Position numbers and translations under genes: made by a program | Part shown: piece after piece, positions 1 through 64,000 of the stretch | How positions within the stretch are numbered: position 1 is the first letter of the stretch | How the letters are laid out: the number at the start of each line of letters is the position of its first letter | The notes under the pieces: model-generated | The model's input: the letters and a program-made list of their open reading frames with translations, nothing else | The model's database searches: none | What the model was told of the DNA's origin: nothing | NCBI GenBank assembly: GCA_977020255.1 | Contig: CDROCS010000646.1 | Span: 806,001 to 870,000, forward strand | From: Obrimoposthia wandeli | Taxonomy: Eukaryota | Direction: 5' to 3' | DNA: 64,000 nt

Positions 1-140
1 AAATATATACATACTATCGCATTTAAAAAAGATACATACTATCACATTAAAAATATATATACAATATTCTGTTTATTACAATAAAATAAGAAGGATATTA
101 GTTAATACTTTCAAGAGGTTACCCCAGATTTTATATACAC

Positions 141-3100
141 CTATCTTAGACTATAGCGTCCATATGCGACGGATTTGTTTTTCTCAATCCAAACCCTTTT
201 ATCGTCATAACACCTTAACGCAATTTTATCATTATACATTGTAAATAATTGATGATTACGAGATAAAATACGTGTCTGACCGGCAGTTATAATTTCATCA
301 TCATCAACATAACACTTTATGTAATGCTCATGTCTGATTTCGGTTTGTTTAAGGGAGATACCCTTAGCCCTCATACTCGTTTTCAATGAGTAGCATTTAG
401 GTTTCAGAAATACCCATTCATCATAAAGCACTGTCCCCTTGCTTTCATCTTTAAACTTCCCAATCACATTTCGATGAGAATCGTTAAATAACTCATGTGT
501 GAGCGGGTAATTACTAGTATCTAACATCTGATCTTTAATCATTTGTTTTAAGAGGACATCTTTATCTATATGCTTACAATCTAAGAAAAACGAGTCTGTA
601 TCCATTGCAACTATGTTGATATCGCAATGATATTGCTTACGATACCGGTCAAGATCACTATACTGCAGTTGGTACATACGTAGTTTAGATAAGTCCAACA
701 CAGCTTGACCAATATATGATGGTCGATCCAGACAAATTTCTTTCTTTTGCATAAATAAAAGATTGAGATTGTCGGTTATTTGGGTATGCTTCTTAAACCA
801 AGGGCTTGAAACAAGTTTAGTAAACTGACGATCATTCTTGGTAAGACGGATATCTTTACGTTTTTTAAGATTTTCCACTGTCTTACCATATATTGAGTTA
901 TTTTTGAGTTTATAAAACTCTTTATCAAATGTAGTAGTACCCTCTGCCCGTTTCCGGCTATTGATATCAATATATGTTTTAAATATAGGAGCTTGATGAA
1001 ACTTTATTGCTCTATGCACTTGTTTAATTTCTGCACCCAGAAACAAGTAAAATTGTAGTAGTTGTGAGTGTATGATGTAATTATTTTTATCCTCATGGGT
1101 CATCAACAGCTTTGAAGCTTTTGAGCCGGGAGGGGTTTCTCTATTAGGCGCAATCGGTAAGTCATCAAGTTTATCATGAATACTGATGGGTATGCGTAAA
1201 TCAATTTCCAACAAGTATCCATGTTCTTTAAGACTTAAGTCCTGCATATTACCGTGAATATCCCTCTCAGTTATAAGCTCATATACCCATGTAAAATCTG
1301 TATGTGATAACGGTTGACTCCAGGCCCAGCCATATAGGTTATTTATGTCAATGTATAGGAGGAATGTTTCATCTGTTGTTTTAACGTAATGTTTATTGAT
1401 GAAAGTCATCCCTTCCCGTATCCCTGCCTCAAACATGTTATACATTTCGCGATCATGCAATAAATCCACATCATACTCTAATGTTTTTAATGCGCTAGCC
1501 CAACTGAGACCAGGGATACTAAAGAAATTGAGTGCCTCTAGATTATCATCATCCCTTATTTCTGTCTAAAGGCCTCAAAAACATCACATAACAGATACAC
1601 GTCAAGTTTCATATACTCAAGCATGTAGTCTTTAATAGTATTATACCCTAATACGTTCCACATCATTAGGGCTTCATTATATTGTTGATCAGTGACTCAA
1701 GAAGGAAACTCAGATTTAGCGGGTAACTGTGTCTCCATAAGCCTATCAACGCCACTAATATATTCATATGGAAATACCGCCTTACTTGTTGCAATATTAG
1801 GGTTTAGGTATTGTGTAGTATAAGGACAACTTGGCAAGTATGAAACTAAGGATTCAAGACTTGACGTTGTAAAAAGGTATGAATCAATGAATTTCAATGT
1901 CCCCCTCTTCATCTCTATACGGAGGGACATGAACTTTTCACTTGATTTAGGGATAATTGAAAAGGATTTACCTTTCAAGTCGGCATATTTTAAAATATGA
2001 TGTATGTCATAACCCATAAGGTTATGAAACACCACAGGTAAAACCGGTCTCTTTGCAAACTTGCGACTTAAATTGCATTTGTTGCATGCCGCACCCAAGT
2101 ATTTACCCGTGATATGATCATGATCTCTAACCATACGATCGTTTAATTTTTTACAAAGATAGCAATTAGTGCAATCTCTAAAGTTCAACATGTCATTATT
2201 AGTAAAAACCATAGGAACATTAATACTATTTACCCAAAAATCTGCCACTTCACCATTTATCAACTCAGTTAATTTATCTACAAAGTTTTTAGCACTCTGC
2301 AGACCGTAATAACTGAAATATTGTATTGAATTATTAGTGTTGTTTTTCAAAATCATCCCTATAGATATTGGTTTATGAATGTGTTTGAAAGTATTATGTG
2401 GCTCGAGTATTGACTCAAAGTCGGCATATACAACAAATGGTGGCGCAATAGATTTAGACCAGTCGGAAAACTGACACTTGATCTCTTTAGGCATTGTAAA
2501 CAAGGTTGTTAAATCTGTATTAATATTACAATGTACCCTGTGTTTGTCATATGAAATCGTGGTTCGAAATCCAAAAAGACATTTCGCACACCAAAAGAGA
2601 CGCACATTATATTTTTGAGTATTTAAAAGTCTATTCAGGTTTGTAATCCCTGTATAGTGATAATTACCGCTCTGTTCCAACAGCAACAAGTTCACTACTT
2701 TTTCGCACTGTTTAAGACTCGTTCTATAAATAACATTAACATATGGGTTTTTAAACACTAGATGACTACTATGATGCTCTACCTTTGTAGGTTTATAGGA
2801 TAATACTGTTATCGCTATATTATTGAGTTTTTCAAACGCCTTGATGCAGTATATCCTCATATGACCAGGCTCGCATATAAGTTCATTTAAATAACGTATT
2901 TAAAACACTGATCATCAGTATTATTTACGTTCACTATAGATAGTGTTTTAGCAAGCGCAACCGGGGTTTTATAAATGATGATCCTGCTACGTTTGAAAGT
3001 GCAGTAAATTTAAAAGATACCAACAGAATTTTAAATACTGACCATCCCGAACTCATATCCTTATAAATTTCAATTTTATTGTTGAGCTCAACTGTTCTTG

Positions 3101-3836
3101 TAGTGATAAAATCTTGTTCAAAAATATTTGCTTTACAGCTTACATGCCATGTTTTATGTTGACCCTCGTTATTGACAAATTCGGTTTCAACACCAAATTG
3201 TATTTTACAGGGACCAAACACATCTATACTGCTAGTAAGTTCAGTTAGCATAGTATCGTTAATGTATAGTTTAAGCATGTTTAATCCACTAACATCAAAA
3301 ACAAGATTTGATTGAATTGCACCTCCTATTTGATTGTTAAAAGTTAATGTATTATCTGAATTAATTGTAACAATATTATCACAGTCATCATCCGTAATAG
3401 TTAGGAATGAGTCGAAAAAATCATTTTCTGTTATAAACTCGTCCTGATCTATAAGTTCATCAATATTATTATTATTTAAGATTTCATTAGGGGTTAAAGG
3501 CTCAATAATTTCTACAACTTCAGGATAAGTATCAATTTCTACAACACTATCCGGTTCCCACGAGTCTACCACATCAAACTCTTCATTAAAATTAATAGTT
3601 TTTGCTATTTTATTGTTGTCTATTGTTGGTACTCTCATTACTTTACGTTTGTATGCTGACTTTTTAGACTTGAAATACGTCAGATGATCCTTATGATCAT
3701 TATAAAATGTTTGATAGTCAATACAATATAACACATCACAATGTGGACAAATAAAACCGCTTTTAAATTTATAATATTTAAGCATTACACTATGACATTC
3801 TATTCCATGATTAAAGTTTGTGCAATACTTGTACAA
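141..3836 (-). pseudogene. polB: Protein-primed family B DNA polymerase (pPolB), frameshifted into at least three ORFs (2934-3836, 1697-2860, 141-1469)
   Basis: PolB motifs YIDINNLYG, KLKNNSIYGK and MDTDSF; exonuclease YADFES and FHNLMGYD; Polinton Zn module CYLC..DHDH..G..C..CN; N-terminal SSGW motif. The 1470-1697 and 2860-2934 linkers read as PolB in shifted frames (e.g. YMKLDVYLLCDVFEAFR). Confidence 0.93.
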
Positions 3837-4827
3837 TGTACATAAATTACTTCCTCCACGAAGTTTAGGGTATACATGGATAATAGCCCCTGATGTAAAA
3901 CATCGCCGATAATAGCTTCCCTTTCAAAGGGCATGCCATTACGGTTAAAATAAATTTGATCAGTCGTGAAGACTTCATATAATTTATTTGCCAGATCTGT
4001 AATTTTCAGACCTGGACTAATATTAATGGGTTTGCAAGACCCTAATAAATTTGCAAATATTGTTATATCTGCTGGTAGTTTTCTCAATCTACGCAGCTTC
4101 TGACGAAATCGTTTACCTTTCCTACCTTCTGTTTTCAGTGTACTTAAATCAATATTTTGATTTTTAACTTTCTTTAACTGATTAAAATATTTTTTAAACG
4201 GGATATTTTCAAAACCCGAGTATATCTCATTTACGTCGAAATTTTCTACCGAATTAACAGGTGACCCAACAGGTGTCCCTGGTTTAAAAAGTACGGGGTA
4301 ACCTCTTGATTTAATGAACTTGTTCTGTGACCCCATTCCAGGAGTTAGACTGCCCCGCGTTACCGGGCAGCTATCGCAGTCGGGAGAATTAGATTTTATG
4401 TCCCCAAAAAGTTTATTTAAATGATTGTCATATGGAGACAAAACAACAGAATGAGAATGAGAAGATGAAGAAGAAGGAAGTAGAGAGTGAGCAGATTTCT
4501 CAGAAGATAAAAAAACTTTTGGCATTTTCTTCTTTTCATCATCATATTTTGTTGTTGACATCTTTGGAATTTTCTTCTTTTCAACATCAGAAATTGACTG
4601 TTTCCTAGTAGCATCATATTTTGCTGTTGATAACCATGGCGCAATTGATATTGGTGTGACACTGGGCATTGCTAAATTAAATTAAAAAATAATAATAATA
4701 ATCGAAAATTACCTTTCTTAACAGGTGTCGCATCCAAGTCGATATCATCATCATCATCATCATCATCCACTACAGGCTTCATCGTCCATCTTTTATTGCT
4801 GTTGAAAACAAAAATAATTTTCGACAT
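3800..4827 (-). CDS. Spliced viral gene (exons 4713-4827 and 3800-4671, 328 aa): acidic N-terminus, Lys/Ser-rich middle, basic patch, C-terminal ubiquitin-like domain
   Basis: Removing a 41-nt GT...AG intron (4672-4712) joins MSKIIF..D8..PVKK in frame to AMPSVTP. The C-terminal ITIFANLLG...DQIYF...G..FE...IGD pattern follows the ubiquitin beta-grasp pattern. Confidence 0.7.
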
Positions 4828-4875
4828 CTAAAAAAAATAAAATCAAAATAATAAAAATAAAATCAAAATAGTTAC
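4828..4875 (-). other. Probable 48-nt 5'-UTR intron
   Basis: Minus strand GTAACT...T-rich tract...TAG, ending immediately before the ATG at 4827. Confidence 0.6.
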
Positions 4876-4978
4876 TTTTGATAATTGCGATTAAATTGAT
4901 GAATGAATCTACACTGATTGTTTATATATGGTTCACAATCAGTGTAGTTGCTGCCCTAGATGCACACATACGTCACAC

Positions 4979-5049
4979 ATCACGTGTGTACTTACAAACT
5001 AGGAATGTGTAATAAAGACCCTTTATTCCCTAGTTGCTACACACGTGAT
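4979..5049. repeat. Inverted repeat with CACGTG cores upstream of the spliced gene/PolB unit
   Basis: ATCACGTGTGTA (4979-4990) and its reverse complement TACACACGTGAT (5038-5049), with inner near-complementary ACTAGGAAT/ATTCCCTAGT. Confidence 0.6.
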
Positions 5050-5303
5050 CATAAATTTTAATTACGGTCAATCAATTATGAATTTTTCATAACCGATATT
5101 CACACCGTTAGACTTTGAATTTTAAAAAATAATTCACACCATTAATTTTCTCTTAATTAGTAGATTTTAAATCTATTTTTTAATTTATCAAAACTCAATT
5201 TTTTTTTTTAATTTCGATAGGACAGTTGAAGCTATTTATAAAACAAATACGATTTTGAATACAAATTTTATTACCAATCAACACAAATAAAAAGGTTTGA
5301 CAT

Positions 5304-5627
5304 TTATATAGTTTGATCATACAACCATAAGATACATAGTGGACCGCAATTAGTAGTCAGTGGGTTTTGAGAACGAATTTTGTTGTAATATACATGTTTT
5401 CCTTGAGACTCTACATGCTTGATAAGTTTTCCCGGATAGTATACTCCAAGAGGGTCATACACATGTACAGAATTCCGTCTCACGAATAACGCAATCCAGT
5501 AATCTCCAGGAAGATTTGAGGTATGTGTATTGACAATATATCCACCAGGCGTTAATGTTGGGATTTTTTCCAACGGGTATACACCCTTAAATCGCGGTCC
5601 AAGCAGCAAACTAGTTATTTCATTCAC
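5304..5627 (-). CDS. Adenain-like cysteine protease; catalytic His appears replaced by Tyr
   Basis: NTHTSNLPGDYW...YDPLG...Q....CG. The paralog at 55852-56157 has GEHW at the same position. Confidence 0.88.
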   Translation of the reverse strand: MNEITSLLLGPRFKGVYPLEKIPTLTPGGYIVNTHTSNLPGDYWIALFVRRNSVHVYDPLGVYYPGKLIKHVESQGKHVYYNKIRSQNPLTTNCGPLCILWLYDQTI

Positions 5628-5681
5628 CTGAACAGTACTTGTTGTTAATAAAATCTTAAAACATAAATTAAAAAACTCACT

Positions 5682-6905
5682 TCATACAATCACACGTCGG
5701 CCTTTAGTTATTTCAAACTCAGAATCAAAAATCCCGTAAATCAGTACGTTTGTTGGGACTGTTAATGACTTGTGAAACTTGATGTCAAGGCGTAAATTAC
5801 CCTGTTTTGCTAATTGGTTTTGCGTGATATCAAAGTCAGGGGCTAAAACAAACGTGAAAAATGGATATTTGGTTTTGAATTCATCCAGTGATACGCCATT
5901 GTTTATATTCTTATCGAAATTACCCATATTTCTAATGATAGATTGGACATATGCAAAGGTGGTTTCACCTGTTTCAAAGTTTGTACTGTAAGATTCGTTA
6001 AAATCACTGTTTCTAGCAAGACTGATAGTGTTAACATTAGAATGATCGAATGTTGAAGAGTCTGTAGCACCATTACCGATAAGTTTTTCACCTGCTTGCA
6101 ACGTAATCAACACAAATTTAGGCAATTGTTCATCATCAAACACTTGATCCTTGTAAAAACTCGTAGAACCGATGGCTAAGGTATGATACATTAGCTTTCT
6201 GCGAGTATAGGGATATACAGCACTCCTAGATTGAAGACCAATATTATGTCCCATTAAAACATCATTATCAACTCTGACTCTTCTGACTTTAAGTTTAGCT
6301 TCAATAAATGTGATTCGCGATGGAGTCGTTCCGTAGTTCAGACTAAACATAGATTTATTAGGTACAAGTCTTACCATGATAGACACACCAGGTAAGAGAT
6401 ACTTTGGTTGCTCAAAAATTTCAGATAGAATAGTGGTACACAAGTCAATTTCTTTTGAGCGAGCAGCCCAACCTTTACGATTATCTTCAGTATCATCATA
6501 ACCTATACTCGGCAAACAAGTGTCTTTAGTGTCTGTGCTATAGTTAAGTATGGTTTCAATCATAGCTTTTTGTGCATATTGAGGATGGGTTTCTACTACA
6601 GTATTATTCATTGTTATATCTATGCTTTTAAATAGGGAATGCATCAAGAAATTTGATGGGATCACATTATCTGTAACAGCTATTGCTGTACCATCAGTTT
6701 TCGTTACTTTAATTTTCACAAACAACAAGGTATCATTCAAATCTAAGTACTCAATATCTGAACCTTGGATTTTAAACAGAATCTCTGCTGTTCTTGTTCC
6801 AGTAATATTGTTTGTTGGATATATATCTTCAAAGCTACCATTATTTACAACTACCTGGGGCAAAGCTCGATCAAAAATACATAATTCAGATTTACCACAA
6901 GCCAT
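5682..6905 (-). CDS. Major capsid protein (double jelly-roll, Polinton type), open 407 aa
   Basis: Polinton MCP motifs KSELCIF, YLDLNDTLL and YLLPGV; located between the protease and the core-protein gene; paralog at 56231-57451. Confidence 0.88.
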   Translation of the reverse strand: MACGKSELCIFDRALPQVVVNNGSFEDIYPTNNITGTRTAEILFKIQGSDIEYLDLNDTLLFVKIKVTKTDGTAIAVTDNVIPSNFLMHSLFKSIDITMNNTVVETHPQYAQKAMIETILNYSTDTKDTCLPSIGYDDTEDNRKGWAARSKEIDLCTTILSEIFEQPKYLLPGVSIMVRLVPNKSMFSLNYGTTPSRITFIEAKLKVRRVRVDNDVLMGHNIGLQSRSAVYPYTRRKLMYHTLAIGSTSFYKDQVFDDEQLPKFVLITLQAGEKLIGNGATDSSTFDHSNVNTISLARNSDFNESYSTNFETGETTFAYVQSIIRNMGNFDKNINNGVSLDEFKTKYPFFTFVLAPDFDITQNQLAKQGNLRLDIKFHKSLTVPTNVLIYGIFDSEFEITKGRRVIV

Positions 6906-6907
6906 TA

Positions 6908-7330
6908 TTAAGCAAATATTGTACCTTGTTTTCTTCGTTTGTTTATACTAGATGCTTTCTTTCTACCACTACCCTCTTGCTTTTTTGTTTCGGGTTCAAC
7001 CGTTTGTGCTGCTTCACTTGCTTTACGTTTACGTCGATTTTTAATAATTTTAACAACTGTACCAAAAGCTTCCTTAGCATCCGGTATGGCTCCGACAACT
7101 TCCCCTAGTGCATGTTGTTTAAGCATTGGTAACACAGATTTGTTGTTCATTATTACATCTTGAACTGTTTTAACTCCAACACGGCCTAATCCTTTCAGTA
7201 TAGGGAATGCTAACCGCCCCAATGTTTTCAACCATCCCGAACCGTACTGTTTGCCTACAAAATATGGTAATTCACCACCTTGTTGAGGCCCACTAAATGT
7301 CTCAATTATATTCATAACTGTAATGGACAA
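6908..7330 (-). CDS. Basic virion core/cement-like protein with Q-x-G-x-G putative protease sites
   Basis: QQGGELPYFVGKQYGSGW followed by an amphipathic segment and a basic tail; conserved at 57635-57847. Confidence 0.7.
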   Translation of the reverse strand: MSITVMNIIETFSGPQQGGELPYFVGKQYGSGWLKTLGRLAFPILKGLGRVGVKTVQDVIMNNKSVLPMLKQHALGEVVGAIPDAKEAFGTVVKIIKNRRKRKASEAAQTVEPETKKQEGSGRKKASSINKRRKQGTIFA

Positions 7331-7351
7331 CTATTTTTGAATACAGATTGT

Positions 7352-8520
7352 TTATACCTGATCTATACAACGGACATGTATGGTAAGGGATACTTTTGCA
7401 TTGTTGGAAAAACTTATTGGAACACCTGCATCGTTTCTAATATTAATTTCAATGTTTGAGATTACATTTGATGCTAAAGGGATATACATGGGTCTGTATA
7501 TTGCGATATTAACCGTGTCTCCTGGTGCTTTATTTTTATCTAACCATATAGATTTTAATAAGGGTATCATTTGACCTCCAACGTTTACAGGTTCACACAG
7601 ACTAGAATGCAAGTACATGTGATCAAACTCGTAATTTAATCGAGGTTTACCCGACCCGTTGCCCGTAAATCGTGATTTATCTAACCCTAATACATACATT
7701 AAACGTTGATCAAATCCAATATGCTCAATTCCATTCTTTAATACAAATTTTATTAGCTTATCATTATCATCCATATAAAATCTTTTAAATATGACGTCAC
7801 ATTTAGATTTAATGTATGCTACTAATGCATTTACATTATTATTATTTAAATCTTCTGTAAATACAATTTTCTTGTTGTATGAACCGGTTTTATAATGCAT
7901 ATATTGTAAATTATGTGCACCACAATCAGGTCTGATAGACGTTGATCCTTGTAAAACTCCTTTATCATCAGACTCGAAACTTTCTGAAGTTAATGTATTG
8001 AAAATGAATCCTAATTCATTTTTAGCGTCAGCATCCATCTTGATATAGAATTTTTGTTGTTGACGGATTTTATTAGTACAACATTATCTTTTTTATCAAT
8101 ACCTACACCAACTGTGATTAAGGAAATAGAAAGCTTTGCAATCTTATCTTTAGACGAGACGGTGAGTTTTGATATTTTATTAATTGTCTTTTTAATAACT
8201 TTTGGTTCTGATTTATCACCATGCAATCGCGGTTCTTTCTTTTCTACTTCTACTTGAGTATGAATTACTGATAAAGATATTTGATCAGTCTGTTGATTGG
8301 AGAATTTAATAGAATAATTAATTTCACTGCCCTTATTTAAAATAACAGGAGTGTTTGTATACGTAAATTCAGTTAATGCCGCCTCCCTTTTACCATTTAA
8401 CGTAATTGGATTCTCCCAATCTACAGTGAATAATGAAGCCATATTATTAGGTTGAGTTTTCGGACAACTATTACTCGGTAAAATCATATAGAAGTCTCTA
8501 TCTGGCTTGCTTTGATCCAT
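7352..8520 (-). pseudogene. Minor capsid protein (penton, single jelly-roll) split into two overlapping ORFs (8011-8520, 7352-8038)
   Basis: N-terminal YMILPSNS...N....F and C-terminal MYLHSSLCEP..VG..IPLL...YIPL...I.NIEINIRND.G motifs typical of Polinton mCP. Confidence 0.78.
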
Positions 8521-9513
8521 GTTGATTCAGAATATCCATGCCACTTTACGAGATATTTAGGTTTTACGGCCTTTAGATTTTACGACTTCTTGGATACGGA
8601 AAAGTGTAGGTTTATCAATTACTTGTAATTCAGGTTCATAAAATTTCCCTGTTATTACATTACAGTCATCATCAACTATAGAGTACATTACAGGATTTGC
8701 ACGTTTGTCTATTTTCTCTATCCTAAACACTTCATCACTCCAATTCTGATCAAAGTTTTTAATAAAGGGTCTACCACTAAACTTTGATATCCGAACATAA
8801 TCACCAGTCTTATGTTTGGGTTTATTAACTTTATCGACTTGATTACGACTCAGCCAAATTTCCATTGCATTTTTATCATTAATATCGACAGGTCTCAATC
8901 CGTCTAAACCTCTATGCTTACTGTGATTGTATGAAGTCATTACTTTTGGTAAAACGTCAACCCATCTTTTAATGCCTTGTGCAATAAAATGTATTTTTAA
9001 TCGATCTCTCAATGTTCTATTAAACCTTTCAACTAGGGCAGCTTTGAATTGTGAAACTACAGAGTAATGTTCAATATTTAATTTTTTAAATAAACTACCT
9101 ACATTTTTGTTGTAAAACTCTTTACCCTTATCGGTTTGCACATGTATGGGGACAGTTTTATCAATCATTATACTTAGAGCAGCCTCTATATCCTTACCTG
9201 ATTTAGATTTTACAGGTAATGCACGCGCATACCTTGTAAACACGTCAATACATGTTAAAATATACTTGTTACCATCATTGATACTTGCATATGGTATCAT
9301 TTTCATCAAATCGGCCTGCCATAAATCGTTAGGACCGCTTCTTCTGTATGCTCGAGTCGGGAACTTCCGCTTCATTGGCTTGTTTAGACTGTATGCTAGC
9401 TGATTGCTCAGCCATTTCTGAGTTTTCTTTTGACTCGATTGACTTTTTAATGATAGTTTGCCAATGCCGCTGAACCCAGCTGCGTTTTCGGGATCGTACC
9501 TTATCGTTTCCAT
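8484..9513 (-). CDS. int: Retroviral-type DDE integrase; C-terminal chromodomain reached only through a frameshift near 8557
   Basis: WQADL, QTDKGKEF and VERFNRTL. The shifted frame reads KYLVKWHGYSESTWI, matching the chromodomain of the element-3 paralog. Confidence 0.92.
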
Positions 9514-9564
9514 TACAACAAGTGAATTTAAAATCGATGTTTGGTATGTTATTACCCATTTTGT

Positions 9565-9894
9565 TTATGAGTTTATCAATTTTGCAATCAAAGGAGATAC
9601 TAAAGTAGCAATTATAGGTATTAATGCACCGATAAAACCACCTTTTTGTTTTAGAATTACTCTACGTTTACCAGTTTTACTTTTAGTATTCACTAAATCA
9701 CGTAAAGCTTTTTGATGTTTTCTAAGGTTATGTTTATGATTACCGATTTTTACAGTACCTTTTGTAATATTAAACAAGACTTCAACCAACTTATCAATAA
9801 CAAAGGGTGGAAATGACTTGAGAATACGTGATCTATATATGCTTGGAGCCTTGATTAAAGCCTGAAAGTAGGGAAGTATAGATTTTGATAACAT
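9565..9894 (-). CDS. Core/membrane-lytic-type precursor with C-terminal QKGG-FIGALIP amphipathic peptide
   Basis: Basic body, then KQKGG followed by a hydrophobic helix; homolog at ~60085-60400 (QNGG-FILALLPAIAS). Confidence 0.62.
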   Translation of the reverse strand: MLSKSILPYFQALIKAPSIYRSRILKSFPPFVIDKLVEVLFNITKGTVKIGNHKHNLRKHQKALRDLVNTKSKTGKRRVILKQKGGFIGALIPIIATLVSPLIAKLINS

Positions 9895-9925
9895 ATTTAA
9901 TGAATTAAACTATTTGCAATATTGT

Positions 9926-10243
9926 TTATAGTTTAATCCATTTACCAACTAGTTTATTTACACGCTTTTTATCCGACTTCTTAACCGACTTTCCAACTGC
10001 TTTCTTAACAGGTTTCTTCTTCTTCTTTAATGGTTTCTTTTTTACAGGTTTTCTCTTTACTGTCTTTACCGATTTCTTTAATGATTCATCGACTACTTTA
10101 CGCTGATGAAGCACTGATTTAATAAGATTTTTAATATGAGCATTCTTCTTTAGCATCAATTTGTTATCATTAGCGTGTAATTTATCACCCGGTCTCCATT
10201 TAGGTCCAACTCCACTAGGCATTGTTTCTTTCATAAATGACAT
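9926..10243 (-). CDS. Lysine-rich basic protein, probable DNA-condensing core protein
   Basis: 105-aa ORF with KKPVKK-type repeats inside the structural gene cluster. Confidence 0.55.
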   Translation of the reverse strand: MSFMKETMPSGVGPKWRPGDKLHANDNKLMLKKNAHIKNLIKSVLHQRKVVDESLKKSVKTVKRKPVKKKPLKKKKKPVKKAVGKSVKKSDKKRVNKLVGKWIKL

Positions 10244-10245
10244 GA

Positions 10246-10350
10246 TTAACAGGTAGATAGGCTTTTCTTTTGTTTATATACAAAATCATTATTGAAAATA
10301 TCGGTTCTCACGCGTAAATCGTCTGGACATTCCTGTGTAAAATCTAAAAA
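10246..10350 (-). pseudogene. C-terminal fragment of the A32-like packaging ATPase
   Basis: Translates FLDFTQECPDDLRVRTDIFNN, matching FLNFTQSCPDDLRIVTDIFN of the element-3 ATPase. Confidence 0.85.
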
Positions 10351-10379
10351 CAGTCTTATTTGTTGTAATTAAAGATAAT
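10351..10379 (+). repeat. Left 29-nt terminal direct repeat
   Basis: Exact match to 13086-13114; contains ATTAAA. Confidence 0.95.
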
Positions 10380-10415
10380 CTTTTCTAAATTTTGGAAAAT
10401 TATCTAATTTCTTGA

Positions 10416-11237
10416 CAAGGATACCACGAAGAGGAGATACCAGATAATCAAGATACTCACACTTGTGCGAGTATTTGTACAGCCCTCAACACGTCGCAGG
10501 TCAAATCCTATCAAGAAGACGCAGAAGACGGTCTCGATCTTTTCCACGACTCGTTCGCTTCAATAAAAACAATACCAAAGCCATTGTCTTGGTCCGAGAT
10601 AACTGACGATCTAGAAGAAGATTTCAGCAAAGCAGAGTTAAATTTTGAAAAGACGGAGAGGTACTATTTAAGATCAAGGTCGGTAGATTTCGAAAAATCA
10701 ATTCAAAAAGCTCGTATGCAAGAGGATGCCGAACCAACCTTACGGGACATCATGCTCAGGCTCGATCGCATCGAAACTGAACAGAGAGCAAAAGCCAGTG
10801 TACCACTCCGACAATATGACTTGCCACGCGCCGAAACGCCGACCTAACGCAAGCAAGAGCTCCTGGAAGGAGATAACCGAACAGAGCTTAGCAAGCTCCT
10901 CCTCGAGAAGGATAGAAGATCGTGGCATGAGTTCGAGTCTCTGCTGCGTGTCCACGATCTGCTCAAGCTCGGCGACTACTTCGCCGTCGAAGAACACCTC
11001 GCCGAGCGAGCAGCAATGCTCTTCAGTTCCGTCACCATCGGGTGGGCTGCAACAGAGGCCAGAGCGTCTAATCTCGCACGCATCACGGACATATCCCCAG
11101 AAGAGAACTCTCGTTATCAGGCCAGGAAAGCAGCTGCCGCTGCCAAATCTCGACCTTTCCCACGTGGTCGAGGTAACTTCTCGCGCCGAGGCCTTGGACG
11201 CCCGCCGTTTGCTAGAGGCGCTGGCCTCCCACAGTGA
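10416..11237 (+). pseudogene. ORF1 (capsid/core- or Gag-like), one in-frame TAA at 10845-10847, Arg/Gly-rich C-terminus
   Basis: ORFs 10584-10847 and 11016-11237 share one frame, which is open from 10416 except for the single stop. It ends RPFPRGRGNFSRRGLGRPP. No ATG was found at the 5' end. Confidence 0.6.
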
Positions 11238-12903
11238 CCCATTCTACGTTCACTGGTGGCGAGATTATATGCTAGTCAGTATAATGTCGGCAGATGTCTT
11301 CAATAGACAACCTTTACCAATCCTTACTCGGGATATAATTGATGACTATTTCAATACCAATGCCATTACGCAACCACAAGCTGGGGATGGAAACAACATC
11401 TTGGAAGTCACAGGAGAAACAGAAATTGAAACGAGAAACGTCATGAACAATGACTCAAGCGGGTGGATAAACTTCCACGAAATCCGAAAAGTTAAAATGG
11501 CCCAAGACAAGCTCCAACAAGATTACTTTGAAAGCATGCCTTCGCAAACTCTCCAAATGCCAGAGGATTATAGTGACGTCGACCTAGACGGAAGGATGGA
11601 TATGCTGGCAACTAAGGGTTATGCACCCTTTGCCTCGATTAAAGCATCAAGACAAAGAAAGAGATTAAAAGTCCCAAATGACGAGAAGCAACACATCAAC
11701 GCATGTGTTCATGCTCTGCTCAAAGCCGGCATCATTGAGAAATCAACAAAAGGACCATTTTGCTCACAGGTGCGTATGGTACCTAAAGCCAACTCAAGTC
11801 TCAGAAGATTAATAGTGGATTTCAAGCACCTCACTCCACATTTGCCGCAGCTTTTCATGAAGATTCCGAATTTAGCCAACAGGCTACAGACAATTCCAAA
11901 TGATAGGCTTGCGATCAGAATTGATCTAAAAGGGGCCTTCTATCAGATTAAGATAAGGCAGGCGGCCAGGCACCTCACAAACTTTTGGAATGAGGATTGT
12001 TATTATCGTTTTACACGATTGCCTATGGGACTTCGCCAGAGTCCGGCTATTCTACAGTGGACTATCACAAGAATCCTGCAGCAGCTACAAGAAAAGTGGC
12101 CAGTTGATTTCGCACATGTCCACATCGATGATATCCTCATCGTGGCAAAACCTGAAGCAGCTATTTGGAATGAAGTCTCTAATTTCTTTAAAAAATGGGG
12201 CTTGCAAATAAATTGGAAGAAGTCACAGCTTACACCAATTTCCAAGATAGAATACTGCGGCATGCTCATTGATCTCAAGAAGCAAGAGGTCAGCATCAGC
12301 AAGGAAAAGTGGCACACTGCCGATGAAATAATCAATCAGGATCAATTTTCAGATGACGCAATTGGATATTTAAATTACGTAAGTAATGTTTTGAAATGGC
12401 CATATGTGGCAAATTATGTGCGATCAGATCTGAGAAAGTTGTGCTATTATAATCTAAAGAATTATGCGGCCACATGGAGTTGGAAAAAACAGATGGGACA
12501 AATTTGGGCAACTGATGCTACAAAGTCCACAATTGCCGTTACAAAAACGAGGCCATTCAAAATCGAGCTCACTGCCAAACTCCAGGAGGAGAATATTTAC
12601 TTGCAGGAGGCAAGAGCAGTGTTTATGGCTATGTGGAAAGCCTCAAGAGGAGATACCATCCTTTGTGACAATCTGGCTCTAGTATGGAGCATCAGAAACA
12701 GAAGAATCCCAGCAAAAGTCCAGCACTGGTGGACATTGATAGCAGTCCAAATGATGGCAACCATTAAGAAAATCAAAGTCCAATTCGTGCGAACGGAGCA
12801 CAATCCTGCCGACGCGCCAACAAGGTCGGAGGAAACGAGATCCAGATGGACGGAAGACTACGGAGTGCTGCTTTCGCTGACAATGCATCAAGCGGTGACG
12901 TGA
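10726..12903 (+). CDS. pol: Polymerase: reverse transcriptase plus RNase H, 725-codon open frame overlapping ORF1
   Basis: RT motifs RRLIVDF, IDLKGAFYQI, LPMGLRQSP, HIDD, GLQINWKKS and EYCGMLID; RNase H motifs ATDAT, LQEARA, CDN and NPADAPTR. Confidence 0.93.
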   Translation: MPNQPYGTSCSGSIASKLNREQKPVYHSDNMTCHAPKRRPNASKSSWKEITEQSLASSSSRRIEDRGMSSSLCCVSTICSSSATTSPSKNTSPSEQQCSSVPSPSGGLQQRPERLISHASRTYPQKRTLVIRPGKQLPLPNLDLSHVVEVTSRAEALDARRLLEALASHSDPFYVHWWRDYMLVSIMSADVFNRQPLPILTRDIIDDYFNTNAITQPQAGDGNNILEVTGETEIETRNVMNNDSSGWINFHEIRKVKMAQDKLQQDYFESMPSQTLQMPEDYSDVDLDGRMDMLATKGYAPFASIKASRQRKRLKVPNDEKQHINACVHALLKAGIIEKSTKGPFCSQVRMVPKANSSLRRLIVDFKHLTPHLPQLFMKIPNLANRLQTIPNDRLAIRIDLKGAFYQIKIRQAARHLTNFWNEDCYYRFTRLPMGLRQSPAILQWTITRILQQLQEKWPVDFAHVHIDDILIVAKPEAAIWNEVSNFFKKWGLQINWKKSQLTPISKIEYCGMLIDLKKQEVSISKEKWHTADEIINQDQFSDDAIGYLNYVSNVLKWPYVANYVRSDLRKLCYYNLKNYAATWSWKKQMGQIWATDATKSTIAVTKTRPFKIELTAKLQEENIYLQEARAVFMAMWKASRGDTILCDNLALVWSIRNRRIPAKVQHWWTLIAVQMMATIKKIKVQFVRTEHNPADAPTRSEETRSRWTEDYGVLLSLTMHQAVT

Positions 12904-12983
12904 TCCACTAATGTGTCTCCCATTTTTATGTCTCTTACGTCTTTTTATGGCTAAAGTTTTTTAGTTGTCTGGTATCTTTGGTT

Positions 12984-13044
12984 CACTCAGTCACATCACT
13001 TCTTGCCTACCACCTTCGGGTTCTAGGCGTGATGTGATTGGGTG
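12984..13044 (+). other. Epsilon-like bulged stem-loop (predicted RNA structure)
   Basis: Manual pairing: 16-bp lower stem (two G-U), 5-nt UUCUU bulge, 5-bp stem, 2x2 internal loop, 3-bp stem, C(UUCG)G tetraloop. Confidence 0.75.
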
Positions 13045-13051
13045 GCCTTTT

Positions 13052-13091
13052 TATATATAAGCTGGCATAAAATATAGAAATTTGCCAGTCT
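13052..13091 (+). promoter_or_regulatory. TATA box followed ~33 nt later by an initiator-like CCAGTC at the start of the right repeat
   Basis: TATATATAAG at 13052-13061; CAGTCT begins at 13086. Confidence 0.5.
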
Positions 13092-13114
13092 TATTTGTTG
13101 TAATTAAAGATAAT
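13086..13114 (+). repeat. Right 29-nt terminal direct repeat
   Basis: Exact match to 10351-10379. Confidence 0.95.
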
Positions 13115-13225
13115 TTGATTAAACATGTTTTTATTTTGAAGTAATTTAGTTACAAAATGTGTTTTCCCACTCCCACTAGGTCCTACTATTTGGTAAACCG
13201 CGTTATTTTTAAGTTTTATCATCAT
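13115..13225 (-). pseudogene. N-terminal fragment of the A32-like packaging ATPase (Walker A)
   Basis: Translates MMIKLKNNAVYQIVGPSGSGKTHFVTKLL. Confidence 0.88.
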
Positions 13226-13255
13226 CAATAATAATAAATCAAAAGAAACGATTGT

Positions 13256-13518
13256 TTATAAACGTTTTATTAATATATACAACAACAGAGAATTAAAAAT
13301 TGACGCAGAAAAGGTTATATACATCATGTTTGAACGATTAATTTGAACGAATTTTTCAAAATCTTTATTCCGTTTGATATCTCTATAGACATGGGTGCAA
13401 ACAATTTCCTTTATATTATTACGAGAAAGTTCATCAAAACTAGAAAAGTATTGAACTCCATTTATTGTTCCGTTTATAATTTCCTCGACTGCATCATCAA
13501 CTAATTTATCGTTTTCAT
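13256..13518 (-). pseudogene. Small ORF with a C-terminal hydrophobic helix; start codon out of frame
   Basis: Frame open ~85 codons ending YITFSASIFNSLLLYILIKRL*; the nearest ATG (13516-13518) is one base out of frame. Confidence 0.4.
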
Positions 13519-13540
13519 CTATTTATATAAATCATAAATT

Positions 13541-13897
13541 TCAATTGTTTATACCATGAAATTTTACATTTCTTACTCTCCGTTCGATCAGACATCTGCA
13601 TACTGGACATGAATATAACATTCTAGAACATGATATACATGTATTTACATGCCCACAAGGGAGAAATACTACTTCAATATGATTATTTAAACATACTACA
13701 CATTCGGGTTCCTTTAAAATGTATGAAAGTATATTTATATATTGTTTTTCAGGTTTCATTTCTAAATTAGATAAATCACAAAGCAATTCAAATAGTGAAT
13801 TGTATTCACCATATCGCATCATTTTATATTTTAAAACAGATTTTATTCTATCTTTTGTGAAAAACATTTTCAAAAATCTGATTTGGTTTGTATCCAT
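13541..13897 (-). CDS. IAP-type C3HC4 RING domain protein
   Basis: CVVC...VVFLPCGHVNTCISC...CPVCR. Confidence 0.9.
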   Translation of the reverse strand: MDTNQIRFLKMFFTKDRIKSVLKYKMMRYGEYNSLFELLCDLSNLEMKPEKQYINILSYILKEPECVVCLNNHIEVVFLPCGHVNTCISCSRMLYSCPVCRCLIERRVRNVKFHGINN

Positions 13898-14440
13898 CTA
13901 CATATCGAATTTCTCAATAGTCAAAGGATATTCAATTATACAATCTGTTTCGATTTTCTCAATAACATTAGCCTCATTATAGGGTCCTAAACATTTTGAA
14001 TGGCATATATCAGGTAATTTTATATCAATATCTGATACATGTACTTTTCCATTCAATGGTGATGTATCAAAATCGATTTTCTTGTCCATAGTTTCAATTA
14101 TTGGCACATTTGAAACATTTAACTTTAAAAGAAATGGACATGTAGGAAAAAATTTCATATGTTGCTTCATTGGTTTAAGATACCGTTCCCATTCGGATAA
14201 CGCACCTTGGCAGTATATACATTTTACTTTATCGGTTGAATCATCATCATGTTTATAAAATCCGGCTTTAGCTAAATCATTTACAGATTGTTTCCCTTTA
14301 AAATTTATAATTAATGATCTTAATCTTTCACTTTCACGTCTATATTTCCAGTGTAAAACTTTCATTCTAGAATAACCTACTTTTCGTCTAACTAAAACAT
14401 CATCAACAGTTGTATAATGAAGTATATAATCAACTAGCAT
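13898..14440 (-). CDS. iap: Inhibitor of apoptosis, BIR domain
   Basis: ERLRS...LAKAGFY...VKCIYC-x16-H-x6-C, the canonical BIR spacing. Confidence 0.92.
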   Translation of the reverse strand: MLVDYILHYTTVDDVLVRRKVGYSRMKVLHWKYRRESERLRSLIINFKGKQSVNDLAKAGFYKHDDDSTDKVKCIYCQGALSEWERYLKPMKQHMKFFPTCPFLLKLNVSNVPIIETMDKKIDFDTSPLNGKVHVSDIDIKLPDICHSKCLGPYNEANVIEKIETDCIIEYPLTIEKFDM

Positions 14441-14482
14441 TTCAAATAATGTAAGAATAAAAATTCAACTAAAATTTATTGT

Positions 14483-14975
14483 TTATATCAAAAGTAAAAT
14501 ATCAGTTATTATCAAAGTTACATCAAAGTTATAATCCAAATCCTTGAGACCGAGTATGACCACTTTTCCGCTTGCAAATATGTTGACGCGCAGAGGATTG
14601 TGTTTTGTAAACCTCAAAGTAGGAAACAACTCAGGTTCGAACATGCATGCAGCTCCACACTTTTGAGACAACTTGTATAGGTTCACCTTCTTACCTAAAT
14701 CGACAGTAACCGTTACTGATTGAATACGATCAATCTTTATTCTAAATGGACACTTGAGCATAGTTGTAGTAATAGGTTTCTTGCAACCCATTATCCTGCA
14801 TGCTCCTAATAATTAACTAACTAACTAACTAACATAAAAAAATACCTGAACGGAAGATTATAAGGGTATAATCCTTACATATGTGCACGTACTGACATGG
14901 TTTCCCGGCTTTGAAGGGTAAGTGACTGATGTCTCCTTTAACTTTACTTTTATAATTAATATTTGCAAGATTCAT
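14483..14975 (-). CDS. TBP: Minimal TATA-binding-protein homologue, spliced (intron 14806-14845), 150 aa
   Basis: IIFRSG-ACRIMG, IQSVTVTVDLG..VNL and FEPELFPTL..NIFASGKVVILG match both TBP repeats; removing the 40-nt GT-AG intron restores the frame. Confidence 0.88.
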
Positions 14976-15101
14976 GATTGAATTAATGGAAATAACCCAA
15001 TCTATATATAAAATTTTTAAGCTAAAGATTATCCAATCAGAATCGAGTATGATGATATATATATAAGCTACCACTTTTGGTATAGAATTCATTATTTTGA
15101 T

Positions 15102-15755
15102 ATGAACTCTAAACAAACTAAATCTCTTAAGTTTGAGAAGCCACCACCACCAACAAGGCTTACAGACACAGATGTGGATACCGATGATGATGTAGTTTTA
15201 ATATCAAAACCAAAGAAGCAAACTATGACAAGCAACAACAACAAACAATCCAAGACTATCAAGATTGAGAAGCAAGCAACAAATGAGGATCTCTTTATTG
15301 ATGATATAGTTTCTACACCCAAACATAAGAAACCGTTCATCAACAATAGACCATCAGGTGTAATATTTGAGTATAACGATTTGAAGTACACCAAGCCGGT
15401 TATGTTTTATAACTGGCAAATGAATTTTTTGAAGACTCCAATCATATATGGATTCATATTTCCGGTGGCTCTGAATAAGTCAAAATACGATTTCAAGATA
15501 CATAGATTAAATCCGTCAGATATTGATGATCTTAACACAACTTTCGCGTCGATGCATCTCAACATTATAGTTGGGAATCATAAAATAATTCGAGCTGATC
15601 CTAATCTCTTCAAGCGAGATCACGACTTTAATGTTGACAATATGGGAACTGGACTCAAGTGGATGATCGTCATTTCAATACAGGGATACAAAATCAATTG
15701 TACAGGTCTTCATAAACCAATCTGGAAAATTACTGATGGACAAGTTCGCTTATAA
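15102..15755 (+). CDS. Conserved terminal gene of unknown function (here 'ORF-T'), transcribed toward the element end
   Basis: 217-aa ORF; homologs at 32497-32877 and 54903-55289 share YxFxxPV and WxxxIxIQGxxxxxGLxxPIWKI. Confidence 0.75.
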   Translation: MNSKQTKSLKFEKPPPPTRLTDTDVDTDDDVVLISKPKKQTMTSNNNKQSKTIKIEKQATNEDLFIDDIVSTPKHKKPFINNRPSGVIFEYNDLKYTKPVMFYNWQMNFLKTPIIYGFIFPVALNKSKYDFKIHRLNPSDIDDLNTTFASMHLNIIVGNHKIIRADPNLFKRDHDFNVDNMGTGLKWMIVISIQGYKINCTGLHKPIWKITDGQVRL

Positions 15756-15854
15756 TTGTGCTAATATATATTTATGTTACTTTGCTTTCTTCATTATATA
15801 ATCATGTATAAACATAGACTCCTACTATAAACAATAACGTTTCTTAAGATAAAA

Positions 15855-15911
15855 ACTGCGATAGCTGTCTGGTTATGCGGGGCAGTCTAACTCCTGGAAT
15901 GAGGTCGCAGT
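15855..15911 (+). other. Structured motif duplicated in inverted orientation at 4325-4380
   Basis: 50/56 identity by manual alignment; folds into a three-way junction. Confidence 0.65.
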
Positions 15912-15974
15912 ACTAAGTAAATTAAATAGTTGCAAATAAAAACTTGGGACGGTCAATTGTGTTTAATTTCAAAA

Positions 15975-16160
15975 TGTTATTTTTAATTTTTTAATTTCCA
16001 TATTTAATTTTTGAATTAAAATTAAAATTTTTTAATTTCCATATTTGATTTTTTAATTAATATTTAATTTTTTAATTAATATTTAATTTTTTAATTTCCA
16101 TATTTAATTTTTTAATTTTGAATTAAAATTTAGAATTTTAGAATTTTTGAATTTTTGAAC
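15975..16160. repeat. Subterminal AT-rich tandem repeats
   Basis: Reiterated TTTAATTTTTTAATTTCCATA-like units. Confidence 0.75.
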
Positions 16161-16223
16161 TATATACTTAATATTAACCTACATAATCGTAAATGACGCA
16201 TAAAACCAATCAAATTTCAAAAC

Positions 16224-16389
16224 GTAAAGTGTCGGTTCTAAAACAATAGCACACAAAGCCCGCCCCCCAGAACAAGGCACAAGGAACAAAGCACATCTGT
16301 ATGACTAAGCGAATTCCAGATGTCCTTTGTTCCTTGTGCCTTGTTCGGGGGGGGCTTTGTTTGCTATTGTTTTAGAACCGACACTTTAC
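16224..16389. repeat. Long imperfect palindrome (~75-bp arms, 17-nt loop) near the element-1 end
   Basis: GTAAAGTGTCGGTTCTAAAACAATAGC...CACATCTG paired with CAGATGT...GCTATTGTTTTAGAACCGACACTTTAC. Confidence 0.9.
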
Positions 16390-17079
16390 ACTTCTGTCGG
16401 TCATTCGTGATTGTCTGTTAACTAATGGAACATTTTAAAAAATACTTTTACTTTGAATTTGTATTGCATTTCATTTTTGGATGTAGTATTATTGTTGAGA
16501 ATCAATGTAGTGTAACATGTGGCGTTCAAGAGCAAAAACACTGCATGAGGTAATCGCTGGCATTTGTGTTTTGTAGCATACGTTTGTATTAGCTTGTTCA
16601 GAATTTCCGCTCCTGATTTTGTGGAGAATTAAAATTGGATAAAAATTACTTTTGCCTTCAAATAGGTTTTGTTCCAACTGAGGGTGAGATGACAGACGAA
16701 GAACGGGTGACATTTTCTAGTAGAATGAACATAGCGTATTGTTGTTTGTGTAGAAGTGAACTTTTTCACTGTACTTCTTGCTGCATGTGTGATTTCACGT
16801 TGGTTCGATCTTATGGTCAATTTTGAGAAAGCAAACGCTGAGACAGTTTCAGTGATACAATGAAGTTATCAGCAGTCACATTTGGTCCAGTATCAAGAAA
16901 AGGCATAGCTAGCTTTATTGCCTTACAAATTGAGGTCGTTGCAGCTTTCTCCTGAGCAGATTGAGTGCCATTACCGATGTTGTTGTCCAAATATGTTCAC
17001 CCAATATATTTTAATTTTAAAAAATTATTCGGTTTTGTGGGCCTGCATTATCTGAAGCCTACATGGCTATGAAGTTCGA

Positions 17080-17480
17080 TCAAGTAATCATCCCCTGTCA
17101 AGAATGGTTTAGGTGAGTAGTTGTTTTAAAAGTAGATTGACAATGTTTCTTATCGTAAAACGTTTGTCCGATCTAACGCAACGCAGTATCAATAAAACGG
17201 AAAGAAGCTCTCAGCTACTTAAAGCGTTCAACAATCATCTGACTTGCTCTGAATCTACCAGCAATTACAAGCAATCAATTCTTCTTTGTTAATATTGCGC
17301 TATTTTATGATAGGATACTCTCTGAAGAGTCGTTGACTTTAGAGATTTAATACATTATGGCTGCTACGAGAGAGTAGTCAAAAATACGCTAAGGGCTTTC
17401 AAGTGTAATCCAGCACGAAAGTCCGACGAAGATATTTGCTTGAGGTTGCCTTACAACGGTATGTACGTTACATGACCAGT
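17080..17480 (-). pseudogene. Possible degraded LTR-retrotransposon (Bel/Pao-like) pol remnant
   Basis: Weak, stop-riddled similarity to RNase H/integrase Zn-finger wording (e.g. HSHVG); more GC-rich than the flanks. Confidence 0.25.
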
Positions 17481-18529
17481 TTTTCCTTTTTGAAAGATGA
17501 TCATCTTGGTGAACTTCATCGGATTCCTCCTTGTCCACTATTACATTTTCATCGTCTTCTTTATTACCTGAGTTACCTATCGTGTATAATACAATTTGTC
17601 TAAACTTTCTTGATCACAGAGGCTTTTGTCATCGTCTCAATATTCAATAATTTAGTCGAGTATTGTTTCCATAACTACACCATCTGGCCTAGCTTCCACC
17701 AATTCGTCTTCAACATATGATATATTATTCAATACAACATCACGTGCACAGTATTACATGAGTTTACGTCGCATTGTCAAAAAAATAACTAATAGTTTAA
17801 TGTTGATTGCTAAATAAAAATTTACAATTGGGTAAAAAACTATGCAAATGTGTAAATTTAATATTTTAAATAAGTGAAAAAAATATTCTTAATATATAAA
17901 AAACAACTTACATTTTAGTAGATTACAATGAAGATAAAATGTTAAATCGATTTTATTTGTTCAATTATTTTGTTCAGTATTTTTTAATGAGTTACAAAAT
18001 AACAAAAAACTTCGTATAAATTTCTTAAATGTATCCACATAAGTATAATAGAGTGTTAAAGCACCTCAACAATTTTCTACTTAGTTTTTTGTCATATCAC
18101 AAGTACTATATGTGCTATCAACTTCAAATTTTTTCCATATCTGAAGCTGACATATTTAGAAAAAATCATACAACTCCAACTTTACAGGTTAAATAGGATA
18201 AAATTTATAAACCATTAAAAGTGTTTGGGGTGTTCAAACATCCCAATCGACTGCGAACCGTTAAATAAAGTTCCAGTTTCGCATTTGCATTCATTTACAC
18301 ATTTACAAGTAATTATATTTTTAGGCAACTCTTTTTATTAGCTACAATATACAATCTAAAAGCAAATCTTAATTTAATTGTTTTTAAATATTTTTTCTAT
18401 TTTTGGAAAATAACAGATTTTTTAAACCTAACAATACAAAGTAAAAATATTAAAATTACTTAATTTTTCATTTGTTCTAATATATATATCAGTAAAATTT
18501 ACTTCTAATTAAATATGCAAATTACATAA

Positions 18530-19762
18530 TTGCGTCATATTTGAAAAATAAAGAAAAATTTGTTCAATTATTTGTATAAAGTGGATTTTCCCAAAAATAT
18601 TTCGCAGAATTGTTAGCAGTAAGCCAATTTACTGTTTCAAAAATTATAAAAAGAACATTAAAAACTGGTTCATTTATAAATAGGCCTAAATCAGGAAGGC
18701 CAAAGATTTTAAGTGAAATGGAAAAGAGAAAGATAATTATAGAATCTAAGAAAAACCCATTTATTAGTGCTCCTAAAATTTGACGATATGCTATGCTTTA
18801 AAATAAGATTTCTATTCAATCTGTAAAACGAATATTAGTTAATAATGACCTTTTTTAGTAAAATTGCTGCTAAAAAGCCAAAGTTATTATTGGTAAACGA
18901 AATTTTAGCGGTTGAAATTAAGTACAGAGGATTCCCATTTTAAATAAAAGGACTGGGAAACTTCATATTTTCTGATGAGTGTTTTATTAAGATATATTAA
19001 TGGATTAGAAGATTAGTTAGACGACTTATTGGACTTAAATTTCAATCTAAATATGTTTTGAAAACTGTTAAAAATTACTCACATAGTATTATGGTATGGA
19101 GGGCTATAAGGAGTGATGGTAAAAGAACCATTGTAAAATGCACTTTTAGACTAAGTGCTCAGGAATATATTAGAGTTTTAGAAAAGAGACTTTTTGAAGT
19201 GTACGAAAATTTTAATATATTTATGCAAGATGGATCTACATGTCACACTGCAGTTAAAACTATTAATTATTTGGATAATGAGAATGTTACTCTTTTATCA
19301 GATTGTCACCTGATATTATTGAGAACCTGTGGGTCATTTTAAAACGAAATGTTGGACAGAAAACTATTTCATCTAAAGATCATATTTGGCAAGTTATAAA
19401 TGATGAGTGGATGGCAATAGATGAAAATACTATAAGGACCCTATATAAATCCCTTCCTCGTCGATTAAGTGCTGTAAAATCCTCTTCATAAATAAATGTT
19501 TCACATTATATTTTTCTCTCGTATGTAGTTTTTGTAAAATATTCCATACTTTTCACCACTTAATATATAATTGACATTTTAAAATACTCTTACATGCTTT
19601 AGAAATTGATTTTTTTTAATAGATTTTGATTATTTCTATAAGCACATATGTATCTACTTTAATTTACCTCCATAAATACATTCTTATTTATTTGTTCGAT
19701 ATAAAATATGCACAATAATTCTAAATTTCTCCTTGTATTTCATACTTTTGGCCAATACTGTA
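18530..19762 (+). mobile_element. Degenerate Tc1-family transposon
   Basis: HTH with KSGRPK, IFSDE, FMQDGSTCH and SPDIIENLW across frameshifts; right TIR reads TA-CAGTATTGGCCAAAAGTATG on the minus strand at 19741-19762. Confidence 0.85.
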
Positions 19763-22700
19763 TTAAAAAAGCTCTTTAGCATTGTTTGGTACACAAATAA
19801 GTTAATATGAGTTAATTAATTAGCTAATCAATTTTTTATCTAATAAGCTATTAAACAAAATTTTGTAAGTGATTTTCAAGACTAAATTTATTTAATTCTA
19901 TCGTTATTAATATTATTAAGTATTTTATTCGTTTCTAAAATGAATTTGATAATAATTTTACATAATTTGATTTAAAACAACAATTAAATTTAAATGATCT
20001 TGAAGCTTGAAGCTTATGAATTATATATATATAATAAATTTATATATATACCTTAAATTAAAAAATATATATGGAAACTTTAACATTTTATCTTTATGAA
20101 GTAAGAAAGTTTATTGACCTTTATTTGTTTAAGTACTAAGTTTATTTAACACTTTATAGTCCGAAAAATTTTAGTATAAATAATTTATAGTTTTTTTAAG
20201 TTGTATAAGTAGTCAATTTTAATAAAAGTGACTAAAATTAAACATTGTTTTATTTCCGAGGACAGAAGTTTTATAACCTTGAGGATTGTTGAGAATAGAA
20301 TTAATGTTTATTGATCAAATTGAGAATTTTTTCTCTCTGTCCAGATTCTTGTCTTGAAGGCAAAACGAAAGTGCACAGTGTGTGCTGTATTTTTAATATA
20401 AGCACCACTGGTGCAGATAACTACTATACAAAAATCATAGTGTATGCAATTTTATACGATAATTGGAACCACATTTTTATGTTAAAATCGGAAATATCCA
20501 ATTGTTAAGTAAAAAGAAGATTGTAAATGAATTATATTTCGAAAAATTGGATGTTTTTCAACTACCCACCAACGAACTTTACATTTTCCAAGGAAATTAT
20601 AGTTTCAGTAGGACCAGGCTGAATTCCTTTATGGCGGGGAGCAGAGTGATATCTGGCAATACCACAGCAGTCTCAGTGTTACTGTTAATGCTGATACGGG
20701 TTTTCAAAGTAACATAGCCTGAAAGAATATCGGAATCTTTCAGACGCCCAAACTTATTGTCAAATCACCTGATGGTAAAGAAATTTGAGGTCACATTTCC
20801 AGTAATAGTTGCTGTAGTTGTTAAAGTTAAATCTCGTCTTCTTAAAGTAATTAGAGATGGTGGTGTACGTGTGATATTTTGTCCTTGTCGCCCAGCAAAT
20901 GCATTGGAATATGTAAATTTAAAATTTTGTCTACCGTGCCTTGATAGTATAAATAAAATATGAGATAATCGAGTAAGAAAAACCGCCATCATTTAGAATC
21001 TCGAGCTTTATGGCCTCAAGGCATCACTGCTAACATGGACACTATGAGAAGAACTCTGTGATCTGGAGGAGAGAACTGTTTGGCCATTTCTCAAACAATT
21101 CTCTCGTCATTTGTTCCTTCTTGTTAACTCTGATAATGGAGTGATGACGTAGTACATTTTAAAGCTGCGTGGGTTCAGCAATTTTCTGACGACGAGTAAA
21201 TTTTTTATCATTACAACAACTCCTACTCTTATATATGTGATTTCAGACTGGAAACAGCTTTAAAAAAATCCCTTTCATAAGCATTTTAAAAAATTATCAA
21301 AATTGAAAACATGTTATATCACTTAATTATTTATTCCACTAATGATGTTGAAAGAGACCTATTTTCACTTTATAAATAAATTGAGCCATTTATCGAAGCA
21401 AATTAATAAAACTCCTATCTATACTGCGAATTGGTTAGCATTATTATTTTAGTATAGCTCCCGTAATCGGAGCTCCTTGATTATGTGATTTTTTAATACT
21501 TTAATCCTAATTGTTAAATGCTAAAAGCTACGAAAATAATTTCATTTAAATTTAAAAAGTTGAACTATATAAATAAATATATATAAAAAGTATGTTTTAG
21601 GTGGGTTTTCTTGTCATAAATAATTTCTTTTGTTTCAAAATAAGAAAATGTGTTTTCTATAACTGGACAACTTGTTTTAGAAATTAAAATGCATAAACTA
21701 ATAATATTTTTGAATCTTAAAAATAAAAATGTTTGAAAACAAAATTAAAATAACAACTTTAAAAAATATGGTTTGCTAAATGTTACATAAAAAATATAAA
21801 CAATCTTTTACTTAATAATTTTTTTAGTGAAATTTCAAAATTTACGATATGATTTTACATTTATTTAGAATGGTCTATTAATATTTTAAAATTAATAGTG
21901 ATTTACTAGTATATTTTTGATTTTTTCAACCTATTAAGATTAAATCATATGCTAATTATTTTTTGAGATTAATTATTTTTTAAGTGTTTATTGAAATTCT
22001 TGAAATGGAAATAAAGTATTCGCAAGTATACATTTCTAATTTGCGATTACAATATTGTTGAATTAATGAGGAAATTCAATAGAATATCATAAAATTTTTG
22101 ATACATAAATTAATATATTTTGACATATTTTTATCAATTACCGGAAAATGAATGGGTTCTAATCAACTTTCACGGAAAAGGCTTAAGTCTAATAATTTTT
22201 GAAATACATTTTTAGGTTTATTTTAAAAAAATTCAAAATCGAGTCAAAGTACGAAACCTTCTATTGCTAGACATTTTCTTAACAAAATAAATAGAAACTA
22301 CAAAATCAATTTTGTGCAAATGTGGTATGCATACCCTTTCAAGTTTATTTTAATTTAAATTGATAATCCTAAATTTGTTAAATTTTTCTTTTAAAGTCCT
22401 GCTATAAAAGGGACGTTTTTTTAACAAATGTATATATAATTTTAAAAAATATAACGGGATTTTTAAAAATAAAATTATTAAATTGATAGTAGTCAAATTA
22501 AATGCAAAAATTAGAAAAATCAGGAATGCAAATTTTCCAACCTAACAATAATTAACTTGAAATGATAATTAAATTATTTTAGTCAACAGAGAAAATAATA
22601 ACCTATATCCAGACTAATGAAAATGACAAATGGTTTTTGAATTACATTATGGTCATAATGAATTAAAATGATTAATCAGTCTTCTAATCAAATAAGAAAT

Positions 22701-25249
22701 AAAAGCAAACAAAGTATTTTTAAAATTTAAAAATCGTTTAAATGACAACTAGTTTTATGTTCACAGACATTAAAGAAATGCGATCAAATTAAAGAAAGTG
22801 ATATATTTAGCAATGAAGGCCAAGATTTATTTAATAAAATTACATTAACTGGATATCATAAGTCATTTAATGTGTTTAATTTTTGGAAAATTCAAAAATA
22901 TCTGAAAATAAATAATGCAAAGCTCCATCAGGAATTTGAAGGTAATAATGAATCATTAAAAGTAAACATAAATGAATATTGAATAGACAAAAAACGAGAG
23001 TTTGATGAACAATATTCATCAAAAGAGCCTAGTGACATACATTACGGATTTTTGACCACTACAGCGGAAGATGTTTTATACAAATTATCTGAAAATGGTT
23101 TGGAAATTAAATTATGTCCAAACAAAGTTTTGGGATACAACCTTGGTGGTGTACATATCTGTAGGAATTTAGATTTATCATTGTTGGAAGTATCTGAAAA
23201 CTTTTCTAATAACGATGAAATGATTTTGTTAATATTTAAGGTTTGTTAACTCGTACTTTTGTTATTTACAATTTAGCATCAATTTATCATTCTTGACTTT
23301 GTCATAACTGTTAAATTTTGCTGTTCCGTATTAGTCAGATGGTAATTGGTAAAATAAAAACTCAGTTGTAACGGATTTACGCGTTTCTCTGCAGTATATG
23401 ACGGGGAAGAGCAAGCATGTTCCGGTGAATTATGGCGAGACGCTGACAGCACCAACTCCACGATTTGACTCGCACATCTCAGATGAAAAGATCATCAAGA
23501 AGGACCAACATTCCGTGCAATACATGAAGTCACTGGTGAGTTTACCTCAACGAAGCAATTTGTCTAATGAGTAAATCCGACTTCTGTCTTTGCAGGTGTA
23601 TCTGTATGAGTTTGTTGACACTATGTTCGATCCGGTGCTTCGTCCGCGGCATTGCTGTCCAGTAGGAGCTTTCTTACTGCAGAAGACTCCATTGCGTGAT
23701 TCACAACAGCAGTCCGACGTGGTTGCTAGCACTGACCTTGACGAGGGAGGCACCACATCGAATGATCTTAAAGATGAGGTTCTTCTGCCTCTTATGGAGG
23801 GTTCTGGCTCTTCTTCGGCCACTTTGTCGCCCAGAGTATTGCCACAGCTTCGTTTCTTCGAGGCTGACAGCATGCTTTCCAATACCACAAAGACCAAGGG
23901 TAAGTGACATTTGTAGCACAACAATCGATTTGTGACTAAATAAAAATATAGTAACATATTCTAGAACAGTATTCCTAACCCGGTGGTTCATTGATAAAAT
24001 GCAATTCTGTATGCAAATGAATTACCATATTAAAATGACAAACTTTAATCGAAAGGAGTGCTAGATATTCGCCAACATGGTACATTGATTGAGGCAGTTA
24101 AGTACGAATGCATTTTGTTATAATAATGTCAGATGCTAAAGTAAAGAATTTAATTCAAAAAATATATTTGGATTCGTAGTTTTCACGAATCAACAAATCA
24201 TTGGCTTGGAGTTTAATATCACTGTTTTACAATAATACTTATGAGAAAATCGTCGAGCCACAAGTTTCATCGTGTATGGTCAATTATAAATTTCCTTGGA
24301 ATAAAGTGCTAGTACTGTAATTATTGATGCTTCTTACACAGCTCGGACCAATCAGAAGCATAACACACTGTGGCAGTCTTTTTACAGTAAACCGGGCAAC
24401 AGTAACTCCAAAAGTACAGACATGGACATGTCCGTACCGAGGAAAAAGAGTAGAAGTGAGTCTTTTGATTACGCATTATCCGTTATAAAATATATATGAA
24501 TTTACTTCAACTTTAGAAAGATACGTTAGAAGATACGAGAACATATAAGACAAATGTTATATCCTCCATGAATATGCATCGAGTGAAGATTTCAAACGTT
24601 GTAAAACTTTCTTTTTGTTAAACACTTTTAAACCGGAAGTTTTGAAGTTTTACTCTGGTTATTACTGTTATCGCTCGACTTCTTTTACTGCAGATTAATT
24701 GAAAATGGGTAGTAAAAACGTACATTTTACAATAATTAAAGTAAACAGTGGTTTTGTTAAACTGACGTTTAATCGAAAATTCATTGTTATTTAATTCCTG
24801 TTTCATATTTTTATTACCAAGAAATATATTGTACGACACTATTCTATGAAGTCATAATTTTTTATTCAATTTTTAATCATTCAACATTCTTATAAAATCT
24901 ATGCAAATTTTCATAATTAAACCACACCATTCTAAGCTCAAATAGACAATTATCATATATTCTCTCTCTTTTTTAGGAAAGTCAAACATTTTGGCTCGAC
25001 AAACTATGCGTTAATTTGGAATTCTTCGATGGTTGCCAATGAACGCAACAGTTTTCTGTAATAAAAGGATTGTCAGAGTGATTCAAAGGAAACGGTTACA
25101 ACTTTGATTCCGGTGGTATAAGTCAGTGAACTGCACCACCAACTGTAAATGTCAGTATTAATAATATATTTAACTGAGAAAGATTTTAATAAAAATTATT
25201 GTAATTTCGCAAGAAAAAATCCAAATATCAACCAAAAAAATTTATATCC

Positions 25250-25700
25250 GAAAATTCCGCATGGAGTTCTTTTAGGGCACAAATTGTTTGTTTTACCGTA
25301 TTCAAACAGTCTTTCATTACAGCTCATATATTGTCTGTGAGTTTCAATTCTGGGGAAGAAGATGCACAATTTTCCAACGAAGTTCTACTTTCAACTCCAC
25401 AAAAATGTTCTGCATAACGAGATGTTCGTGGTCTTGAATCAAATAAAATCCTTCAAAGATTATACGAAATGACATTTAAAAATAACCTTCCTCCAAAAGT
25501 GCAATTGCCCGTCTTTCATGGGCTGCAATGCAACCACACAGCATAAACTATATCGATATTTATTGAAATACTTGCGCATGTTAGTCTTCACACGTAAATA
25601 CGTCGTTTCCATTCCACTCTCAAGTCTAGTCTATTTGCTCTTTCCAACATCGTCAAAATTTATACTCTTGGCAACTCTGCCAAACAAGTGGACTTAATTT
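25250..25700 (-). pseudogene. IS630/Tc1/mariner-like transposase remnant
   Basis: Degenerate SSPELKLTDNI*AVMK, resembling the SPELNPIENIW motif. Confidence 0.35.
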
Positions 25701-28700
25701 AGGTATCTTTGAATAATAAAAATAGCAACTTTAGAAATTAAACCAAAATTTAGTTGAGCTGATTGAAACGAAAATGTGTTGACATATTTATTTTAATTCC
25801 CAGTCTTATTTAAAGATGGACTTAAGCTTTACTTCGATATTAGAGCCTTTTCTCTATTTTTTCAGTTTTGCAATAAATCTTGATATTGTAGTGATTTTAT
25901 CCTTTTACTCCTGCAATTTTTCTTGTCTTATTCAAAAGTATTATATATATACTATTCTTCATCATTTAGCTGCTCAAACTTATTATGAGAATATACCTGT
26001 CATGTAAAATTTTACTGATTTATCAACAATTAATTAAAATAAGATATAAACCGCATTAAAATTTAATTTGCCTATATTAACTATACTATGAACCCATATA
26101 TTGTTCAAGCGTTTAATTAAGTAAATTACAATAGCGACTTTTTAAATAGAACTAATAATGTTTTTCACTAATGGCGATGCAATTCATTGACGTTGACGAA
26201 ATACTGTATTAAAACATGCAAATTTCATTTTCTAAATAATATTTTTGCATGTGTACAAACTGTATTTTGTGAATTACAAGACATTGAAGTTGTCCCAGAT
26301 ATTTGGAATCACCCTGTGTAAATCGAATAAATGGAATTTTATGTATAGATAATTGCATGACAATTAGTGTGATTGAAAAAGTCGTTTGACAATCTACTGG
26401 GAACTATTTTTAACCAGAATTCGGACTTTTACACCAATCAACTCAAATTGGCGGCTCGTGACAAAACATTTACACGATCCCCAGTTAATTTGGCTCAAAA
26501 ACAGCAAAATCAGCTTCTGAAAATCTTATGAGAAACTCCATTTTTATAATATTAAATTTCGTTTTCCAATTTCAATTATTTATATATATTTACTTTGATT
26601 CTTCTGCTTTTTCTGATAAGATGTTAATATAATTTATTTTGTTCGTTGAGTAGACCAGAATTTTAAATAACTATTAATTAAAACAAATATACGTTTGATA
26701 AAATACGCCATTTAAAAGTGAAAAAAATATTCAAAACATATAATGGGTTTTGAAACCCAACTTCAGTACTGATGTAAAATGAAAATGTCTGTCAATAAAT
26801 ATGAGATTGTCTTATCACGTAAATATATTTTTATACAGTTTAGGCATTCTTTTGTATTCTTTTATACACAAAGCCTTAGTTTTTATTTCAAAATAATCAC
26901 TAAAATTTTTATGGATAACTACGAGCTCATTAATAGAAAAGTTTTATTTCTATTTTCACAGTAAATCAAGTGATAAAATAGGGAAGAGAATAACTACAAA
27001 CCGGACTATTTTTTTTTACTCGGGGTTGGAGATGACGATTTGTCTGTCCTATGTATGGCGCACCACACCCATGCCATTGGAACTTGTATACTTGATACGA
27101 GAAATTATGCTTTTACACAAATAATTATTAAATGGCACAATTTTATGTACCATTCTAAAACTGACCAAATTATGACTTGTTCCCAGTTCAACGGAAGGAT
27201 GCAGCAGGATTTTCCTTCACTCTGCCGTCAGCAGTGGCACCAGGAGATTCATTTGAATCTGCCGGAAATGACAAGAGAGAGCCTAGTCCCGGAAATTGGT
27301 CGCCAGACGATAAAGAAGCACAGATAAATGTGAAGGTAGGCTGTCAAAGACCATGTTTCTCTGTTTTTTCCTTTCCAAATGAGTAATAATAAATCATTTT
27401 AGACTTTCGATTTGAGATCTGAATTTTCTTTTCTGTATAACTTACAATTTTGTATTACATTAATTCTATAAACCTTCCAAAGGAACTTATACTGAAGGGA
27501 CTCGTACAAGATGATTGAAGTTACCTGTTTCAATTTTCGAAATAAAGTTTGTATGGATGCAATATTAAAAGAAACTATTAAAACTATTTGATATATTATT
27601 TAGAAGTTTATGCAAATTTGTTCAAATATTATAGATAGTAGTACCAAAAAATTAGTTTCAACAAAACGATAAAGAATATCAGTTTAGTTTTTATATTCGC
27701 GAAGTATTTGTTGAGAAATAGGAGTAAACAACATAAATAAATAATAATTTAACTTTGAAAATATTGATGCCCACTTTCTTACTTTGGTTACTTTTTTTTC
27801 AAAGAACACATATTCGCTTTGAAACGAATTATAGCTCATGTTAAAGCTAACAGTCCATATATTAAGAATACATCTATTAAAAAGCACTAAATGCTTACAC
27901 ATAACTTCACACTGTAAAAGAGGAAATCTGTTAGAAATTGACACGTAGGCCTAATGAAACACAAAGAGAGTTGGGAATTTAGAAATCTTTGTCCTCATCA
28001 TGTAGCCAGTTACTGAGCTAGTCTGGAACAAATTTCTAGAGCATTTGCAAATCTGAAAGGAATGTATCAAACTTATTTAGAAGTAAAATGTACACAGGCG
28101 CGAGGAAAATAGTTGTAAATCTTTTCCACCAGGCATTTATTAATATTCTTTTTACTTAAATTCTTTACATGGGGAATCCATTTTTGACAATTATGTTCTC
28201 TTACATGTTTATCTTCTTCATGTTTAACAATCTTTAGAAAGGAAGTTGGCATGCATATTTTTCAGTAATGTTTAAAAACAATTGGCATCCAAAATTATTT
28301 TGTTGAATTTTTTAATGTTTATATCTATGGTAAATTTGAGAAACTAATTTTAAAATTACATGAATTTAGTAGACATTATTTTGCTCAGATATTATTGAAC
28401 CTAACAACAAAACGTTTGTCTCATCGAAATGAGAAGGACGGTGTATTTGGTTTTAAGAATGGTTGAATATTTGATGAGAATAGTATGAAAACACGTTTTT
28501 AATTCTTTGAATTACTGAAAATTTAATTAAAAAATGTTTTGATCCGAAATGATTGAAATCAGTATATAAATGTAAGTCTGAACGAGAGGAGAAACTTGTC
28601 GCGGAAAACCATAGGATCTACTTCTAAGTTAATATGCAAAAACATACAATTTCACTATCATCACAAACATTTGTACTTAAAAGTATATTTAAACCATTCA

Positions 28701-28813
28701 TTTGCTGTTTTACATTCTGGTACCGTCGCTGATTCTCTCAGCTTTGACATGGCGAATGTGACCAGCAATTGTAACTTTCATTAGATTTGTTGATATTTGA
28801 ACTGGACTAACCC

Positions 28814-29221
28814 TTGCAGATGAGCTTCTTCAACCGAGGCAACTTCAATTTTCTGCAACACAACGGCTACCTATATCGACTAGAAGTGATAAATAGACGC
28901 CTGAAGTACTACAAGTGCCGTAAGATGGGCTGTCATGGCCGCATCAGCTTGCACCTCAACAATACTCTGCGTAGCTTCCTTAAGCCACACTTGTGTATTC
29001 GCGATGAGCTTGAGACAGAGGCCTACAAAGCCTTGTCGCTGGTGCTCAACCAGGTGCCGATTTTGATCCCCTCATGCCGGGAGTTCGTGCGACAGCTGCA
29101 GGATAACAACCCGCAAGAGATCCGTGCCTATTTCCCCTCGAAGGTGGCCCTGGAGAGGCTATACCACCGCCGCACTCAGAGGGTAAAGGCTGAAGTCACC
29201 ACAGAGAACATTATCGTATGA
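28814..29221 (+). CDS. FLYWCH-type zinc-finger ORF, probably the N-terminus of a Mutator-like transposase
   Basis: FLQHNGYLY...YYKC....C.GRI...H.C; GC-richer codon usage than the surroundings. Confidence 0.65.
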   Translation: MQMSFFNRGNFNFLQHNGYLYRLEVINRRLKYYKCRKMGCHGRISLHLNNTLRSFLKPHLCIRDELETEAYKALSLVLNQVPILIPSCREFVRQLQDNNPQEIRAYFPSKVALERLYHRRTQRVKAEVTTENIIV

Positions 29222-30703
29222 ACATCGGTATCAACAGAGACATTCAGCTGTATATATACCCTCTTCTGCCCCCACACAGTGTTATTATAATTCCCGAATC
29301 ATATAATAAACGTATTACGTGTTCCTCTTGTACAAAAATGTCTTTAACAAACCTTTCAGATGCGTGTGCTTGTACGTTGTTGGGCCCAAAATTGCTATTT
29401 AAATAAATAAACTCCATCATAAAACTATATATTTTACATAAATTATTTGTTATACTTAAGACACAAAAATGGAAGGTGATCATTTCTAAATACAGTTTTA
29501 ATTTTTTTGTTCACCACTTGCTTTTTCTAGTAGTTACATTTTTGTAGTTTCTCTTAGTTTTGATAGGTTAGAAATTTTATGGTTTTACTAGACAATCATA
29601 ATTTACAAAAGGCTTAATAGAGTTGATATATTCGTCGATTTTTCCTAGATTTGTTTTGTGAAATATTATGCAGCTTTTATTTGCAACAATGAGATTATAT
29701 TAAAAGGCCATCCATGACATTTTTAAAACCCTAACTTCTAAGACTCTTATTGGCAATATCGACACCAGATTTTTTTTCAATTATCAATGATGGTGCATTA
29801 TATGGGCTTTGGTATGAAAATCAGGTATCAGTACTTTTCTATGAAATTATTCAACCAAGATTACTGACTGCACTTAATCCGAAAATAAAACAGTACCTAC
29901 CCTATCATAAAATACTCCATAATCTTGTCGTTATCGGTTCCTAGTTAACTTTCTGACAACAGGTATACCGCGATCTTCAAAGATTCCAGATGCTATATTA
30001 GACTGTCCTCGCAAAACTTTATTTTGCTGTGATATGACTTTTAATTTTATAATCAAATCTTTCAAATTAAGCAAAATGTCAAATATATATTTTTAGATTG
30101 AGTGCTCAAAGAAGCAATGCGTCGCTCATGTTTTCACACCATCTAAGAGCAACAAAGCAAATTATCTTTCACATAAAATTGTTAAGGGTCATACATATTG
30201 TGTAGCAAATGTACCAATAAGAAATGAAGTACAAGGTGCAAGATGTGGACAGATTGTGTATGTTGATCATCAAATGAGAAGTTTTGACTGTTTGTAACTC
30301 TTTTAAATAATATTTAATGTGGGTTTTAAATTCGATTTAATAAAGCAGGTGTAAATGCACCAATAGACTACTTAAATATAAAAAGGGTAATGGTACCATT
30401 AAGTGACTTCTAAAATGTGAGAAATTTGTTGAAACCTCTGAGAAGGTTGGTCTACAGTTAGAATGTTGCTATCTGGATATAGAAAATTGCAGATATATAA
30501 TGTTATGTAAACAGTATTTAAACCCCTATATAGAGATATCGTTCAAATAATCGTGAATTTATTTCTCTACTTTAAAAATTTTAAAGTGAATACGAAAAAT
30601 ATTTTATTATAATACAAGCTTCGTTAAAGAGCTCTGCAGCTTTTAATTTTAATATTTATTTTATTTTACATCACTTTGGATAACATTTTAATTGATCTTA
30701 ATC

Positions 30704-31190
30704 CTAATTTGTTTTTATACCATATTTTAGCACATAATATTCAAAGCACAGATATTCATAACTTAAAGACTTAACACCAAATATTATAATTTTCCCGCTC
30801 TCAAAAATGTTCACACATAGTGGATTGTACTTGACGTACCGAAGTCCCGGGAAGATTTCTGGCTCGTAAACAGCATCCGAACCCATACTTTTGCTCATCT
30901 TGTTTAGGTTTATTGGTTTTTCCAAATTGGTAGAGACTGTTTGATTGGATTCTTTCGAGTTTAATATCAAAAGGAAGAGTGCTTTCATCCAGCACTGTTT
31001 TACAGCCCATTATACTGCATGTCCCTAAATTATATTAATATTTAAATGTAAAATAAATTACCAGATTTGAAAATGATAATAGTATAATCTTCACACTTGA
31101 ATCGATTCTGATGAAGCTTCGAAGTCCGAAATGGTAAGTGTTGAATGTTACTTACAACCATTCCCTTGTAATTAATATTCGCAATTTGAT
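30704..31190 (-). pseudogene. TBP: TBP homologue, spliced (intron 31025-31061), 1-nt frameshift near 30940
   Basis: ANINYKG...IIFKSG/TCSIMGCK...RIQS, then in a shifted frame YEPEIFPGL..NIFESGKIIIFG. Confidence 0.82.
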
Positions 31191-31282
31191 ATTGTGAAGT
31201 AGCATTTCTGATTATTATAAACTGATTTGTTCCATTTATTCTATTTGAAAATCTATTTTTAGATTACATGTGATCTCTTTGT

Positions 31283-32065
31283 TTAATTCCCTATGCTATG
31301 AAATCTAATCTTTCTTACTCGTTTAATGATAATTGTCTTGCAATATGGACATGGAATAAAACGATCTGAACATTTAATACATGTGTTTAAGTGTTCATAT
31401 GGTAAAAATGCCACGGAAATCATATCTGTCATGCAAATAACACATTCGGGATTTGGTAAGAGGTATTCGAGATAATTTATAGCATGCCTTGGTTCAGATT
31501 TTATTTCTAAAGATCTTAAATCCGTTATAAACTCATATATATATAATCATATTTATTACCGAATATTTTAAACCTATTAACTAAAACAGATTTGATTCTA
31601 TCATGGCTATAATCACGTTACAGCAAAACTATTTCACGAGTTTCCATATGAGCATCAATTTCATCATTACTAATATGATATTCAAAAATACATCCATTCT
31701 TGATTCCCATACTAGATGCTTTACAATCTCGGGTATGAAAGATTCTTTCAGGCATACTATCAATAAACTCAAGTTGATGTACTGCTTTCTGACAGAAACA
31801 ACATCTATAAGAATCACTCCAAATATAGACATACGGGAAAATCAATAATGTAAAGACAGAACAAAAAACACAGCCAGTAAACACAATTTACGTTATCCCT
31901 TGAATCATCGTGTTTATAAAATCCTGCCTTTTCTAAAACTCTCTTATCTGCTAAACCAGTAAACTTTCTTCGTAATGATTCTAATCTTTTTTTCAGATAT
32001 CATATATTCATTTCTTCTTGAAATCTTATAAAAAACGTTGTCATCTAATGGTGAGTTCTCCATTT
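31283..32065 (-). pseudogene. iap: IAP pseudogene (BIR remnants plus RING)
   Basis: Manual translation gives RLESL...KAGFYKHDDSRDNVNCVY, then DRIKSVL and CVIC..VAFLPYEH..TC..C...CPYC. Confidence 0.8.
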
Positions 32066-32496
32066 TGCGAAACATAATGTTCAATAAATTTAGTAGTCAT
32101 AACAAAATGAAATGAGGATATTGTCTAGCTTATATAGTAAGTGAAAATCTATTTTTAGTAACATTGCTAGTATATACAAGAAATGTCATGTGATGTCTTT
32201 GCCTTAAGAATAAAGCAGCATAAACAATATTTTGATAATGATTTTATTTAAAATGAATAATCAAAATAATCAAAATAATCAAAGTAGAGCTAGCACATAT
32301 ATAGGTTCTGGTAGTAATTTATATGCTAATATGAATTATAATAGAAATAATCATAGATAAATATTAATCCATCGAGTCAAACAATAACAAGTCCTACACG
32401 ACTAATACTAAGCGATTTTTTCTAAGAGAATATTAACCAATTAGAATCGAACTTTAGAGGATAAACAATTGAATATTTCAACTTATAATTGTAAAT

Positions 32497-32877
32497 ATGA
32501 ATTTTGAAAAGCTATATCAACCTATGCATAAATATTATGGATATGATATGTACTTTTTGAAGAAAGCTCATAACTATAATTTTATTTTTCCTGTTAACAT
32601 CATGCCGCTTAAATTTTATTTTGAAGTATCAAATTTGACTTCTGTGGAAAAAGAGAGAATCAATATTCTCTTGAATCAATTTGGAATCAACTATGAGCTT
32701 CAAGAAAACAAATTCTTAATCAATGGATCAACTGCCACTTTCAAGCAGGATAATGGAACAATATTCGATGGACCTCCTCCTAAATTAGAATGGATTCTCT
32801 CAATCAGAATTCAAGGATGCACTGGATTGGAAACTCCGATATATAAAATAATCAAAGCTGTTAGAGTTGATTTATAA
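32497..32877 (+). CDS. ORF-T homolog
   Basis: YNFIFPV and LEWILSIRIQGCTGLETPIYKI align with 15102-15755. Confidence 0.75.
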   Translation: MNFEKLYQPMHKYYGYDMYFLKKAHNYNFIFPVNIMPLKFYFEVSNLTSVEKERINILLNQFGINYELQENKFLINGSTATFKQDNGTIFDGPPPKLEWILSIRIQGCTGLETPIYKIIKAVRVDL

Positions 32878-33169
32878 ATTTTTGTGTCTTTATTTGTATT
32901 ATTTTTATATATAAACAATAGTAATACTTTAATAATATTTATTATGAAAATGACTAAAAAACCTACAAAAACATTAAAGTTTAAAAAGACTATGGGTAAA
33001 AAGAAAATCATGAAGGGGGTATTCCTTTTTTAATAGGAAATCTTTTAGGTAGATGGCTTGGTGGAGTTAATACAAATGCTATAAAATTGAAAAAGAATAT
33101 GGATTATATTGCAGGTATACAAAAACGGAATGGTATACTTGATATTTTTCTAAAAGAATAAATGCAGTT

Positions 33170-33770
33170 CATGACTATCTTTGTTACATACACACATGCA
33201 TGTATAAGAATAAATGTAGTACAAAACTGTATTTGTTAGTATTGATTACACAAAGTTGCAAGTATTTGCAATATAAATACAATACGTGGCTGTCTTTGTT
33301 AGACATACACACATGCATGCATACACACATGCATGCATACACACATGCATGCANNNNNNNNNNNNNNNNNNNNNNNNNNNNNNNNNNNNNNNNNNNNNNN
33401 NNNNNNNNNNNNNNNNNNNNNNNNNNNNNNNNNNNNNNNNNNNNNNNNNNNNNNNNNNNNNNNNNNNNNNNNNNNNNNNNNNNNNNNNNNNNNNNNNNNN
33501 NNNNNNNNNNNNNNNNNNNNNNNNNNNACATGACTGTCTTTGTTACACACACATACATGCATACACGAGATGTATTTTGCTGAAGAGCGCATGTTAATAC
33601 AACTTTTAGATAAAAAGATAAATATTTTTAAATAGAGCTTGTACACATGAGGAAGTGCACACATACACAGATACATACATATATGATTTAACCTTGGATA
33701 TACACACACACGAGATGTCTTTTGTTGAAGACCGTATGTTAATACAACCTTTAGATAAAAATATTTATAG
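33170..33770. repeat. CATGCATACACA-type microsatellite and longer direct repeats flanking an assembly gap (N at 33354-33527)
   Basis: Directly visible repeats and N run. Confidence 0.9.
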
Positions 33771-33901
33771 TTTTAAAGTATGTTACTAAAAATAGAATAT
33801 TAGTCATGCAATGAGTCATCGATGAGTCATAGGACGACCTCATCACGACCTTAACGTTTCCTCATACCCCTGGGAGGGCGGGTATGACTCATAATGTCTT
33901 C

Positions 33902-33990
33902 GTCCTGAAAGACGCACATCCCCCTACTTGATGTGTGTCTTTCAGGACAAAGACTCCTCGGGTGGGTCATGACCTCATGAGGTCATGACC
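33902..33990. repeat. Two palindromes near the element-2 terminus
   Basis: 19-bp arms with one mismatch and an 8-nt loop (33902-33947); perfect 26-bp palindrome GGTCATGACCTCATGAGGTCATGACC (33965-33990). Confidence 0.9.
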
Positions 33991-36900
33991 TACATTTTGT
34001 CCTCATCGTGATCTTAACTTGTCCTCGGAGAGGGTTTTGTTTCAGAAGTGATACATCTACCTACTTAAGTTTACATTTTTTTGTTATGATCCGAAAGTAA
34101 ATGAATAAATAAGTTAAAAGTAATCCGCCAAGCTGTCCAACAATAAATGCAATCTAAAACAAATTTAAGTCTACTGTATATGTTGAAGATGCTAAAAAAG
34201 AAATTGCAGGTGCTTTTAATATGTTATCTAATGACATGTGCAGCCATGTGTAATACTTGATGCATTAATTGTGAAGGAAAATCATTTTCACATTTATAAT
34301 AAAACATTATTTTTTGAGTTATTTTTATATTTGAAGTTGTAAAGCTTCTTATCAAACAGTTTTACATCTAACTTCTTCCAATTATGTATCTTACTTGCTC
34401 GCAACTTGATTTTTTGTTACCTACTTTGTTTAATAAAGCGTTTATTTTCTACATTTAAACTAACCAATATGATATGTCCTAATAGAAAATTGTAAAACTA
34501 AACTCGAGAATTCTGTCAGTGTATTGGGATACGTTCTAAATCACTTTATAATAATGATTGATATCGGTAAAATGCAAATAATGAAAGAACCGCTAATTAA
34601 TCACGTCAATTTTCTTACCAATTTGTCAGTTGGGCGGTAGTTCATAGTCAAAATTAGCTAGACTCTTTTGTAGCCTTTCATTAAGTTAATTAACAGCATT
34701 GATCTATACCTACTAGGAATTTAAACATATTAAAAAAACTCTTGGGCACAACTTTCAAAAGTATCTTTTAAAATGTGGAAAATATTGATTTGTAAAAAAG
34801 TGCTTAAGTACGACTGATATTTTTGTAAAAGCACGGATTAATAAAATGATTTGATTTCAACGAAATATATCCGTTATATGCGATTACAATTGTGATCTCA
34901 AATCCATTTATTAGCTTTTAACACATTAATTAAAAAAAGGCTAAAATAACTTTAATATTTTATTAAGAATGTCTAATTCTTTAAAAAAATTACCTCTTTA
35001 TCCTTTACACCATGATCGTTATAACTATTGTGCATATCTCACTAACTGCTACTTTCATATGCTACACAATTTAAAGTCATTATTGATAAGTGCTTTTGGT
35101 ACAGAGATATATACATGCAAAAATTTAAAATTGTATTAGAGAGGGTTTATTGTATCCCTTATTTTATTTAATCAATTTAAATAGTTGTAATATTAATGCA
35201 AATTCAATGATAAACAATGTCTGCCATAAAACTGCTCAACATTTTTTAACTTAAATTTTTTCAAAATAAATATTAAATGGATAAATATATCGTATAAAAA
35301 TTCTAATGAGTATGACACCGCTTTCGTTCTTTAAAAAGTGTTGTAAAAGTTCATTTATAGCATTTTCAGTAATGCTTTTCAGGTTTATAAAATGTTGTGG
35401 GAAAGATATCTTAATGTTTATGGACATGTTTCATTAGTTTTCTTTTTGCATGTGGAAAACTCGAGAAATTCGACTGGCTAGATTAAAAGATATAGTTAGT
35501 ATTTTTGTTATTATTTGTATGTATGGTATCTTGCATTGTCTTACGGCAACATCAAATTACTGCTGGTAACTGTAGGGTTTCTACCAATCTCCGTACATAA
35601 TTTTGTTAAGACAGCTAACAATAGAGCCAAAGGAGAAAACAAATTGACTAGCTATGCACTCAACAGGAATTCTCAAAACGCACAAAATTTTGGGATAATC
35701 AAAAATAACTTTTTGAATATTTTATTACACCAGACATGTATGTATTTTGTATTAAATGTATATTGAGTATAATTTGTTAAACTGCCAATCTATTAAGGGT
35801 ATAGTTATCTTTTCTAACGTAGACATAATTCAAAAGTTAGATTCTACACACACACTATATATATATGCACGTATATTTATACACGTATACAGGAGATTTT
35901 ACAAACAAATATTGCCGGTTTCTGATTACATAACTAAATATATATTATAAAATTATATACTGTTAGTTTATATATTATTTTAAAATTGTTTATGTAGCAA
36001 TTTAATCAGCAAACAACTTATTTAAAGCTTTTAATTAGCAATATAAATGAATTTCATACTTTTACAGACATATTTTTTGATATTTCAAATTCAATATAAT
36101 TTCATGACTTTTAAATATATCAAGATTGTATTAAAAACATAGTTTCTTAATAGAATTAATATTTTGTGCTATTCGCTCACATTTTAGAATGTATTTTTAA
36201 CTTATAAGCGTAAGTTAGTCTGCACTTTTCTGCTCATTTATGTTTTAACCTTCAGCTTCCCTTGAAAATTTAGAGGATTATACGATTAAAGCTGCAGGTT
36301 TAGCAATATAAATATTCGACTACAAAGTGAGAGTAACTGCAGCAAAAGTTTCAAATTTATTTTATTCAATGCAAAAATAATTTCCACGGAAATAGTATAA
36401 TTATTCATCAGAATATCAAGTTGGGAATTACTTATTAAAAATTAATCTCTAATTAATTAAGTCTTAAAAGATTAAATAAACTTTTGCCAACTTAATCCTC
36501 AAGATTTAGTGAATTAATTCACATTAAATTTTTTAAAATAATTTTTATAGAAAATTATTTTACACCTTCACATATAAATAAATTATGAGCTCTCTGAGTA
36601 TTTCTTTTCTTTTCTTAGCCAAATTAAGATGTAAAGTGAATTTGTAACAGTTCATAACAATTAAACAAGAAAATATATTTTCTGAATTTGAGGACTTTCT
36701 CAAATCATTTCATTTAAACTAAATTGAAAGATTTATCATGTATTTAATTCTTTTAGAAAAACTTTTAAAATAATAATTGAAAGCATAATAACTTTAGATC
36801 ATATTTACAAGGAAGTATTCTCAACTGGGTATAACTGAAAATAAAAATATTCAAATTTTATGTAGTGGCAAATGTTTGTAAGATATAATTTTATTCATTG

Positions 36901-38999
36901 ATATCTGCCAAATTTATTTTTAAACTGATAAATTTTAAACTAAATAGTTAAATGTCAAACATAACAGTCTTTAAAAGATTTATTTCCTTCAATTATGTGT
37001 AATATAGGACATATTAATATATAATTATACTATTTTTCATTAAAAAAAACTGAAGTTAAAAGCGTTATTTCTTGTGAATCTTTTCAGTTCAAATCTTAGA
37101 CATATTTACTTGCTTTTTGATATACTTACTTGTTTTCTTTAACATACTTACTTGTTTTTATTAACATTTTTACTTGTTTTCTTCTGAAATGGTTGGGGTT
37201 TCCAAGGTCTAATATGTATAAATTATTAACTAGTATTACGCTTTTCTTCCAGACCAGTTTCAGTCTGTCTCCCCGGACCCAGTAAAAACTCTCCTCTAGT
37301 ATCGGTCTCTTTACTCGGATCCACCTGAAAATCTCCTTCACCGGACCAACTTCAAATTCTATCCCGGGAATCAGTGGCGGCTATCCTCTAGCATCAATTA
37401 ATCTACTCGGACCAACTCACAACTGTCCTTCTTCAGACCAGTGTCAGCTTCTATCCCTGGACCTACACCAGCCTTTAACTCGAGTCTCCTGTTGTCCAGC
37501 TTCCAGTCCCATGTTGCTGACTCCCTATTCGCTTTCATAAATATATGAGTCGATGTCTGTTGTTGTGACCCAATGGTCCCACTGCGAGAGTTGTGCACTC
37601 TATTACCACTGTTTGGAGCATGGTCTTATTCTTTTAATAAATCCATTTTTAAAATACTAGTAAAAAACATTAAACAAATTATCCTCTAAATAAAATTTTC
37701 AATTTTTTAAAAATCTTTTAATAATATAAAGTGACATACTTACATGCTTTCTTTGACATACTTATTTACTTTCTTAGATAAATATCATATATAACAATGT
37801 TTTAAAAGTCTTTCATTTTTAGCTATTGAAAATTCTTTATTCTTTTTCTAAAATTTATGCACATAGCATATTTTATGAAAATTCGAAATTTAAGCTGTAT
37901 TGTATTGTTAAAAAATCATAGTTATATAATATTTTGTAAAAATGGAAACTTGTGTTTTAAATAATTAATTGGAACACACCATTAATATGATAACTTTACT
38001 GATCTTATAGTACAATTAATATGTATAAATAATATTAAGGTCACATTTAAAAAAAAGTTGTTATGTTGCCACTTTAGTCCGATAGATATTGAAGTGTTTC
38101 TTAAAATCAAATAGGACTCCAGGGACCCATTAATAGCTATTAGGAATTATGTGTGTGTGCTCGTTACATCGAGCTTGAAAAGATCATATAGGTGTTTAAA
38201 TTTTATTAGAAAGTTAGAAAAATCCAATTAATATTAATTGGTTAATTAAAATATCAATTAAGTCAAAATGCCCTCGAATGAGCGGCAAGTTTCAAAGAAA
38301 CCGCGACGACCAGCATTTTGTCCGTTTTGTCCTTATAGACTCATCAGGCTACAGAAGAGGTCTTATATTCTATTTTGCAATAAATATTTACCGCGAAATA
38401 GAAGATAAGATTTGTCAAAGATCTAAATAAAAATAAATTTTTCTGGAGGGAGTCGCCCAGGTTGCAGCGTGCTTTAGACCAATTCTCGGCCGGGAATGGC
38501 AGTACACCCAAGTTTTCACTGCCAACCATCAATTACGTGATCAGTCTCCCTCTGCATTTTGGCTCTTATCTCAGCCAGTGGTCCAACCAGCATTTCTGCA
38601 GTTGCGCCCCCAGTTTTGCCGCTCCTCGGACTTCCCTCTGAGGCCATCAATCAGGGAGTTTATCTCCGCAAGACAGTCGCCATCGATCCGGATCGGCAAT
38701 TTTCCTCGCCGACAGCGAGGAAAGACAAATTGCTATCAATAGCAACCGATATAATTTTTCGAGACACAATTTTTCCGGGTGAAATTGATGATATTTTTAT
38801 TGATATTTTTACTGTTACTAAAAATAAAGTTTTGGTTGATCGATTTTTTGTGTTAAATTACATTGATATTTCAGAAGCGGAATAATATATTTTTACAATT
38901 TCCAAGGAGAATAATATTACATTTGGGAAATTTTAAGTGGAATAATTTATATTACAATTTCCAAGGAACATTACACTATTATGGCGGTAACAGGTCAGG

Positions 39000-40172
39000 T
39001 GTTGGTTTTCCGGGCATATGAGATGGTAGTCTCAAGCATCTTGGCTGAAGACGGTACTTTCTGCTAGAGAAGTGGTGGTCGCGTGGGATGACAACCACGA
39101 AGATTGTTATTCCTTGTCCATATACATGTATCAGGAAAGCAAATAAAGCATGTAAGCCTGCTATATACGAACAACTAATAGATTTTGAGGAATATGACCA
39201 TTTAGATAATATACCGATGAAACCGAAAAAATGGATTGAAATGTTGTGTTTTGTAGGATAATAAGAACATTCGAATATATATAGGTGAATTGAAAATAAT
39301 GCTCCAGTTAGGATACTTAAATGGCTATCAATAGTTATCGTAGATTTTGTCAAAGGACTCAAAGGACAGAATGTAATCATTGATAAGTTTTTCACCTCAA
39401 ACCAACTTACTCAGCAATTACTATGAAAACATATAACTATGTTAGGTATGACGAGAAAAAATAAACCTCGTATTTCACCAATTCCATAGCATTTACAGAA
39501 GATTCACCATTATTGTCTTATATTATAATATAAATATGTTATTCTACAAAGTACAATGTATCATAAAATGGTAATTTAAAATGACTCAAAATCAAAACCA
39601 AGAAATATCTTAGATTATAATCCGACAAAAGGTGAATGATACGTTCAATAAAGTGATATAAAATTATTCAACAGGAATAAGAACTAAAAGATGGACGTTA
39701 TATATTATAACAACCTATAATTTATTTGAATGAAAACTAAATTGTGTAGAAGGTGAATTTACATTGAGATTGTAGCAGAAGTCTTGATTAAAAATTATCT
39801 GAATCAACGAAATCAGCAACGACGATCCAGTTACTTGAAGACACCGGATAAGTGTAGCAACAGAAGAGGATATACATATAGTTTATGTAATGATATAAAT
39901 AAACCCGCATAAATATATAAAATCTAATAATTTTGTGTGTTGTCAAAATTTTCACGTGTTGTGTTTAGGTATTTTAATACATTTTCGGATATAAAATGCT
40001 CGTGTTATCCTTTAAATTTATATTCTCATAAAGATATGAAAGATTGTGGTGTAGTTACTTTAGATATATAAATTATTATTCTTAAATTTGCTCGTTAAAG
40101 TTAAAAACCTCTAGTCAAAAATGACCCAAAAATTGAATTTTATAGTACAACTTAACAATATATAAAGGTTAA
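39000..40172 (+). mobile_element. Degenerate piggyBac-like transposon
   Basis: IYEQLIDF...IPMKPKK, NVIIDKFFTS and DYNPTKG..TF....YST..RTKRW; AAAGGTTAA candidate end. Confidence 0.65.
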
Positions 40173-40879
40173 ACCTGTTGTAGTGTAATTTAAAGATTTT
40201 TATTTATTAAACCTTTGACACCCTAATTGTAAATACTTAAAAAAACCATATTGTAATAAATTGATTATTGATACTACCTCGGAAACCACAAAGCAGTGTC
40301 GTACAAAAAAAATCTTCCCTGAAGATTCAGCGGTCCTTCATGAAGTAGAAGACACCTCACGGTATATTGCTAAAGGAAATTAAAAGTCCCTGCATGTGTT
40401 TACTATTAATATAGTTTTCCTATCTTAACTTATCTTATCTTATCTAATATTTGAACATTCATATTTATTTTGTACATAATTTTATTTGTGTAAGCTTTTG
40501 TTTGGATTTTTTTCTTATGTATGTGCCTCACAATACGTCAAACGAAATGCTAAACATGTAAAGATATGTAGTCTTTTGTAAAGTACGGTTATGAGCCGTG
40601 TTTTATAATTATGTACACTTTTATTTTATTTCATGTATTTTTGATGTACCGTAAAGTACCGAATTTTACAAATTTGAAAATCTTAACATTTTATATAATC
40701 ATTTATTACTAAAAATTTCAAAAATTTCAAAATTGATATGAAATCAATTATTGGAATATATATCGTATTTTTGAATCTATATTGCCTAATAATAATATTT
40801 ATCTCAAGTTACCTTTTTAAAATCAGCTTGATATGAATGCTACATAAGCCAAATTATTGTTCGAAGAAAATTAATGAAC

Positions 40880-41570
40880 AGATATGGGAGATGTACAAAT
40901 ATTTATAGTTATTTCAATATTCTACGAATTTATGTGATTACTCTAAAGTTACCGGCTATAAGAAATAAGACGGTAGTTCACATTCTAGTACAAGTTTAGG
41001 AAATGATATAAAGATAATAAATCTTTTTAATGATAAGCCAACAACTTTTACGAGGCAAGAAAATAGAAAATTAATAATTACCGCATTTAAATACATCGAT
41101 GAGATTCATTTTTATTTAAATGGAGAGGTTAACAAGCATAATTATGTTTGTTGAAATGATAAGAGACCAAAAAATTCGCATATTTTTGAAATGCCACTTC
41201 ATTCTGATAAATCAATAGTAAAGACAGAAGTTTGGTTAAGTGGTATTTTTGGAATGTATTTTTACAGTGGAACAGAAACTATTGAAAATTCATTGGGGTT
41301 TAAATGTTCTACAGTGACTTAATTATCCAGATATAGTTGACTCATAGTGGATAGATCGAGATGGTATCTCCAATTGAACACCAAGCTCAACCGACATGAC
41401 TCCTTGTGATTTTTGGTTGTGGTGTGACTTAAACCTACAAGTTTTTTAAACTCAATTTGCGAATATCGAAGATTTGAAAGAAAGAATCACAATATGTGTC
41501 TGAAAAATATTTATAGATGTTCGAGAGACATCTATATTTCATTTTAAAAAGAGATAAGAACTAGTTGTTA
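40880..41570 (+). pseudogene. Mariner-like transposase remnant
   Basis: FYLNGEVNKHNY, MPLHS and PSSTDMTPCDFWLW. Confidence 0.7.
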
Positions 41571-44500
41571 CAATTTCAGGAAAAATTTAAAAAAATTTAA
41601 AAAAAAATCTTCAAATTTTAGTTAATTTTTTTTATTTGCCCTTACATTTTAAAATCCCCTTACATATACTGCAACTCTTCAAGGTCCTAAATTATTTTGA
41701 TTTTATTATTTTTAATATAATTTTCTGTTTTTTTAATTATTTTAAATTCTATTTAACCTTTGATTCAAGGTTTAATTTTTTTATAAATAGTTATTATTTT
41801 AATTTAATTTTATAAATTTCCTAATCTTAACACATGTTTCACAACAAATCATTGATATAAAGTTGATTTTTATCAATAAATGTGACATAAATGAATCATA
41901 GATTCTAAATATAATAAAATGTTTTATTTTGAAAACTTCTAAATGAAGAAATTTGTTTAAATAATGTGATTTGAATTTTGATCGACAATAAATATATTTG
42001 TTAAAAAAACTTTATCAGTATTCAAATAAAAAAATATAAAGAAAATGGTCATTCTTGAGTGTGGAATTCCAAGTTGCTGCCTCCAGACGATGGAGAACTC
42101 AGAAGCCGTAGCTATTTCCCCCTACTAAGCAACCCCAACATGATCTATCAACTTGCCAGGATAATGCTAACATCACCACACAACTGAAGGATCCAAAACT
42201 AGAGCGGCCGTGCATCGACATGGGAGTCAATGATGAGACGTGAAATGCTTTTGAGCAGCGTTGGAATATATTTACTAAATGCATACTATTTAATTAAAAT
42301 GTTGTAAATAATTCTGGAACGCCCAGTTTAATAGTAATGAATATATATTAAACTAAATTAATAAAATTGTAGAAAAAAATATTGTATTAAACAATTTAAA
42401 GGTTGTTATGTCAACGAAAAAAGATATTTGGAAATTTTAATATTGTCAGTTTTATTTAGATTTTGTTTGCCAATAAAATTTAATTTGCTCTTTCACCTGT
42501 GAGCTTTCTTTGATGTTTGGACAAGACGTCTAAGTCCACGGTAAATAAACTCTTCTTGGAATATGTCACCACATTGAAAACTCAACAAATAAAACAGTCT
42601 GCTCTCACAATACTCCAATCTAATGATGGAAATCTTTTAAATCGAAATGAATAAAACCGTTGAATTTCTTTTATAAAAAAGAATTGTACTATTAACAAAA
42701 TATACTTGTTGTGTATCGAGATGTATTCCCTTTATCTCTTATAATGAATTGTGATTTAAAACGTAATCGTTATGTACAAAAATGTGAATTTCATTAAAGT
42801 AAATTGTTTTGACGTTTTTATCTTCATACAGGATTATGTAAATGATTCATTAAAATATTCATTCATGCAAATAGTTCTAAGAACGCTAACAGTTTATATT
42901 GTAGTCACAGATTAGGCTTGTGTTGGATAAGCAAAAAATTTAGAAATTTAGCATACTGTTAGAACGCAGACATTATAAAAATAAAAAGAATTTGTTTATT
43001 CATAGTAAATGAAATAACCTTTAGAAAAATTAAACAAAAAATTAAAATCGAGTAAATTGTTGTGACCTTGGTGGTGAGTACAAAATGCGATTGTCGACGA
43101 AACACTCCTCAGAATAAGCAAAATGAAAAATACCATTGATATCGGATCAAGCGTCAGTGACAGTCGAATTGACATCAACGAAAAAAGTTGCCGAACAGGT
43201 CTAGCCAAATCCTGGTACGTAAACATCCGATATCAAATCAGCATCGGTCAAGTGTCGAATTGGACCACATCAAATATCGAATCTTCTCACTCAATAACCA
43301 ATCCAGTATCAAAGTTCATTCAGTAGTACACAGCTGACATCACAACAAGAATAAATCAGTTGAAAACACTCCAAACAGCAGATAAAATGCGTTGGTTTCA
43401 TAATCTGCGTTGATTAAAATCAGAACTTAGATCTTCAAGAAGCAGCGTGGAGCCGGCCCGACAACGAGGAACCACGAACATCCAACCCAGCAAACTGTCA
43501 CCAGCAAACAGTCGCGTAAAAGCCAAAGCAGGTCTGAGGATAGATCGATGCCGACATATCGAAAGCGAGAACGTAATTCCAGTAGAAACTCTAGCGGACA
43601 TTCATATTCAACAGAACATTTATTTTTATTCATTATCAGCTAATCCCAGTTGAAGTATTTTGTTATTCAACATCAAACAAATAATTAATTTTCTCGCAAT
43701 TTGCGTCACTCATCCTCCATACTGACCTGCTAAATAATCGGCATCAGTTTATTGTACACCTTGTTTTATAATCACCTATTAATTAATCTGTTGCGATATC
43801 GATTTAACTCGCTCATTTTAAATGCATTGTCAACCTGTATTAAAAGATAGCGGGACAAAAGGCGTCCTTGAAAACATGAGCATTCAACTTGTTTCTCAAC
43901 CGAAAACCAACTTCGAGAATCGACCTGCTATTTTATAGGAGAGCTAAGATCCAACATGTCTACCCGTACCGTAGATCGTAAACGTCATTTCGTAGCAGTC
44001 GTCCACCTCATAACTTGCCTACTTTATTGGTCCAGGCTCTACCAAACAATTTCTTAAAAAGGGAAACTTCATAAGTTGCCTAACGGCTGCATATTAGTCC
44101 AACATCATACCACACTAGGTTTGGGGAAAACTTGTACACAACTCTTCATACAGAATAAAAACATTCAGATTTCAATTTGACTAGGTAGGCCACAAGTTCC
44201 CCCTATTGCCATAGAATTCACCATAGAAATATCCACATGAGGCTTGTGTGCAGTTTATTCGCGCTTATATAGCGAGTTGTACTTTATTTTTCACCTTATT
44301 TATAAATTTATGTCACGAGTCAATGTCAGTGAAGATTACGCTTTAGAGAAGCCTGTTGTAATAGTGGAATTAATGATAACGAAATATCTGATTTGACATT
44401 TACTTTAAAAAAGTCACCTTATCTTCCTATTTTGTAAGTTCAAGGTAACGATGGTTCATTGAAGTGGTCACCATGTAAGTCAAATTATAAAAATCCTGAA

Positions 44501-45281
44501 ACTTCTGTTTTTACATTTGTATTACCATAAAGCCAGTTTTAGTTTCAGCTGCATATCTTCTTTCTTCTTTCTTAACTTAATAATTTGCTCTTTCTTCAAA
44601 TTTTTCAAATTAAAATGGTATTTTAAATTAAATTTAATAATCATAGAAAATTATAGAATACAATACAAAGTTTATTTAAGTTACAAAAATTGCAGATTTT
44701 AGGGAGGTATTCAATTTCAAGTATCATCAATCATTTCGTTACAAAAATTTCCGAAAGAGTTCCCTAACATGTTCAAAAATGAAGTTAAATGTCATTCAAA
44801 TCCATTGAAAAGTTCATCGTCCGCTTCGCTGTGGAGAACATCCAAAACAGCGGGATCTATTTGTAATCCAACGTTTTTTCAAATTCTGCATCTTTTCTGG
44901 AATGGTTACAATGTCAGACTGTCTACTTCAACTTTTTAAAACAATTTGTTTTCGTGTACACTTGCTCAGCTTCCCAAACTCGAATGATGAAATCGAAACT
45001 TCCGTTAACGTTGCTCTTCTTATAGGGTTGTTAGGGCTCGGTCATTTCCTCGCAAACTACCAACTCATGTATTTAGGGATCTTTCAATCATAGTACATTT
45101 AGATATACCCTTACTAAAAGTTCGTTTTCGTCGAGATATATTTGAAATTCTCGTTTTTTTCTTGCTAACGCTCGGTTTCCAGTTTCTTCAGCCTGTGAGC
45201 TAGTACAAAAAATCATAATTTTTAAAAAATAAATAATAAAATGTTATTTGATTACTGTTTTGATTTTATACATTTTGCACT

Positions 45282-45442
45282 AGTAGGGGGAAGTGGGTTT
45301 TCTGGCTCACCCCCCCTGTGTGCAAGTGAGCCAGAAGACCCTAGCAACAAGTCGCGTGCCATGGCACGTACACACCTGGAACGTGTGCGCACACCATGGC
45401 GCGTGTGCGCACACATGGTACGTGCCACATGTGTGTATTGTT
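45282..45442 (+). repeat. Solo copy of the element-3 terminal sequence
   Basis: Near-identical to 54044-54209; both begin AGTAGGGGGAAGTGGG and have unrelated flanks. Confidence 0.85.
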
Positions 45443-48400
45443 GGGTTGATCAATATCTAACTGTTTATTTTTTTTGCCACGCCACATTTTGGTTTGTTTC
45501 AAGGCATGTCAGAGGCTGCATTACTTACTACACGGATGGTTACATTGTCTTAACAGACACAAGTAATCAACGTTGGCAGTCGACTCATAAAAATAGCTGA
45601 AACTAGGCAAAGGCAATCCTCGAGTATGTTTGATCTAGCTGTTCGTGAAAGGTTTTGAAATTATGTCAATGATGCGAAGAACTCATCAAAAACATTATGA
45701 TACTTCATCTCGTTTTCTATAATATTTTCCCGAATATATTTTGTAAACAATATCACCAAGTCCTCTCTCAGAATAGCCCTCAGTATGACCACCATATAGA
45801 GTCACCTACCTAACAGGTGTTGCATCTTCTCTAATTTACACATGTTTCTAAAAAATATGAAAATAATAATTACTTATAATTTTGATAATGCTAACCCTAG
45901 CATTCAAATTGTAGTACAGTTAAAAATTATAGTTTCGAAATCAACAAAGAAATGTTTATGTTAAAAAAATTAATATATACAAACGAATATATTCTATTGA
46001 CCAAATGGCAGATGTACTATCTATACAAAATATCGAATTTCATTGCTTCACATTTTATCTAATGTTACTTTGCGTTTTATTGTTTGTTAAACTTTTTTTC
46101 TGGGGCTTTAATTTTGAATAGTACAAATATAGATTTAGAGCGCACTTCCAAGAATTTTAATGTTCCCTCTATGCACAGTCGTCCAGAAGGACTTAGCACC
46201 GCTAGTGACATTTATTCATTACACAACATTGTACTAAAATAATTTGTATATCTAGATCACGAATAAGTATTCATTGACTTGCAAGAAAGGTTATATTTCA
46301 TGGAAATAGTATATTTGAGTACAAGCCGAAATAGGGTACATGTTTACTGTTTCTCTTTATGCCACATATATTTGTATTAATTACGATTCATTCCACAAAA
46401 TTGTTCCTCTACATATATGCGCTTTATGATAGTGTTTAAAAGATTATAAAAAAATAATTAACCTTTAGTTGTAAAAAATAATGTCTGTCGTAACTTTAAA
46501 ACAGTTAAATTTTCAATTTAAAAAGCATTTATAACATACATATTTTGTAAAAAATTAACAATATTCTCATTTATTTGATTTAAAATTCAACTGTAAATAT
46601 TTCAATAACGTCATCTACCTGAAATCTTTAAAAACGATTTTATTTTGTCTATATGAAATAAACGTGGGTACCTATAATGATGTTGTCGGTTCTACGTAAT
46701 ATTTATTTTCTTGTGTCGATAAAGCCTTGGAAAATATAATTATTTATATGGTAAAATTTTCAAATTAATCTGTGGCTATCAGTTGAGAAGTTTCCGTTGT
46801 GAGTGTCCGATGTAATTCATCTCCAAGTTCATCAACATTCATTTTGAAAAGCAAAAAAAGGAAGAAAACAATCTTTAGTCGATTATCAATACCGATCAGT
46901 TCGTCTAGCTCTCGATAATCAATCAGCTAAACAAGATATCAATTTGAGGGTTCATTTTTGTGGTATGGACTACGTTTAGAAAATGTATATTTTCATTTAA
47001 TTGATAGAGATAAAAAACTTTACATTTTTTTAATAAATATGCTTTTATTTGTTATTTACATTACAAAAATAATATAACCTTAAGAGCTGAGGCAGTTGTT
47101 TATTTATTAATTGCGTCAAAGTCATGTGACAAAAATGAATTCGTGCTTATATGTGCTTATCCAGCAACACTAAACCGAAAGCTCCTATTAAAATAATGGA
47201 GCTGGATATCATAAATCGCAAAATTAAATAAATTTTGTCTTTTCTTGTTGAAAGGTTACGTTGATTTACTATTGTAAAAAGAAATGCAGAGCAAAATAAT
47301 TTACTAAATAAAATACTTGAAAAATAATATTGTTTAAAAGGGAAATACTTTTATTCCAGATATTTAACTGAAAATTCAAAAATATACAAAATCTCTATCT
47401 AGTTTAAAGTATTTTTCTTACAACTTCGTAATTGTTCATTAAGAATAGAAACATTGATAAACTATATAGCCTGGAAATAAAATGATACAAAAATAAACTT
47501 TGGTCACTAATTTACCAATTATTTTCCTATGCAAGATGTGTTAAGAAGTCTAAATAAATAATTAACTGTAATTAAACAAATACTCAAACTGAAAGAAAAT
47601 TCGTGATTCAATAAAATTAAATCTCAATTTAAATCGTAAAATTAACATTTTGTAACTATTTTTCCATTCTAATTTCAAAATAATTTGAAACAATTATGTT
47701 AGGTTTTTGGTAAAACGCAAGTTAATCATTTTTGATCTTCTGTAAATAGACTTTACGTAATATTATTTTGACTTTTTTTCCCTCAAAATGATATCAAATT
47801 TTGAAAAATTGAACTGTGTATAATTTCAGTTAATTGAAATATAAAATGTTTAAAAATGTATTATTTATATTAGATTATATTTAGTAGGGTGTAATATCAA
47901 TAAAGCATCTTTGGTTAATAAAAATAAAGTTTAAATACCGTTGAATGGTCAAAACTTTAAATGAGACTGGTTTTGAAATAATTAATTTCTACAATTATAT
48001 AATAGAATATTAAAAAAGTTATAATATTATTTCTTGTAAATAAAACTAAAGTTTAAATCATATTATTGATTTTGAATTATTTTGAAGTTAAAATTAATTA
48101 TTTTAACACTTTTTTATTTAGCAAATATCATAACTTTTTATGTCCAAACTTCTCATTATATTCAACATATTTTAAATGGCATTTAGACATTGTAAAATTT
48201 TATTTTTAAAATTTGATAAATATTAATTTTATTTTGATATGTTTAAAAATTGTTCTGTAGTTTAAAAAACTATAAATATAGAAAATGTAAAAAGCTACTA
48301 TTTAATATTGTACCCAGAATTATTTAATTCAAATAGCATATATGTTAAAATTTACTAATTGCATTAGATGATATTAGAGTATCACAGAAGTTTTCTGTTT

Positions 48401-49399
48401 ATTTTTCCAAAACCTTATTAAAATGATAAAAAAGTACATTTAATAAACTTTCTGTAAACAGCTTCTTAAAAACTTATCAACTTCTTCGTAATTTCTCTGT
48501 CGATTAAAAGCATTTACATGATATCTTTTGCTTAATCACCCAAAATACAAATACTTTAAAAATTGAAGAAAAATAATATATGTTCTTTTTTATTTTACTT
48601 TTAAATTACTTAATTGATTTAATTTTGAAACATGTCCAAAAAATGATACGTTAATATTAATATATTAATATTTACAGTTTTGTGCTACAAGTCAGGAAAG
48701 TGTTGACATTTTAAAGGTTTTTTTAATTACAATTGCAAATTAACCGCTGATAATCATAGATTTTTAGTAATTTTGTGTCAAATCTTAAATTTTTTGTAAG
48801 ATAAATGAAATATGGATTCGAAATTATTGTTATAAAGGTGAATCAAAAAAGACAAATAAGACAGTGGAATTGTTTACGTTTTAAATACAACTAAAATTCA
48901 ATTAGATTATTAGTCAAAACTTATGTAGATACTTAAAGACATTTTTGAATAATCAACATTCAAAATTATAAAATTAATAAACTATGAAATACAAAATTTC
49001 TGGGCTGAGCTAAATTACTGAATAAATGTTTACTTTTAAAATCAATATAAAGGAAACTTTCTTGATTTGTATTTGTACCGAAAATAGTTCTTACGATTGA
49101 AAACAAATATGACAAAGCGAAATCCTTCAATCACATTCATTTTAATAGTATAAGTTAATAATATTAATTCACGACTAACGACTAATATTTACTACATTTG
49201 TTTATTAAAAGAGACCAAAAGTAATAAAAAAATTAAAAACACTCTTGTTTTGCGTTTACAATATTTTAAATTGTATGCTTAACTTATCTTATCTTTAAAA
49301 TTACAGTAAATATTCTCAATTTGCCAATTTTCTTATACTTTACAAAGAAAATTTATATAAAATTATAAAATTCACCATTTCCGAAAGAAAAGCTTTTGA

Positions 49400-50450
49400 A
49401 ATACAGAAAGATCATCAAACTTTCAACATTTTCCTTCTATTTATGATGTCCAAAGACATTAAAATTCAGTTTAAAGCTTCTGAAAATTACACGCGTTTAA
49501 CATTTGAACATGAACTCCAACATGAGTGATGTATTTTGGATTAAAAATTTGCAGGATAATTTAATTTAAATGTAAAAAGGCGAAAGTTTTATGATATTCT
49601 AAAAAAATCAATTCAAAATGAAGAACCAATCAAAATATGTTGAATCGACGGCCACAAGTATATCAAAATTAAAGTTTCTTGGAGGTGAAGAAAAGTTTAA
49701 AGGTAAGGTAAAACATTTTGCAAATTATTTTAAATTTAAATGAAATCAAAAACTCGGGTGGTCGACTTCAGAAATTTAAAACTAGAAAACCGTATCAATT
49801 GAGAAGATTTTATGGAGAAACGGTAACAAATGAAAAAATTGATACTGAACCTTTTTTATTTTTTCAGGAAACACTTGAAATTCGTGGCAATATTCAGAAT
49901 ATTCAGGATTTAGAGGAAACTGGTATTTTTTATAGGCTAAAACTATCTAAAATTCCTGAAATTCTAAATCCATCTGCAAAACTATAAGGCCAGTTTACAA
50001 GAACTTTAAACACAGCAATTCACTAAAGTTGTGCTCCAATTTTGCTGGTTCACACAAAATTATTTCACTTTTAATAGGTAAAGCAAGTATACCTCGATGT
50101 TTCAAGAATTTCAACGATTCGAAATTAATAAGGTATGAATAGTCAAGGTGAGCTTGGATGACTTCTGATATCTTAAATAATTGGGTATTGGATTGGAAAG
50201 AAAATCTATAAAAGATAAAGAACATAAAATATTAATGTTGTTAGATAATGGTCCAGCTCATAATATTAAAGTTCGTGTCATCAAAAAATAAAACTAAAAT
50301 TCTTCAACCAATAGACAGTGGAATTATCAGAAATTTTAAAGCGTTTTTCAATGAATACAAACTTTCATTCTTACTGGATAAAGTCGAAAGAGAAAAGAAA
50401 ATGTAAAATTCAATAATATTTTCCGGTATTATTTATTTATTTTTATTTCA
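49400..50450 (+). pseudogene. pogo/Tigger-like transposase remnant
   Basis: NSGGRLQKFK.R...RRFYGE (CENP-B-type HTH) and LDNGPAH..KILQPIDSGIIRNFKA (DDE_1). Confidence 0.7.
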
Positions 50451-53043
50451 AGAGAAATTTACAATTGTTTCAAATATTTAAAACAATAGAGTTATTTTTT
50501 TCAACAGGAAGAGCGTGAAGAAGATTATTTTGAATTGAAGAAATATATATTAACGTATTATCGGAAATAATAGAAAAAGAGAAGTAAGGAATTCTTGCTT
50601 ATTTGATAAGAAATAATGGTATTTTTTGTATTATTTATTTATATTACTAACTTCACTAGCCTAGATAAATCTGAAAAATCTGAAATGTGTAGAATAATTA
50701 ATTAAATTTGAAATAATATTAAATATTTAACTACAGTTTTCATTTTATATGTAAATATTCCATTAAAACTTTTAAAAAGGCTAGATATTTCATTGAATTC
50801 TATTAAAAAATAACAAATTCAAAAACATATTTTTTATAAACGAATATTTAGTTTGAAGTTGAACATTTAATTTTTTTATAATTCTTAAATTGGAAAGATT
50901 TTCAATTTCACCATAAATTTGAAAGTCCGAACTTTGACGAAATTGAGAATATTTACTGTAGGTTGAATAAAACGTTGAGCTGAATATAAGAAAACTTTGT
51001 AAAAATTAAAATAATTATTTCAAAATAATTCAAAAGCATTTATATTATTAATTAAAATATTTTTTTATGACATAAATAGTAAAATTATTTATTAATATAC
51101 CTATTTATATAATTGTAAAAATTGATTCTTTCAAAACCTGTTTCGATTGAATTTTGATATTTTAAAAACATTTAAACAAAGTTATTTAGACCGTTTCATT
51201 TTACATTACTTTATTTTTATACATATTTACAGTTTAGAATTATAAAAATTGACATATCATCAATATTTGTCCTTATTTAAAATAGATTAATATTTAGAGG
51301 TGCCTAGTTTTGATTATTCCTTAGTAAGTATAAAGAGACGTATTTTATGAATGGTAAAACATTATTAATTAAAATATGCATTTTTATATGCAAAAATATT
51401 TATATTCAATAAATTATTTGTTATTTTATTTCTTAGTAATATTTGTTTTTTTAACAGCTTTATTTTCATAACTGCATTTATGGTTTGAGTTTTTACTATT
51501 TCAAATGCAGAGAAATTGTTCCGCTAAATTTAGAATTTAAAATGAATTTCATCTATATTTGTTTAATATAGTTTAAACAAAGTTAGTTTCAATTTGTTTG
51601 TTTAGCAATGAATGCGTAGGAAAACCCAGGAAAAATGCTAAGTATAAATTCTAAATATAAACAATATAAAACACAAATTTTAGAAATAAAAAGTAATTTA
51701 TGAAATTTTTATAATTCTTAAAGCAAGAAACATTTTTCACATGTCTGTGCTTTTACCTGAAATTTGTAATGCCTATTTTGGAGTGGGAAAGGAAGGAAGC
51801 TCGATAATTATATTATTGAGTTAGGTATGTAATTATTCGTAACTCAAGTTTTCTAAACTTTTTCGTAATTACACGGTTTATTAAATTGATTTTATTAAAA
51901 GGAAACCGAATAAAATTTTACCAACCGTGTACTCACCAATAGATAATGAAACGTACAAAAATAAGAGCTGTCAAAAATATCGGTTTGAATTACACTGAAA
52001 AAATAAATGTTTCTTGCAACTGCCAAATCAATTAACTTGTTTTAAAGCTTTGAATTAGCAATGTCAATGAATTCTTAACTTTCACAGACGATTTTTTTTT
52101 AAATTTCAAATTGTATTAAAATAAATAGCACATGAATCTACAATTTATAAGAGTTCCTCTAATTTAATTTATTATTTTGTTTTAGCATTTGCTCCTATTT
52201 TTTAATCTGAAATGTAATGAGATATTAGCAAAAATAAAATTTCAATAAGTCTTTCTTTGCATTCTTATTTTAACTATTTCGATTGATTACCGGAATTTAT
52301 TTGATATAAGAGATAAAATTTATTTTCATGTCAAAACTCAGGTTTGGTAATTTTTTAAGGTAATCTTGCAGTTTAATGTATTATAAAAATGTTAACGGTG
52401 TCAAATAAGTTATGTTTTATTCATAGTAATTTCATATATTATAGTAAGTAATTAAATTTAATTGTTCATAATTAATTAATTTCATATTTAAATACTGAAA
52501 AGTAACTTATCTTATTTATTATAGTAAGTAATTAAATGTAATTGTTCATATTTAATTATATGAATCTTTAATTGCAATGAAACATTAATTAAACATGAAG
52601 CACATTAAACATTTTAAATTAATTTTGCCTTTAACTGTATTTTAAATTTAATATATGACAGCAATTGAATACTCTCAACCTCTGAATATTAAAATATTCA
52701 ATTTTAACTAATAAAATATTGTTAAGATATCATTTTTATCTTCCATAACTGCTAAATTTTGTAAAAACTGAATAATTCCAATTGATATCCTTCAATCTGT
52801 ATCATTTTAATATTTTAGATTAAAATATTAAATTGATGACGAATCTGTACTTAATATTAGCAAAAATGAATATATACCATGTTGAGTTTAAACATAAAAT
52901 AAACTTTTTTAAAAGTTCTAATATACATTAAATGTTACGAAAATTATTTTAAACTACAAAATAATTCAAATCTAATTTTTATTAATATTCGTTTTAATTA
53001 TATAAAAAAAGAAGTATAAGTTTTCTACTAATATAACTTATAG

Positions 53044-53335
53044 CAGGGTTCTCAAATTGGGTTCCGCAGACAAAATCAGGGGTTCCGCGAGCCGAAATTT
53101 AATAACAAATAAATGTAAAAAATTGAATTAATGTTACTCACCTCTACCTACCAGGGCATAGGCACTCTATAACTACTTAATAACTACTTCATTAGTTTAA
53201 CTTTAAATTTTTGTGATTTAAATTAGTAATACCTTTTTTTATTCCTTTTTCAATATAAATAAGTTTTATATTTATTCTTCACTTTATGGTTTTAAGTATT
53301 TGTTAAATAATACCAAAGATTTTTGAAAACCCCTG
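53044..53335. mobile_element. hAT (Buster-like) MITE
   Basis: TIRs CAGGGTTCTCAAA / TTTGAAAACCCCTG; flanking 8-mers ACTTATAG and ACATATAT (6/8 match, central TA). Confidence 0.65.
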
Positions 53336-54902
53336 ACATATATATAACTGTAGAATATAATTATTTCAAAATCAGTTTTGCTTAATTTTCTAAAGATTTA
53401 ACAATACTCTGAATTATTATTATAATTGTTTGATATTATAATGTATTTGAAAAGCAAACAATTTGTTTTAAGGTTCAACTAAATCAAACTTTAAAAATTT
53501 ATCTTGGAATTTTAAACAATAGCTTTTTTGTTTCTTTTTGTTTATTTGGAATATATATTAGAAAATGAAAAACTTTATAAATATGGTTTTACATATTATT
53601 ATTTATCTTTCTGTTAAAATAGGGAATGTGATGTAGAAATAACATAAAAATAATTCAAACTTCTTATACAAAGTTTAAAGTCTTAGAATATTTTTTTATC
53701 TTTTATAAAATTTTATATATATATTGAAATATTTCATGAAAATTTGAGCTTGTATCTTTTTTGAGAAAGTTAGTTTTCAAATTATTTTAATAAGATGCTG
53801 AAAAAGGCCTGATATATTTTCCTTGTATTTTCATCCAGATGTTGTCATTTTTCATCAACCTGACATTTTCATGACTTACTGATGTATTTTTACAAATATA
53901 CGTTTTATTGTAATATCTTGAGTTTATTAAATATTAGCTATATACAAAAGAAATTTTTATTCTTTATTAGAGGGACTGCGTGTAATCTTTATTTAAATCC
54001 TGAAGTATATAAAGAGTTCAGAAAGTTTATAACAAACAGTGCAAGTAGGGGGAAGTGGGTCTTCTGGTTCACCCCCCCCCCCTGTGTGCAAGTGAGCCAG
54101 AAGACCCTAGCAACAAGTTGCATGCAATGGCACGTACACACCTGGGACGTGTGAGCACAGCATGGGACGTGTGCGCACAGCATGGCACATGCCACATGTA
54201 TGTATTGTTACCGTGGCAACTACGGCACGTGTCAAGGTCACGTTTTTGTTTTATTAATAAAATTTTTTTGCTCCAAATTTAAAATTTTCTAAATGGCATT
54301 TTTCAAAAAAATTCAAAATTTTCAAAAAAAATTTCAAACATTTTAAAATCAAATTCTTAAAATTTTCAAAATAAAAAAAAATCTTTACAAAATTTTTTAT
54401 AGTTTAAAAATAATATTTTACATATAATTTTTTACAATTTTTTTAATAGTTTAAAAATTTAATTTTACACAGAACTTTTATACTTTAGAATTATAATTTT
54501 ATACAGAATTTTTATACTTTAGAAAAGACAAAGCCAAATTGGATACAAATATCAGCTATCAGTGTCACCAGCAATTATTCGAATGTCGCAATTAAACTGA
54601 CATCTATATTTCTCTAATCGTTGCTGAATAATAGGTCAATTGAATATAGATTTGATGTAAATGTAACCCTGGGCAAACTATTATGTGTGCATGTCTTAAA
54701 AATGGTAGGGTTAAATTATGTCACACTGTATAGAATGCACACTGTTGTTAGGATCAAAAGATATTTTTCTGTAGGTTACCTCATAAAGTTAAAAAACATC
54801 AGTGTATTAAGATGTTCTTTTATTAATTTTAAAATATGTATTTTTAGAATGTTATAAATTATTATAGTTTATAAATGAGAAAACAAATTAGAAAATAAAC
54901 AT

Positions 54903-55289
54903 TTATTTACTAATTCCATCAAGTATTTTCCAAATAGGAGTCAATCCACTAGGTCCGATCTTGTAACCTTGTATCTTCATATTGATATTCTATTGTAATC
55001 CAGTTGGGCATTCAATTAATATTGATTCATCTATATTTCTGAAAATGGCTTCATCTCCTTTAATAAAGAATTTGGGTTCTTGTAGACAATACTCACAATT
55101 AATTTTTGTAAGCATTTTATTTATTCTTTCAACATCAGCTTTAATAATATTGGAAATGAGGTAATTGAATTTCTGTTTTTCCACCGATACTGGATATCTG
55201 AAATTATAATGGATGGGGTTCTTGAGAAAATAAATCTCGTAACCATGAAAAGTATGAACACGTTGATATAAATCGGTTATGGCTTGCAT
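54903..55289 (-). pseudogene. ORF-T homolog with a premature TAG at a conserved Trp position
   Basis: TGLQ*NINMKIQGYKIGPSGLTPIWKILDG versus TGLKWMIVISIQGYKINCTGLHKPIWKITDG in element 1. Confidence 0.78.
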
Positions 55290-55851
55290 TTTTATGAAAA
55301 TTTATGAAATTTCTTATCGTTTATATATAAAATCGATGTAGATATTAACCAATGAGAGTTAAATGGTGTGTTTATAGAACATTATTAATTATTCAAAACA
55401 AATTATTTATAGAATATTCTAGTTAAATAATTATATTATATTTGTTTTATCGCATCAATGAATTAATTATCGAAAAAAAAGTGTTTGTTTAATCGATTTT
55501 ATCAGTAAATCATAAATTCAAATTTAATCATGGAAGAAGAAACAATTCAAAGAAACCGCAACAGAATTCTGGATCTCGAAGACTTATCCTTTGAAGAGAG
55601 TAGGTAGAAGGATGGAGTCTAAGCCACTTGACCCCCCCCTAAAGGGTGTCACACCATAAGGGTGTCTTGCCATACCATAAGGGTATATGTTGCCTCACCT
55701 CCGGTATATCATTCATTTTGATATCATTCACATACATTATACATAATTCCTTTGGAATATATTCTCCATTATTATCAATAAAACATTCTAAATCAATAAA
55801 AGCCATTTGAAATAATAAAATGAAATACTATAATGATATATTTGTTTATAC

Positions 55852-56157
55852 TTAAAATGATTTGTGTTGAAGTTTCAACCATAAAAGACTCAGAGGTCCG
55901 CAGTTTTTAGTTAATGGATTCTGACATTTAACTCGATTATAGTAGACTGGAATATTTTCTTTTTCAAGTGTAGACACCAACTTTGCAGGATAATAGAATC
56001 CAAAAGGATCAAACACTCGAATCTCGAATCTGTCAACGAATATTGCTATCCAATGTTCGCCTGGTAGATTTGAAGTATGAGTATTGATAATGTAACCTCC
56101 GGGTTTTAATGATGGAATTTTATCCAATGAATATACTCCATTAAATTTGTTATTCAA
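55852..56157 (-). CDS. Adenain-like cysteine protease, catalytic triad intact
   Basis: NLPGEHW, FDPFG and Q....CG. Confidence 0.9.
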   Translation of the reverse strand: MNNKFNGVYSLDKIPSLKPGGYIINTHTSNLPGEHWIAIFVDRFEIRVFDPFGFYYPAKLVSTLEKENIPVYYNRVKCQNPLTKNCGPLSLLWLKLQHKSF

Positions 56158-56230
56158 TAATATTTTTCCGGATTTATGAATTTCTAAAGTACTAATTTAA
56201 ATAAAGAATATAATATACAATAAGCTTACT

Positions 56231-57451
56231 TCATACAATCACAGTTTTATTTTTCGTAATCTGAATTTCGGAATCAAATATTCCGTAAATCTAAACACTT
56301 GTTGGAACGGTCAAAGGAGAATTAAATCTAATTTCAAGTCTTAAATTACCAGTTTTAGGCACTTGAGTAGTGTTTATATCAAAATCTGGTGCTAATAGAA
56401 AAGTGAAAATCGAACTTCCTGATTTAAAATCAGAAAATCTGATACCATTATTCACGTTTTTATCTAAAAATATTCATATTTCGAATAATTGACTGCATAT
56501 ATGCTAATGAAAAATTGTTATTATCTAGATTATAAGTTTCTCGATAATCTGTATTTCTAGCTAATGATATTGTTGAAACATTAAATGTATTGAACGTAGA
56601 AGATTTAACTTTGTATTCCTTACCACCCTGAGGTGTATCTTTGAAAGCAATCAAAATGAACTTGGGTAAACGATAGTCTCCGAATATTTGATCTTTATTA
56701 AGTTCCAAAGAACCCTGAGGAATTGAATATGTTACTAACTGAGTTTTTCTAATTGGGTAAACTGCATTCTGACTTTGCAAACCTAACTGATGTCCAATCA
56801 TTACTGAAGAATCAACTTTTACTCTTCTAACATACAATCTAGCATCTAGAATTTGAATAATTGGTTTTGAAGTTTCTGAATAGAGCGAAAAATTATGCTG
56901 ATTTCTCATAAATCTCAAATGAACATTAATCCCTGGAATCAAATATTTTGGTTGATCAAAGAAATCTAATCTAATTGAATTACACAATGAAAATATTTTA
57001 GATTCACTAATCCATTGTTTACGATTTTCTGCATCATCATCATACCCGGAACATTCAAGGTTAGTATACTTGGTATCACTACTAAAATTCAAAAGAGTAT
57101 CGAATATAGCCTTATGAGTATACGTTCCATTTCCTCCTTCAACCTTTACATTATTAAGTGTTAGAATAACATCTCTAAACAAAGTTTGAAACATGTAATT
57201 CTCTGGAGTTACATCGCTATCTTCATTAAATCAGTACCATCTTCATTTACAACTTTTAATTTAATATTTAACAAAGTATCATTCAAATCCAGATAATCTT
57301 CTTCAGATGCATGAATATTAAATTCTATGTCATTTAAATTTTTTCCAGTAATTGAATTGATTGGAAATATTTCTTCAAAACTTGAATTTTCAATCACTAC
57401 TTGAGGTAGTGGTCTATCGAAAATACACAATTCAGATTTTATACTAGTCAT
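56231..57451 (-). pseudogene. Major capsid protein, frameshifted near 57200 and 56460
   Basis: KSELCIFDRPLPQVV and YLIPGINV; homologous to 5682-6905 across three frames. Confidence 0.88.
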
Positions 57452-57847
57452 TTTGGAAAATAGTACCTTTAAGACGTTTGTTTATACTATTTAAATTATT
57501 TCTTTTACGTTTAAGACCCTTTCCATTTTGTTCAACACAATTTGCGACTTTATTTAAACTCTCAACAGCATTATTTTTTAATTTTGGAATCAAAGTTTTG
57601 ACTTCTTTGATTGTATTTTCTTTGAGAGATGAAATTATGTTTTTGGATTTGTTAACGCAGTTCCTACCGTTTCACCAATTACATTGGCAGCACTTGTAGC
57701 TGCTGATAAACCAACTTTTTTAATAAATGGAATAGCTAATCTAGAAATAGTTTGATACCAACCAGATCCATATTGTTTACCAATGAAATAGGGAAGTTCA
57801 CCGCCCTGTTGACTTTTGCTATAAAATTTTATAATTGATGTATTCAT
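57452..57847 (-). pseudogene. Core/cement-like protein, frameshifted
   Basis: QQGGELPYFIGKQYGSGW; paralog of 6908-7330. Confidence 0.7.
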
Positions 57848-57886
57848 TTTATATATATATTTATATTTTAAATATATTTATATTGT

Positions 57887-58900
57887 TTATACTTTACGTA
57901 AATGAAGAGTTAAACTAGTTTTTGCTCCATATGAAAATGGAATTAAATTACCAGAATCATCACGTATATTTACCTCGATTCTATTAATACTTGAATCTCT
58001 CATTTTCAAGTACATTGGATTATCAATTTTAACATTTACTACATCTCCATATCGATATTTTAATGATTTTAACCAAATAGACTTTAACAGTGGAACATAA
58101 TCAGATCCTACTAAGACAGAATCTGTTAAACTAGTATAAATATACATTTGATTATATGAGCTAGAAAGTGTTGGTTTTTGAAAACCTTTAATTCGTTTCT
58201 CAAAGAAAACATTATTAAAACCTAATAAAGATGCAAGTTTTTCGTCAAATAAAACTGATTTTACATTTTTCTTTAATAAAATATCAAATAATCCGTCTGA
58301 ATCTATATTACAGCTTTTAAAAATGTCATTACATTTACTGGCTATAATATTACATAATGAAGAACTATCTTGTATCAAATAATTTTGATTAAATTTTATT
58401 TCGTATTCATATTCAGCTAAATAATAAATTGTAATTCTCATTTTAGCATGAATATTTTTATTTATGTCAACAATTTCATCACTTGTTATAACATGACTAG
58501 AAATTTTTGTATTTCATTAAAACCTATAATTTTTGATTCTTCTAAAGTTTCGAATTTTAACAACATTCGATGAATACTGTTAATTGTACTTATTTCTAAT
58601 TTTTGATCCTTTGTAATTTTGAAATTGAAAACAGTATTTAAATTATTAAAAATTAATCCATTTAAAATTGCAAAAGATACATCGAAAGTTTTCATTTCTA
58701 TCTTTTTCCGTTTTATAAAGTATTTTTGAATTAGTTTGTATTGTTAAAGGAGTATAATTAAATACAAATTCAGTCAAGGCAACCTCCCATTCACCATCTA
58801 AATTTAGAGAGTTTTCCCAATCTACAGTAAATTGATTGGCTGTATTGTTAGGTTGAGTACTTGGACAACTATTACTAGGTAAAATAATATATTTTGACAT
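57887..58900 (-). pseudogene. Minor capsid protein split over several ORFs
   Basis: YIILPSNS N-terminus; MYIYTSLTDSVLVG...PLLK...IEVNIRDDSG C-terminus. Confidence 0.78.
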
Positions 58901-59930
58901 TATTCAATTTGAGAAGCAAATATCCAAGAAGGTTCAGAGTATCCGTGCCACTTTACGTAATATTGTTTATTCTTACCACGACCTTTAGTTTCTAAAATTT
59001 CTTGTATTCGATATAGTTTAGGTTTATCAATTAATTGTAACTCTTGTTTAAAAAATTTTCCTTTGATGATGACGTTATCAATATCTTTTAAAATATACAT
59101 TATTGGATTTTGTTTATAATTAATATCATGAATTTGAAAAACCTCATCACTCCAATTTTGATTAAAATTTTTAATAAATGGACTTGTACTTATTTTTGAT
59201 ATTCGAACATAATCATCAATTTTATATTTAGATTTAACTTTCTTTTCTTTTAGATTTTGTTTCAACAAAATATCAAATTCATTTTTATTATTTATATCTA
59301 CAGGTTTTAAACCATCTAAACCTCTATGTTTAGAATTATTATAAGCATAAATAATTTTTGGTAATACATTCACCCATTTCTTATTACCTTGTTTAGTAAA
59401 ATATTTCTTTAACCGTTCTCTTAACGTTCTATTAAATCTTTCAACTACTGCAGCTTTATATTGAGAATATACTGAATAATGATTGATATTTTCAGTTTTA
59501 AATAATTTCTTAACATGTGAATTACAAAATTCTTTACCTTCATCGGTTTGGATATTTACTGGTACATCATCAACAATTAAAGATTCTATTGCATGTAATA
59601 AATCAATACCTTATTTTGATTTAACACCAACTGCCCTTGCAAAACGACTAAATACATCAATACAAGTTAAAATATACTTGAATCCATTATTTACTGAAGA
59701 ATAAGGAATCATTTCCATTAAATCCATCTGCCATAACGAATTAATACCATTAGTTTTATATGATCTAGTAGGGAATTTACGTCTTAAAGGTTTATTCAGA
59801 CTATATGATAATTCATTTCTTAACCATTTTTGTGTGTTTGTTTTTGATTGTTTGACTCTTTTTCAATTTTTCTAACCCTGTATAACCGTCTGGATCTTCT
59901 GGATTGTTCCAAATCTTTTCCATTGCAGCA
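58900..59930 (-). pseudogene. int: Integrase with chromodomain; premature stop near 59620 and a 5' frameshift
   Basis: Manual translation gives WQMDLM, QTDEGKEF, VERFNRTL and YYVKWHGYSEPSW. Confidence 0.88.
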
Positions 59931-60084
59931 TGAAGAATTAAAATTTATAAATAAGTTAGACAACTTTGTATTGTTTATCCCCATTATTATAAAAGTTAAA
60001 TATATTTTTAATCTGTTTATATGTTTGTATAAAACGAAAGAATGTAATTATTTAATATTATTATAATTTTCGTTATTAAGACAA

Positions 60085-60400
60085 CTATCCCCATCTTGAA
60101 GATATAACACTAGCTATTACTGATGCTATAGCGGGCAGTAGGGCCAATATGAATCCGCCATTTTGATTATAAATAATGTTTCTTTTATTAATTTTACCAC
60201 GTGAATTTGCTAAATTTATTAATGAATTTTTATATTTTAAAATATTATCATCAGGTTTAATTTTACCATAAATTATTTTATTTAAAATTTTATTAAATCA
60301 TCAACTACATAAATTGGAAATGATTTCAACATTTTCATTTTATTCGTTTTTGGTACGTCAATTAAGGTTTTAAAATAAGGTAAACTTTTGAAAATTCAAT
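60085..60400 (-). pseudogene. Homolog of 9565-9894, frameshifted
   Basis: LPYFKTLI...LKSFPIYVVDDL and QNGGFILALLPAIAS. Confidence 0.65.
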
Positions 60401-60495
60401 ATTATTACGATCATATAATACAGTATTTATTAATTTTTAACTTCATCTTTATCTGTCCTTTTACTATGTTTAAGAATACTCTTTTAAAATTCATT

Positions 60496-61143
60496 TTATT
60501 TTAAAACATTATTATTATTTATTTGTTTATAGACTGTAATACCATTACGGTTAAATATATCAGTAACAATTCTTAAATCATCAGGACATGATTGAGTAAA
60601 ATTTAAAAATAAATAACCATGAGGTAAAGATGTAGCATCATGAAACGCATCAATTAAATAACTCTTGTTATGAGGAAATGCTTGACGAGCAATAAAATCT
60701 ATCACTGTTTGATCTCTAGGATTTTGAATAAAATCAAATAATGTACATTAAGATTACGAGTACGATGATTTCCTCCTTGATGAAATAAATTTTGGGTTAT
60801 AAAAATTACAGTAACTTCTCTATGTCTTGCAATTTTTGTAAATAAATCATTAAAATCAGATTCTTTGTTAGCCTCTTGATATAAGTCATCAATAACAATT
60901 ACATCACCTTTTACGAGTCTTGTCGTCCAATTTTCATCAAAACCGTTAATAATCTTAATGTTTTTTATTTTATTAAATTCTTGGTTTGTTAAACCAGCTT
61001 CTCCGTCACCACCTTGATGCCAATATATTTTATTAAATTTATTTTTAAACATTTTTGAATTTAATAATTTACAAACAAATAAAGTTTTTCCACTACCACT
61101 TGGTCCTACTACTTGAAAAAGTCGAATTGTTTGTTAATAACAT
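60496..61143 (-). pseudogene. A32-like packaging ATPase, two frameshifts
   Basis: Walker A GPSGSGKT, Walker B VIVIDD, RHREVTVIFITQNLF and HGYLFLNF. Confidence 0.9.
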
Positions 61144-61224
61144 TATATATAAATATTAATATAAAATAAATATATCAGAATAAGTACATGTTTATAACAA
61201 TAACAACATTTTATTAAATATTTA

Positions 61225-61323
61225 TTAAACATCAAAATATTCGGTCGTTGTATGAATCCTCCAGATGAGAGTTGTTTCATTCTGTTTATTTATTTTATAT
61301 CCGAGAATTTGTATTTCGAGCAT
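61225..61323 (-). CDS. 32-aa mini-ORF resembling the C-terminal motif of ORF-T
   Basis: MLEIQILGYKINKQNETTLIWRI; the ATG directly follows the TBP stop codon. Confidence 0.4.
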   Translation of the reverse strand: MLEIQILGYKINKQNETTLIWRIHTTTEYFDV

Positions 61324-61764
61324 TCAACTTTTTTTTTTAATGTATGTCATGATATCGTTAACTTGATCTTGAAAATCTAAATTTCTAAGACCTAAAATTA
61401 CGACCTTTCCAGATGTGAAAATATTTACACACAATGGATTGAAAATATTTAATCTTAAGCCTGGGAAAACCTCAGGGTCAAATGAACATGTATTACGTAA
61501 CACATTCCATAATTTAAATAGATTGATACTTTGATCTAAATTTTCACATATCGTAATTGATTGAATACCAAGTATATTTATTCTTAAAGGGTAAGAAATA
61601 TTTTTAATAGGTACCTTACATCCCATAATCCTGCATTTCTTATTTCTAAAAATAAGTATTGTATAATCTTTGGCTTTATAAACGTATTGTTCTGGTCGTG
61701 TTCGAAATTTTAATTTGGATACATCATCTAAGCAAATTCCTTTATAATTAATATTTGTTAACAT
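61324..61764 (-). CDS. TBP: Minimal TBP homologue, intronless, open 146 aa
   Basis: TNINYKG, LIFRNKKCRIMG, IQSITI..NL and FDPEVFPGL..NIFTSGKVVILG. Confidence 0.9.
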   Translation of the reverse strand: MLTNINYKGICLDDVSKLKFRTRPEQYVYKAKDYTILIFRNKKCRIMGCKVPIKNISYPLRINILGIQSITICENLDQSINLFKLWNVLRNTCSFDPEVFPGLRLNIFNPLCVNIFTSGKVVILGLRNLDFQDQVNDIMTYIKKKS

Positions 61765-61864
61765 TGTAAGTAAAATAATTAAATTATTGTATTTATATAT
61801 TTTTTTTATTCAGTCTACAAATCAATCAATATCTCAAGTCCAATCAAATCAATCATATCATCAG

Positions 61865-62320
61865 ATGAGTATATGCAAAACTTATTCAAATTTTTGTTGT
61901 TCGGATACACATTTTAATCCTCAAGAATGTCATGATATAATGAAAAAATATTATGGTTATTCATACAAAAGGATAAATTATTTCATATGTCCACAATGTT
62001 TAAGCACTGAAAATGTTGATTACAACTTATTTTATAGTCGACATGTTAGTCATTTAAGAGAATATGAAAATGATAGTAAGAAAAAATTATTTAAAGTACC
62101 GGCTTTAAGCAAAAGAACTGATATAATTAATGTACCATCAAACATAGTAATTTCAGCTCCTACAATTACGTCACGAAAACGTAAAATAAATGATAATATA
62201 CATACTAAAACATCATTAGAAAATAGTTATTCAATGATATCCATGAAAGTAGATCATCTCAATCTTGTAAGTCTTAAGGTTCCAGTTTCATTATTAAACG
62301 AACTAGAAAGAATAGTGTAA
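61865..62320 (+). CDS. Cys/His-rich protein in the same frame as the downstream PolB
   Basis: ECH...YFICPQC...DY..FY..H..HL, shared with the N-terminus of 2934-3836. Confidence 0.65.
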   Translation: MSICKTYSNFCCSDTHFNPQECHDIMKKYYGYSYKRINYFICPQCLSTENVDYNLFYSRHVSHLREYENDSKKKLFKVPALSKRTDIINVPSNIVISAPTITSRKRKINDNIHTKTSLENSYSMISMKVDHLNLVSLKVPVSLLNELERIV

Positions 62321-62323
62321 TTA

Positions 62324-64000
62324 ATGGGAAAAGCAAAGATACAATACATCATTAGAATGAGGTTTGAAAAGAATGATGGAGAAACTAAAGAATGGTATGC
62401 TTCGCATCGAGCAATGATTTTTTCACATGCTATAATTTCAGAAATGGAAGATACAATGGAAAATAAAGTTGAAGAATATTCAGAAAAAGGTAGTGGTTGG
62501 AAATTGATGAATATACTTGAATATGCATTTATTGTTACTAAATATAGTCAAATTTGTGCATTGTCAGGTCATTCATATATTAAATCACCAAATTATCTTA
62601 CAAAATCTAAAGCAGTCATAAATATTCTAAACTCTGATAATCTTTGCTTTATTTATGCAATATTGTCAATACTTAAATATAATGAAATAGACTCACATAG
62701 AAATAGACCAAGCAACTATGAAAGATTTTTAAATGATTTTGTATATAATTCCGAAGACATGCCTATGAAAATATCAAATATATCAAAATTTGAACGGCAA
62801 AATCCTGGTATAATAATAAATGTATTCATATTCAACGAGGTAAGTGAAAAAGAATCAAAAACTGATGTTATCAAGAATCCTTATATCGATGTTGCATACA
62901 AATCAAAAATGAAGGAAGGAACTATAGTTAATTTATTGTTACTAGAATCCAAGGAACGGTTTCATTATATAGGAATAAGTTGTCTTAACCGGCTATTAAA
63001 TATTCGAACTGGAACGACTAGAATTAGCAGAAAATGGTGTGAAAAGTGTTTACATGGTTTCAAAACCGATTTGTCATTAGAAAAGCATAAAGTTTTATGT
63101 GACTATAATCAAGAAAGCACTACAATGTATACTATGCCTAAGAATAAGTACGTTAAATTCAACGATTGGTCAAAAACTATATCACCGAAATATGTCGTTT
63201 ACGCTGATTTTGAATCTGTATTAGTACCAGATGAGAGTTATCATCAAAAGCATATGCCTGTCGCATCTGGTATGTTATTTATGAGTACAGATGAAATTGA
63301 AACCCAGTATCAATATAATGTTGGTGATGACTGCATAGTTAAATTTCTTCAGTCAATAGAGAACTTGGCTAAAGAAAAGGTTTTGCCATGGTATTTAGAT
63401 GCTCTTAAAAACGTAATGATTCCCTTAACAAATGCAGAGATTCATACATTTAGCAATGCCGATGAATGTTATTTATGTCACGAATCATCTGAAAAATATG
63501 TTAAAGATCATGATCACTTTACTGGTAAATATCTAGGTCCTGCATGCAATGAATGTAATTTATCAAGAAAACTTCGTCCAACTTTACCTATTGTGTTTCA
63601 TAATCTCAGAGGTTATGATTTACATCATATTTTAAAACATGCATTGAATAAATTTACTGACTGGGATATAAATATTATACCACAATCAACGGAAAAGTTT
63701 CAAGCCATGATTGTAAGATTAGGTCAAATAACTCTGAGATTTATAGATTCTTTGCAATTTTTACAATCATCTTTGGAAAATTTAGCCGGTAAATTACCAA
63801 CTATTCCATTAACAAGATCAGTTTTTCCATCTAAACTTATTGATGGCAAAGGAATATTCCCTTATGATTTTGCTACATCATTAAATGTCCTCCAGAATAA
63901 GTTAAGTTTACCAGTAAAATGGAATGATAAAATCACAGACACTGAATATCAAAAAGCACAAGATGTTTGGAAAATAACCAATTGTAGAAATATGTTGGAT
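62324..64000 (+). CDS. polB: Protein-primed DNA polymerase B, 5' part, open to the window end (absent from the ORF track)
   Basis: Manual translation gives 559 open codons with KGSGW, VVYADFES, CYLC..DHDHFTGKYLGPACNECN, FHNLRGYD, FIDSLQF and KGIFPY. Confidence 0.93.
   Translation, partial: MGKAKIQYIIRMRFEKNDGETKEWYASHRAMIFSHAIISEMEDTMENKVEEYSEKGSGWKLMNILEYAFIVTKYSQICALSGHSYIKSPNYLTKSKAVINILNSDNLCFIYAILSILKYNEIDSHRNRPSNYERFLNDFVYNSEDMPMKISNISKFERQNPGIIINVFIFNEVSEKESKTDVIKNPYIDVAYKSKMKEGTIVNLLLLESKERFHYIGISCLNRLLNIRTGTTRISRKWCEKCLHGFKTDLSLEKHKVLCDYNQESTTMYTMPKNKYVKFNDWSKTISPKYVVYADFESVLVPDESYHQKHMPVASGMLFMSTDEIETQYQYNVGDDCIVKFLQSIENLAKEKVLPWYLDALKNVMIPLTNAEIHTFSNADECYLCHESSEKYVKDHDHFTGKYLGPACNECNLSRKLRPTLPIVFHNLRGYDLHHILKHALNKFTDWDINIIPQSTEKFQAMIVRLGQITLRFIDSLQFLQSSLENLAGKLPTIPLTRSVFPSKLIDGKGIFPYDFATSLNVLQNKLSLPVKWNDKITDTEYQKAQDVWKITNCRNMLD

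What the first reader, a model, noticed from the sequence alone, without database searches (positions are those of the whole stretch)
10351..13114. Complete-looking 2.7-kb hepadnavirus-like reverse-transcribing genome nested in a Polinton
Seen: a 2735-nt unit with one capsid-like ORF overlapping an RT-RNase H ORF, and no integrase, protease, tyrosine recombinase, LTR or poly(A) tail. Established: PMG..SP in RT motif B, LxVDF, DAT and NPAD.P.R in RNase H match hepadnavirus/nackednavirus polymerases (HBV PMGVGLSP, DATP, NPADDPSR), whereas DIRS and Ty3 usually have PFG and DAS; nackednavirus genomes are about this size and lack an envelope gene. Some motifs (GLQINWKKS, IEYCG) look DIRS-like. Inference: an invertebrate pararetrovirus or HEART-like element near the root of the hepadnavirus lineage, endogenised as a unit-length genome.
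Basis: partly seen in the sequence, partly recalled or inferred. Interest (0 to 1): 0.92.

Follow-up and report, generated by a model that had tools for sequence, protein, structure and literature searches.

The report
Small two-gene retroelement inside a Polinton
A 2.7-kb reverse-transcribing element with only a small structural gene and a polymerase gene, bounded by a 29-base repeat that looks like the two ends of its own RNA, sits inside a Polinton-like giant transposon. It belongs to a large, barely described group of elements without any integration enzyme, and its proposed kinship to hepatitis-B-type viruses is possible but not shown.

Summary
A perfect 29-nt direct repeat (10351-10379 / 13086-13114, 2735 nt apart) bounds a GC-richer unit with an ORF1 frame (one in-frame stop) and an intact RT-RNase H ORF. 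There is no protease, integrase, tyrosine recombinase, LTR or poly(A). It lies between genes of a Polinton-like element.

The closest relatives are about 55 unannotated polymerases on 2.5-4 kb metagenome contigs with the same two-gene layout. None of eight contexts examined has a recombinase. Three assemble as closed or head-to-tail units (3140, 3159, 3565 nt), and one is integrated with an 87-nt terminal repeat.

In the window and in five relatives a TATA box lies about 30 nt before the repeat or unit junction, and a poly(A) hexamer follows within the repeat or just after the predicted start in four of the six. The repeat is therefore best read as R of a terminally redundant RNA, and the insert as an RNA-length DNA copy.

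Hepadnavirus membership is not supported: HIDD instead of YMDD, no terminal-protein or core match, no epsilon, and a sub-threshold PF00336 hit that DIRS1-like elements also give. Fold searches rank caulimovirid RTs first. A deleted DIRS/Ngaro element is also unlikely. Motif states resemble published HEART rows, which is a lead only.

The parts
10351..10379 (+). 5' copy of the 29-nt terminal direct repeat (proposed R, the 5' end of the element RNA)
   Evidence: Exact repeat, only two copies in the window, none expected by chance.
10380..10415 (+). Leader between the 5' repeat and the start of the open ORF1 frame. The stretch 10435-10457 is 78% complementary to 12955-12977 in the 3' untranslated region.
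   Evidence: (inverted repeat I2).
10416..11237 (+). ORF1 frame (Gag- or core-like by position). It is broken once by an in-frame stop and has no frameshift. The first ATG in the frame is at 10716, so the true start is uncertain. The C-terminal half is helical, with a conserved GW motif and an Arg/Gly-rich basic tail.
   Evidence: no Pfam family; co-linear weak similarity to the ORF1 of L011, L010, L003, L006, L001; all-helical model, pLDDT 62.6; no solved-structure relative.
10726..12903 (+). Polymerase ORF as it stands (725 codons, intact). The probable true start is the ATG at 11269, just after the ORF1 stop, giving 544 aa.
   Evidence: Most relatives start the polymerase at their own ATG 15-300 nt after the ORF1 stop; in L011 the two ORFs overlap.
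11761..12264 (+). Reverse transcriptase domain (Pfam RVT_1). Motif C reads HIDD.
   Evidence: 72.5 bits; model pLDDT above 90 across the domain; CaMV and Ty3 RT are the best solved matches.
12502..12843 (+). RNase H domain with motifs DAT ... E ... D ... NPAD. It ends 20 codons before the stop. No methyltransferase or other C-terminal domain follows.
   Evidence: PF00336 14.2 bits, below the 22.4 cut-off; no PF17917/PF17919 hit; D426 invariant; E457, D477 nearly invariant.
12904..13085 (+). 3' untranslated region, present once, holding a strong hairpin and the proposed promoter
12980..13046 (+). Long hairpin immediately upstream of the TATA box. Function unknown.
   Evidence: z-score -6.9; none of 200 shuffles folds as well.
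13052..13061 (+). TATA box. It places a start site at about 13087, the second base of the 3' repeat, in an initiator-like CCAGTCT.
   Evidence: Read. The same arrangement is seen in L011, L012, L008, L006 and L001.
13086..13114 (+). 3' copy of the 29-nt repeat (proposed R). It contains ATTAAA at 13103-13108 and ends 6 nt after it.
10429..10442 (+). First copy of a 14-nt perfect internal direct repeat (purine-rich start). The second copy is at 12645-12658.
   Evidence: D8. A repeat of 14 nt or more appeared in 6 of 300 shuffles.
12645..12658 (+). Second copy of the 14-nt internal direct repeat, inside the RNase H coding region
8557..9513 (-). Neighbour: rve-type integrase of the surrounding Polinton-like element (not part of the retroelement)
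   Evidence: PF00665, 49 bits; more than 2200 relatives, many with a chromodomain.
1697..2860 (-). Neighbour: fragment with type-B DNA polymerase and endonuclease VII matches (Polinton-like element)
13898..14440 (-). Neighbour on the other side: BIR (IAP-type) domain gene
   Evidence: PF00653, 55 bits.

Best explanation
The insert is a DNA copy, exactly as long as its RNA, of a small two-gene retroelement. ORF1 encodes a helical protein with a basic tail, and ORF2 encodes RT-RNase H with nothing else. The element belongs to a broad, mostly unannotated group that lacks protease, integrase and tyrosine recombinase.

Proposed working. On a circular or head-to-tail template, a TATA-box promoter at the 3' end starts transcription at the first bases of the repeat. 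The RNA passes the poly(A) signal once because it is too close to the start, runs through ORF1 and the polymerase gene, and ends after the second passage of the same stretch. This gives a terminally redundant RNA, R-unique-R. The element's own RT-RNase H copies this RNA. A full-length linear copy was then joined into an intergenic spot of a Polinton-like element by the cell's own end-joining, without an element-encoded integration enzyme. As a single integrated copy it lacks a promoter in front of its 5' R, so it is probably a dead end. ORF1 carries one stop; the polymerase gene is intact.

Shown: the repeat, the gene content, the relatives and their layouts, and the position of the TATA box and poly(A) hexamer relative to the repeat in several relatives.

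Inferred: the start site, RNA redundancy, copying pathway, mode of priming, mode of insertion, and whether relatives are free circles or tandem arrays.
For: Repeat and content.

Relatives: a profile search of 1.84 billion representatives gave only 94 hits at E<=1e-30. In a 90-sequence RT-RNase H tree the window groups with 57 others against Ty3-like polymerases at 100% bootstrap. Nearly all of that group end at RNase H and have a 100-300 aa N-terminal extension. Only the DIRS1-like trio (P0004, P0121, P0154) has an added C-terminal extension of 130-180 aa, matched to Dam methyltransferase in two of 78 members scanned, P0004 among them.

Two-gene layout without a recombinase: L001/L002, L003, L006, both elements of L008, L010, L011 and L012/L013.

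Closed or head-to-tail units: L001 plus L002, 3565 nt; L010, 1.76 copies of 3140 nt; L012/L013, 3159 nt with a Logan contig overlapping itself by 30 nt.

Integrated relative with the same anatomy: L011, an 87-nt perfect terminal repeat, unit 2515 nt.

TATA box about 30 nt before the repeat start or junction, followed by a poly(A) hexamer: window, L011, L012, L008. TATA box only: L006 and L001.

No repeat of the B2 kind, no target duplication, no poly(A) run. The polymerase model is confident (pLDDT 82) and all catalytic Asp/Glu are present.
Against: No transcript data were available, so the start site and RNA ends rest on consensus spacing alone. TATA-like strings are common in AT-rich DNA.

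The repeat ends only 5-6 nt after the poly(A) hexamer in the window and in L011, which is shorter than the usual distance to a cleavage site. In L008 it ends 32 nt after.

In L010 the nearest poly(A) hexamer lies before the TATA box, not after it.

Weak gapped similarity extends the window repeat about 18 nt into the 5' flank. This could instead point to recombination between a circle and a similar target.

Assembly circles cannot be told apart from tandem arrays.

In the neighbour-joining tree, the two-gene group separates from the DIRS1-like trio with only 24% bootstrap support.

ORF1 homology across the group is weak.
Confidence: 0.6

Rival explanations
1. It is an endogenised member or stem relative of the hepadnavirus order (Blubervirales). 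It would be a protein-primed pararetrovirus whose linear double-stranded replication by-product was captured in the chromosome.
For: [quoted passage not shown] Relatives assemble as 3.1-3.6 kb circles. The RNase H region is of the PF00336 type rather than PF17917/PF17919: the window scores 14 bits, and 18 of 78 relatives match at E<=1e-3. Motif states HLT, FTRLP...MQ and H at the first position of motif C are shared with HEART rows of a published alignment. HEART is the published sister of the order. A 14-nt internal direct repeat and a strong hairpin exist.
Against: Motif C is HIDD, and none of the 58 nearest relatives has YMDD, which the papers call fully conserved in the order. There is no PF00242 (terminal protein) match, and the first 84 residues of the polymerase model are unstructured. 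ORF1 matches no core family or structure. No Rfam epsilon family matched. The DIRS1-like P0004 scores higher on PF00336 than the window does. Foldseek puts caulimovirid RTs first and hepatitis B virus protein P at rank 14 with similar scores. No hepadnavirus or nackednavirus name appeared in any sequence search. The hairpin and internal repeat are not at the positions that epsilon and DR1/DR2 occupy.
Confidence: 0.25
2. It is an internally deleted or non-autonomous derivative of a DIRS-order (Ngaro, PAT or DIRS1) tyrosine-recombinase retrotransposon. Ngaro elements insert into endogenous virophages of Cafeteria in a comparable way.
For: There is a precedent for GC-richer YR retrotransposons nested in AT-rich Polinton/virophage-like elements (PMC8547959). 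The window polymerase falls in the same 100%-supported non-Ty3 group as the DIRS1-like P0004, P0121 and P0154. There is no target duplication, as with recombinase-mediated insertion. Deep RT relationships among these groups are unresolved in the literature too (PMC6681497).
Against: There is no recombinase ORF or room for one. There is no inverted terminal repeat and no A1...B1A2B2 split repeat (only 7-8-mers match). There is no methyltransferase domain. None of eight relatives' contexts has a recombinase, and L012/L013 is filled almost completely by its two ORFs. The DIRS1-like trio differs in most tabulated motif states (xLN, DAS...FT; PFG in two of three) and in domain layout.
Confidence: 0.1
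3. The 29-nt repeat is not an RNA-derived R. It is either a long target-site duplication or the crossover stretch left by recombination between a circular element and a similar sequence in the Polinton.
For: The repeat is AT-rich like the host DNA (24% G+C). Gapped similarity extends 18 nt further into the 5' flank (47 columns, 85%). Elements without their own integration enzyme may depend on homology.
Against: In both the window and the unrelated-host L011 the repeat begins about 30 nt after a TATA box and ends just after a poly(A) hexamer. Chance target choice would not produce this. In L012, TATA and AATAAA lie in the same order and spacing on a closed unit with no host DNA. Among known retroelements, duplications of 29 and 87 nt would be unusual (from general knowledge).
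Confidence: 0.12

Closest known systems
HEART retroelements of Ixodes ticks (Gong and Han 2018; RT alignment rows in the supplement of PMC12691608)
   Same: Genomic RT elements without a known integration enzyme, whose way of moving is described as unresolved (PMC12440569). Short motif states in the RT agree with the window group: HLT.HLP after motif 1, D.xxAFY, FTRLP.G.R...MQ, and H or Y at the first position of motif C.
   Different: Only two alignment rows were compared, by eye. No score, tree or gene map could be computed here. The HEART rows shown have N at the last position of motif C where the window has D. HEART termini and ORF1 are not known to me.
Proto-nackednaviruses and nackednaviruses (Blubervirales without an envelope gene)
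   Same: Size of 2.7-3.5 kb. A structural gene plus a polymerase gene only. TATA box and poly(A) signal at a short terminal redundancy. Circular assemblies in metagenomes. RNase H of the PF00336 type.
   Different: The window lacks YMDD, a detectable terminal-protein domain, core motifs, an epsilon match and canonical DR1/DR2 placement. In most relatives the genes abut rather than overlap. The window copy is integrated.
DIRS-order retrotransposons (DIRS1-like, PAT, Ngaro, VIPER), including Ngaro elements nested in Cafeteria endogenous virophages
   Same: Gag-like ORF followed by RT-RNase H. No protease or integrase. No target duplication. Replication thought to pass through a circle. Nesting of a GC-richer retroelement in a Polinton/virophage-like element. 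The RT is in the same non-Ty3 group.
   Different: No tyrosine recombinase, no inverted or split terminal repeats and no methyltransferase. The element is 2.7 kb rather than 4.5-6 kb. Most tabulated motif states differ from the DIRS1-like polymerases found here.
Caulimoviridae (plant pararetroviruses)
   Same: Best structural and solved-structure matches for the RT-RNase H: CaMV RT 8r0s, and caulimovirid polymerases at E 4e-24 to 1e-20. They use a terminally redundant RNA made from a circular template with the poly(A) signal in R (general knowledge).
   Different: No movement protein, no protease and no recognisable tRNA primer site. The genome is a third of the size. Sequence identity is only 14-18%.
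Chromosomal integrations of hepadnaviral double-stranded linear DNA
   Same: A roughly unit-length copy with a short terminal redundancy, inserted without a viral integrase, without target duplication and without its own upstream promoter (general knowledge of hepadnavirus replication).
   Different: This is an analogy of outcome only. The priming and strand-transfer steps that define that pathway were not testable here.

Membership tests
Blubervirales (Hepadnaviridae, nackednaviruses, proto-nackednaviruses) | Polymerase with an N-terminal terminal-protein domain (Pfam PF00242 / IPR000201) that primes DNA synthesis | tested here: not met
   No PF00242 match in the window polymerase or in any of 78 relatives. 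Residues 1-84 of the model have pLDDT below 50. A very divergent domain cannot be excluded.
Blubervirales (Hepadnaviridae, nackednaviruses, proto-nackednaviruses) | YMDD in RT motif C, stated to be fully conserved (PMC11551314) | tested here: not met
   The window has HIDD. Among the 58 nearest relatives: YLDD 24, HIDD 15, HVDD 6, HLDD 4, YMDD 0.
Blubervirales (Hepadnaviridae, nackednaviruses, proto-nackednaviruses) | RNase H of the viral polymerase C-terminal type (Pfam PF00336) | tested here: inconclusive
   The window scores 14.2 bits, E 0.029, below the 22.4 cut-off. Several relatives pass (P0035 31.5, P0146 28.8, P0008 25.2). So does the DIRS1-like P0004 (32.9), so the match is not specific to the order.
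Blubervirales (Hepadnaviridae, nackednaviruses, proto-nackednaviruses) | Core protein with the conserved core motifs and helices | tested here: inconclusive
   No Pfam family and no solved-structure relative for the ORF1 pieces or for a nine-member ORF1 profile. The single-sequence model is helical but of low confidence (pLDDT 62.6). The papers report only 10-12% identity even among accepted members.
Blubervirales (Hepadnaviridae, nackednaviruses, proto-nackednaviruses) | Epsilon stem-loop and the DR1/DR2 direct repeats | tested here: inconclusive
   No Rfam match at E<=10. A strong hairpin (12980-13046) and a 14-nt repeat pair exist, but outside the redundancy and 519 nt apart on the circular map.
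Blubervirales (Hepadnaviridae, nackednaviruses, proto-nackednaviruses) | Small circular genome giving a terminally redundant RNA, with TATA box and poly(A) signal at the redundancy | tested here: met
   The window has a TATA box at -31 of the repeat start and ATTAAA inside the repeat. Relatives form closed or head-to-tail units of 3140-3565 nt. This feature is shared with caulimovirids, so it does not define the order on its own.
Blubervirales (Hepadnaviridae, nackednaviruses, proto-nackednaviruses) | RT groups inside the HEART plus Blubervirales clade in a joint phylogeny | not testable with these tools
   No such polymerase came back from the searches. Comparators that are animal-virus sequences could not be brought in.
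DIRS order (DIRS1-like, PAT, Ngaro, VIPER) | Tyrosine recombinase gene | tested here: not met
   No third ORF and no room for one in 10351-13114. None in eight relatives' contexts.
DIRS order (DIRS1-like, PAT, Ngaro, VIPER) | Inverted terminal repeats with an internal complementary region, or split direct repeats A1...B1A2B2 | tested here: not met
   Only a simple 29-nt direct repeat is present. Nothing beyond 7-8-mers links the stretch before the 3' repeat to the stretch after it. By contrast, L004 (P0004) has 111-nt inverted repeats.
DIRS order (DIRS1-like, PAT, Ngaro, VIPER) | RT-RNase H related to DIRS-type polymerases | tested here: inconclusive
   Same non-Ty3 group at 100% bootstrap. 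In the tree, however, the DIRS1-like trio is a separate 100% clade outside the other 55 (the split has only 24% support) and has different motif states.
HEART retroelements | RT sequence affinity to the Ixodes HEART elements | tested here: inconclusive
   Motif-level agreement with two rows of a published alignment, compared with counts in my alignment. No score or tree was possible.
LTR retrotransposons (Ty3/gypsy, Metaviridae) | Long terminal repeats, protease and DDE integrase; RT within the Ty3/gypsy clade | tested here: not met
   No LTR, protease or integrase. Separated from 32 Ty3-like polymerases at 100% bootstrap. No PF17917/PF17919 RNase H match.
Polinton/Maverick (the surrounding element) | Protein-primed type-B DNA polymerase and rve integrase in one dense gene array | tested here: met
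   PF03175 fragment at 1700-2860 and PF00665 at 8560-9513, both on the minus strand, with packed ORFs on both sides of the insert. The integrase has more than 2200 relatives, many with a chromodomain. Capsid, ATPase and protease genes and the terminal inverted repeats were not tested.

The most novel reading that the evidence does not exclude
The window element and its roughly 55 unannotated relatives form an unrecognised lineage of two-gene pararetrovirus-like elements. They exist both as 2.5-3.6 kb circles and as RNA-length chromosomal copies, have no integration enzyme, and sit between the tick HEART retroelements and the hepadnavirus order. That would give HEART-type elements a replication scheme and give the origin of hepatitis-B-type viruses a broad, samplable sister group.
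Probability: 0.25. Interest if true: 0.85.

Novelty: new variant of a known kind. Interest (0 to 1): 0.6.

Why it matters
Reverse-transcribing elements are usually sorted by how they enter DNA: integrase, tyrosine recombinase, endonuclease, or not at all (pararetroviruses). This element has a complete-looking gene set and none of these enzymes. Yet it is integrated, and its ends coincide with the predicted ends of its RNA.

Together with relatives that assemble as closed 3-kb units, this points to a group that lives like a pararetrovirus and leaves RNA-length copies in chromosomes. The published HEART elements, said to be the nearest non-viral relatives of hepadnaviruses, have no known way of moving. 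If the group found here includes or adjoins HEART, its anatomy supplies a concrete hypothesis that sequence data alone can test.

It is also a second kind of retroelement seen nested in a Polinton/virophage-like element, after the Ngaro elements of Cafeteria.

Tried and rejected
- Exact-protein look-ups of the window polymerase and of the Polinton integrase found nothing, so the source organism stays unknown.
- A last protein search with the integrase gave more than 2200 unnamed environmental relatives and no host name.
- Scans for related loci with profile A2 in viral contigs and in metagenome contigs found no confirmed relative.
- The word-indexed protein search with a 14-member profile returned mainly Ty3/gypsy-type proteins and no hepadnavirus, nackednavirus or DIRS name.
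- The Rfam scan of the element found nothing. The bacterial-type promoter and terminator scan was irrelevant and empty.
- Foldseek against viral and solved structures did not discriminate between caulimovirid, Ty3, retroviral and hepadnaviral polymerases.
- The ORF1 piece modelled alone gave a low-confidence helical model, so I did not send it to a fold search.
- The third ORF of the DIRS1-like L004 could not be confirmed as a recombinase by Pfam or by solved structures. It was therefore not used as a probe.
- The HEART paper itself is not held in the library, and a text search for its element names gave nothing useful.
- A tRNA-type primer site was considered. Only a 7-nt partial resemblance to the pattern I had in mind from memory occurs in the 3' untranslated region, and I dropped it.
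- An alternative genetic code as an explanation for the ORF1 stop was rejected, because the neighbouring Polinton ORFs are long under the standard stops.

While first reading the ORF1 frame I noted the position of its in-frame stop in my private reasoning, and I used the bounds of the two pieces as tool references. I also recalled from memory a few short motif patterns as leads (a tRNA primer site, and DIRS and Ty3 motif patterns). None of these is repeated or used as evidence in this report.

Full report
**What is in the window.** A perfect 29-nt direct repeat lies at 10351-10379 and 13086-13114, start to start 2735 nt. It occurs nowhere else in the 64 kb, and no copy appears in 100 shuffles even with three mismatches allowed. 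The enclosed DNA is 44.5% G+C, against about 32% on both sides.

One uninterrupted ORF runs from 10726 to 12903. Its product has a reverse transcriptase domain (RVT_1, 72.5 bits). This is followed by an RNase H region whose only family match is a sub-threshold hit to the hepadnaviral polymerase C-terminal family PF00336 (14.2 bits, cut-off 22.4).

A second frame is open from 10416 to a stop at 11237 and is interrupted once by an in-frame stop. It has no frameshift, and its first ATG is at 10716. The unit contains no protease, integrase, recombinase, methyltransferase, LTR or poly(A) run, and no target duplication is visible.

The insert sits in an intergenic gap between closely packed minus-strand genes. 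These include a type-B DNA polymerase fragment and an rve integrase upstream and a BIR gene downstream. That fits a Polinton-like element.

**Relatives.** A word-indexed search found only seven proteins. The three informative ones were P0001 (39% identity), P0002 (30%, also 725 aa) and P0004 (23%). A profile of the window polymerase with P0001 and P0002, scored against 1.84 billion representatives, gave 43,603 hits. Only 94 of them reached E<=1e-30, and after the two seed proteins the best was 5.5e-65.

I extracted the RT-RNase H core of 90 hits and built a neighbour-joining tree (406 columns, 100 bootstraps). One split has 100% support. On one side are 32 Ty3/gypsy-type polymerases. On the other are 58 sequences: the window, a 100%-supported DIRS1-like trio (P0004, P0121, P0154) and 54 mid-sized polymerases. 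Inside the 58, support is poor. Window plus P0002 has 54%, and the 55 without the trio have 24%.

Architecture separates the sequences more clearly. Nearly all of the 55 stop at the end of RNase H and carry 100-300 residues before the RT core. The trio alone carries a C-terminal extension of about 130-180 residues, which in P0004 matches Dam methyltransferase. P0004 and P0154 also start almost at the RT core.

**Genomic contexts of the relatives.**
- P0004 sits on L004 with 111-nt inverted terminal repeats and a third ORF. This is the classic DIRS1 layout.
- Every other context shows an ORF1 of 150-420 aa followed by the polymerase and nothing else: L001/L002, L003, L006, both elements on L008, L010, L011 and L012/L013.
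- L001 and L002 join head to tail into a 3565-nt unit.
- L010 holds 1.76 copies of a 3140-nt unit.
- L012, from a Tara Oceans metagenome, holds 1.9 copies of a 3159-nt unit, and the Logan contig L013 of the same sequence overlaps itself by 30 nt.
- L011 is an integrated copy in an 8.5-kb contig, bounded by an 87-nt perfect direct repeat 2515 nt apart.

The lack of a recombinase is therefore the normal state of this group, not a deletion in the window copy.

**The repeat as the ends of an RNA.** In the window a TATA box (13052-13061) places a start at about 13087. This is the second base of the 3' repeat, within an initiator-like CCAGTCT. The repeat contains ATTAAA (13103-13108) and ends 6 nt later.
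- L011 shows the same picture in an unrelated, GC-rich host: TATATATA about 30 nt before the 3' repeat, and AATAAA 5 nt before the repeat's end.
- On the closed unit L012, TATAAATA is followed about 30 nt later by the probable start and about 20 nt after that by AATAAA.
- L008 has TATAAATA, an initiator-like CAGT about 30 nt on, and AATAAA inside its terminal repeat.
- L006 and L001/L002 have a TATA box about 30 nt before the end of the contig or the junction.
- L010 is less clear, because its nearest poly(A) hexamer precedes the TATA box.

The simplest reading is that the promoter lies at the 3' end of the unit. Transcription on a circular or tandem template then gives an RNA with the short stretch R at both ends. 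The window insert and L011 would be DNA copies with exactly the extent of that RNA.

A single integrated copy has no promoter in front of its 5' R, so it is probably inert as a source of full-length RNA. All of this is inference from sequence; no transcript data were available.

**Other features of the non-coding parts.** A long hairpin lies just before the TATA box (12980-13046, z-score -6.9). Comparable structure is seen near the TATA box in L006 and L001, but not in L011 or L008. A 14-nt perfect internal repeat (10429-10442 and 12645-12658) is matched in length by only 6 of 300 shuffles. The leader is 78% complementary over 23 nt to the 3' untranslated region. I cannot assign functions to these features.

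**Testing the hepadnavirus reading.** Papers list the marks of the order: a terminal-protein domain, YMDD, an RNase H domain, core motifs, epsilon, DR1/DR2, and TATA and poly(A) signals at a short redundancy.
- Motif C is HIDD, and none of the 58 nearest relatives has YMDD.
- No terminal-protein family match exists in the window or in 78 relatives. The first 84 residues of a confident polymerase model (pLDDT 82, pTM 0.79) are unstructured.
- ORF1 matches no family and no solved structure, alone or as a nine-member profile. Its single-sequence model is helical but of low confidence.
- Rfam finds no epsilon.
- The PF00336 match is not specific. The DIRS1-like P0004 scores 32.9 bits, and 18 of 78 relatives match at E<=1e-3. 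This agrees with a published link between RNase H of recombinase retroelements and hepadnaviruses.
- Foldseek against viral models ranks caulimovirid polymerases first (E 4e-24 to 1e-20) and hepatitis B virus protein P at rank 14 (E 2e-19, 20% identity). Against solved structures, the CaMV and Ty3 RTs lead.
- No sequence search returned a hepadnavirus or nackednavirus name.

Membership of the order is therefore not supported. Only the genome logic is shared, and caulimovirids share it too.

In my alignment the 55 two-gene-type polymerases mostly have DAT (42 of the 58), NPAD (45 of 58), an H or Y at the first position of motif C, RLP before the conserved glycine, and ...Q at the end of motif B. 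The DIRS1-like trio and the Ty3-like set have DAS, xLN and ...FT or ...FE. Two of the three DIRS1-like polymerases have PFG.

The motifs therefore mark a real group, although NPAD also occurs in the DIRS1-like P0004.

Two rows of HEART elements from Ixodes, printed from a published alignment, show HLT.HLP, D.xxAFY, FTRLP.G.R...MQ, and SYIDN or SHLDN at the corresponding places. The published tree puts HEART next to the hepadnavirus order. I could not bring those rows into a computation, and the HEART paper is not held.

**Testing the DIRS reading.** No recombinase, no inverted or split repeats, no methyltransferase, and different motif states and layout from the DIRS1-like polymerases found here. 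The nesting of a GC-richer retroelement in a Polinton/virophage-like element has a precedent in the Ngaro elements of Cafeteria. Those are 6 kb, carry a recombinase, and have A1...B1A2B2 repeats.

**State of the genes.** The polymerase gene is intact, with all catalytic acidic residues of RT and RNase H present. ORF1 is broken once by a stop codon and has no frameshift. Its start is uncertain, because the frame is open for 100 codons before the first ATG. The ORF1 proteins of the group share only a weak co-linear pattern: a helical stretch, a GW motif and an Arg/Gly-rich tail.

**Host.** Unknown. A weak FLYWCH hit, a TBP-domain ORF and the BIR gene are compatible with an animal. The Polinton integrase has only unnamed environmental relatives.

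**Verdict.** This is a real, nearly intact, integrated copy of a two-gene retroelement. It comes from a large and essentially unannotated group that lacks any integration enzyme and has a pararetrovirus-like promoter-R-poly(A) arrangement. It is not a demonstrable hepadnavirus relative and not a deleted DIRS element. Its deep placement, possibly near HEART, remains open.

Noticed in passing
L003 (NCBI GCA_039182315.1, JBCDCG010001485.1), whole 2153-nt contig: The closest relative of the window polymerase (P0001, 39% identity), with an upstream ORF1, sits in a genome bin labelled Chloroflexota bacterium. A eukaryote-type RT-RNase H element there is most likely a mis-binned contig.
   Followed up: partly
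window 8557-9513 (-): The Polinton-type rve integrase has more than 2200 relatives (up to 65% identity) on environmental contigs of up to 20 kb, many with a chromodomain. None is named, so the host lineage stays open.
   Followed up: partly
window 4309-4380 and 15855-15927; 16224-16389: A 73-nt inverted repeat pair (86%) brackets the region that holds the insert, and a 166-nt palindrome lies just beyond it. These may be ends or inner repeats of the Polinton-like element. The polymerase-B fragment at 1697-2860 lies outside this pair.
   Followed up: no
window 10338-10379 versus 13068-13114: With gaps, similarity extends about 18 nt to the left of the 29-nt repeat (47 columns, 85%). The 5' flank thus faintly resembles the stretch between the TATA box and the 3' repeat. 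This is either chance in AT-rich DNA or a trace of recombination.
   Followed up: partly
L011 7441-7894 versus 8092-8545; L008 3383-5800 (-): In two unrelated contigs a second element copy lies tail to tail immediately after the 3' repeat of the first. In L011 it is an inverted 454-nt copy of the same polymerase. In L008 it is a different two-gene element. This is either an insertion preference or an assembly artefact.
   Followed up: no
L001 3676-3760 versus L001 111-135 and 311-373; L002 63-160: After the first 25 nt downstream of the predicted start site, L001 continues at a point 175 nt further on than L002 does. This is a variant junction of unknown meaning (deletion variant, processed form or misassembly).
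   Followed up: partly
window 28814-29218 (+), 58903-59373 (-), 61327-61764 (-): Weak FLYWCH zinc-finger match (20.6 bits), weak chromodomain match, and a clear TBP-domain ORF (46.9 bits). The long stretch from 16 to 56 kb is very AT-rich (21-35% G+C) with few ORFs.
   Followed up: no
window 13898-14440 (-): A BIR (inhibitor-of-apoptosis type) domain gene lies in the dense minus-strand gene array next to the insert, apparently as cargo of the Polinton-like element.
   Followed up: no
   Followed up: no

What the first reader, a model, noticed from the sequence alone, without database searches (positions are those of the whole stretch)
12984..13044. Epsilon-like priming/packaging hairpin in the RT element
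Seen: a 16-bp lower stem, a single-sided UUCUU bulge, an upper stem with a 2x2 loop and a C(UUCG)G tetraloop. It lies in the only non-coding interval, between the pol stop and (circularly) the start of ORF1. Established: hepadnaviral epsilon has this lower stem/bulge/upper stem layout, and its bulge templates the protein-linked primer. Inference: the bulge could template 5'-AAGA(A), which can pair with UCUU in the terminal repeat (CAGUCUUAU), implying protein-primed reverse transcription. Caveat: if transcription starts at the repeat, the hairpin lies only at the RNA 3' end, unlike canonical 5' epsilon.
Basis: partly seen in the sequence, partly recalled or inferred. Interest (0 to 1): 0.82.

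Follow-up and report, generated by a model that had tools for sequence, protein, structure and literature searches.

The report
Bulged RNA hairpin in hepadnavirus-like insert
A very stable, strand-specific bulged RNA hairpin sits in the 3' untranslated end of an integrated 2.7-kb hepadnavirus-like reverse-transcribing element; it may be that element's signal for starting reverse transcription, but it lies at the opposite RNA end from the known signal and no relative shares it.

Summary
The hairpin is real and exactly as described: 61 nt, 16-bp lower stem, 5'-side UUCUU bulge, interrupted upper stem, C(UUCG)G loop. It folds at -33.9 kcal/mol (z -7.4). Two G.U pairs make it 7 kcal/mol better on the + strand.

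It lies in a 2,764-bp insert with identical 29-nt ends. The insert carries one intact 725-aa RT-RNase H gene. 17 of 31 nearest relatives match the hepadnaviral polymerase C-terminal family and none matches retroviral or Ty3 RNase H families.

The insert replaces about 0.4 kb of a Maverick/Polinton packaging-ATPase gene. The 29-mer is therefore most likely the element's own terminal redundancy (R), not a target duplication. A TATA box lies 8 nt after the hairpin and 33 nt before R, so the hairpin would be on the RNA only near its 3' end.

UCUU, matching the bulge, sits at the outer end of R, where the integrated DNA ends.

Against the reading: no Rfam epsilon match, no similar hairpin in eleven related loci, no detectable terminal-protein domain, and a weaker stem-bulge-stem-loop in the canonical 5' position.

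Verdict: observation confirmed, interpretation partly supported.

The parts
10351..13114 (+). Whole insert: integrated hepadnavirus-like reverse-transcribing element, 2,764 bp (unit length 2,735 bp) with higher G+C than its flanks
   Evidence: Exact 29-nt repeat at both ends with 2,735-nt spacing. GC is 0.44 against about 0.32 in the flanks. The host ATPase remnants abut both ends.
10351..10379 (+). 5' copy of the 29-nt terminal repeat (inferred R, starting at the inferred RNA 5' end, CAGTC)
   Evidence: interpretation.
13086..13114 (+). 3' copy of the 29-nt terminal repeat (R), starting 33-34 nt after the TATA box
10351..10715 (+). AUG-free 365-nt leader; the first AUGs are at 10716 and 10726
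   Evidence: 0 ATG against 6.6 expected; P(0) = 0.0004 in 5,000 shuffles.
10373..10405 (+). Small A/U-rich stem-bulge-stem-loop near the RNA 5' end (7 bp, CU bulge on the 5' side, 7 bp, triloop). The bulge is the two bases just after the repeat. Rival candidate for the priming signal.
   Evidence: dG -7.9, z -2.7, 0 of 200 shuffles as stable; kept in the 120-nt context fold.
10379..10382 (+). UCUU spanning the last base of the repeat and the next three bases; candidate acceptor matching the hairpin bulge
   Evidence: The integrated DNA ends at the first base of this tetramer in the 3' copy.
10354..10357 (+).
10368..10373 (+). ATTAAA poly(A)-signal-like hexamer inside the repeat (second copy at 13103-13108)
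   Evidence: The signal consensus comes from general knowledge.
10726..12903 (+). Intact polymerase ORF, 725 aa: poorly predicted N-terminal 250 aa, RT domain, RNase H domain; no breaks
   Evidence: RVT_1 5e-20 at aa 346-513. PF00336 E 0.029 at aa 596-702. Catalytic columns are present. AF2 is confident for aa 270-717.
12968..12977 (+). 10-nt stretch just 5' of the hairpin, exactly complementary to 10435-10444 in the leader (possible long-range 5'-3' pairing)
   Evidence: Inverted repeat I6. About 0.03 such matches are expected by chance between two regions of this size (my estimate).
12980..13047 (+). The hairpin of the finding (core 12984-13044) with a 3-bp basal extension
12984..12999 (+). 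5' arm of the 16-bp lower stem
   Evidence: I23.
13000..13004 (+). Single-sided 5-nt bulge UUCUU
13005..13028 (+). Upper stem (5 bp, 2x2 internal loop, 3 bp) capped by the C(UUCG)G tetraloop
13029..13044 (+). 3' arm of the lower stem
13052..13060 (+). TATATATAA, a TATA box 8 nt after the hairpin and 33-34 nt before the repeat
13053..13098 (+). Second inverted repeat or hairpin pairing the 3' half of the TATA box with the first nine bases of the repeat
   Evidence: z -3.6 on + and -3.8 on -. Analogous TATA-enclosing repeats occur in relatives L008, L089 and L090.
10246..13228 (-). Host Maverick/Polinton packaging-ATPase gene, copy 1. It is broken once, by this insert, with loss of about 0.4 kb of its middle.
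   Evidence: The P-loop piece and the C-terminal tail each align to the ATPase of the second Maverick copy.

Best explanation
The hairpin is a selected, sense-strand RNA structure in the 3' untranslated part of the genome-length transcript of an integrated hepadnavirus-like (Blubervirales/HEART-type) element that encodes only a polymerase.

Inferred life cycle: transcription starts about 33 nt after the TATA box, at the first base of the 29-nt repeat, and runs once round a 2.7-kb template. It passes the hairpin and the TATA box and ends shortly after the ATTAAA in the second copy of the repeat. The RNA therefore carries a short terminal redundancy, and the hairpin occurs once, about 40 nt upstream of the 3' redundancy.

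Most likely role: the hairpin is the polymerase-recognition signal that nucleates reverse transcription, a functional analogue of epsilon. The 3'-proximal bulge bases (UCUU) would template a short primer (AAGA). That primer would be moved about 80-85 nt downstream to the identical UCUU at the outer edge of the 3' redundancy. Minus-strand DNA would then run to the RNA 5' end, giving a linear duplex with a redundancy of about 29-32 nt. That is the form found integrated here.

Shown: the structure and its strand asymmetry, the repeat, the signal geometry, and the polymerase family. Inferred: the transcript ends, the priming role, and protein priming.
For: The hairpin is exceptionally stable and strand-specific, with G.U pairs and an RNA-specific C(UUCG)G cap. 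Its layout of about 60 nt with a stable lower stem, a 5'-side bulge and a less regular upper stem matches the description of epsilon and of nackednavirus epsilon in PMC8903280.

Polymerase family: 17 of 31 nearest relatives hit PF00336 (best E 1.1e-13), and none hits PF17917, PF17919 or PF00075. One relative is a 2,668-nt circle by terminal overlap.

The insert replaces about 0.4 kb of the host ATPase gene, so the 29-mer is the element's own redundancy. TATA-to-repeat spacing is 33-34 nt and ATTAAA lies inside the repeat. Relative L001 has a fold-back artefact whose axis is 33 nt after its TATA box, suggesting a molecule end there. The leader is AUG-free (P = 0.0004).

The redundancy length matches the roughly 33 nt reported for a proto-nackednavirus pgRNA (PMC12691608). 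UCUU lies exactly at the repeat's outer boundary. A 10-nt complementarity links the leader to the base of the hairpin.
Against: With the inferred start site the hairpin is not 5'-proximal. Known epsilon acts from the 5' end (PMC8903280), and epsilon of proto-nackednaviruses was annotated in the 5' region at +36 to +90, though those authors searched only that region.

There is no Rfam match. No similar hairpin occurs in eleven related loci, and in L008 and L089 there is no room for one between the pol stop and the TATA box.

No PF00242 (terminal protein) match was found, and there is no G-[LIV]-Y motif in the window protein. The N-terminal 252 aa are modelled at pLDDT below 50. The UCUU match is expected by chance fairly often: about 0.44 anywhere in the repeat and about 0.07 at its boundary, by my estimate.

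The upper stem with a UUCG cap is rigid, while PMC8903280 reports that over-stable upper stems impair priming. No DR2-like copy of the first 20 nt of the repeat exists. A 5' mini stem-bulge-stem-loop competes for the role.
Confidence: 0.35

Rival explanations
1. The hairpin is a 3'-end-specific RNA processing or stability element. Because it lies upstream of the start site, it is present only on the second pass of the poly(A) signal. It could mark that copy for cleavage and polyadenylation, or protect the 3' end, while the promoter-proximal copy of ATTAAA is ignored.
For: The hairpin sits 59 nt upstream of the 3' ATTAAA and is absent from the 5' copy of the repeat. Pararetroviruses with short redundancies must bypass the first poly(A) signal (general knowledge). 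Relatives also place hairpins or inverted repeats around the TATA-to-start region, which would form in RNA only at the 3' end.
Against: Nothing requires a 16-bp stem with a one-sided 5-nt bulge for this role. The recurrent structures in relatives correspond to the second hairpin (13053-13098), not to this one. No sequence similarity to known upstream polyadenylation elements could be tested.
Confidence: 0.22
2. The priming signal is the small stem-bulge-stem-loop at 10373-10405, in the canonical 5'-proximal position. Its CU bulge lies just past the repeat. The large hairpin would then have another, unknown role.
For: Its position, 23-55 nt from the inferred RNA 5' end, matches the 5' placement of epsilon in hepadnaviruses (PMC8903280) and the annotation in a proto-nackednavirus. 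The bulge lies within 1-2 nt of where the integrated DNA ends. 0 of 200 shuffles fold as well.
Against: It is weak (-7.9 kcal/mol, z -2.7) and almost all A-U. It was found by eye in an A/T-rich leader, so multiple testing applies. The leader as a whole is not unusually structured (z +0.5). It does not explain why a 61-nt G+C-rich hairpin is kept in an A/T-rich untranslated region.
Confidence: 0.15
3. The 29-mer is a target-site duplication and the element is a non-viral retroposon. Its RT recognises the 3' hairpin of its own RNA and starts cDNA synthesis at a chromosomal nick or break, as stringent-type LINEs recognise a 3' stem-loop. There would be no protein priming.
For: A 3' stem-loop is a known RT recognition signal in some non-LTR elements (general knowledge). 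Relatives occur inside large eukaryote-like contigs. BLAST extends host ATPase similarity 4 aa into the 3' copy of the 29-mer and 1 aa into the 5' copy. HEART elements, the described non-viral relatives of hepadnaviruses, exist (PMC12691608).
Against: A duplication plus a 0.4-kb target deletion at the same spot needs two independent events within 29 bp of each other. A rough estimate puts that at about 0.2% for a 15-kb Maverick. The polymerase has no endonuclease domain. The 3' end has no poly(A) or simple repeat. An outward-facing TATA box 25 nt from the 3' end makes sense only for a circular or redundant template.
Confidence: 0.1
4. It is a DNA-level element: an inverted repeat acting as an upstream promoter or enhancer site, or as a cruciform, next to the TATA box.
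For: It ends 8 nt before the TATA box. Inverted repeats around TATA boxes recur in relatives.
Against: Two G.U pairs would be A.C mismatches on the other strand, which folds 7.4 kcal/mol worse. The UUCG cap is special only in RNA. Arms 29 nt apart with an internal second stem are atypical of protein-binding palindromes.
Confidence: 0.07
5. It is a precursor of a small regulatory RNA (pre-miRNA-like hairpin), or a neutral chance palindrome.
For: Its length and stem size are in the pre-miRNA range.
Against: A 5-nt one-sided bulge and a UUCG cap are unusual for Dicer substrates. There is no Rfam match. Chance is excluded at z -7.4.
Confidence: 0.05

Closest known systems
Epsilon, the encapsidation and priming signal of hepadnaviruses and nackednaviruses (as described in PMC8903280)
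   Same: It is about 60 nt long and has a stable lower stem, a central bulge on the 5' side, an interrupted upper stem and an apical loop. The 3'-proximal bulge bases are identical to a tetramer in the 3' terminal redundancy. The associated polymerase is an RT-RNase H of the hepadnaviral type.
   Different: It lies upstream of the TATA box, so it would be 3'-only rather than 5'-proximal. It lies outside the redundancy. The cap is an ultrastable UUCG tetraloop. There is no Rfam match. No terminal-protein domain is detectable. The element has no core gene.
Predicted epsilon of proto-nackednaviruses from rotifers (RMPV 64 nt, RTPV 55 nt; PMC12691608)
   Same: These are small genomes with a TATA box, a poly(A) signal and a short redundancy of about 33 nt. 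One of them (RTPV) also lacks a recognisable core gene and has the polymerase as its first large ORF. In both cases epsilon is only predicted, from folding.
   Different: Their epsilon was sought only in the 5' terminal region and was annotated there (+36 to +90 in RTPV). Here the strong hairpin is at the other end, and only a weak hairpin occupies the 5' position. I did not fetch their sequences for comparison.
HEART retroelements of insects (Gong and Han 2018, cited in PMC12691608 and PMC11551314; paper not held)
   Same: They are chromosomal, hepadnavirus-related RT elements of invertebrates.
   Different: Their termini and cis-elements could not be read, so membership could not be tested.
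3' stem-loops recognised by the RT of stringent-type non-LTR retrotransposons
   Same: A stable hairpin near the RNA 3' end lies next to the point where cDNA synthesis begins.
   Different: This element has no endonuclease, no poly(A) or simple-repeat tail, and a different RT clade. Its terminal redundancy and TATA geometry point to a circular or redundant template.
Integrated double-stranded linear DNA of hepadnaviruses
   Same: The insert starts at the inferred RNA 5' end and ends inside the 3' redundancy. It was inserted with loss of target DNA and without a target duplication.
   Different: The redundancy is 29 nt. The much shorter redundancy of hepadnaviruses is known to me only from general knowledge. 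No DR1/DR2 pair is recognisable.

Membership tests
Epsilon (hepadnavirus/nackednavirus priming signal) | Bipartite stem-loop of about 60 nt with a central 5'-side bulge and a stable lower stem | tested here: met
   61 nt, 16-bp lower stem, 5-nt one-sided bulge. Features as listed in PMC8903280.
Epsilon (hepadnavirus/nackednavirus priming signal) | 5'-proximal position on the terminally redundant genomic RNA | tested here: not met
   The hairpin ends 8 nt upstream of the TATA box and 41 nt upstream of the repeat. The start site itself is inferred, not mapped.
Epsilon (hepadnavirus/nackednavirus priming signal) | The 3'-proximal bulge bases match a 3-4-nt acceptor in the 3' repeat | tested here: met
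   UCUU occurs at repeat positions 4-7 and 29-32. The evidence is weak: chance is about 0.44 for any site and about 0.07 for the boundary site.
Epsilon (hepadnavirus/nackednavirus priming signal) | Similarity to curated epsilon covariance models | tested here: not met
   No Rfam match at E<=10 in 10200-13300.
Epsilon (hepadnavirus/nackednavirus priming signal) | Conservation or covariation in related elements | tested here: not met
   Model R1 finds nothing in 11 related loci. The relatives share at most 46% RT identity, so this is not decisive.
Epsilon (hepadnavirus/nackednavirus priming signal) | Hairpin-dependent covalent priming on the polymerase | not testable with these tools
   This is a functional property.
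Hepadnavirus-type polymerase (Blubervirales and relatives) | RT domain with catalytic aspartates | tested here: met
   RVT_1 5e-20. D400, D468 and D469 lie in invariant or nearly invariant columns.
Hepadnavirus-type polymerase (Blubervirales and relatives) | Hepadnaviral C-terminal (RNase H) domain, PF00336 | tested here: inconclusive
   The window protein scores 14.2 bits, E 0.029, below the 22.4-bit cut-off. 17 of 31 nearest relatives match at E<=0.01. P0002 scores 26 bits and passes the cut-off.
Hepadnavirus-type polymerase (Blubervirales and relatives) | N-terminal terminal-protein domain with a priming tyrosine (G-L/V/I-Y motif, PMC11551314) | tested here: inconclusive
   No PF00242 hit in the window protein or in 22 relatives. 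No such motif is present, and the G298 column is followed by variable residues. AF2 pLDDT is below 50 for aa 1-252.
Hepadnavirus-like genome plan | Small circular genome of about 3 kb with a TATA box, a poly(A) signal and a short terminal redundancy | tested here: met
   2,735-nt unit, TATA box, ATTAAA and a 29-nt repeat. Relative L003 closes into a 2,668-nt circle. Circularity of this element is inferred.
Hepadnavirus-like genome plan | Core (capsid) gene upstream of or overlapping the polymerase gene | tested here: not met
   The 365-nt leader is AUG-free and the polymerase is the first substantial ORF. The upstream ORFs of relatives have no counterpart here.
Hepadnavirus-like genome plan | DR1/DR2 direct repeats | tested here: inconclusive
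   No second copy of 8 nt or more of the first 20 nt of the repeat was found. The only other exact repeat is a 14-mer at 10429 and 12645.
LTR retrotransposon / retrovirus | Long terminal repeats, integrase, protease, Ty3/retroviral RNase H | tested here: not met
   The repeat is only 29 nt. The only Pfam domain is RVT_1. No relative matches PF17917 or PF17919.
DIRS-like element | Tyrosine recombinase gene | tested here: not met
   There is a single ORF with no PF00589 match. DIRS-like proteins appear only as distant hits.
Non-LTR retrotransposon | Endonuclease domain, 3' poly(A) or simple repeat, target-site duplication | tested here: not met
   No endonuclease domain and no tail. The insertion coincides with a target deletion.

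The most novel reading that the evidence does not exclude
A hepadnavirus relative carries its priming and packaging hairpin once, at the 3' end of the genomic RNA, a few dozen bases upstream of the acceptor in the terminal redundancy. Primer transfer would then be a short local hop. This could be the ancestral arrangement, linking 3'-end recognition by retroelement RTs to the 5' epsilon and long-range transfer of modern hepadnaviruses. It would occur in a polymerase-only genome caught as a fresh, intact linear-DNA integration inside a Maverick/Polinton.
Probability: 0.28. Interest if true: 0.85.

Novelty: new variant of a known kind. Interest (0 to 1): 0.6.

Why it matters
Protein-primed reverse transcription from an RNA bulge is known only in hepadnaviruses and nackednaviruses, and its origin is open. 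Epsilon could not be found in the first proto-nackednavirus (PMC11551314). In later ones it was predicted only by folding the 5' end (PMC12691608).

This insert is intact and apparently young. Its two ends look like the ends of a replication intermediate, so sequence alone fixes where minus-strand DNA probably began and ended. It offers two concrete candidate signals next to that origin.

If the 3' hairpin is the signal, the position of epsilon is not a fixed feature of the lineage, and the long-range primer transfer of hepadnaviruses would be derived. The locus also documents integration of such an element into another virus-like mobile element.

Tried and rejected
- **Rfam.** The E-value search of 10200-13300 and the gathering-threshold search of the whole window both returned nothing.
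- **Exact-protein look-up of the window polymerase.** It is not on record.
- **Close relatives for covariation.** IMG/VR scans with the protein, an RT profile and the stem pattern found nothing. The GTDB genome scan found nothing. The single metagenome scan gave only generic RTs of 23-34% identity, which are not usable. Alignments A1 and A2 were too diverse for that tool.
- **Structure route to a terminal-protein domain.** AF2 left aa 1-252 unmodelled. The Foldseek search of viral models ranked caulimovirus, retrovirus and hepadnavirus polymerases alike, so it does not discriminate. No solved hepadnaviral polymerase appeared among the best 60 hits shown in either sequence search of the PDB.
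- **Core-gene homology.** Upstream ORFs of relatives have no match in the window element and no Pfam family.
- **Host identity.** The Maverick integrase has only unnamed metagenomic relatives of at most 65% identity, and no tRNA genes were found.
- **Tracing host ATPase similarity into the 29-mer.** It extends only 4 aa on one side and 1 aa on the other, too short to decide.
- **Rejected readings.** LTR element, DIRS, LINE, and a DNA-only palindrome are rejected for the reasons given under Membership tests and Rival explanations.

Full report
**1. The observation**

It has a 16-bp lower stem, a one-sided UUCUU bulge, and an upper stem of 5 bp, a 2x2 internal loop and 3 bp. The cap is a C(UUCG)G tetraloop. 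MFE is -33.9 kcal/mol, z is -7.4, and 0 of 200 shuffles fold as well.

Three more pairs extend the stem to 12980-13047. The fold is unchanged in longer contexts. The lower stem contains two G.U pairs, and the complementary strand folds 7.4 kcal/mol worse.

In a scan of all 64 kb on both strands it is the fifth strongest 65-nt fold. The four stronger folds are palindromes of roughly equal stability on the two strands. It is a G+C-rich island (54%) in an untranslated stretch of about 31% G+C. The structure is real, far from chance, and points to the sense-strand RNA.

**2. The element around it**

An exact 29-nt direct repeat (10351-10379 and 13086-13114) is unique in the window and bounds a 2,764-bp block. 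The block has higher G+C than its flanks.

It holds one intact ORF of 725 aa (10726-12903) with an RT domain (RVT_1, 5e-20). The C-terminal region gives a sub-threshold match to the hepadnaviral polymerase C-terminal family PF00336 (E 0.029).

An exhaustive HMMER search found only distant relatives, at most 46% identity over the RT. Of the 31 nearest relatives that cover the RNase H region, 17 match PF00336 (best E 1.1e-13). None matches the Ty3, retroviral or cellular RNase H families. The RT aspartates and the four RNase H acidic residues sit in invariant or nearly invariant columns and are present here.

Relatives include a contig that closes on itself into a 2,668-nt circle (L003) and a unit of about 3.4 kb (L001/L002). 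Copies also occur inside large eukaryote-like contigs.

The element has no LTRs, integrase, protease, recombinase or endonuclease. I read it as a member of the hepadnavirus-related radiation described as proto-nackednaviruses and HEART elements (PMC12691608, PMC11551314), with confidence of about 0.75. I could not test which of those named groups it belongs to.

**3. What the 29-mer is**

The flanks belong to a Maverick/Polinton-like element. It carries a protein-primed family-B polymerase, an rve integrase, an IAP-like pair of ORFs and a P-loop ATPase fragment. A second, diverged copy lies at about 56-61 kb in the same gene order.

I compared the two frames of the second copy's ATPase separately with the first copy. 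The N-terminal P-loop piece lies directly right of the insert. The C-terminal tail lies directly left of it. About 0.4 kb of the gene's middle is missing.

One event therefore inserted a linear DNA and deleted target DNA. A target-site duplication would require an earlier, independent deletion whose junction happened to fall inside the same 29 bp. The 29-mer is thus most likely the element's own terminal redundancy; I put this at about 0.8.

Several observations agree with that reading:
- A TATA box (13052-13060) lies 33-34 nt before the repeat, and the repeat opens with CAGTC.
- ATTAAA lies inside the repeat.
- The 365 nt from the repeat to the first AUG contain no AUG (6.6 expected, P = 0.0004).
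- In relative L001 a fold-back assembly artefact has its axis 33 nt after that element's TATA box, as if the molecules ended there.
- A proto-nackednavirus pgRNA is reported to have a redundancy of about 33 nt between its TATA box and poly(A) tail (PMC12691608).

The insert runs from the inferred RNA 5' end to a point inside the 3' redundancy. That is the shape of a run-off minus-strand copy made double-stranded. It is not the shape of an LTR-type or target-primed product.

**4. Where that puts the hairpin**

The hairpin ends 8 nt before the TATA box. It would therefore be transcribed only on the way to the 3' end, about 40 nt upstream of the 3' redundancy. I found no canonical TATA box upstream of the hairpin, but start sites were not mapped.

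**5. The priming idea**

According to PMC8903280, epsilon is a 5'-proximal stem-loop of about 60 nt. The 3'-proximal bulge bases template a 3-4-nt primer, which is moved to a matching acceptor in the 3' repeat. Nackednavirus versions have stable lower stems but not stable upper stems.

The layout here fits that description. The 3'-proximal bulge bases are UCUU. It also occurs at position 29 plus the next three bases of the circle.

An origin at 4-7 would give a 7-nt DNA redundancy, whereas 29 nt is observed. An origin at 29-32 gives 29-32 nt and places the integrated end within three bases of the acceptor. This is coherent but statistically weak. UCUU occurs about once per 45 nt in these untranslated regions. 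By my estimate, chance is about 0.44 for any site in the repeat and about 0.07 for the boundary.

A 10-nt exact complementarity joins the leader (10435-10444) to the bases just 5' of the hairpin (12968-12977). It could bring the RNA ends together.

**6. Evidence against**

- No Rfam family matches at E<=10.
- A covariance model of the hairpin finds nothing in eleven related loci.
- In L008 and L089 the space between the pol stop and the TATA box is too short to hold such a hairpin.
- No terminal-protein domain is detectable. There is no PF00242 match in this protein or in 22 relatives. The G-L/V/I-Y motif named in PMC11551314 is absent. The N-terminal 252 aa are modelled with low confidence.
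- No core gene is present.
- No DR2-like copy of the first 20 nt of the repeat exists.
- A small A/U-rich stem-bulge-stem-loop at 10373-10405 occupies the canonical 5' position. Its CU bulge lies immediately after the repeat's last base (dG -7.9, z -2.7).
- The authors who predicted epsilon in proto-nackednaviruses searched only the 5' region. The literature therefore neither supports nor excludes a 3' signal.

**7. Verdict**

- The element is hepadnavirus-like.
- The repeat is a terminal redundancy.
- The hairpin is a selected sense-strand RNA structure near the 3' end of the genomic RNA.
- An epsilon-like priming role is the single most likely function (0.35) but is unproven.
- The main rivals are a 3'-end processing or stability role (0.22), the 5' mini-hairpin being the real signal (0.15), and RT recognition for target-primed insertion (0.10).
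Noticed in passing
window 1-14800 (copy 1) and about 56200-61200 (copy 2): Two diverged, syntenic Maverick/Polinton-like elements. They share a protein-primed PolB fragment with an Endonuclease_7 motif, an rve integrase (61% aa identity between copies), a P-loop packaging ATPase and several unassigned ORFs. Integrase relatives are almost all unnamed metagenomic proteins of at most 65% identity.
   Followed up: partly
window 13541-14440 (-) and 31286-31990 (-): IAP-like ORFs (a BIR domain and a C3HC4 RING on adjacent ORFs) lie next to the Maverick ATPase remnant. A second, roughly 47-54% identical copy lies 17 kb away, outside either Maverick.
   Followed up: no
window 13053-13098; L008 2940-2987; L090 7287-7342; L089 2189-2257: In this element and several distant relatives, an inverted repeat or hairpin encloses or abuts the TATA box (z -3.6 to -6.2). 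In RNA it could form only at the 3' end. Its function is unknown, and it may be a family trait.
   Followed up: partly
window 10429-10442 and 12645-12658: An exact 14-nt direct repeat beginning with a 9-nt purine run. One copy is in the leader and one is in the polymerase ORF. About 0.01-0.03 such repeats are expected by chance. It does not fit DR1/DR2 geometry and is unexplained.
   Followed up: no
window 10959-11013 (+): A second stem-bulge-stem-loop (55 nt, -29.4 kcal/mol, z -3.7) lies inside the low-complexity N-terminal part of the polymerase ORF. It is slightly more stable on the other strand.
   Followed up: no
L001 1-230 and L002 3' end: Both metagenomic contigs of one relative end in fold-back artefacts. 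The L001 axis lies 33 nt after the TATA box, which suggests the sequenced molecules were linear with an end at the transcript start.
   Followed up: partly
L004 (GCA_039182315.1, contig JBCDCG010001485.1): The closest RT relative (38% identity) is annotated as coming from a Chloroflexota MAG. A eukaryote-type RT-RNase H element on a 2.1-kb contig is probably mis-binned.
   Followed up: no
window 16224-16389; 33890-33960 (beside the N gap at 33354-33527); 45282-45442 and 54044-54209: Strong palindromes stable on both strands (-37 to -40 kcal/mol per 65 nt), and a 166-nt direct repeat of 89% identity 8.8 kb apart. They are probably small foldback or MITE-like repeats of the host genome.
   Followed up: no
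window 15800-56400: About 40 kb of 21-34% G+C sequence has no ORF of 150 aa or more, no tRNA gene and no Rfam match. This is consistent with an A/T-rich eukaryotic chromosome of unidentified origin.
   Followed up: no

Follow-up and report, generated by a model that had tools for sequence, protein, structure and literature searches.

Polintons in the genome of Obrimoposthia wandeli carry a gene for a reduced and strongly altered TATA-binding protein (TBP). We propose, with a probability of about 60%, that this protein is a functional, Polinton-specific derivative of TBP that is made early and drives the late genes of the element through the host's RNA polymerase II (Pol II). A shared TATAAACA box precedes the packaging and capsid genes, which suggests that Polintons activate their own late genes by redirecting host RNA polymerase. 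The original prediction had raised the idea of a viral factor with altered specificity, and the support that we found for it is circumstantial: a polar DNA-binding face and a sense-strand box that is lacking in a class of Polintons without TBP. What is new here is the intron position shared by three families, the loss of helices together with a re-faced saddle, the selection on the box at the DNA level, and a TBP-less control within the same host.

Three TBP-like genes in the window

By the window, we mean the whole 64,000-nt stretch of DNA that we analyzed. TBP-like genes had been predicted at three places in it. All three have TBP-like coding sequence on the minus strand, and Pfam matches for copies 1 and 3 bear this out. 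The first prediction, a gene at 14483-14975, was right about the coding sequence but not about its being a single open reading frame (ORF). Instead, copy 1 (family 1) has two exons on the minus strand. Exon 1 (14846..14975) runs for 130 nt from the ATG, and exon 2 (14483..14805) holds the rest of repeat 1 and the whole of repeat 2. The 40-nt GT..AG segment between them (14806..14845, minus strand) appears from the DNA to be a phase 1 intron, which interrupts the codon for the Gly that follows the Phe of repeat 1. The gene that was called at 30704-31190 (copy 2, family 2) is also TBP-like, but it is not intact. Its exon 1 (31062..31190, minus strand) has decayed, its exon 2 (30704..31024, minus strand) has a frameshift near 30933-30940, and a putative 37-nt GT..AG intron (31025..31061, minus strand) interrupts the codon at which copy 1 is also split, but its sequence is different. 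Copy 3 (family 3; 61324..61764, minus strand) is an intact and intronless ORF of 146 amino acids, and its best sequence matches in the PDB are TBP.

The TBP model from Pfam matches copy 3 with E = 2.5e-12 (residues 67-130, one repeat) and the exon-2 ORF of copy 1 with E = 2.2e-12 (one repeat); the score of 46.9 bits, against a curated cut-off of 22.9, comes from repeat 2 only. As predicted, the copies are clearly divergent: copies 1 and 3 are 51% identical (145 codons), and the pieces of copy 2 are 38-51% identical to the other copies. All three have matches elsewhere in the 1.35-Gb genome, and our counts are lower bounds. For copy 3, all 150 of the matches that were scored are 98-100% identical and have no internal stop. 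For copies 1 and 2, the scored matches numbered 40 of 40 each. A Pfam search of the genome revealed at least two further TBP-like families.

The elements that carry the gene

Each copy had been placed in a different Polinton. This is correct for copies 1 and 3, which lie in recognizable Polintons, but copy 2 lies in a relic. On the minus strand, element 1 encodes a protein-primed PolB (141..3785, in three frameshifted ORFs), homology to an adenain-like protease (5322..5597, by comparison with the protease of L128, which matches Peptidase_C5 with E = 1.1e-07), a putative major capsid protein (5682..6905, 407 amino acids), a putative minor capsid protein (7352..8520, two ORFs), an rve integrase (8557..9513), a packaging ATPase (10270..13207, in two pieces at 13121-13207 and 10270-10353), and IAP-like RING (13541-13897) and BIR (13898-14440) ORFs. 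We take ORF 5682-6905 to be the major capsid protein from Maverick capsid motifs plus synteny; the minor capsid assignment is by position and homology. The putative major capsid proteins had no Pfam match for the double jelly-roll capsid, and the putative minor capsid ORFs at 7352-8520 had no Pfam match above the cut-off. Divergent from the TBP gene is an OB-fold, SSB-like gene (15102..15755, plus strand), which is the usual neighbor of TBP. The Z scores of its fold are middling (7.2 to ASFV CP312R, 7.1 to the Enc34 SSB, and 6.3 to T7 gp2.5). Element 1 is bounded by terminal inverted repeats (92% over 586 nt, from a comparison with L134). The right one is at 15815..16395, and its partner is outside the window, some 430-990 nt ahead of the first position.

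A few other features of these elements are worth recording. A retroelement at 10354-13120 (with a reverse transcriptase ORF at 10726-12903, plus strand) interrupts the ATPase of element 1, and the ATPase is uninterrupted in L137, which is a sister of this element. Within the terminal repeat, nested inverted repeats at 16224-16389 give a long hairpin-like end. The IAP-like BIR and RING cassette adjoins TBP in families 1 and 2 (13541-14440 and 31286-31990 in the window; also L137, L140, L149, and L195). Another TBP-bearing element encodes a ubiquitin-conjugating E2 enzyme (L121:222-719) with TATAAAC about 80 nt upstream. Finally, L150, a contig with a TBP-bearing Polinton that also encodes ATPase, integrase, capsid, protease, and PolB, is found in a record titled as a bacterial metagenome-assembled genome (MAG) and is probably mis-binned.

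The relic around copy 2 (31286..32877) is about 2.4 kb with the TBP gene and has only TBP, RING (31286-31540, minus strand), BIR (31877-31990, minus strand), and SSB-like (32497-32877, plus strand) genes. We found no homology to capsid, ATPase, integrase, or PolB near copy 2, so the relic lacks the Polinton gene set, but at other sites in this genome, relatives of copy 2 do belong to Polinton modules (L149). Element 3 has a minus-strand module (54912..61121) of SSB-like, protease, major and minor capsid, integrase, and ATPase genes, several of them frameshifted, and a plus-strand PolB (62324..64000) that continues past the edge of the window. No terminal inverted repeats of element 3 were found in the stretches that we compared. 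Both elements 1 and 3 have the Polinton gene set (PolB, rve integrase, ATPase, and adenain), with PolB and ATPase matches in Pfam that are weak. Among the 27 and 13 ORFs of the elements that were scanned, we found no RNA polymerase gene, and in the same scan, which was not exhaustive, we saw no viral TFIIB partner.

A predicted TBP saddle with a different DNA face

The TBP fold was confirmed by a structure model, which was built from an alignment of 118 sequences and has a pLDDT of 96.3. The first 44 matches from Foldseek are all TBP, and VIA-align superposes 146 of 146 residues on residues 66-238 of yeast TBP (Z = 14.2, rmsd 2.3 A). A profile match to TBP (99.4% over 129 columns) covers both repeats. 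In the structural alignment, identity to cellular TBP is about 23%. Residues 1-75 of the model are strands and loops with no helix, and repeat 2 is complete. The spacing from N69 to F116 shrinks from 47 to about 36 residues, and the linker between the repeats from 32 to about 19. As modeled, the protein is a full bilobed TBP saddle minus the helices of the N-lobe.

Below we use yeast numbering, whose register is from sequence and profile alignments rather than a residue-level structural alignment and may be off by one residue. DNA-contact residues are as tabulated in the accessible text of PMC12529657. Three of the four intercalating Phe are retained, and the equivalents of N69, F116, F190, P191, and F207 are present. 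Repeat 2 keeps both Phe (in 117 and 118 of 118 members) and the acidic E-P-E stirrup (E186 in 113, P in 118, and E188 in 117 of the 118 sequences), as had been predicted. The Asn of the second QN is indeed replaced by Ser (N159>S in 115/118). Repeat 1 was thought to be shortened and to keep only the Phe of its IF. The spacing is reduced, the IF Phe is present in 117/118, and Pro takes the position of the first Phe, F99 (117/118), but the first strand of repeat 1 and its conserved Asn (116/118) are kept, and 146 residues superpose.

Across the DNA-binding face, by alignment, conserved polar substitutions replace hydrophobic residues that face the bases. The changes on this face are V71>N (115 of 118), V122>R (117), T124>M (118), I194>R (116), V203>C (118), and L205>N (118). 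In the accessible text of PMC1636458, I194, V203, and L205 are the altered-specificity positions of TBPm3, and the N-lobe of TBP contacts the 3' half of the TATA box. When the viral TBP was modeled together with a TFIIB core that is 86% identical to a host exon, without an alignment or DNA, the complex scored 0.12 against a mark of 0.34, which counts neither for nor against binding.

A separate family under purifying selection

Relatives of these proteins are common in public data. A profile search gave 440 matches with E up to 1e-10, which probably include cellular TBPs, and the best 120 of these are 39-56% identical. In a library clustered at 50%, there were 52 matches with E up to 1e-30. 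Proteins in the family have 136-192 amino acids (median 149). There is a Polinton-type neighbor at 21 of 28 metagenome loci (8 of these have ATPase, integrase, capsid, or PolB), and the other 7 are contigs of just 1.1-2.1 kb. The most constant neighbor is the SSB-like gene (16/28). A scan of viral_contigs for TBP found 5 matches, all distant, and a scan of genome_contigs found 30 loci, which were one close relative (L150) and 29 weak matches, mostly from archaeal records.

In an unrooted tree of 92 rows, the 69 rows of the family lie on one side of a branch with 100/98 support, and eukaryotic, archaeal, and sampled viral TBPs fall on the other side. (Copy 2, L150, L102, which is nearly a duplicate of L101, and truncated proteins were left out of this tree.) The TBPs that we sampled from IMG/VR and the NCLDV-like TBPs are outside the family. 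We presume that the NCLDV-like label is right for the four proteins that carry it, which is a guess. Genomic context was available for a minority of the rows, namely some of the short forms and none of the 21 long forms. The phylogeny had been proposed as a check on whether the copies are retrocopies of the host's gene, and they are not: they group with the Polinton-associated family, and forcing the window copies and the host TBPs into one clade was rejected (p-AU = 4e-56, in a subset of 44 rows). The ratio dN/dS was 0.13-0.21 in the 4 unsaturated pairs, out of 9 that involved families from this genome. For pairs from metagenomes, most values were 0.13-0.29; four pairs had 0.38-0.52, and a single pair of nearly identical sequences had 1.2. 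So the viral TBPs are a separate clade under purifying selection.

Some longer members of 160-204 amino acids (P0214, P0216, P0221, P0224, P0228-P0231, P0233, P0250, P0253, and P0256) have a repeat-1 spacing that is nearly that of cellular TBPs. These may be intermediates that preceded the loss of the helices.

A probable short intron in the TBP gene

In family 1, both exon lengths are constant in 20 of 20 loci, and the intron segment varies from 39 to 45 nt. The GT..AG is kept in 19 of these loci, and the reading frame across the exons is open in 18 (of the other two, one could not be parsed and one lacks the GT). These 20 loci are the best full-length matches, a choice that favors few indels, and this leaves unexplained why the indels fall in the intron segment alone. 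The segment in family 2 is 36-38 nt in 20 loci, of which 14 have the GT as well as the AG. In a third family of this genome (L081, L083, L086, L091, L094, L145, and L146), that codon is again interrupted by a GT..AG segment, about 38 nt long, that resembles an intron. We infer that the TBP intron is of the spliceosomal type, is 37-45 nt long, and is conserved in position across these three families.

Families 3 and 4 of this genome have no intron at this codon, and neither do the 19 metagenome or MAG loci (out of 29) that could be resolved. The host's TBP also has no intron at the codon; an intronless host TBP has CAG|GT there, which is a proto-splice site. The host introns that we saw are about as short as the viral ones (47 nt in one of the host's TBP genes). 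Among the host's own genes, two divergent TBP genes lie head to head (L071/L072, G000 C238), TRF-like genes without introns occupy two further contigs (L074/L075), and there are several Brf1-like copies.

Short introns may occur in other genes of these elements. The SSB-like gene has an apparent short GT..AG intron in metagenome copies (L107:1745-1790, L114:2690-2740, and L115:1440-1485), so introns seem to occur in putative early genes. In the window, an AT-rich GT..AG segment (4669-4705) lies directly before the ATG of ORF 3800-4669 and is possibly another intron.

A box upstream of the capsid-module genes

We considered the 100 nt before each of 76 genes of the capsid module in 15 elements, a set that comprises ATPase, integrase, capsid, and protease genes as well as small ORFs. 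These windows are not independent: some of the elements are nearly identical, and the positions are homologous. The most common 7-mer was ATAAACA, in 56 of 76 windows. TATAAAC, which was named beforehand rather than found blind, was in 44 of 76, as compared to a mean of 2.3 and a maximum of 7 in 500 runs of a Markov model. The box is typically 33-48 nt upstream of the ATG. Its orientation is strict: the antisense box was in 0/76 windows, and in seven whole modules there were 64 sense boxes and 1 antisense. Canonical TATAAAA was in just 4/76, none of them at 30-55 nt, and GTAAACA was in none of the 76. The box was not found before any of 21 TBP genes, and TATAAAC was before 2 of 35 TBP, PolB, pre-PolB, and SSB-like genes.

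The TATAAAC boxes in element 1 are on the minus strand. They are at 14481..14487 (47 nt before the ATG of the BIR gene and overlapping the TBP stop codon), 13254..13260 (38 nt before the packaging ATPase), 10272..10278 (before a Lys-rich ORF at 9926-10243), 9924..9930 (36 nt before ORF 9565-9894), 7350..7356 (41 nt before ORF 6908-7315), and 6941..6947 (42 nt ahead of the gene for the putative major capsid protein and within the coding sequence of the ORF upstream). In element 3, also on the minus strand, they are at 61190..61196 (about 54 nt before the ATPase), 57885..57891 (before the homolog of ORF 6908), and 57480..57486 (35 nt ahead of the gene for the putative major capsid protein).

Where the box overlaps a coding sequence, we can ask how the Ile-Asn pairs are encoded. 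Near gene ends, 14 of 21 Ile-Asn pairs are ATA AAC, compared with 6 of 46 within the bodies of genes (p = 2e-5). This bias implies that selection is acting on the DNA.

The pattern has exceptions. Only 5 of the 9 integrase genes and 2 of the 6 protease genes have the box, and it does precede 3 of 7 SSB-like genes and 2 of 3 BIR genes. Some boxes have no listed ATG nearby downstream. Also, the first T is missing from 12 of 56 boxes, even though the Pro that is said to impose a T at the start of the TATA box (accessible text of PMC1636458) is present in 104 of 118 proteins.

Polintons without the TBP

A second class of Polintons in the same genome, with a PF21738 capsid and 365-nt terminal repeats (G000 C5437: L201, L196, and L197; related L180-L199), serves as a control. 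The box was in 1 of 59 windows from this class, versus 56 of 76 in the TBP-bearing elements. We found no match to TBP in 20 stretches of the second class. In 4 more stretches, the sole match belonged to an adjacent element of the TBP type, and the positive controls were detected. One copy was covered from one terminal repeat to the other and has no TBP. Several copies of this class are nested with TBP-bearing elements. This control is one lineage, with mostly 62-100% amino acid identity, and it differs from the TBP-bearing elements in many other genes. Searches of viral_contigs by capsid, ATPase, and integrase gave no relatives, and nor did the phage collection. A search of this genome with PF00770 had no match, and no positive control was detected in that search.

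How the viral TBP may act

The model that we favor has the following steps. Host Pol II would transcribe the TBP gene early and in the nucleus, as suggested by its spliceosomal-type intron in three families and by the absence of the box upstream. The viral TBP would then bind and bend TATAAACA, and the remodeled N-lobe would read its non-canonical 3' half (C at position 7). The EPE stirrup would recruit host TFIIB, and hence Pol II, and Pol II recruitment at the box would yield very short 5' leaders. Helices of the N-lobe of TBP provide surfaces used by TAF1, Brf1, TFIIA, and Mot1. Their loss would remove those surfaces, so the viral TBP would act outside of TFIID and TFIIIB. Because the copies in the window are integrated and partly decayed, these functions would belong to the active element. 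One observation does not fit: the invariant changes in the C-lobe sit above base pair 2, at which the box does not depart from the canonical sequence, and the model does not explain them.

A stronger claim is that a single re-faced TBP of 149 amino acids, which has shed its regulatory helices, reads TATAAACA and recruits TFIIB and Pol II with no viral partners, which would make it the smallest known viral transcription switch and would apply to a large clade of Polintons and adintoviruses. It would be a solution that is independent of the six-protein complex of herpesviruses, and direct evidence that Polintons have an early-to-late program, as true viruses do. We advance this tentatively, at slightly less than even odds.

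Other explanations

The box might instead be a weak TATA element for host TBP/TFIID or for some other factor, and the viral TBP might do something different at DNA. It could repress early or host promoters, for example, or it could bind the termini or the origin alongside the SSB-like protein. Taken jointly, we consider these ideas unlikely, but they are credible. The C(-25) variant of the adenovirus TATA box presumably reads TATAAAC. Cellular TBP was crystallized on that variant (according to the title of PDB entry 1qn3), so host TBP may serve the box. Also, the co-occurrence of the box and the TBP was seen against a single control lineage, and it is a replication gene, the SSB-like one, that is the most constant neighbor of the TBP. 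On the other hand, if host TBP were responsible, we would not expect TATAAAA to be so rare (and missing from 30-55 nt) while the C form dominates, and for a TBP variant, a C in the downstream half is generally disfavored (accessible text of PMC1636458). The TFIIB stirrup is conserved as strongly as the DNA face. That conservation would also suit a decoy, which the original prediction had offered as an option: the protein might sequester TFIIB or sit unproductively on host TATA boxes, and the loss of the N-lobe helices and of one Phe is consistent with this. But a sink for TFIIB has no need of near-invariant new residues across the concave face, it would not account for a sense-strand box at a fixed spacing, and shutting down Pol II would harm an element that has no RNA polymerase of its own (none was found in the 27 and 13 ORFs). 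So we consider a decoy improbable, and less likely than a factor with altered specificity.

It is also conceivable that the motif has nothing to do with TBP. Variants of the poly(A) signal include TATAAA, CATAAA, and GATAAA, and we take ATAAACA to match the forkhead consensus. Many boxes are near the stop codon of the upstream gene, and the box at L121 10011 has no listed gene downstream, so the box might be a 3'-end signal of the upstream gene or else a forkhead site. We give this little credence. The distance to the ATG clusters at 33-48 nt, while the distance to the nearest stop codon spans from about -280 to +360, and several boxes fall within the coding sequence of the gene upstream, at a depth of about 100 nt. 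In L130, the box before the ATPase is kept even though the upstream TBP gene is divergent. A forkhead site does not explain the strict sense orientation or why GTAAACA was in none of the 76 windows. Least probable of all, and in our view refuted, is that the genes are recent retrocopies of host TBP or neutral passengers. It is true that the window copies are integrated, that copy 2 is broken, and that the host has several TBP/TRF genes, some of them intronless. But the grouping with host TBP is rejected by the AU test, the 100/98 branch sets the family apart, dN/dS between lineages is well below 1, and host TBP has no intron at the viral intron codon. Nor would retrocopies have many public relatives at 39-56% identity, with Polinton-type neighbors at 21 of 28 metagenome loci.

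Relation to known systems

Like cellular TBP and TRF and archaeal TBP (PF00352), the viral protein is a two-lobed saddle with a YEPE(L/I)FP stirrup and with N69, F116, F190, P191, and F207. Unlike cellular TBP and TRF, it has about 149 amino acids, no helices in the N-lobe, Pro instead of F99, a polar face, and a clade of its own. Of the features of canonical TBPs, it lacks the two helices per repeat, the four Phe, and the grouping with eukaryotic and archaeal TBPs, and it keeps the acidic TFIIB-binding stirrup in repeat 2, as judged from its sequence.

One parallel is with the TBP mimics of beta- and gammaherpesviruses (ORF24 of KSHV and BcRF1 of EBV), which are also virus-encoded, come from nuclear viruses with no RNA polymerase, and have a polar face. 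They too are associated with a variant TATA box before structural genes, which is TATTWAA there and TATAAACA here, and this is a correlation only. According to the accessible text of PMC12529657, ORF24 has 752 amino acids, four Phe, a polar DNA face without the acidic TFIIB residues, and an N-terminal domain that binds Pol II, and it needs five viral partners. In contrast, the Polinton protein is a lone core of 149 amino acids with the stirrup, it does not have the multidomain architecture (Pol II-binding and C-terminal domains), and we identified no genes for partners. We view the likeness as an analogy: the viral TBP would work alike, in driving late genes through host Pol II, but it is not a member of that family. 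The TBP homologs of NCLDVs and the poxvirus factors VETF-l and VITF-3 (accessible text of PMC12917281) are also stage-specific viral factors with the TBP fold. Unlike the Polinton TBP, the poxvirus factors have expanded folds and serve a viral RNA polymerase (same source). Models in BFVD match our protein at E = 2.6e-08 and weaker.

The elements themselves resemble the adintoviruses, Polintons, and Mavericks described in the accessible text of Starrett et al. 2021 (PMC8502044), which share PolB, rve integrase, ATPase, adenain, a capsid module, terminal inverted repeats, and an IAP homolog. The original prediction did not recognize TBP as a standard Polinton gene. This holds in that we found no dedicated description of a Polinton TBP in the literature that we searched (figures, bioRxiv supplements, Repbase, and subscription journals may hold more), but a "TBP" label does exist: it is defined in the legend of Fig. 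5 of Starrett et al. for MELD viruses with adintovirus-like PolB. It is a single legend entry, in a section on non-animal datasets. The searched text of that paper has no analysis of the family, structure, intron, or promoter of TBP, and the words TBP and TATA do not occur in one of its supplementary files. Nor do they occur in PMC11161782, PMC11131425, 10.64898/2026.06.19.733378, or 10.1101/2023.08.22.554363. TATAAAC was absent from the best matches of our literature search.

Implications

How a Polinton times its capsid genes with neither an RNA polymerase nor a helper virus appears to be unaddressed in the papers that we searched. With both the factor and an 8-bp box defined, this timing becomes testable. 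If our reading is correct, elements that are usually treated as transposons would be more credible as having a real viral life cycle. More broadly, the viral TBP would be a natural and minimal TBP of altered specificity, which would reveal which parts of TBP are dispensable, and together with its box it might be of use as an orthogonal TBP-promoter pair.
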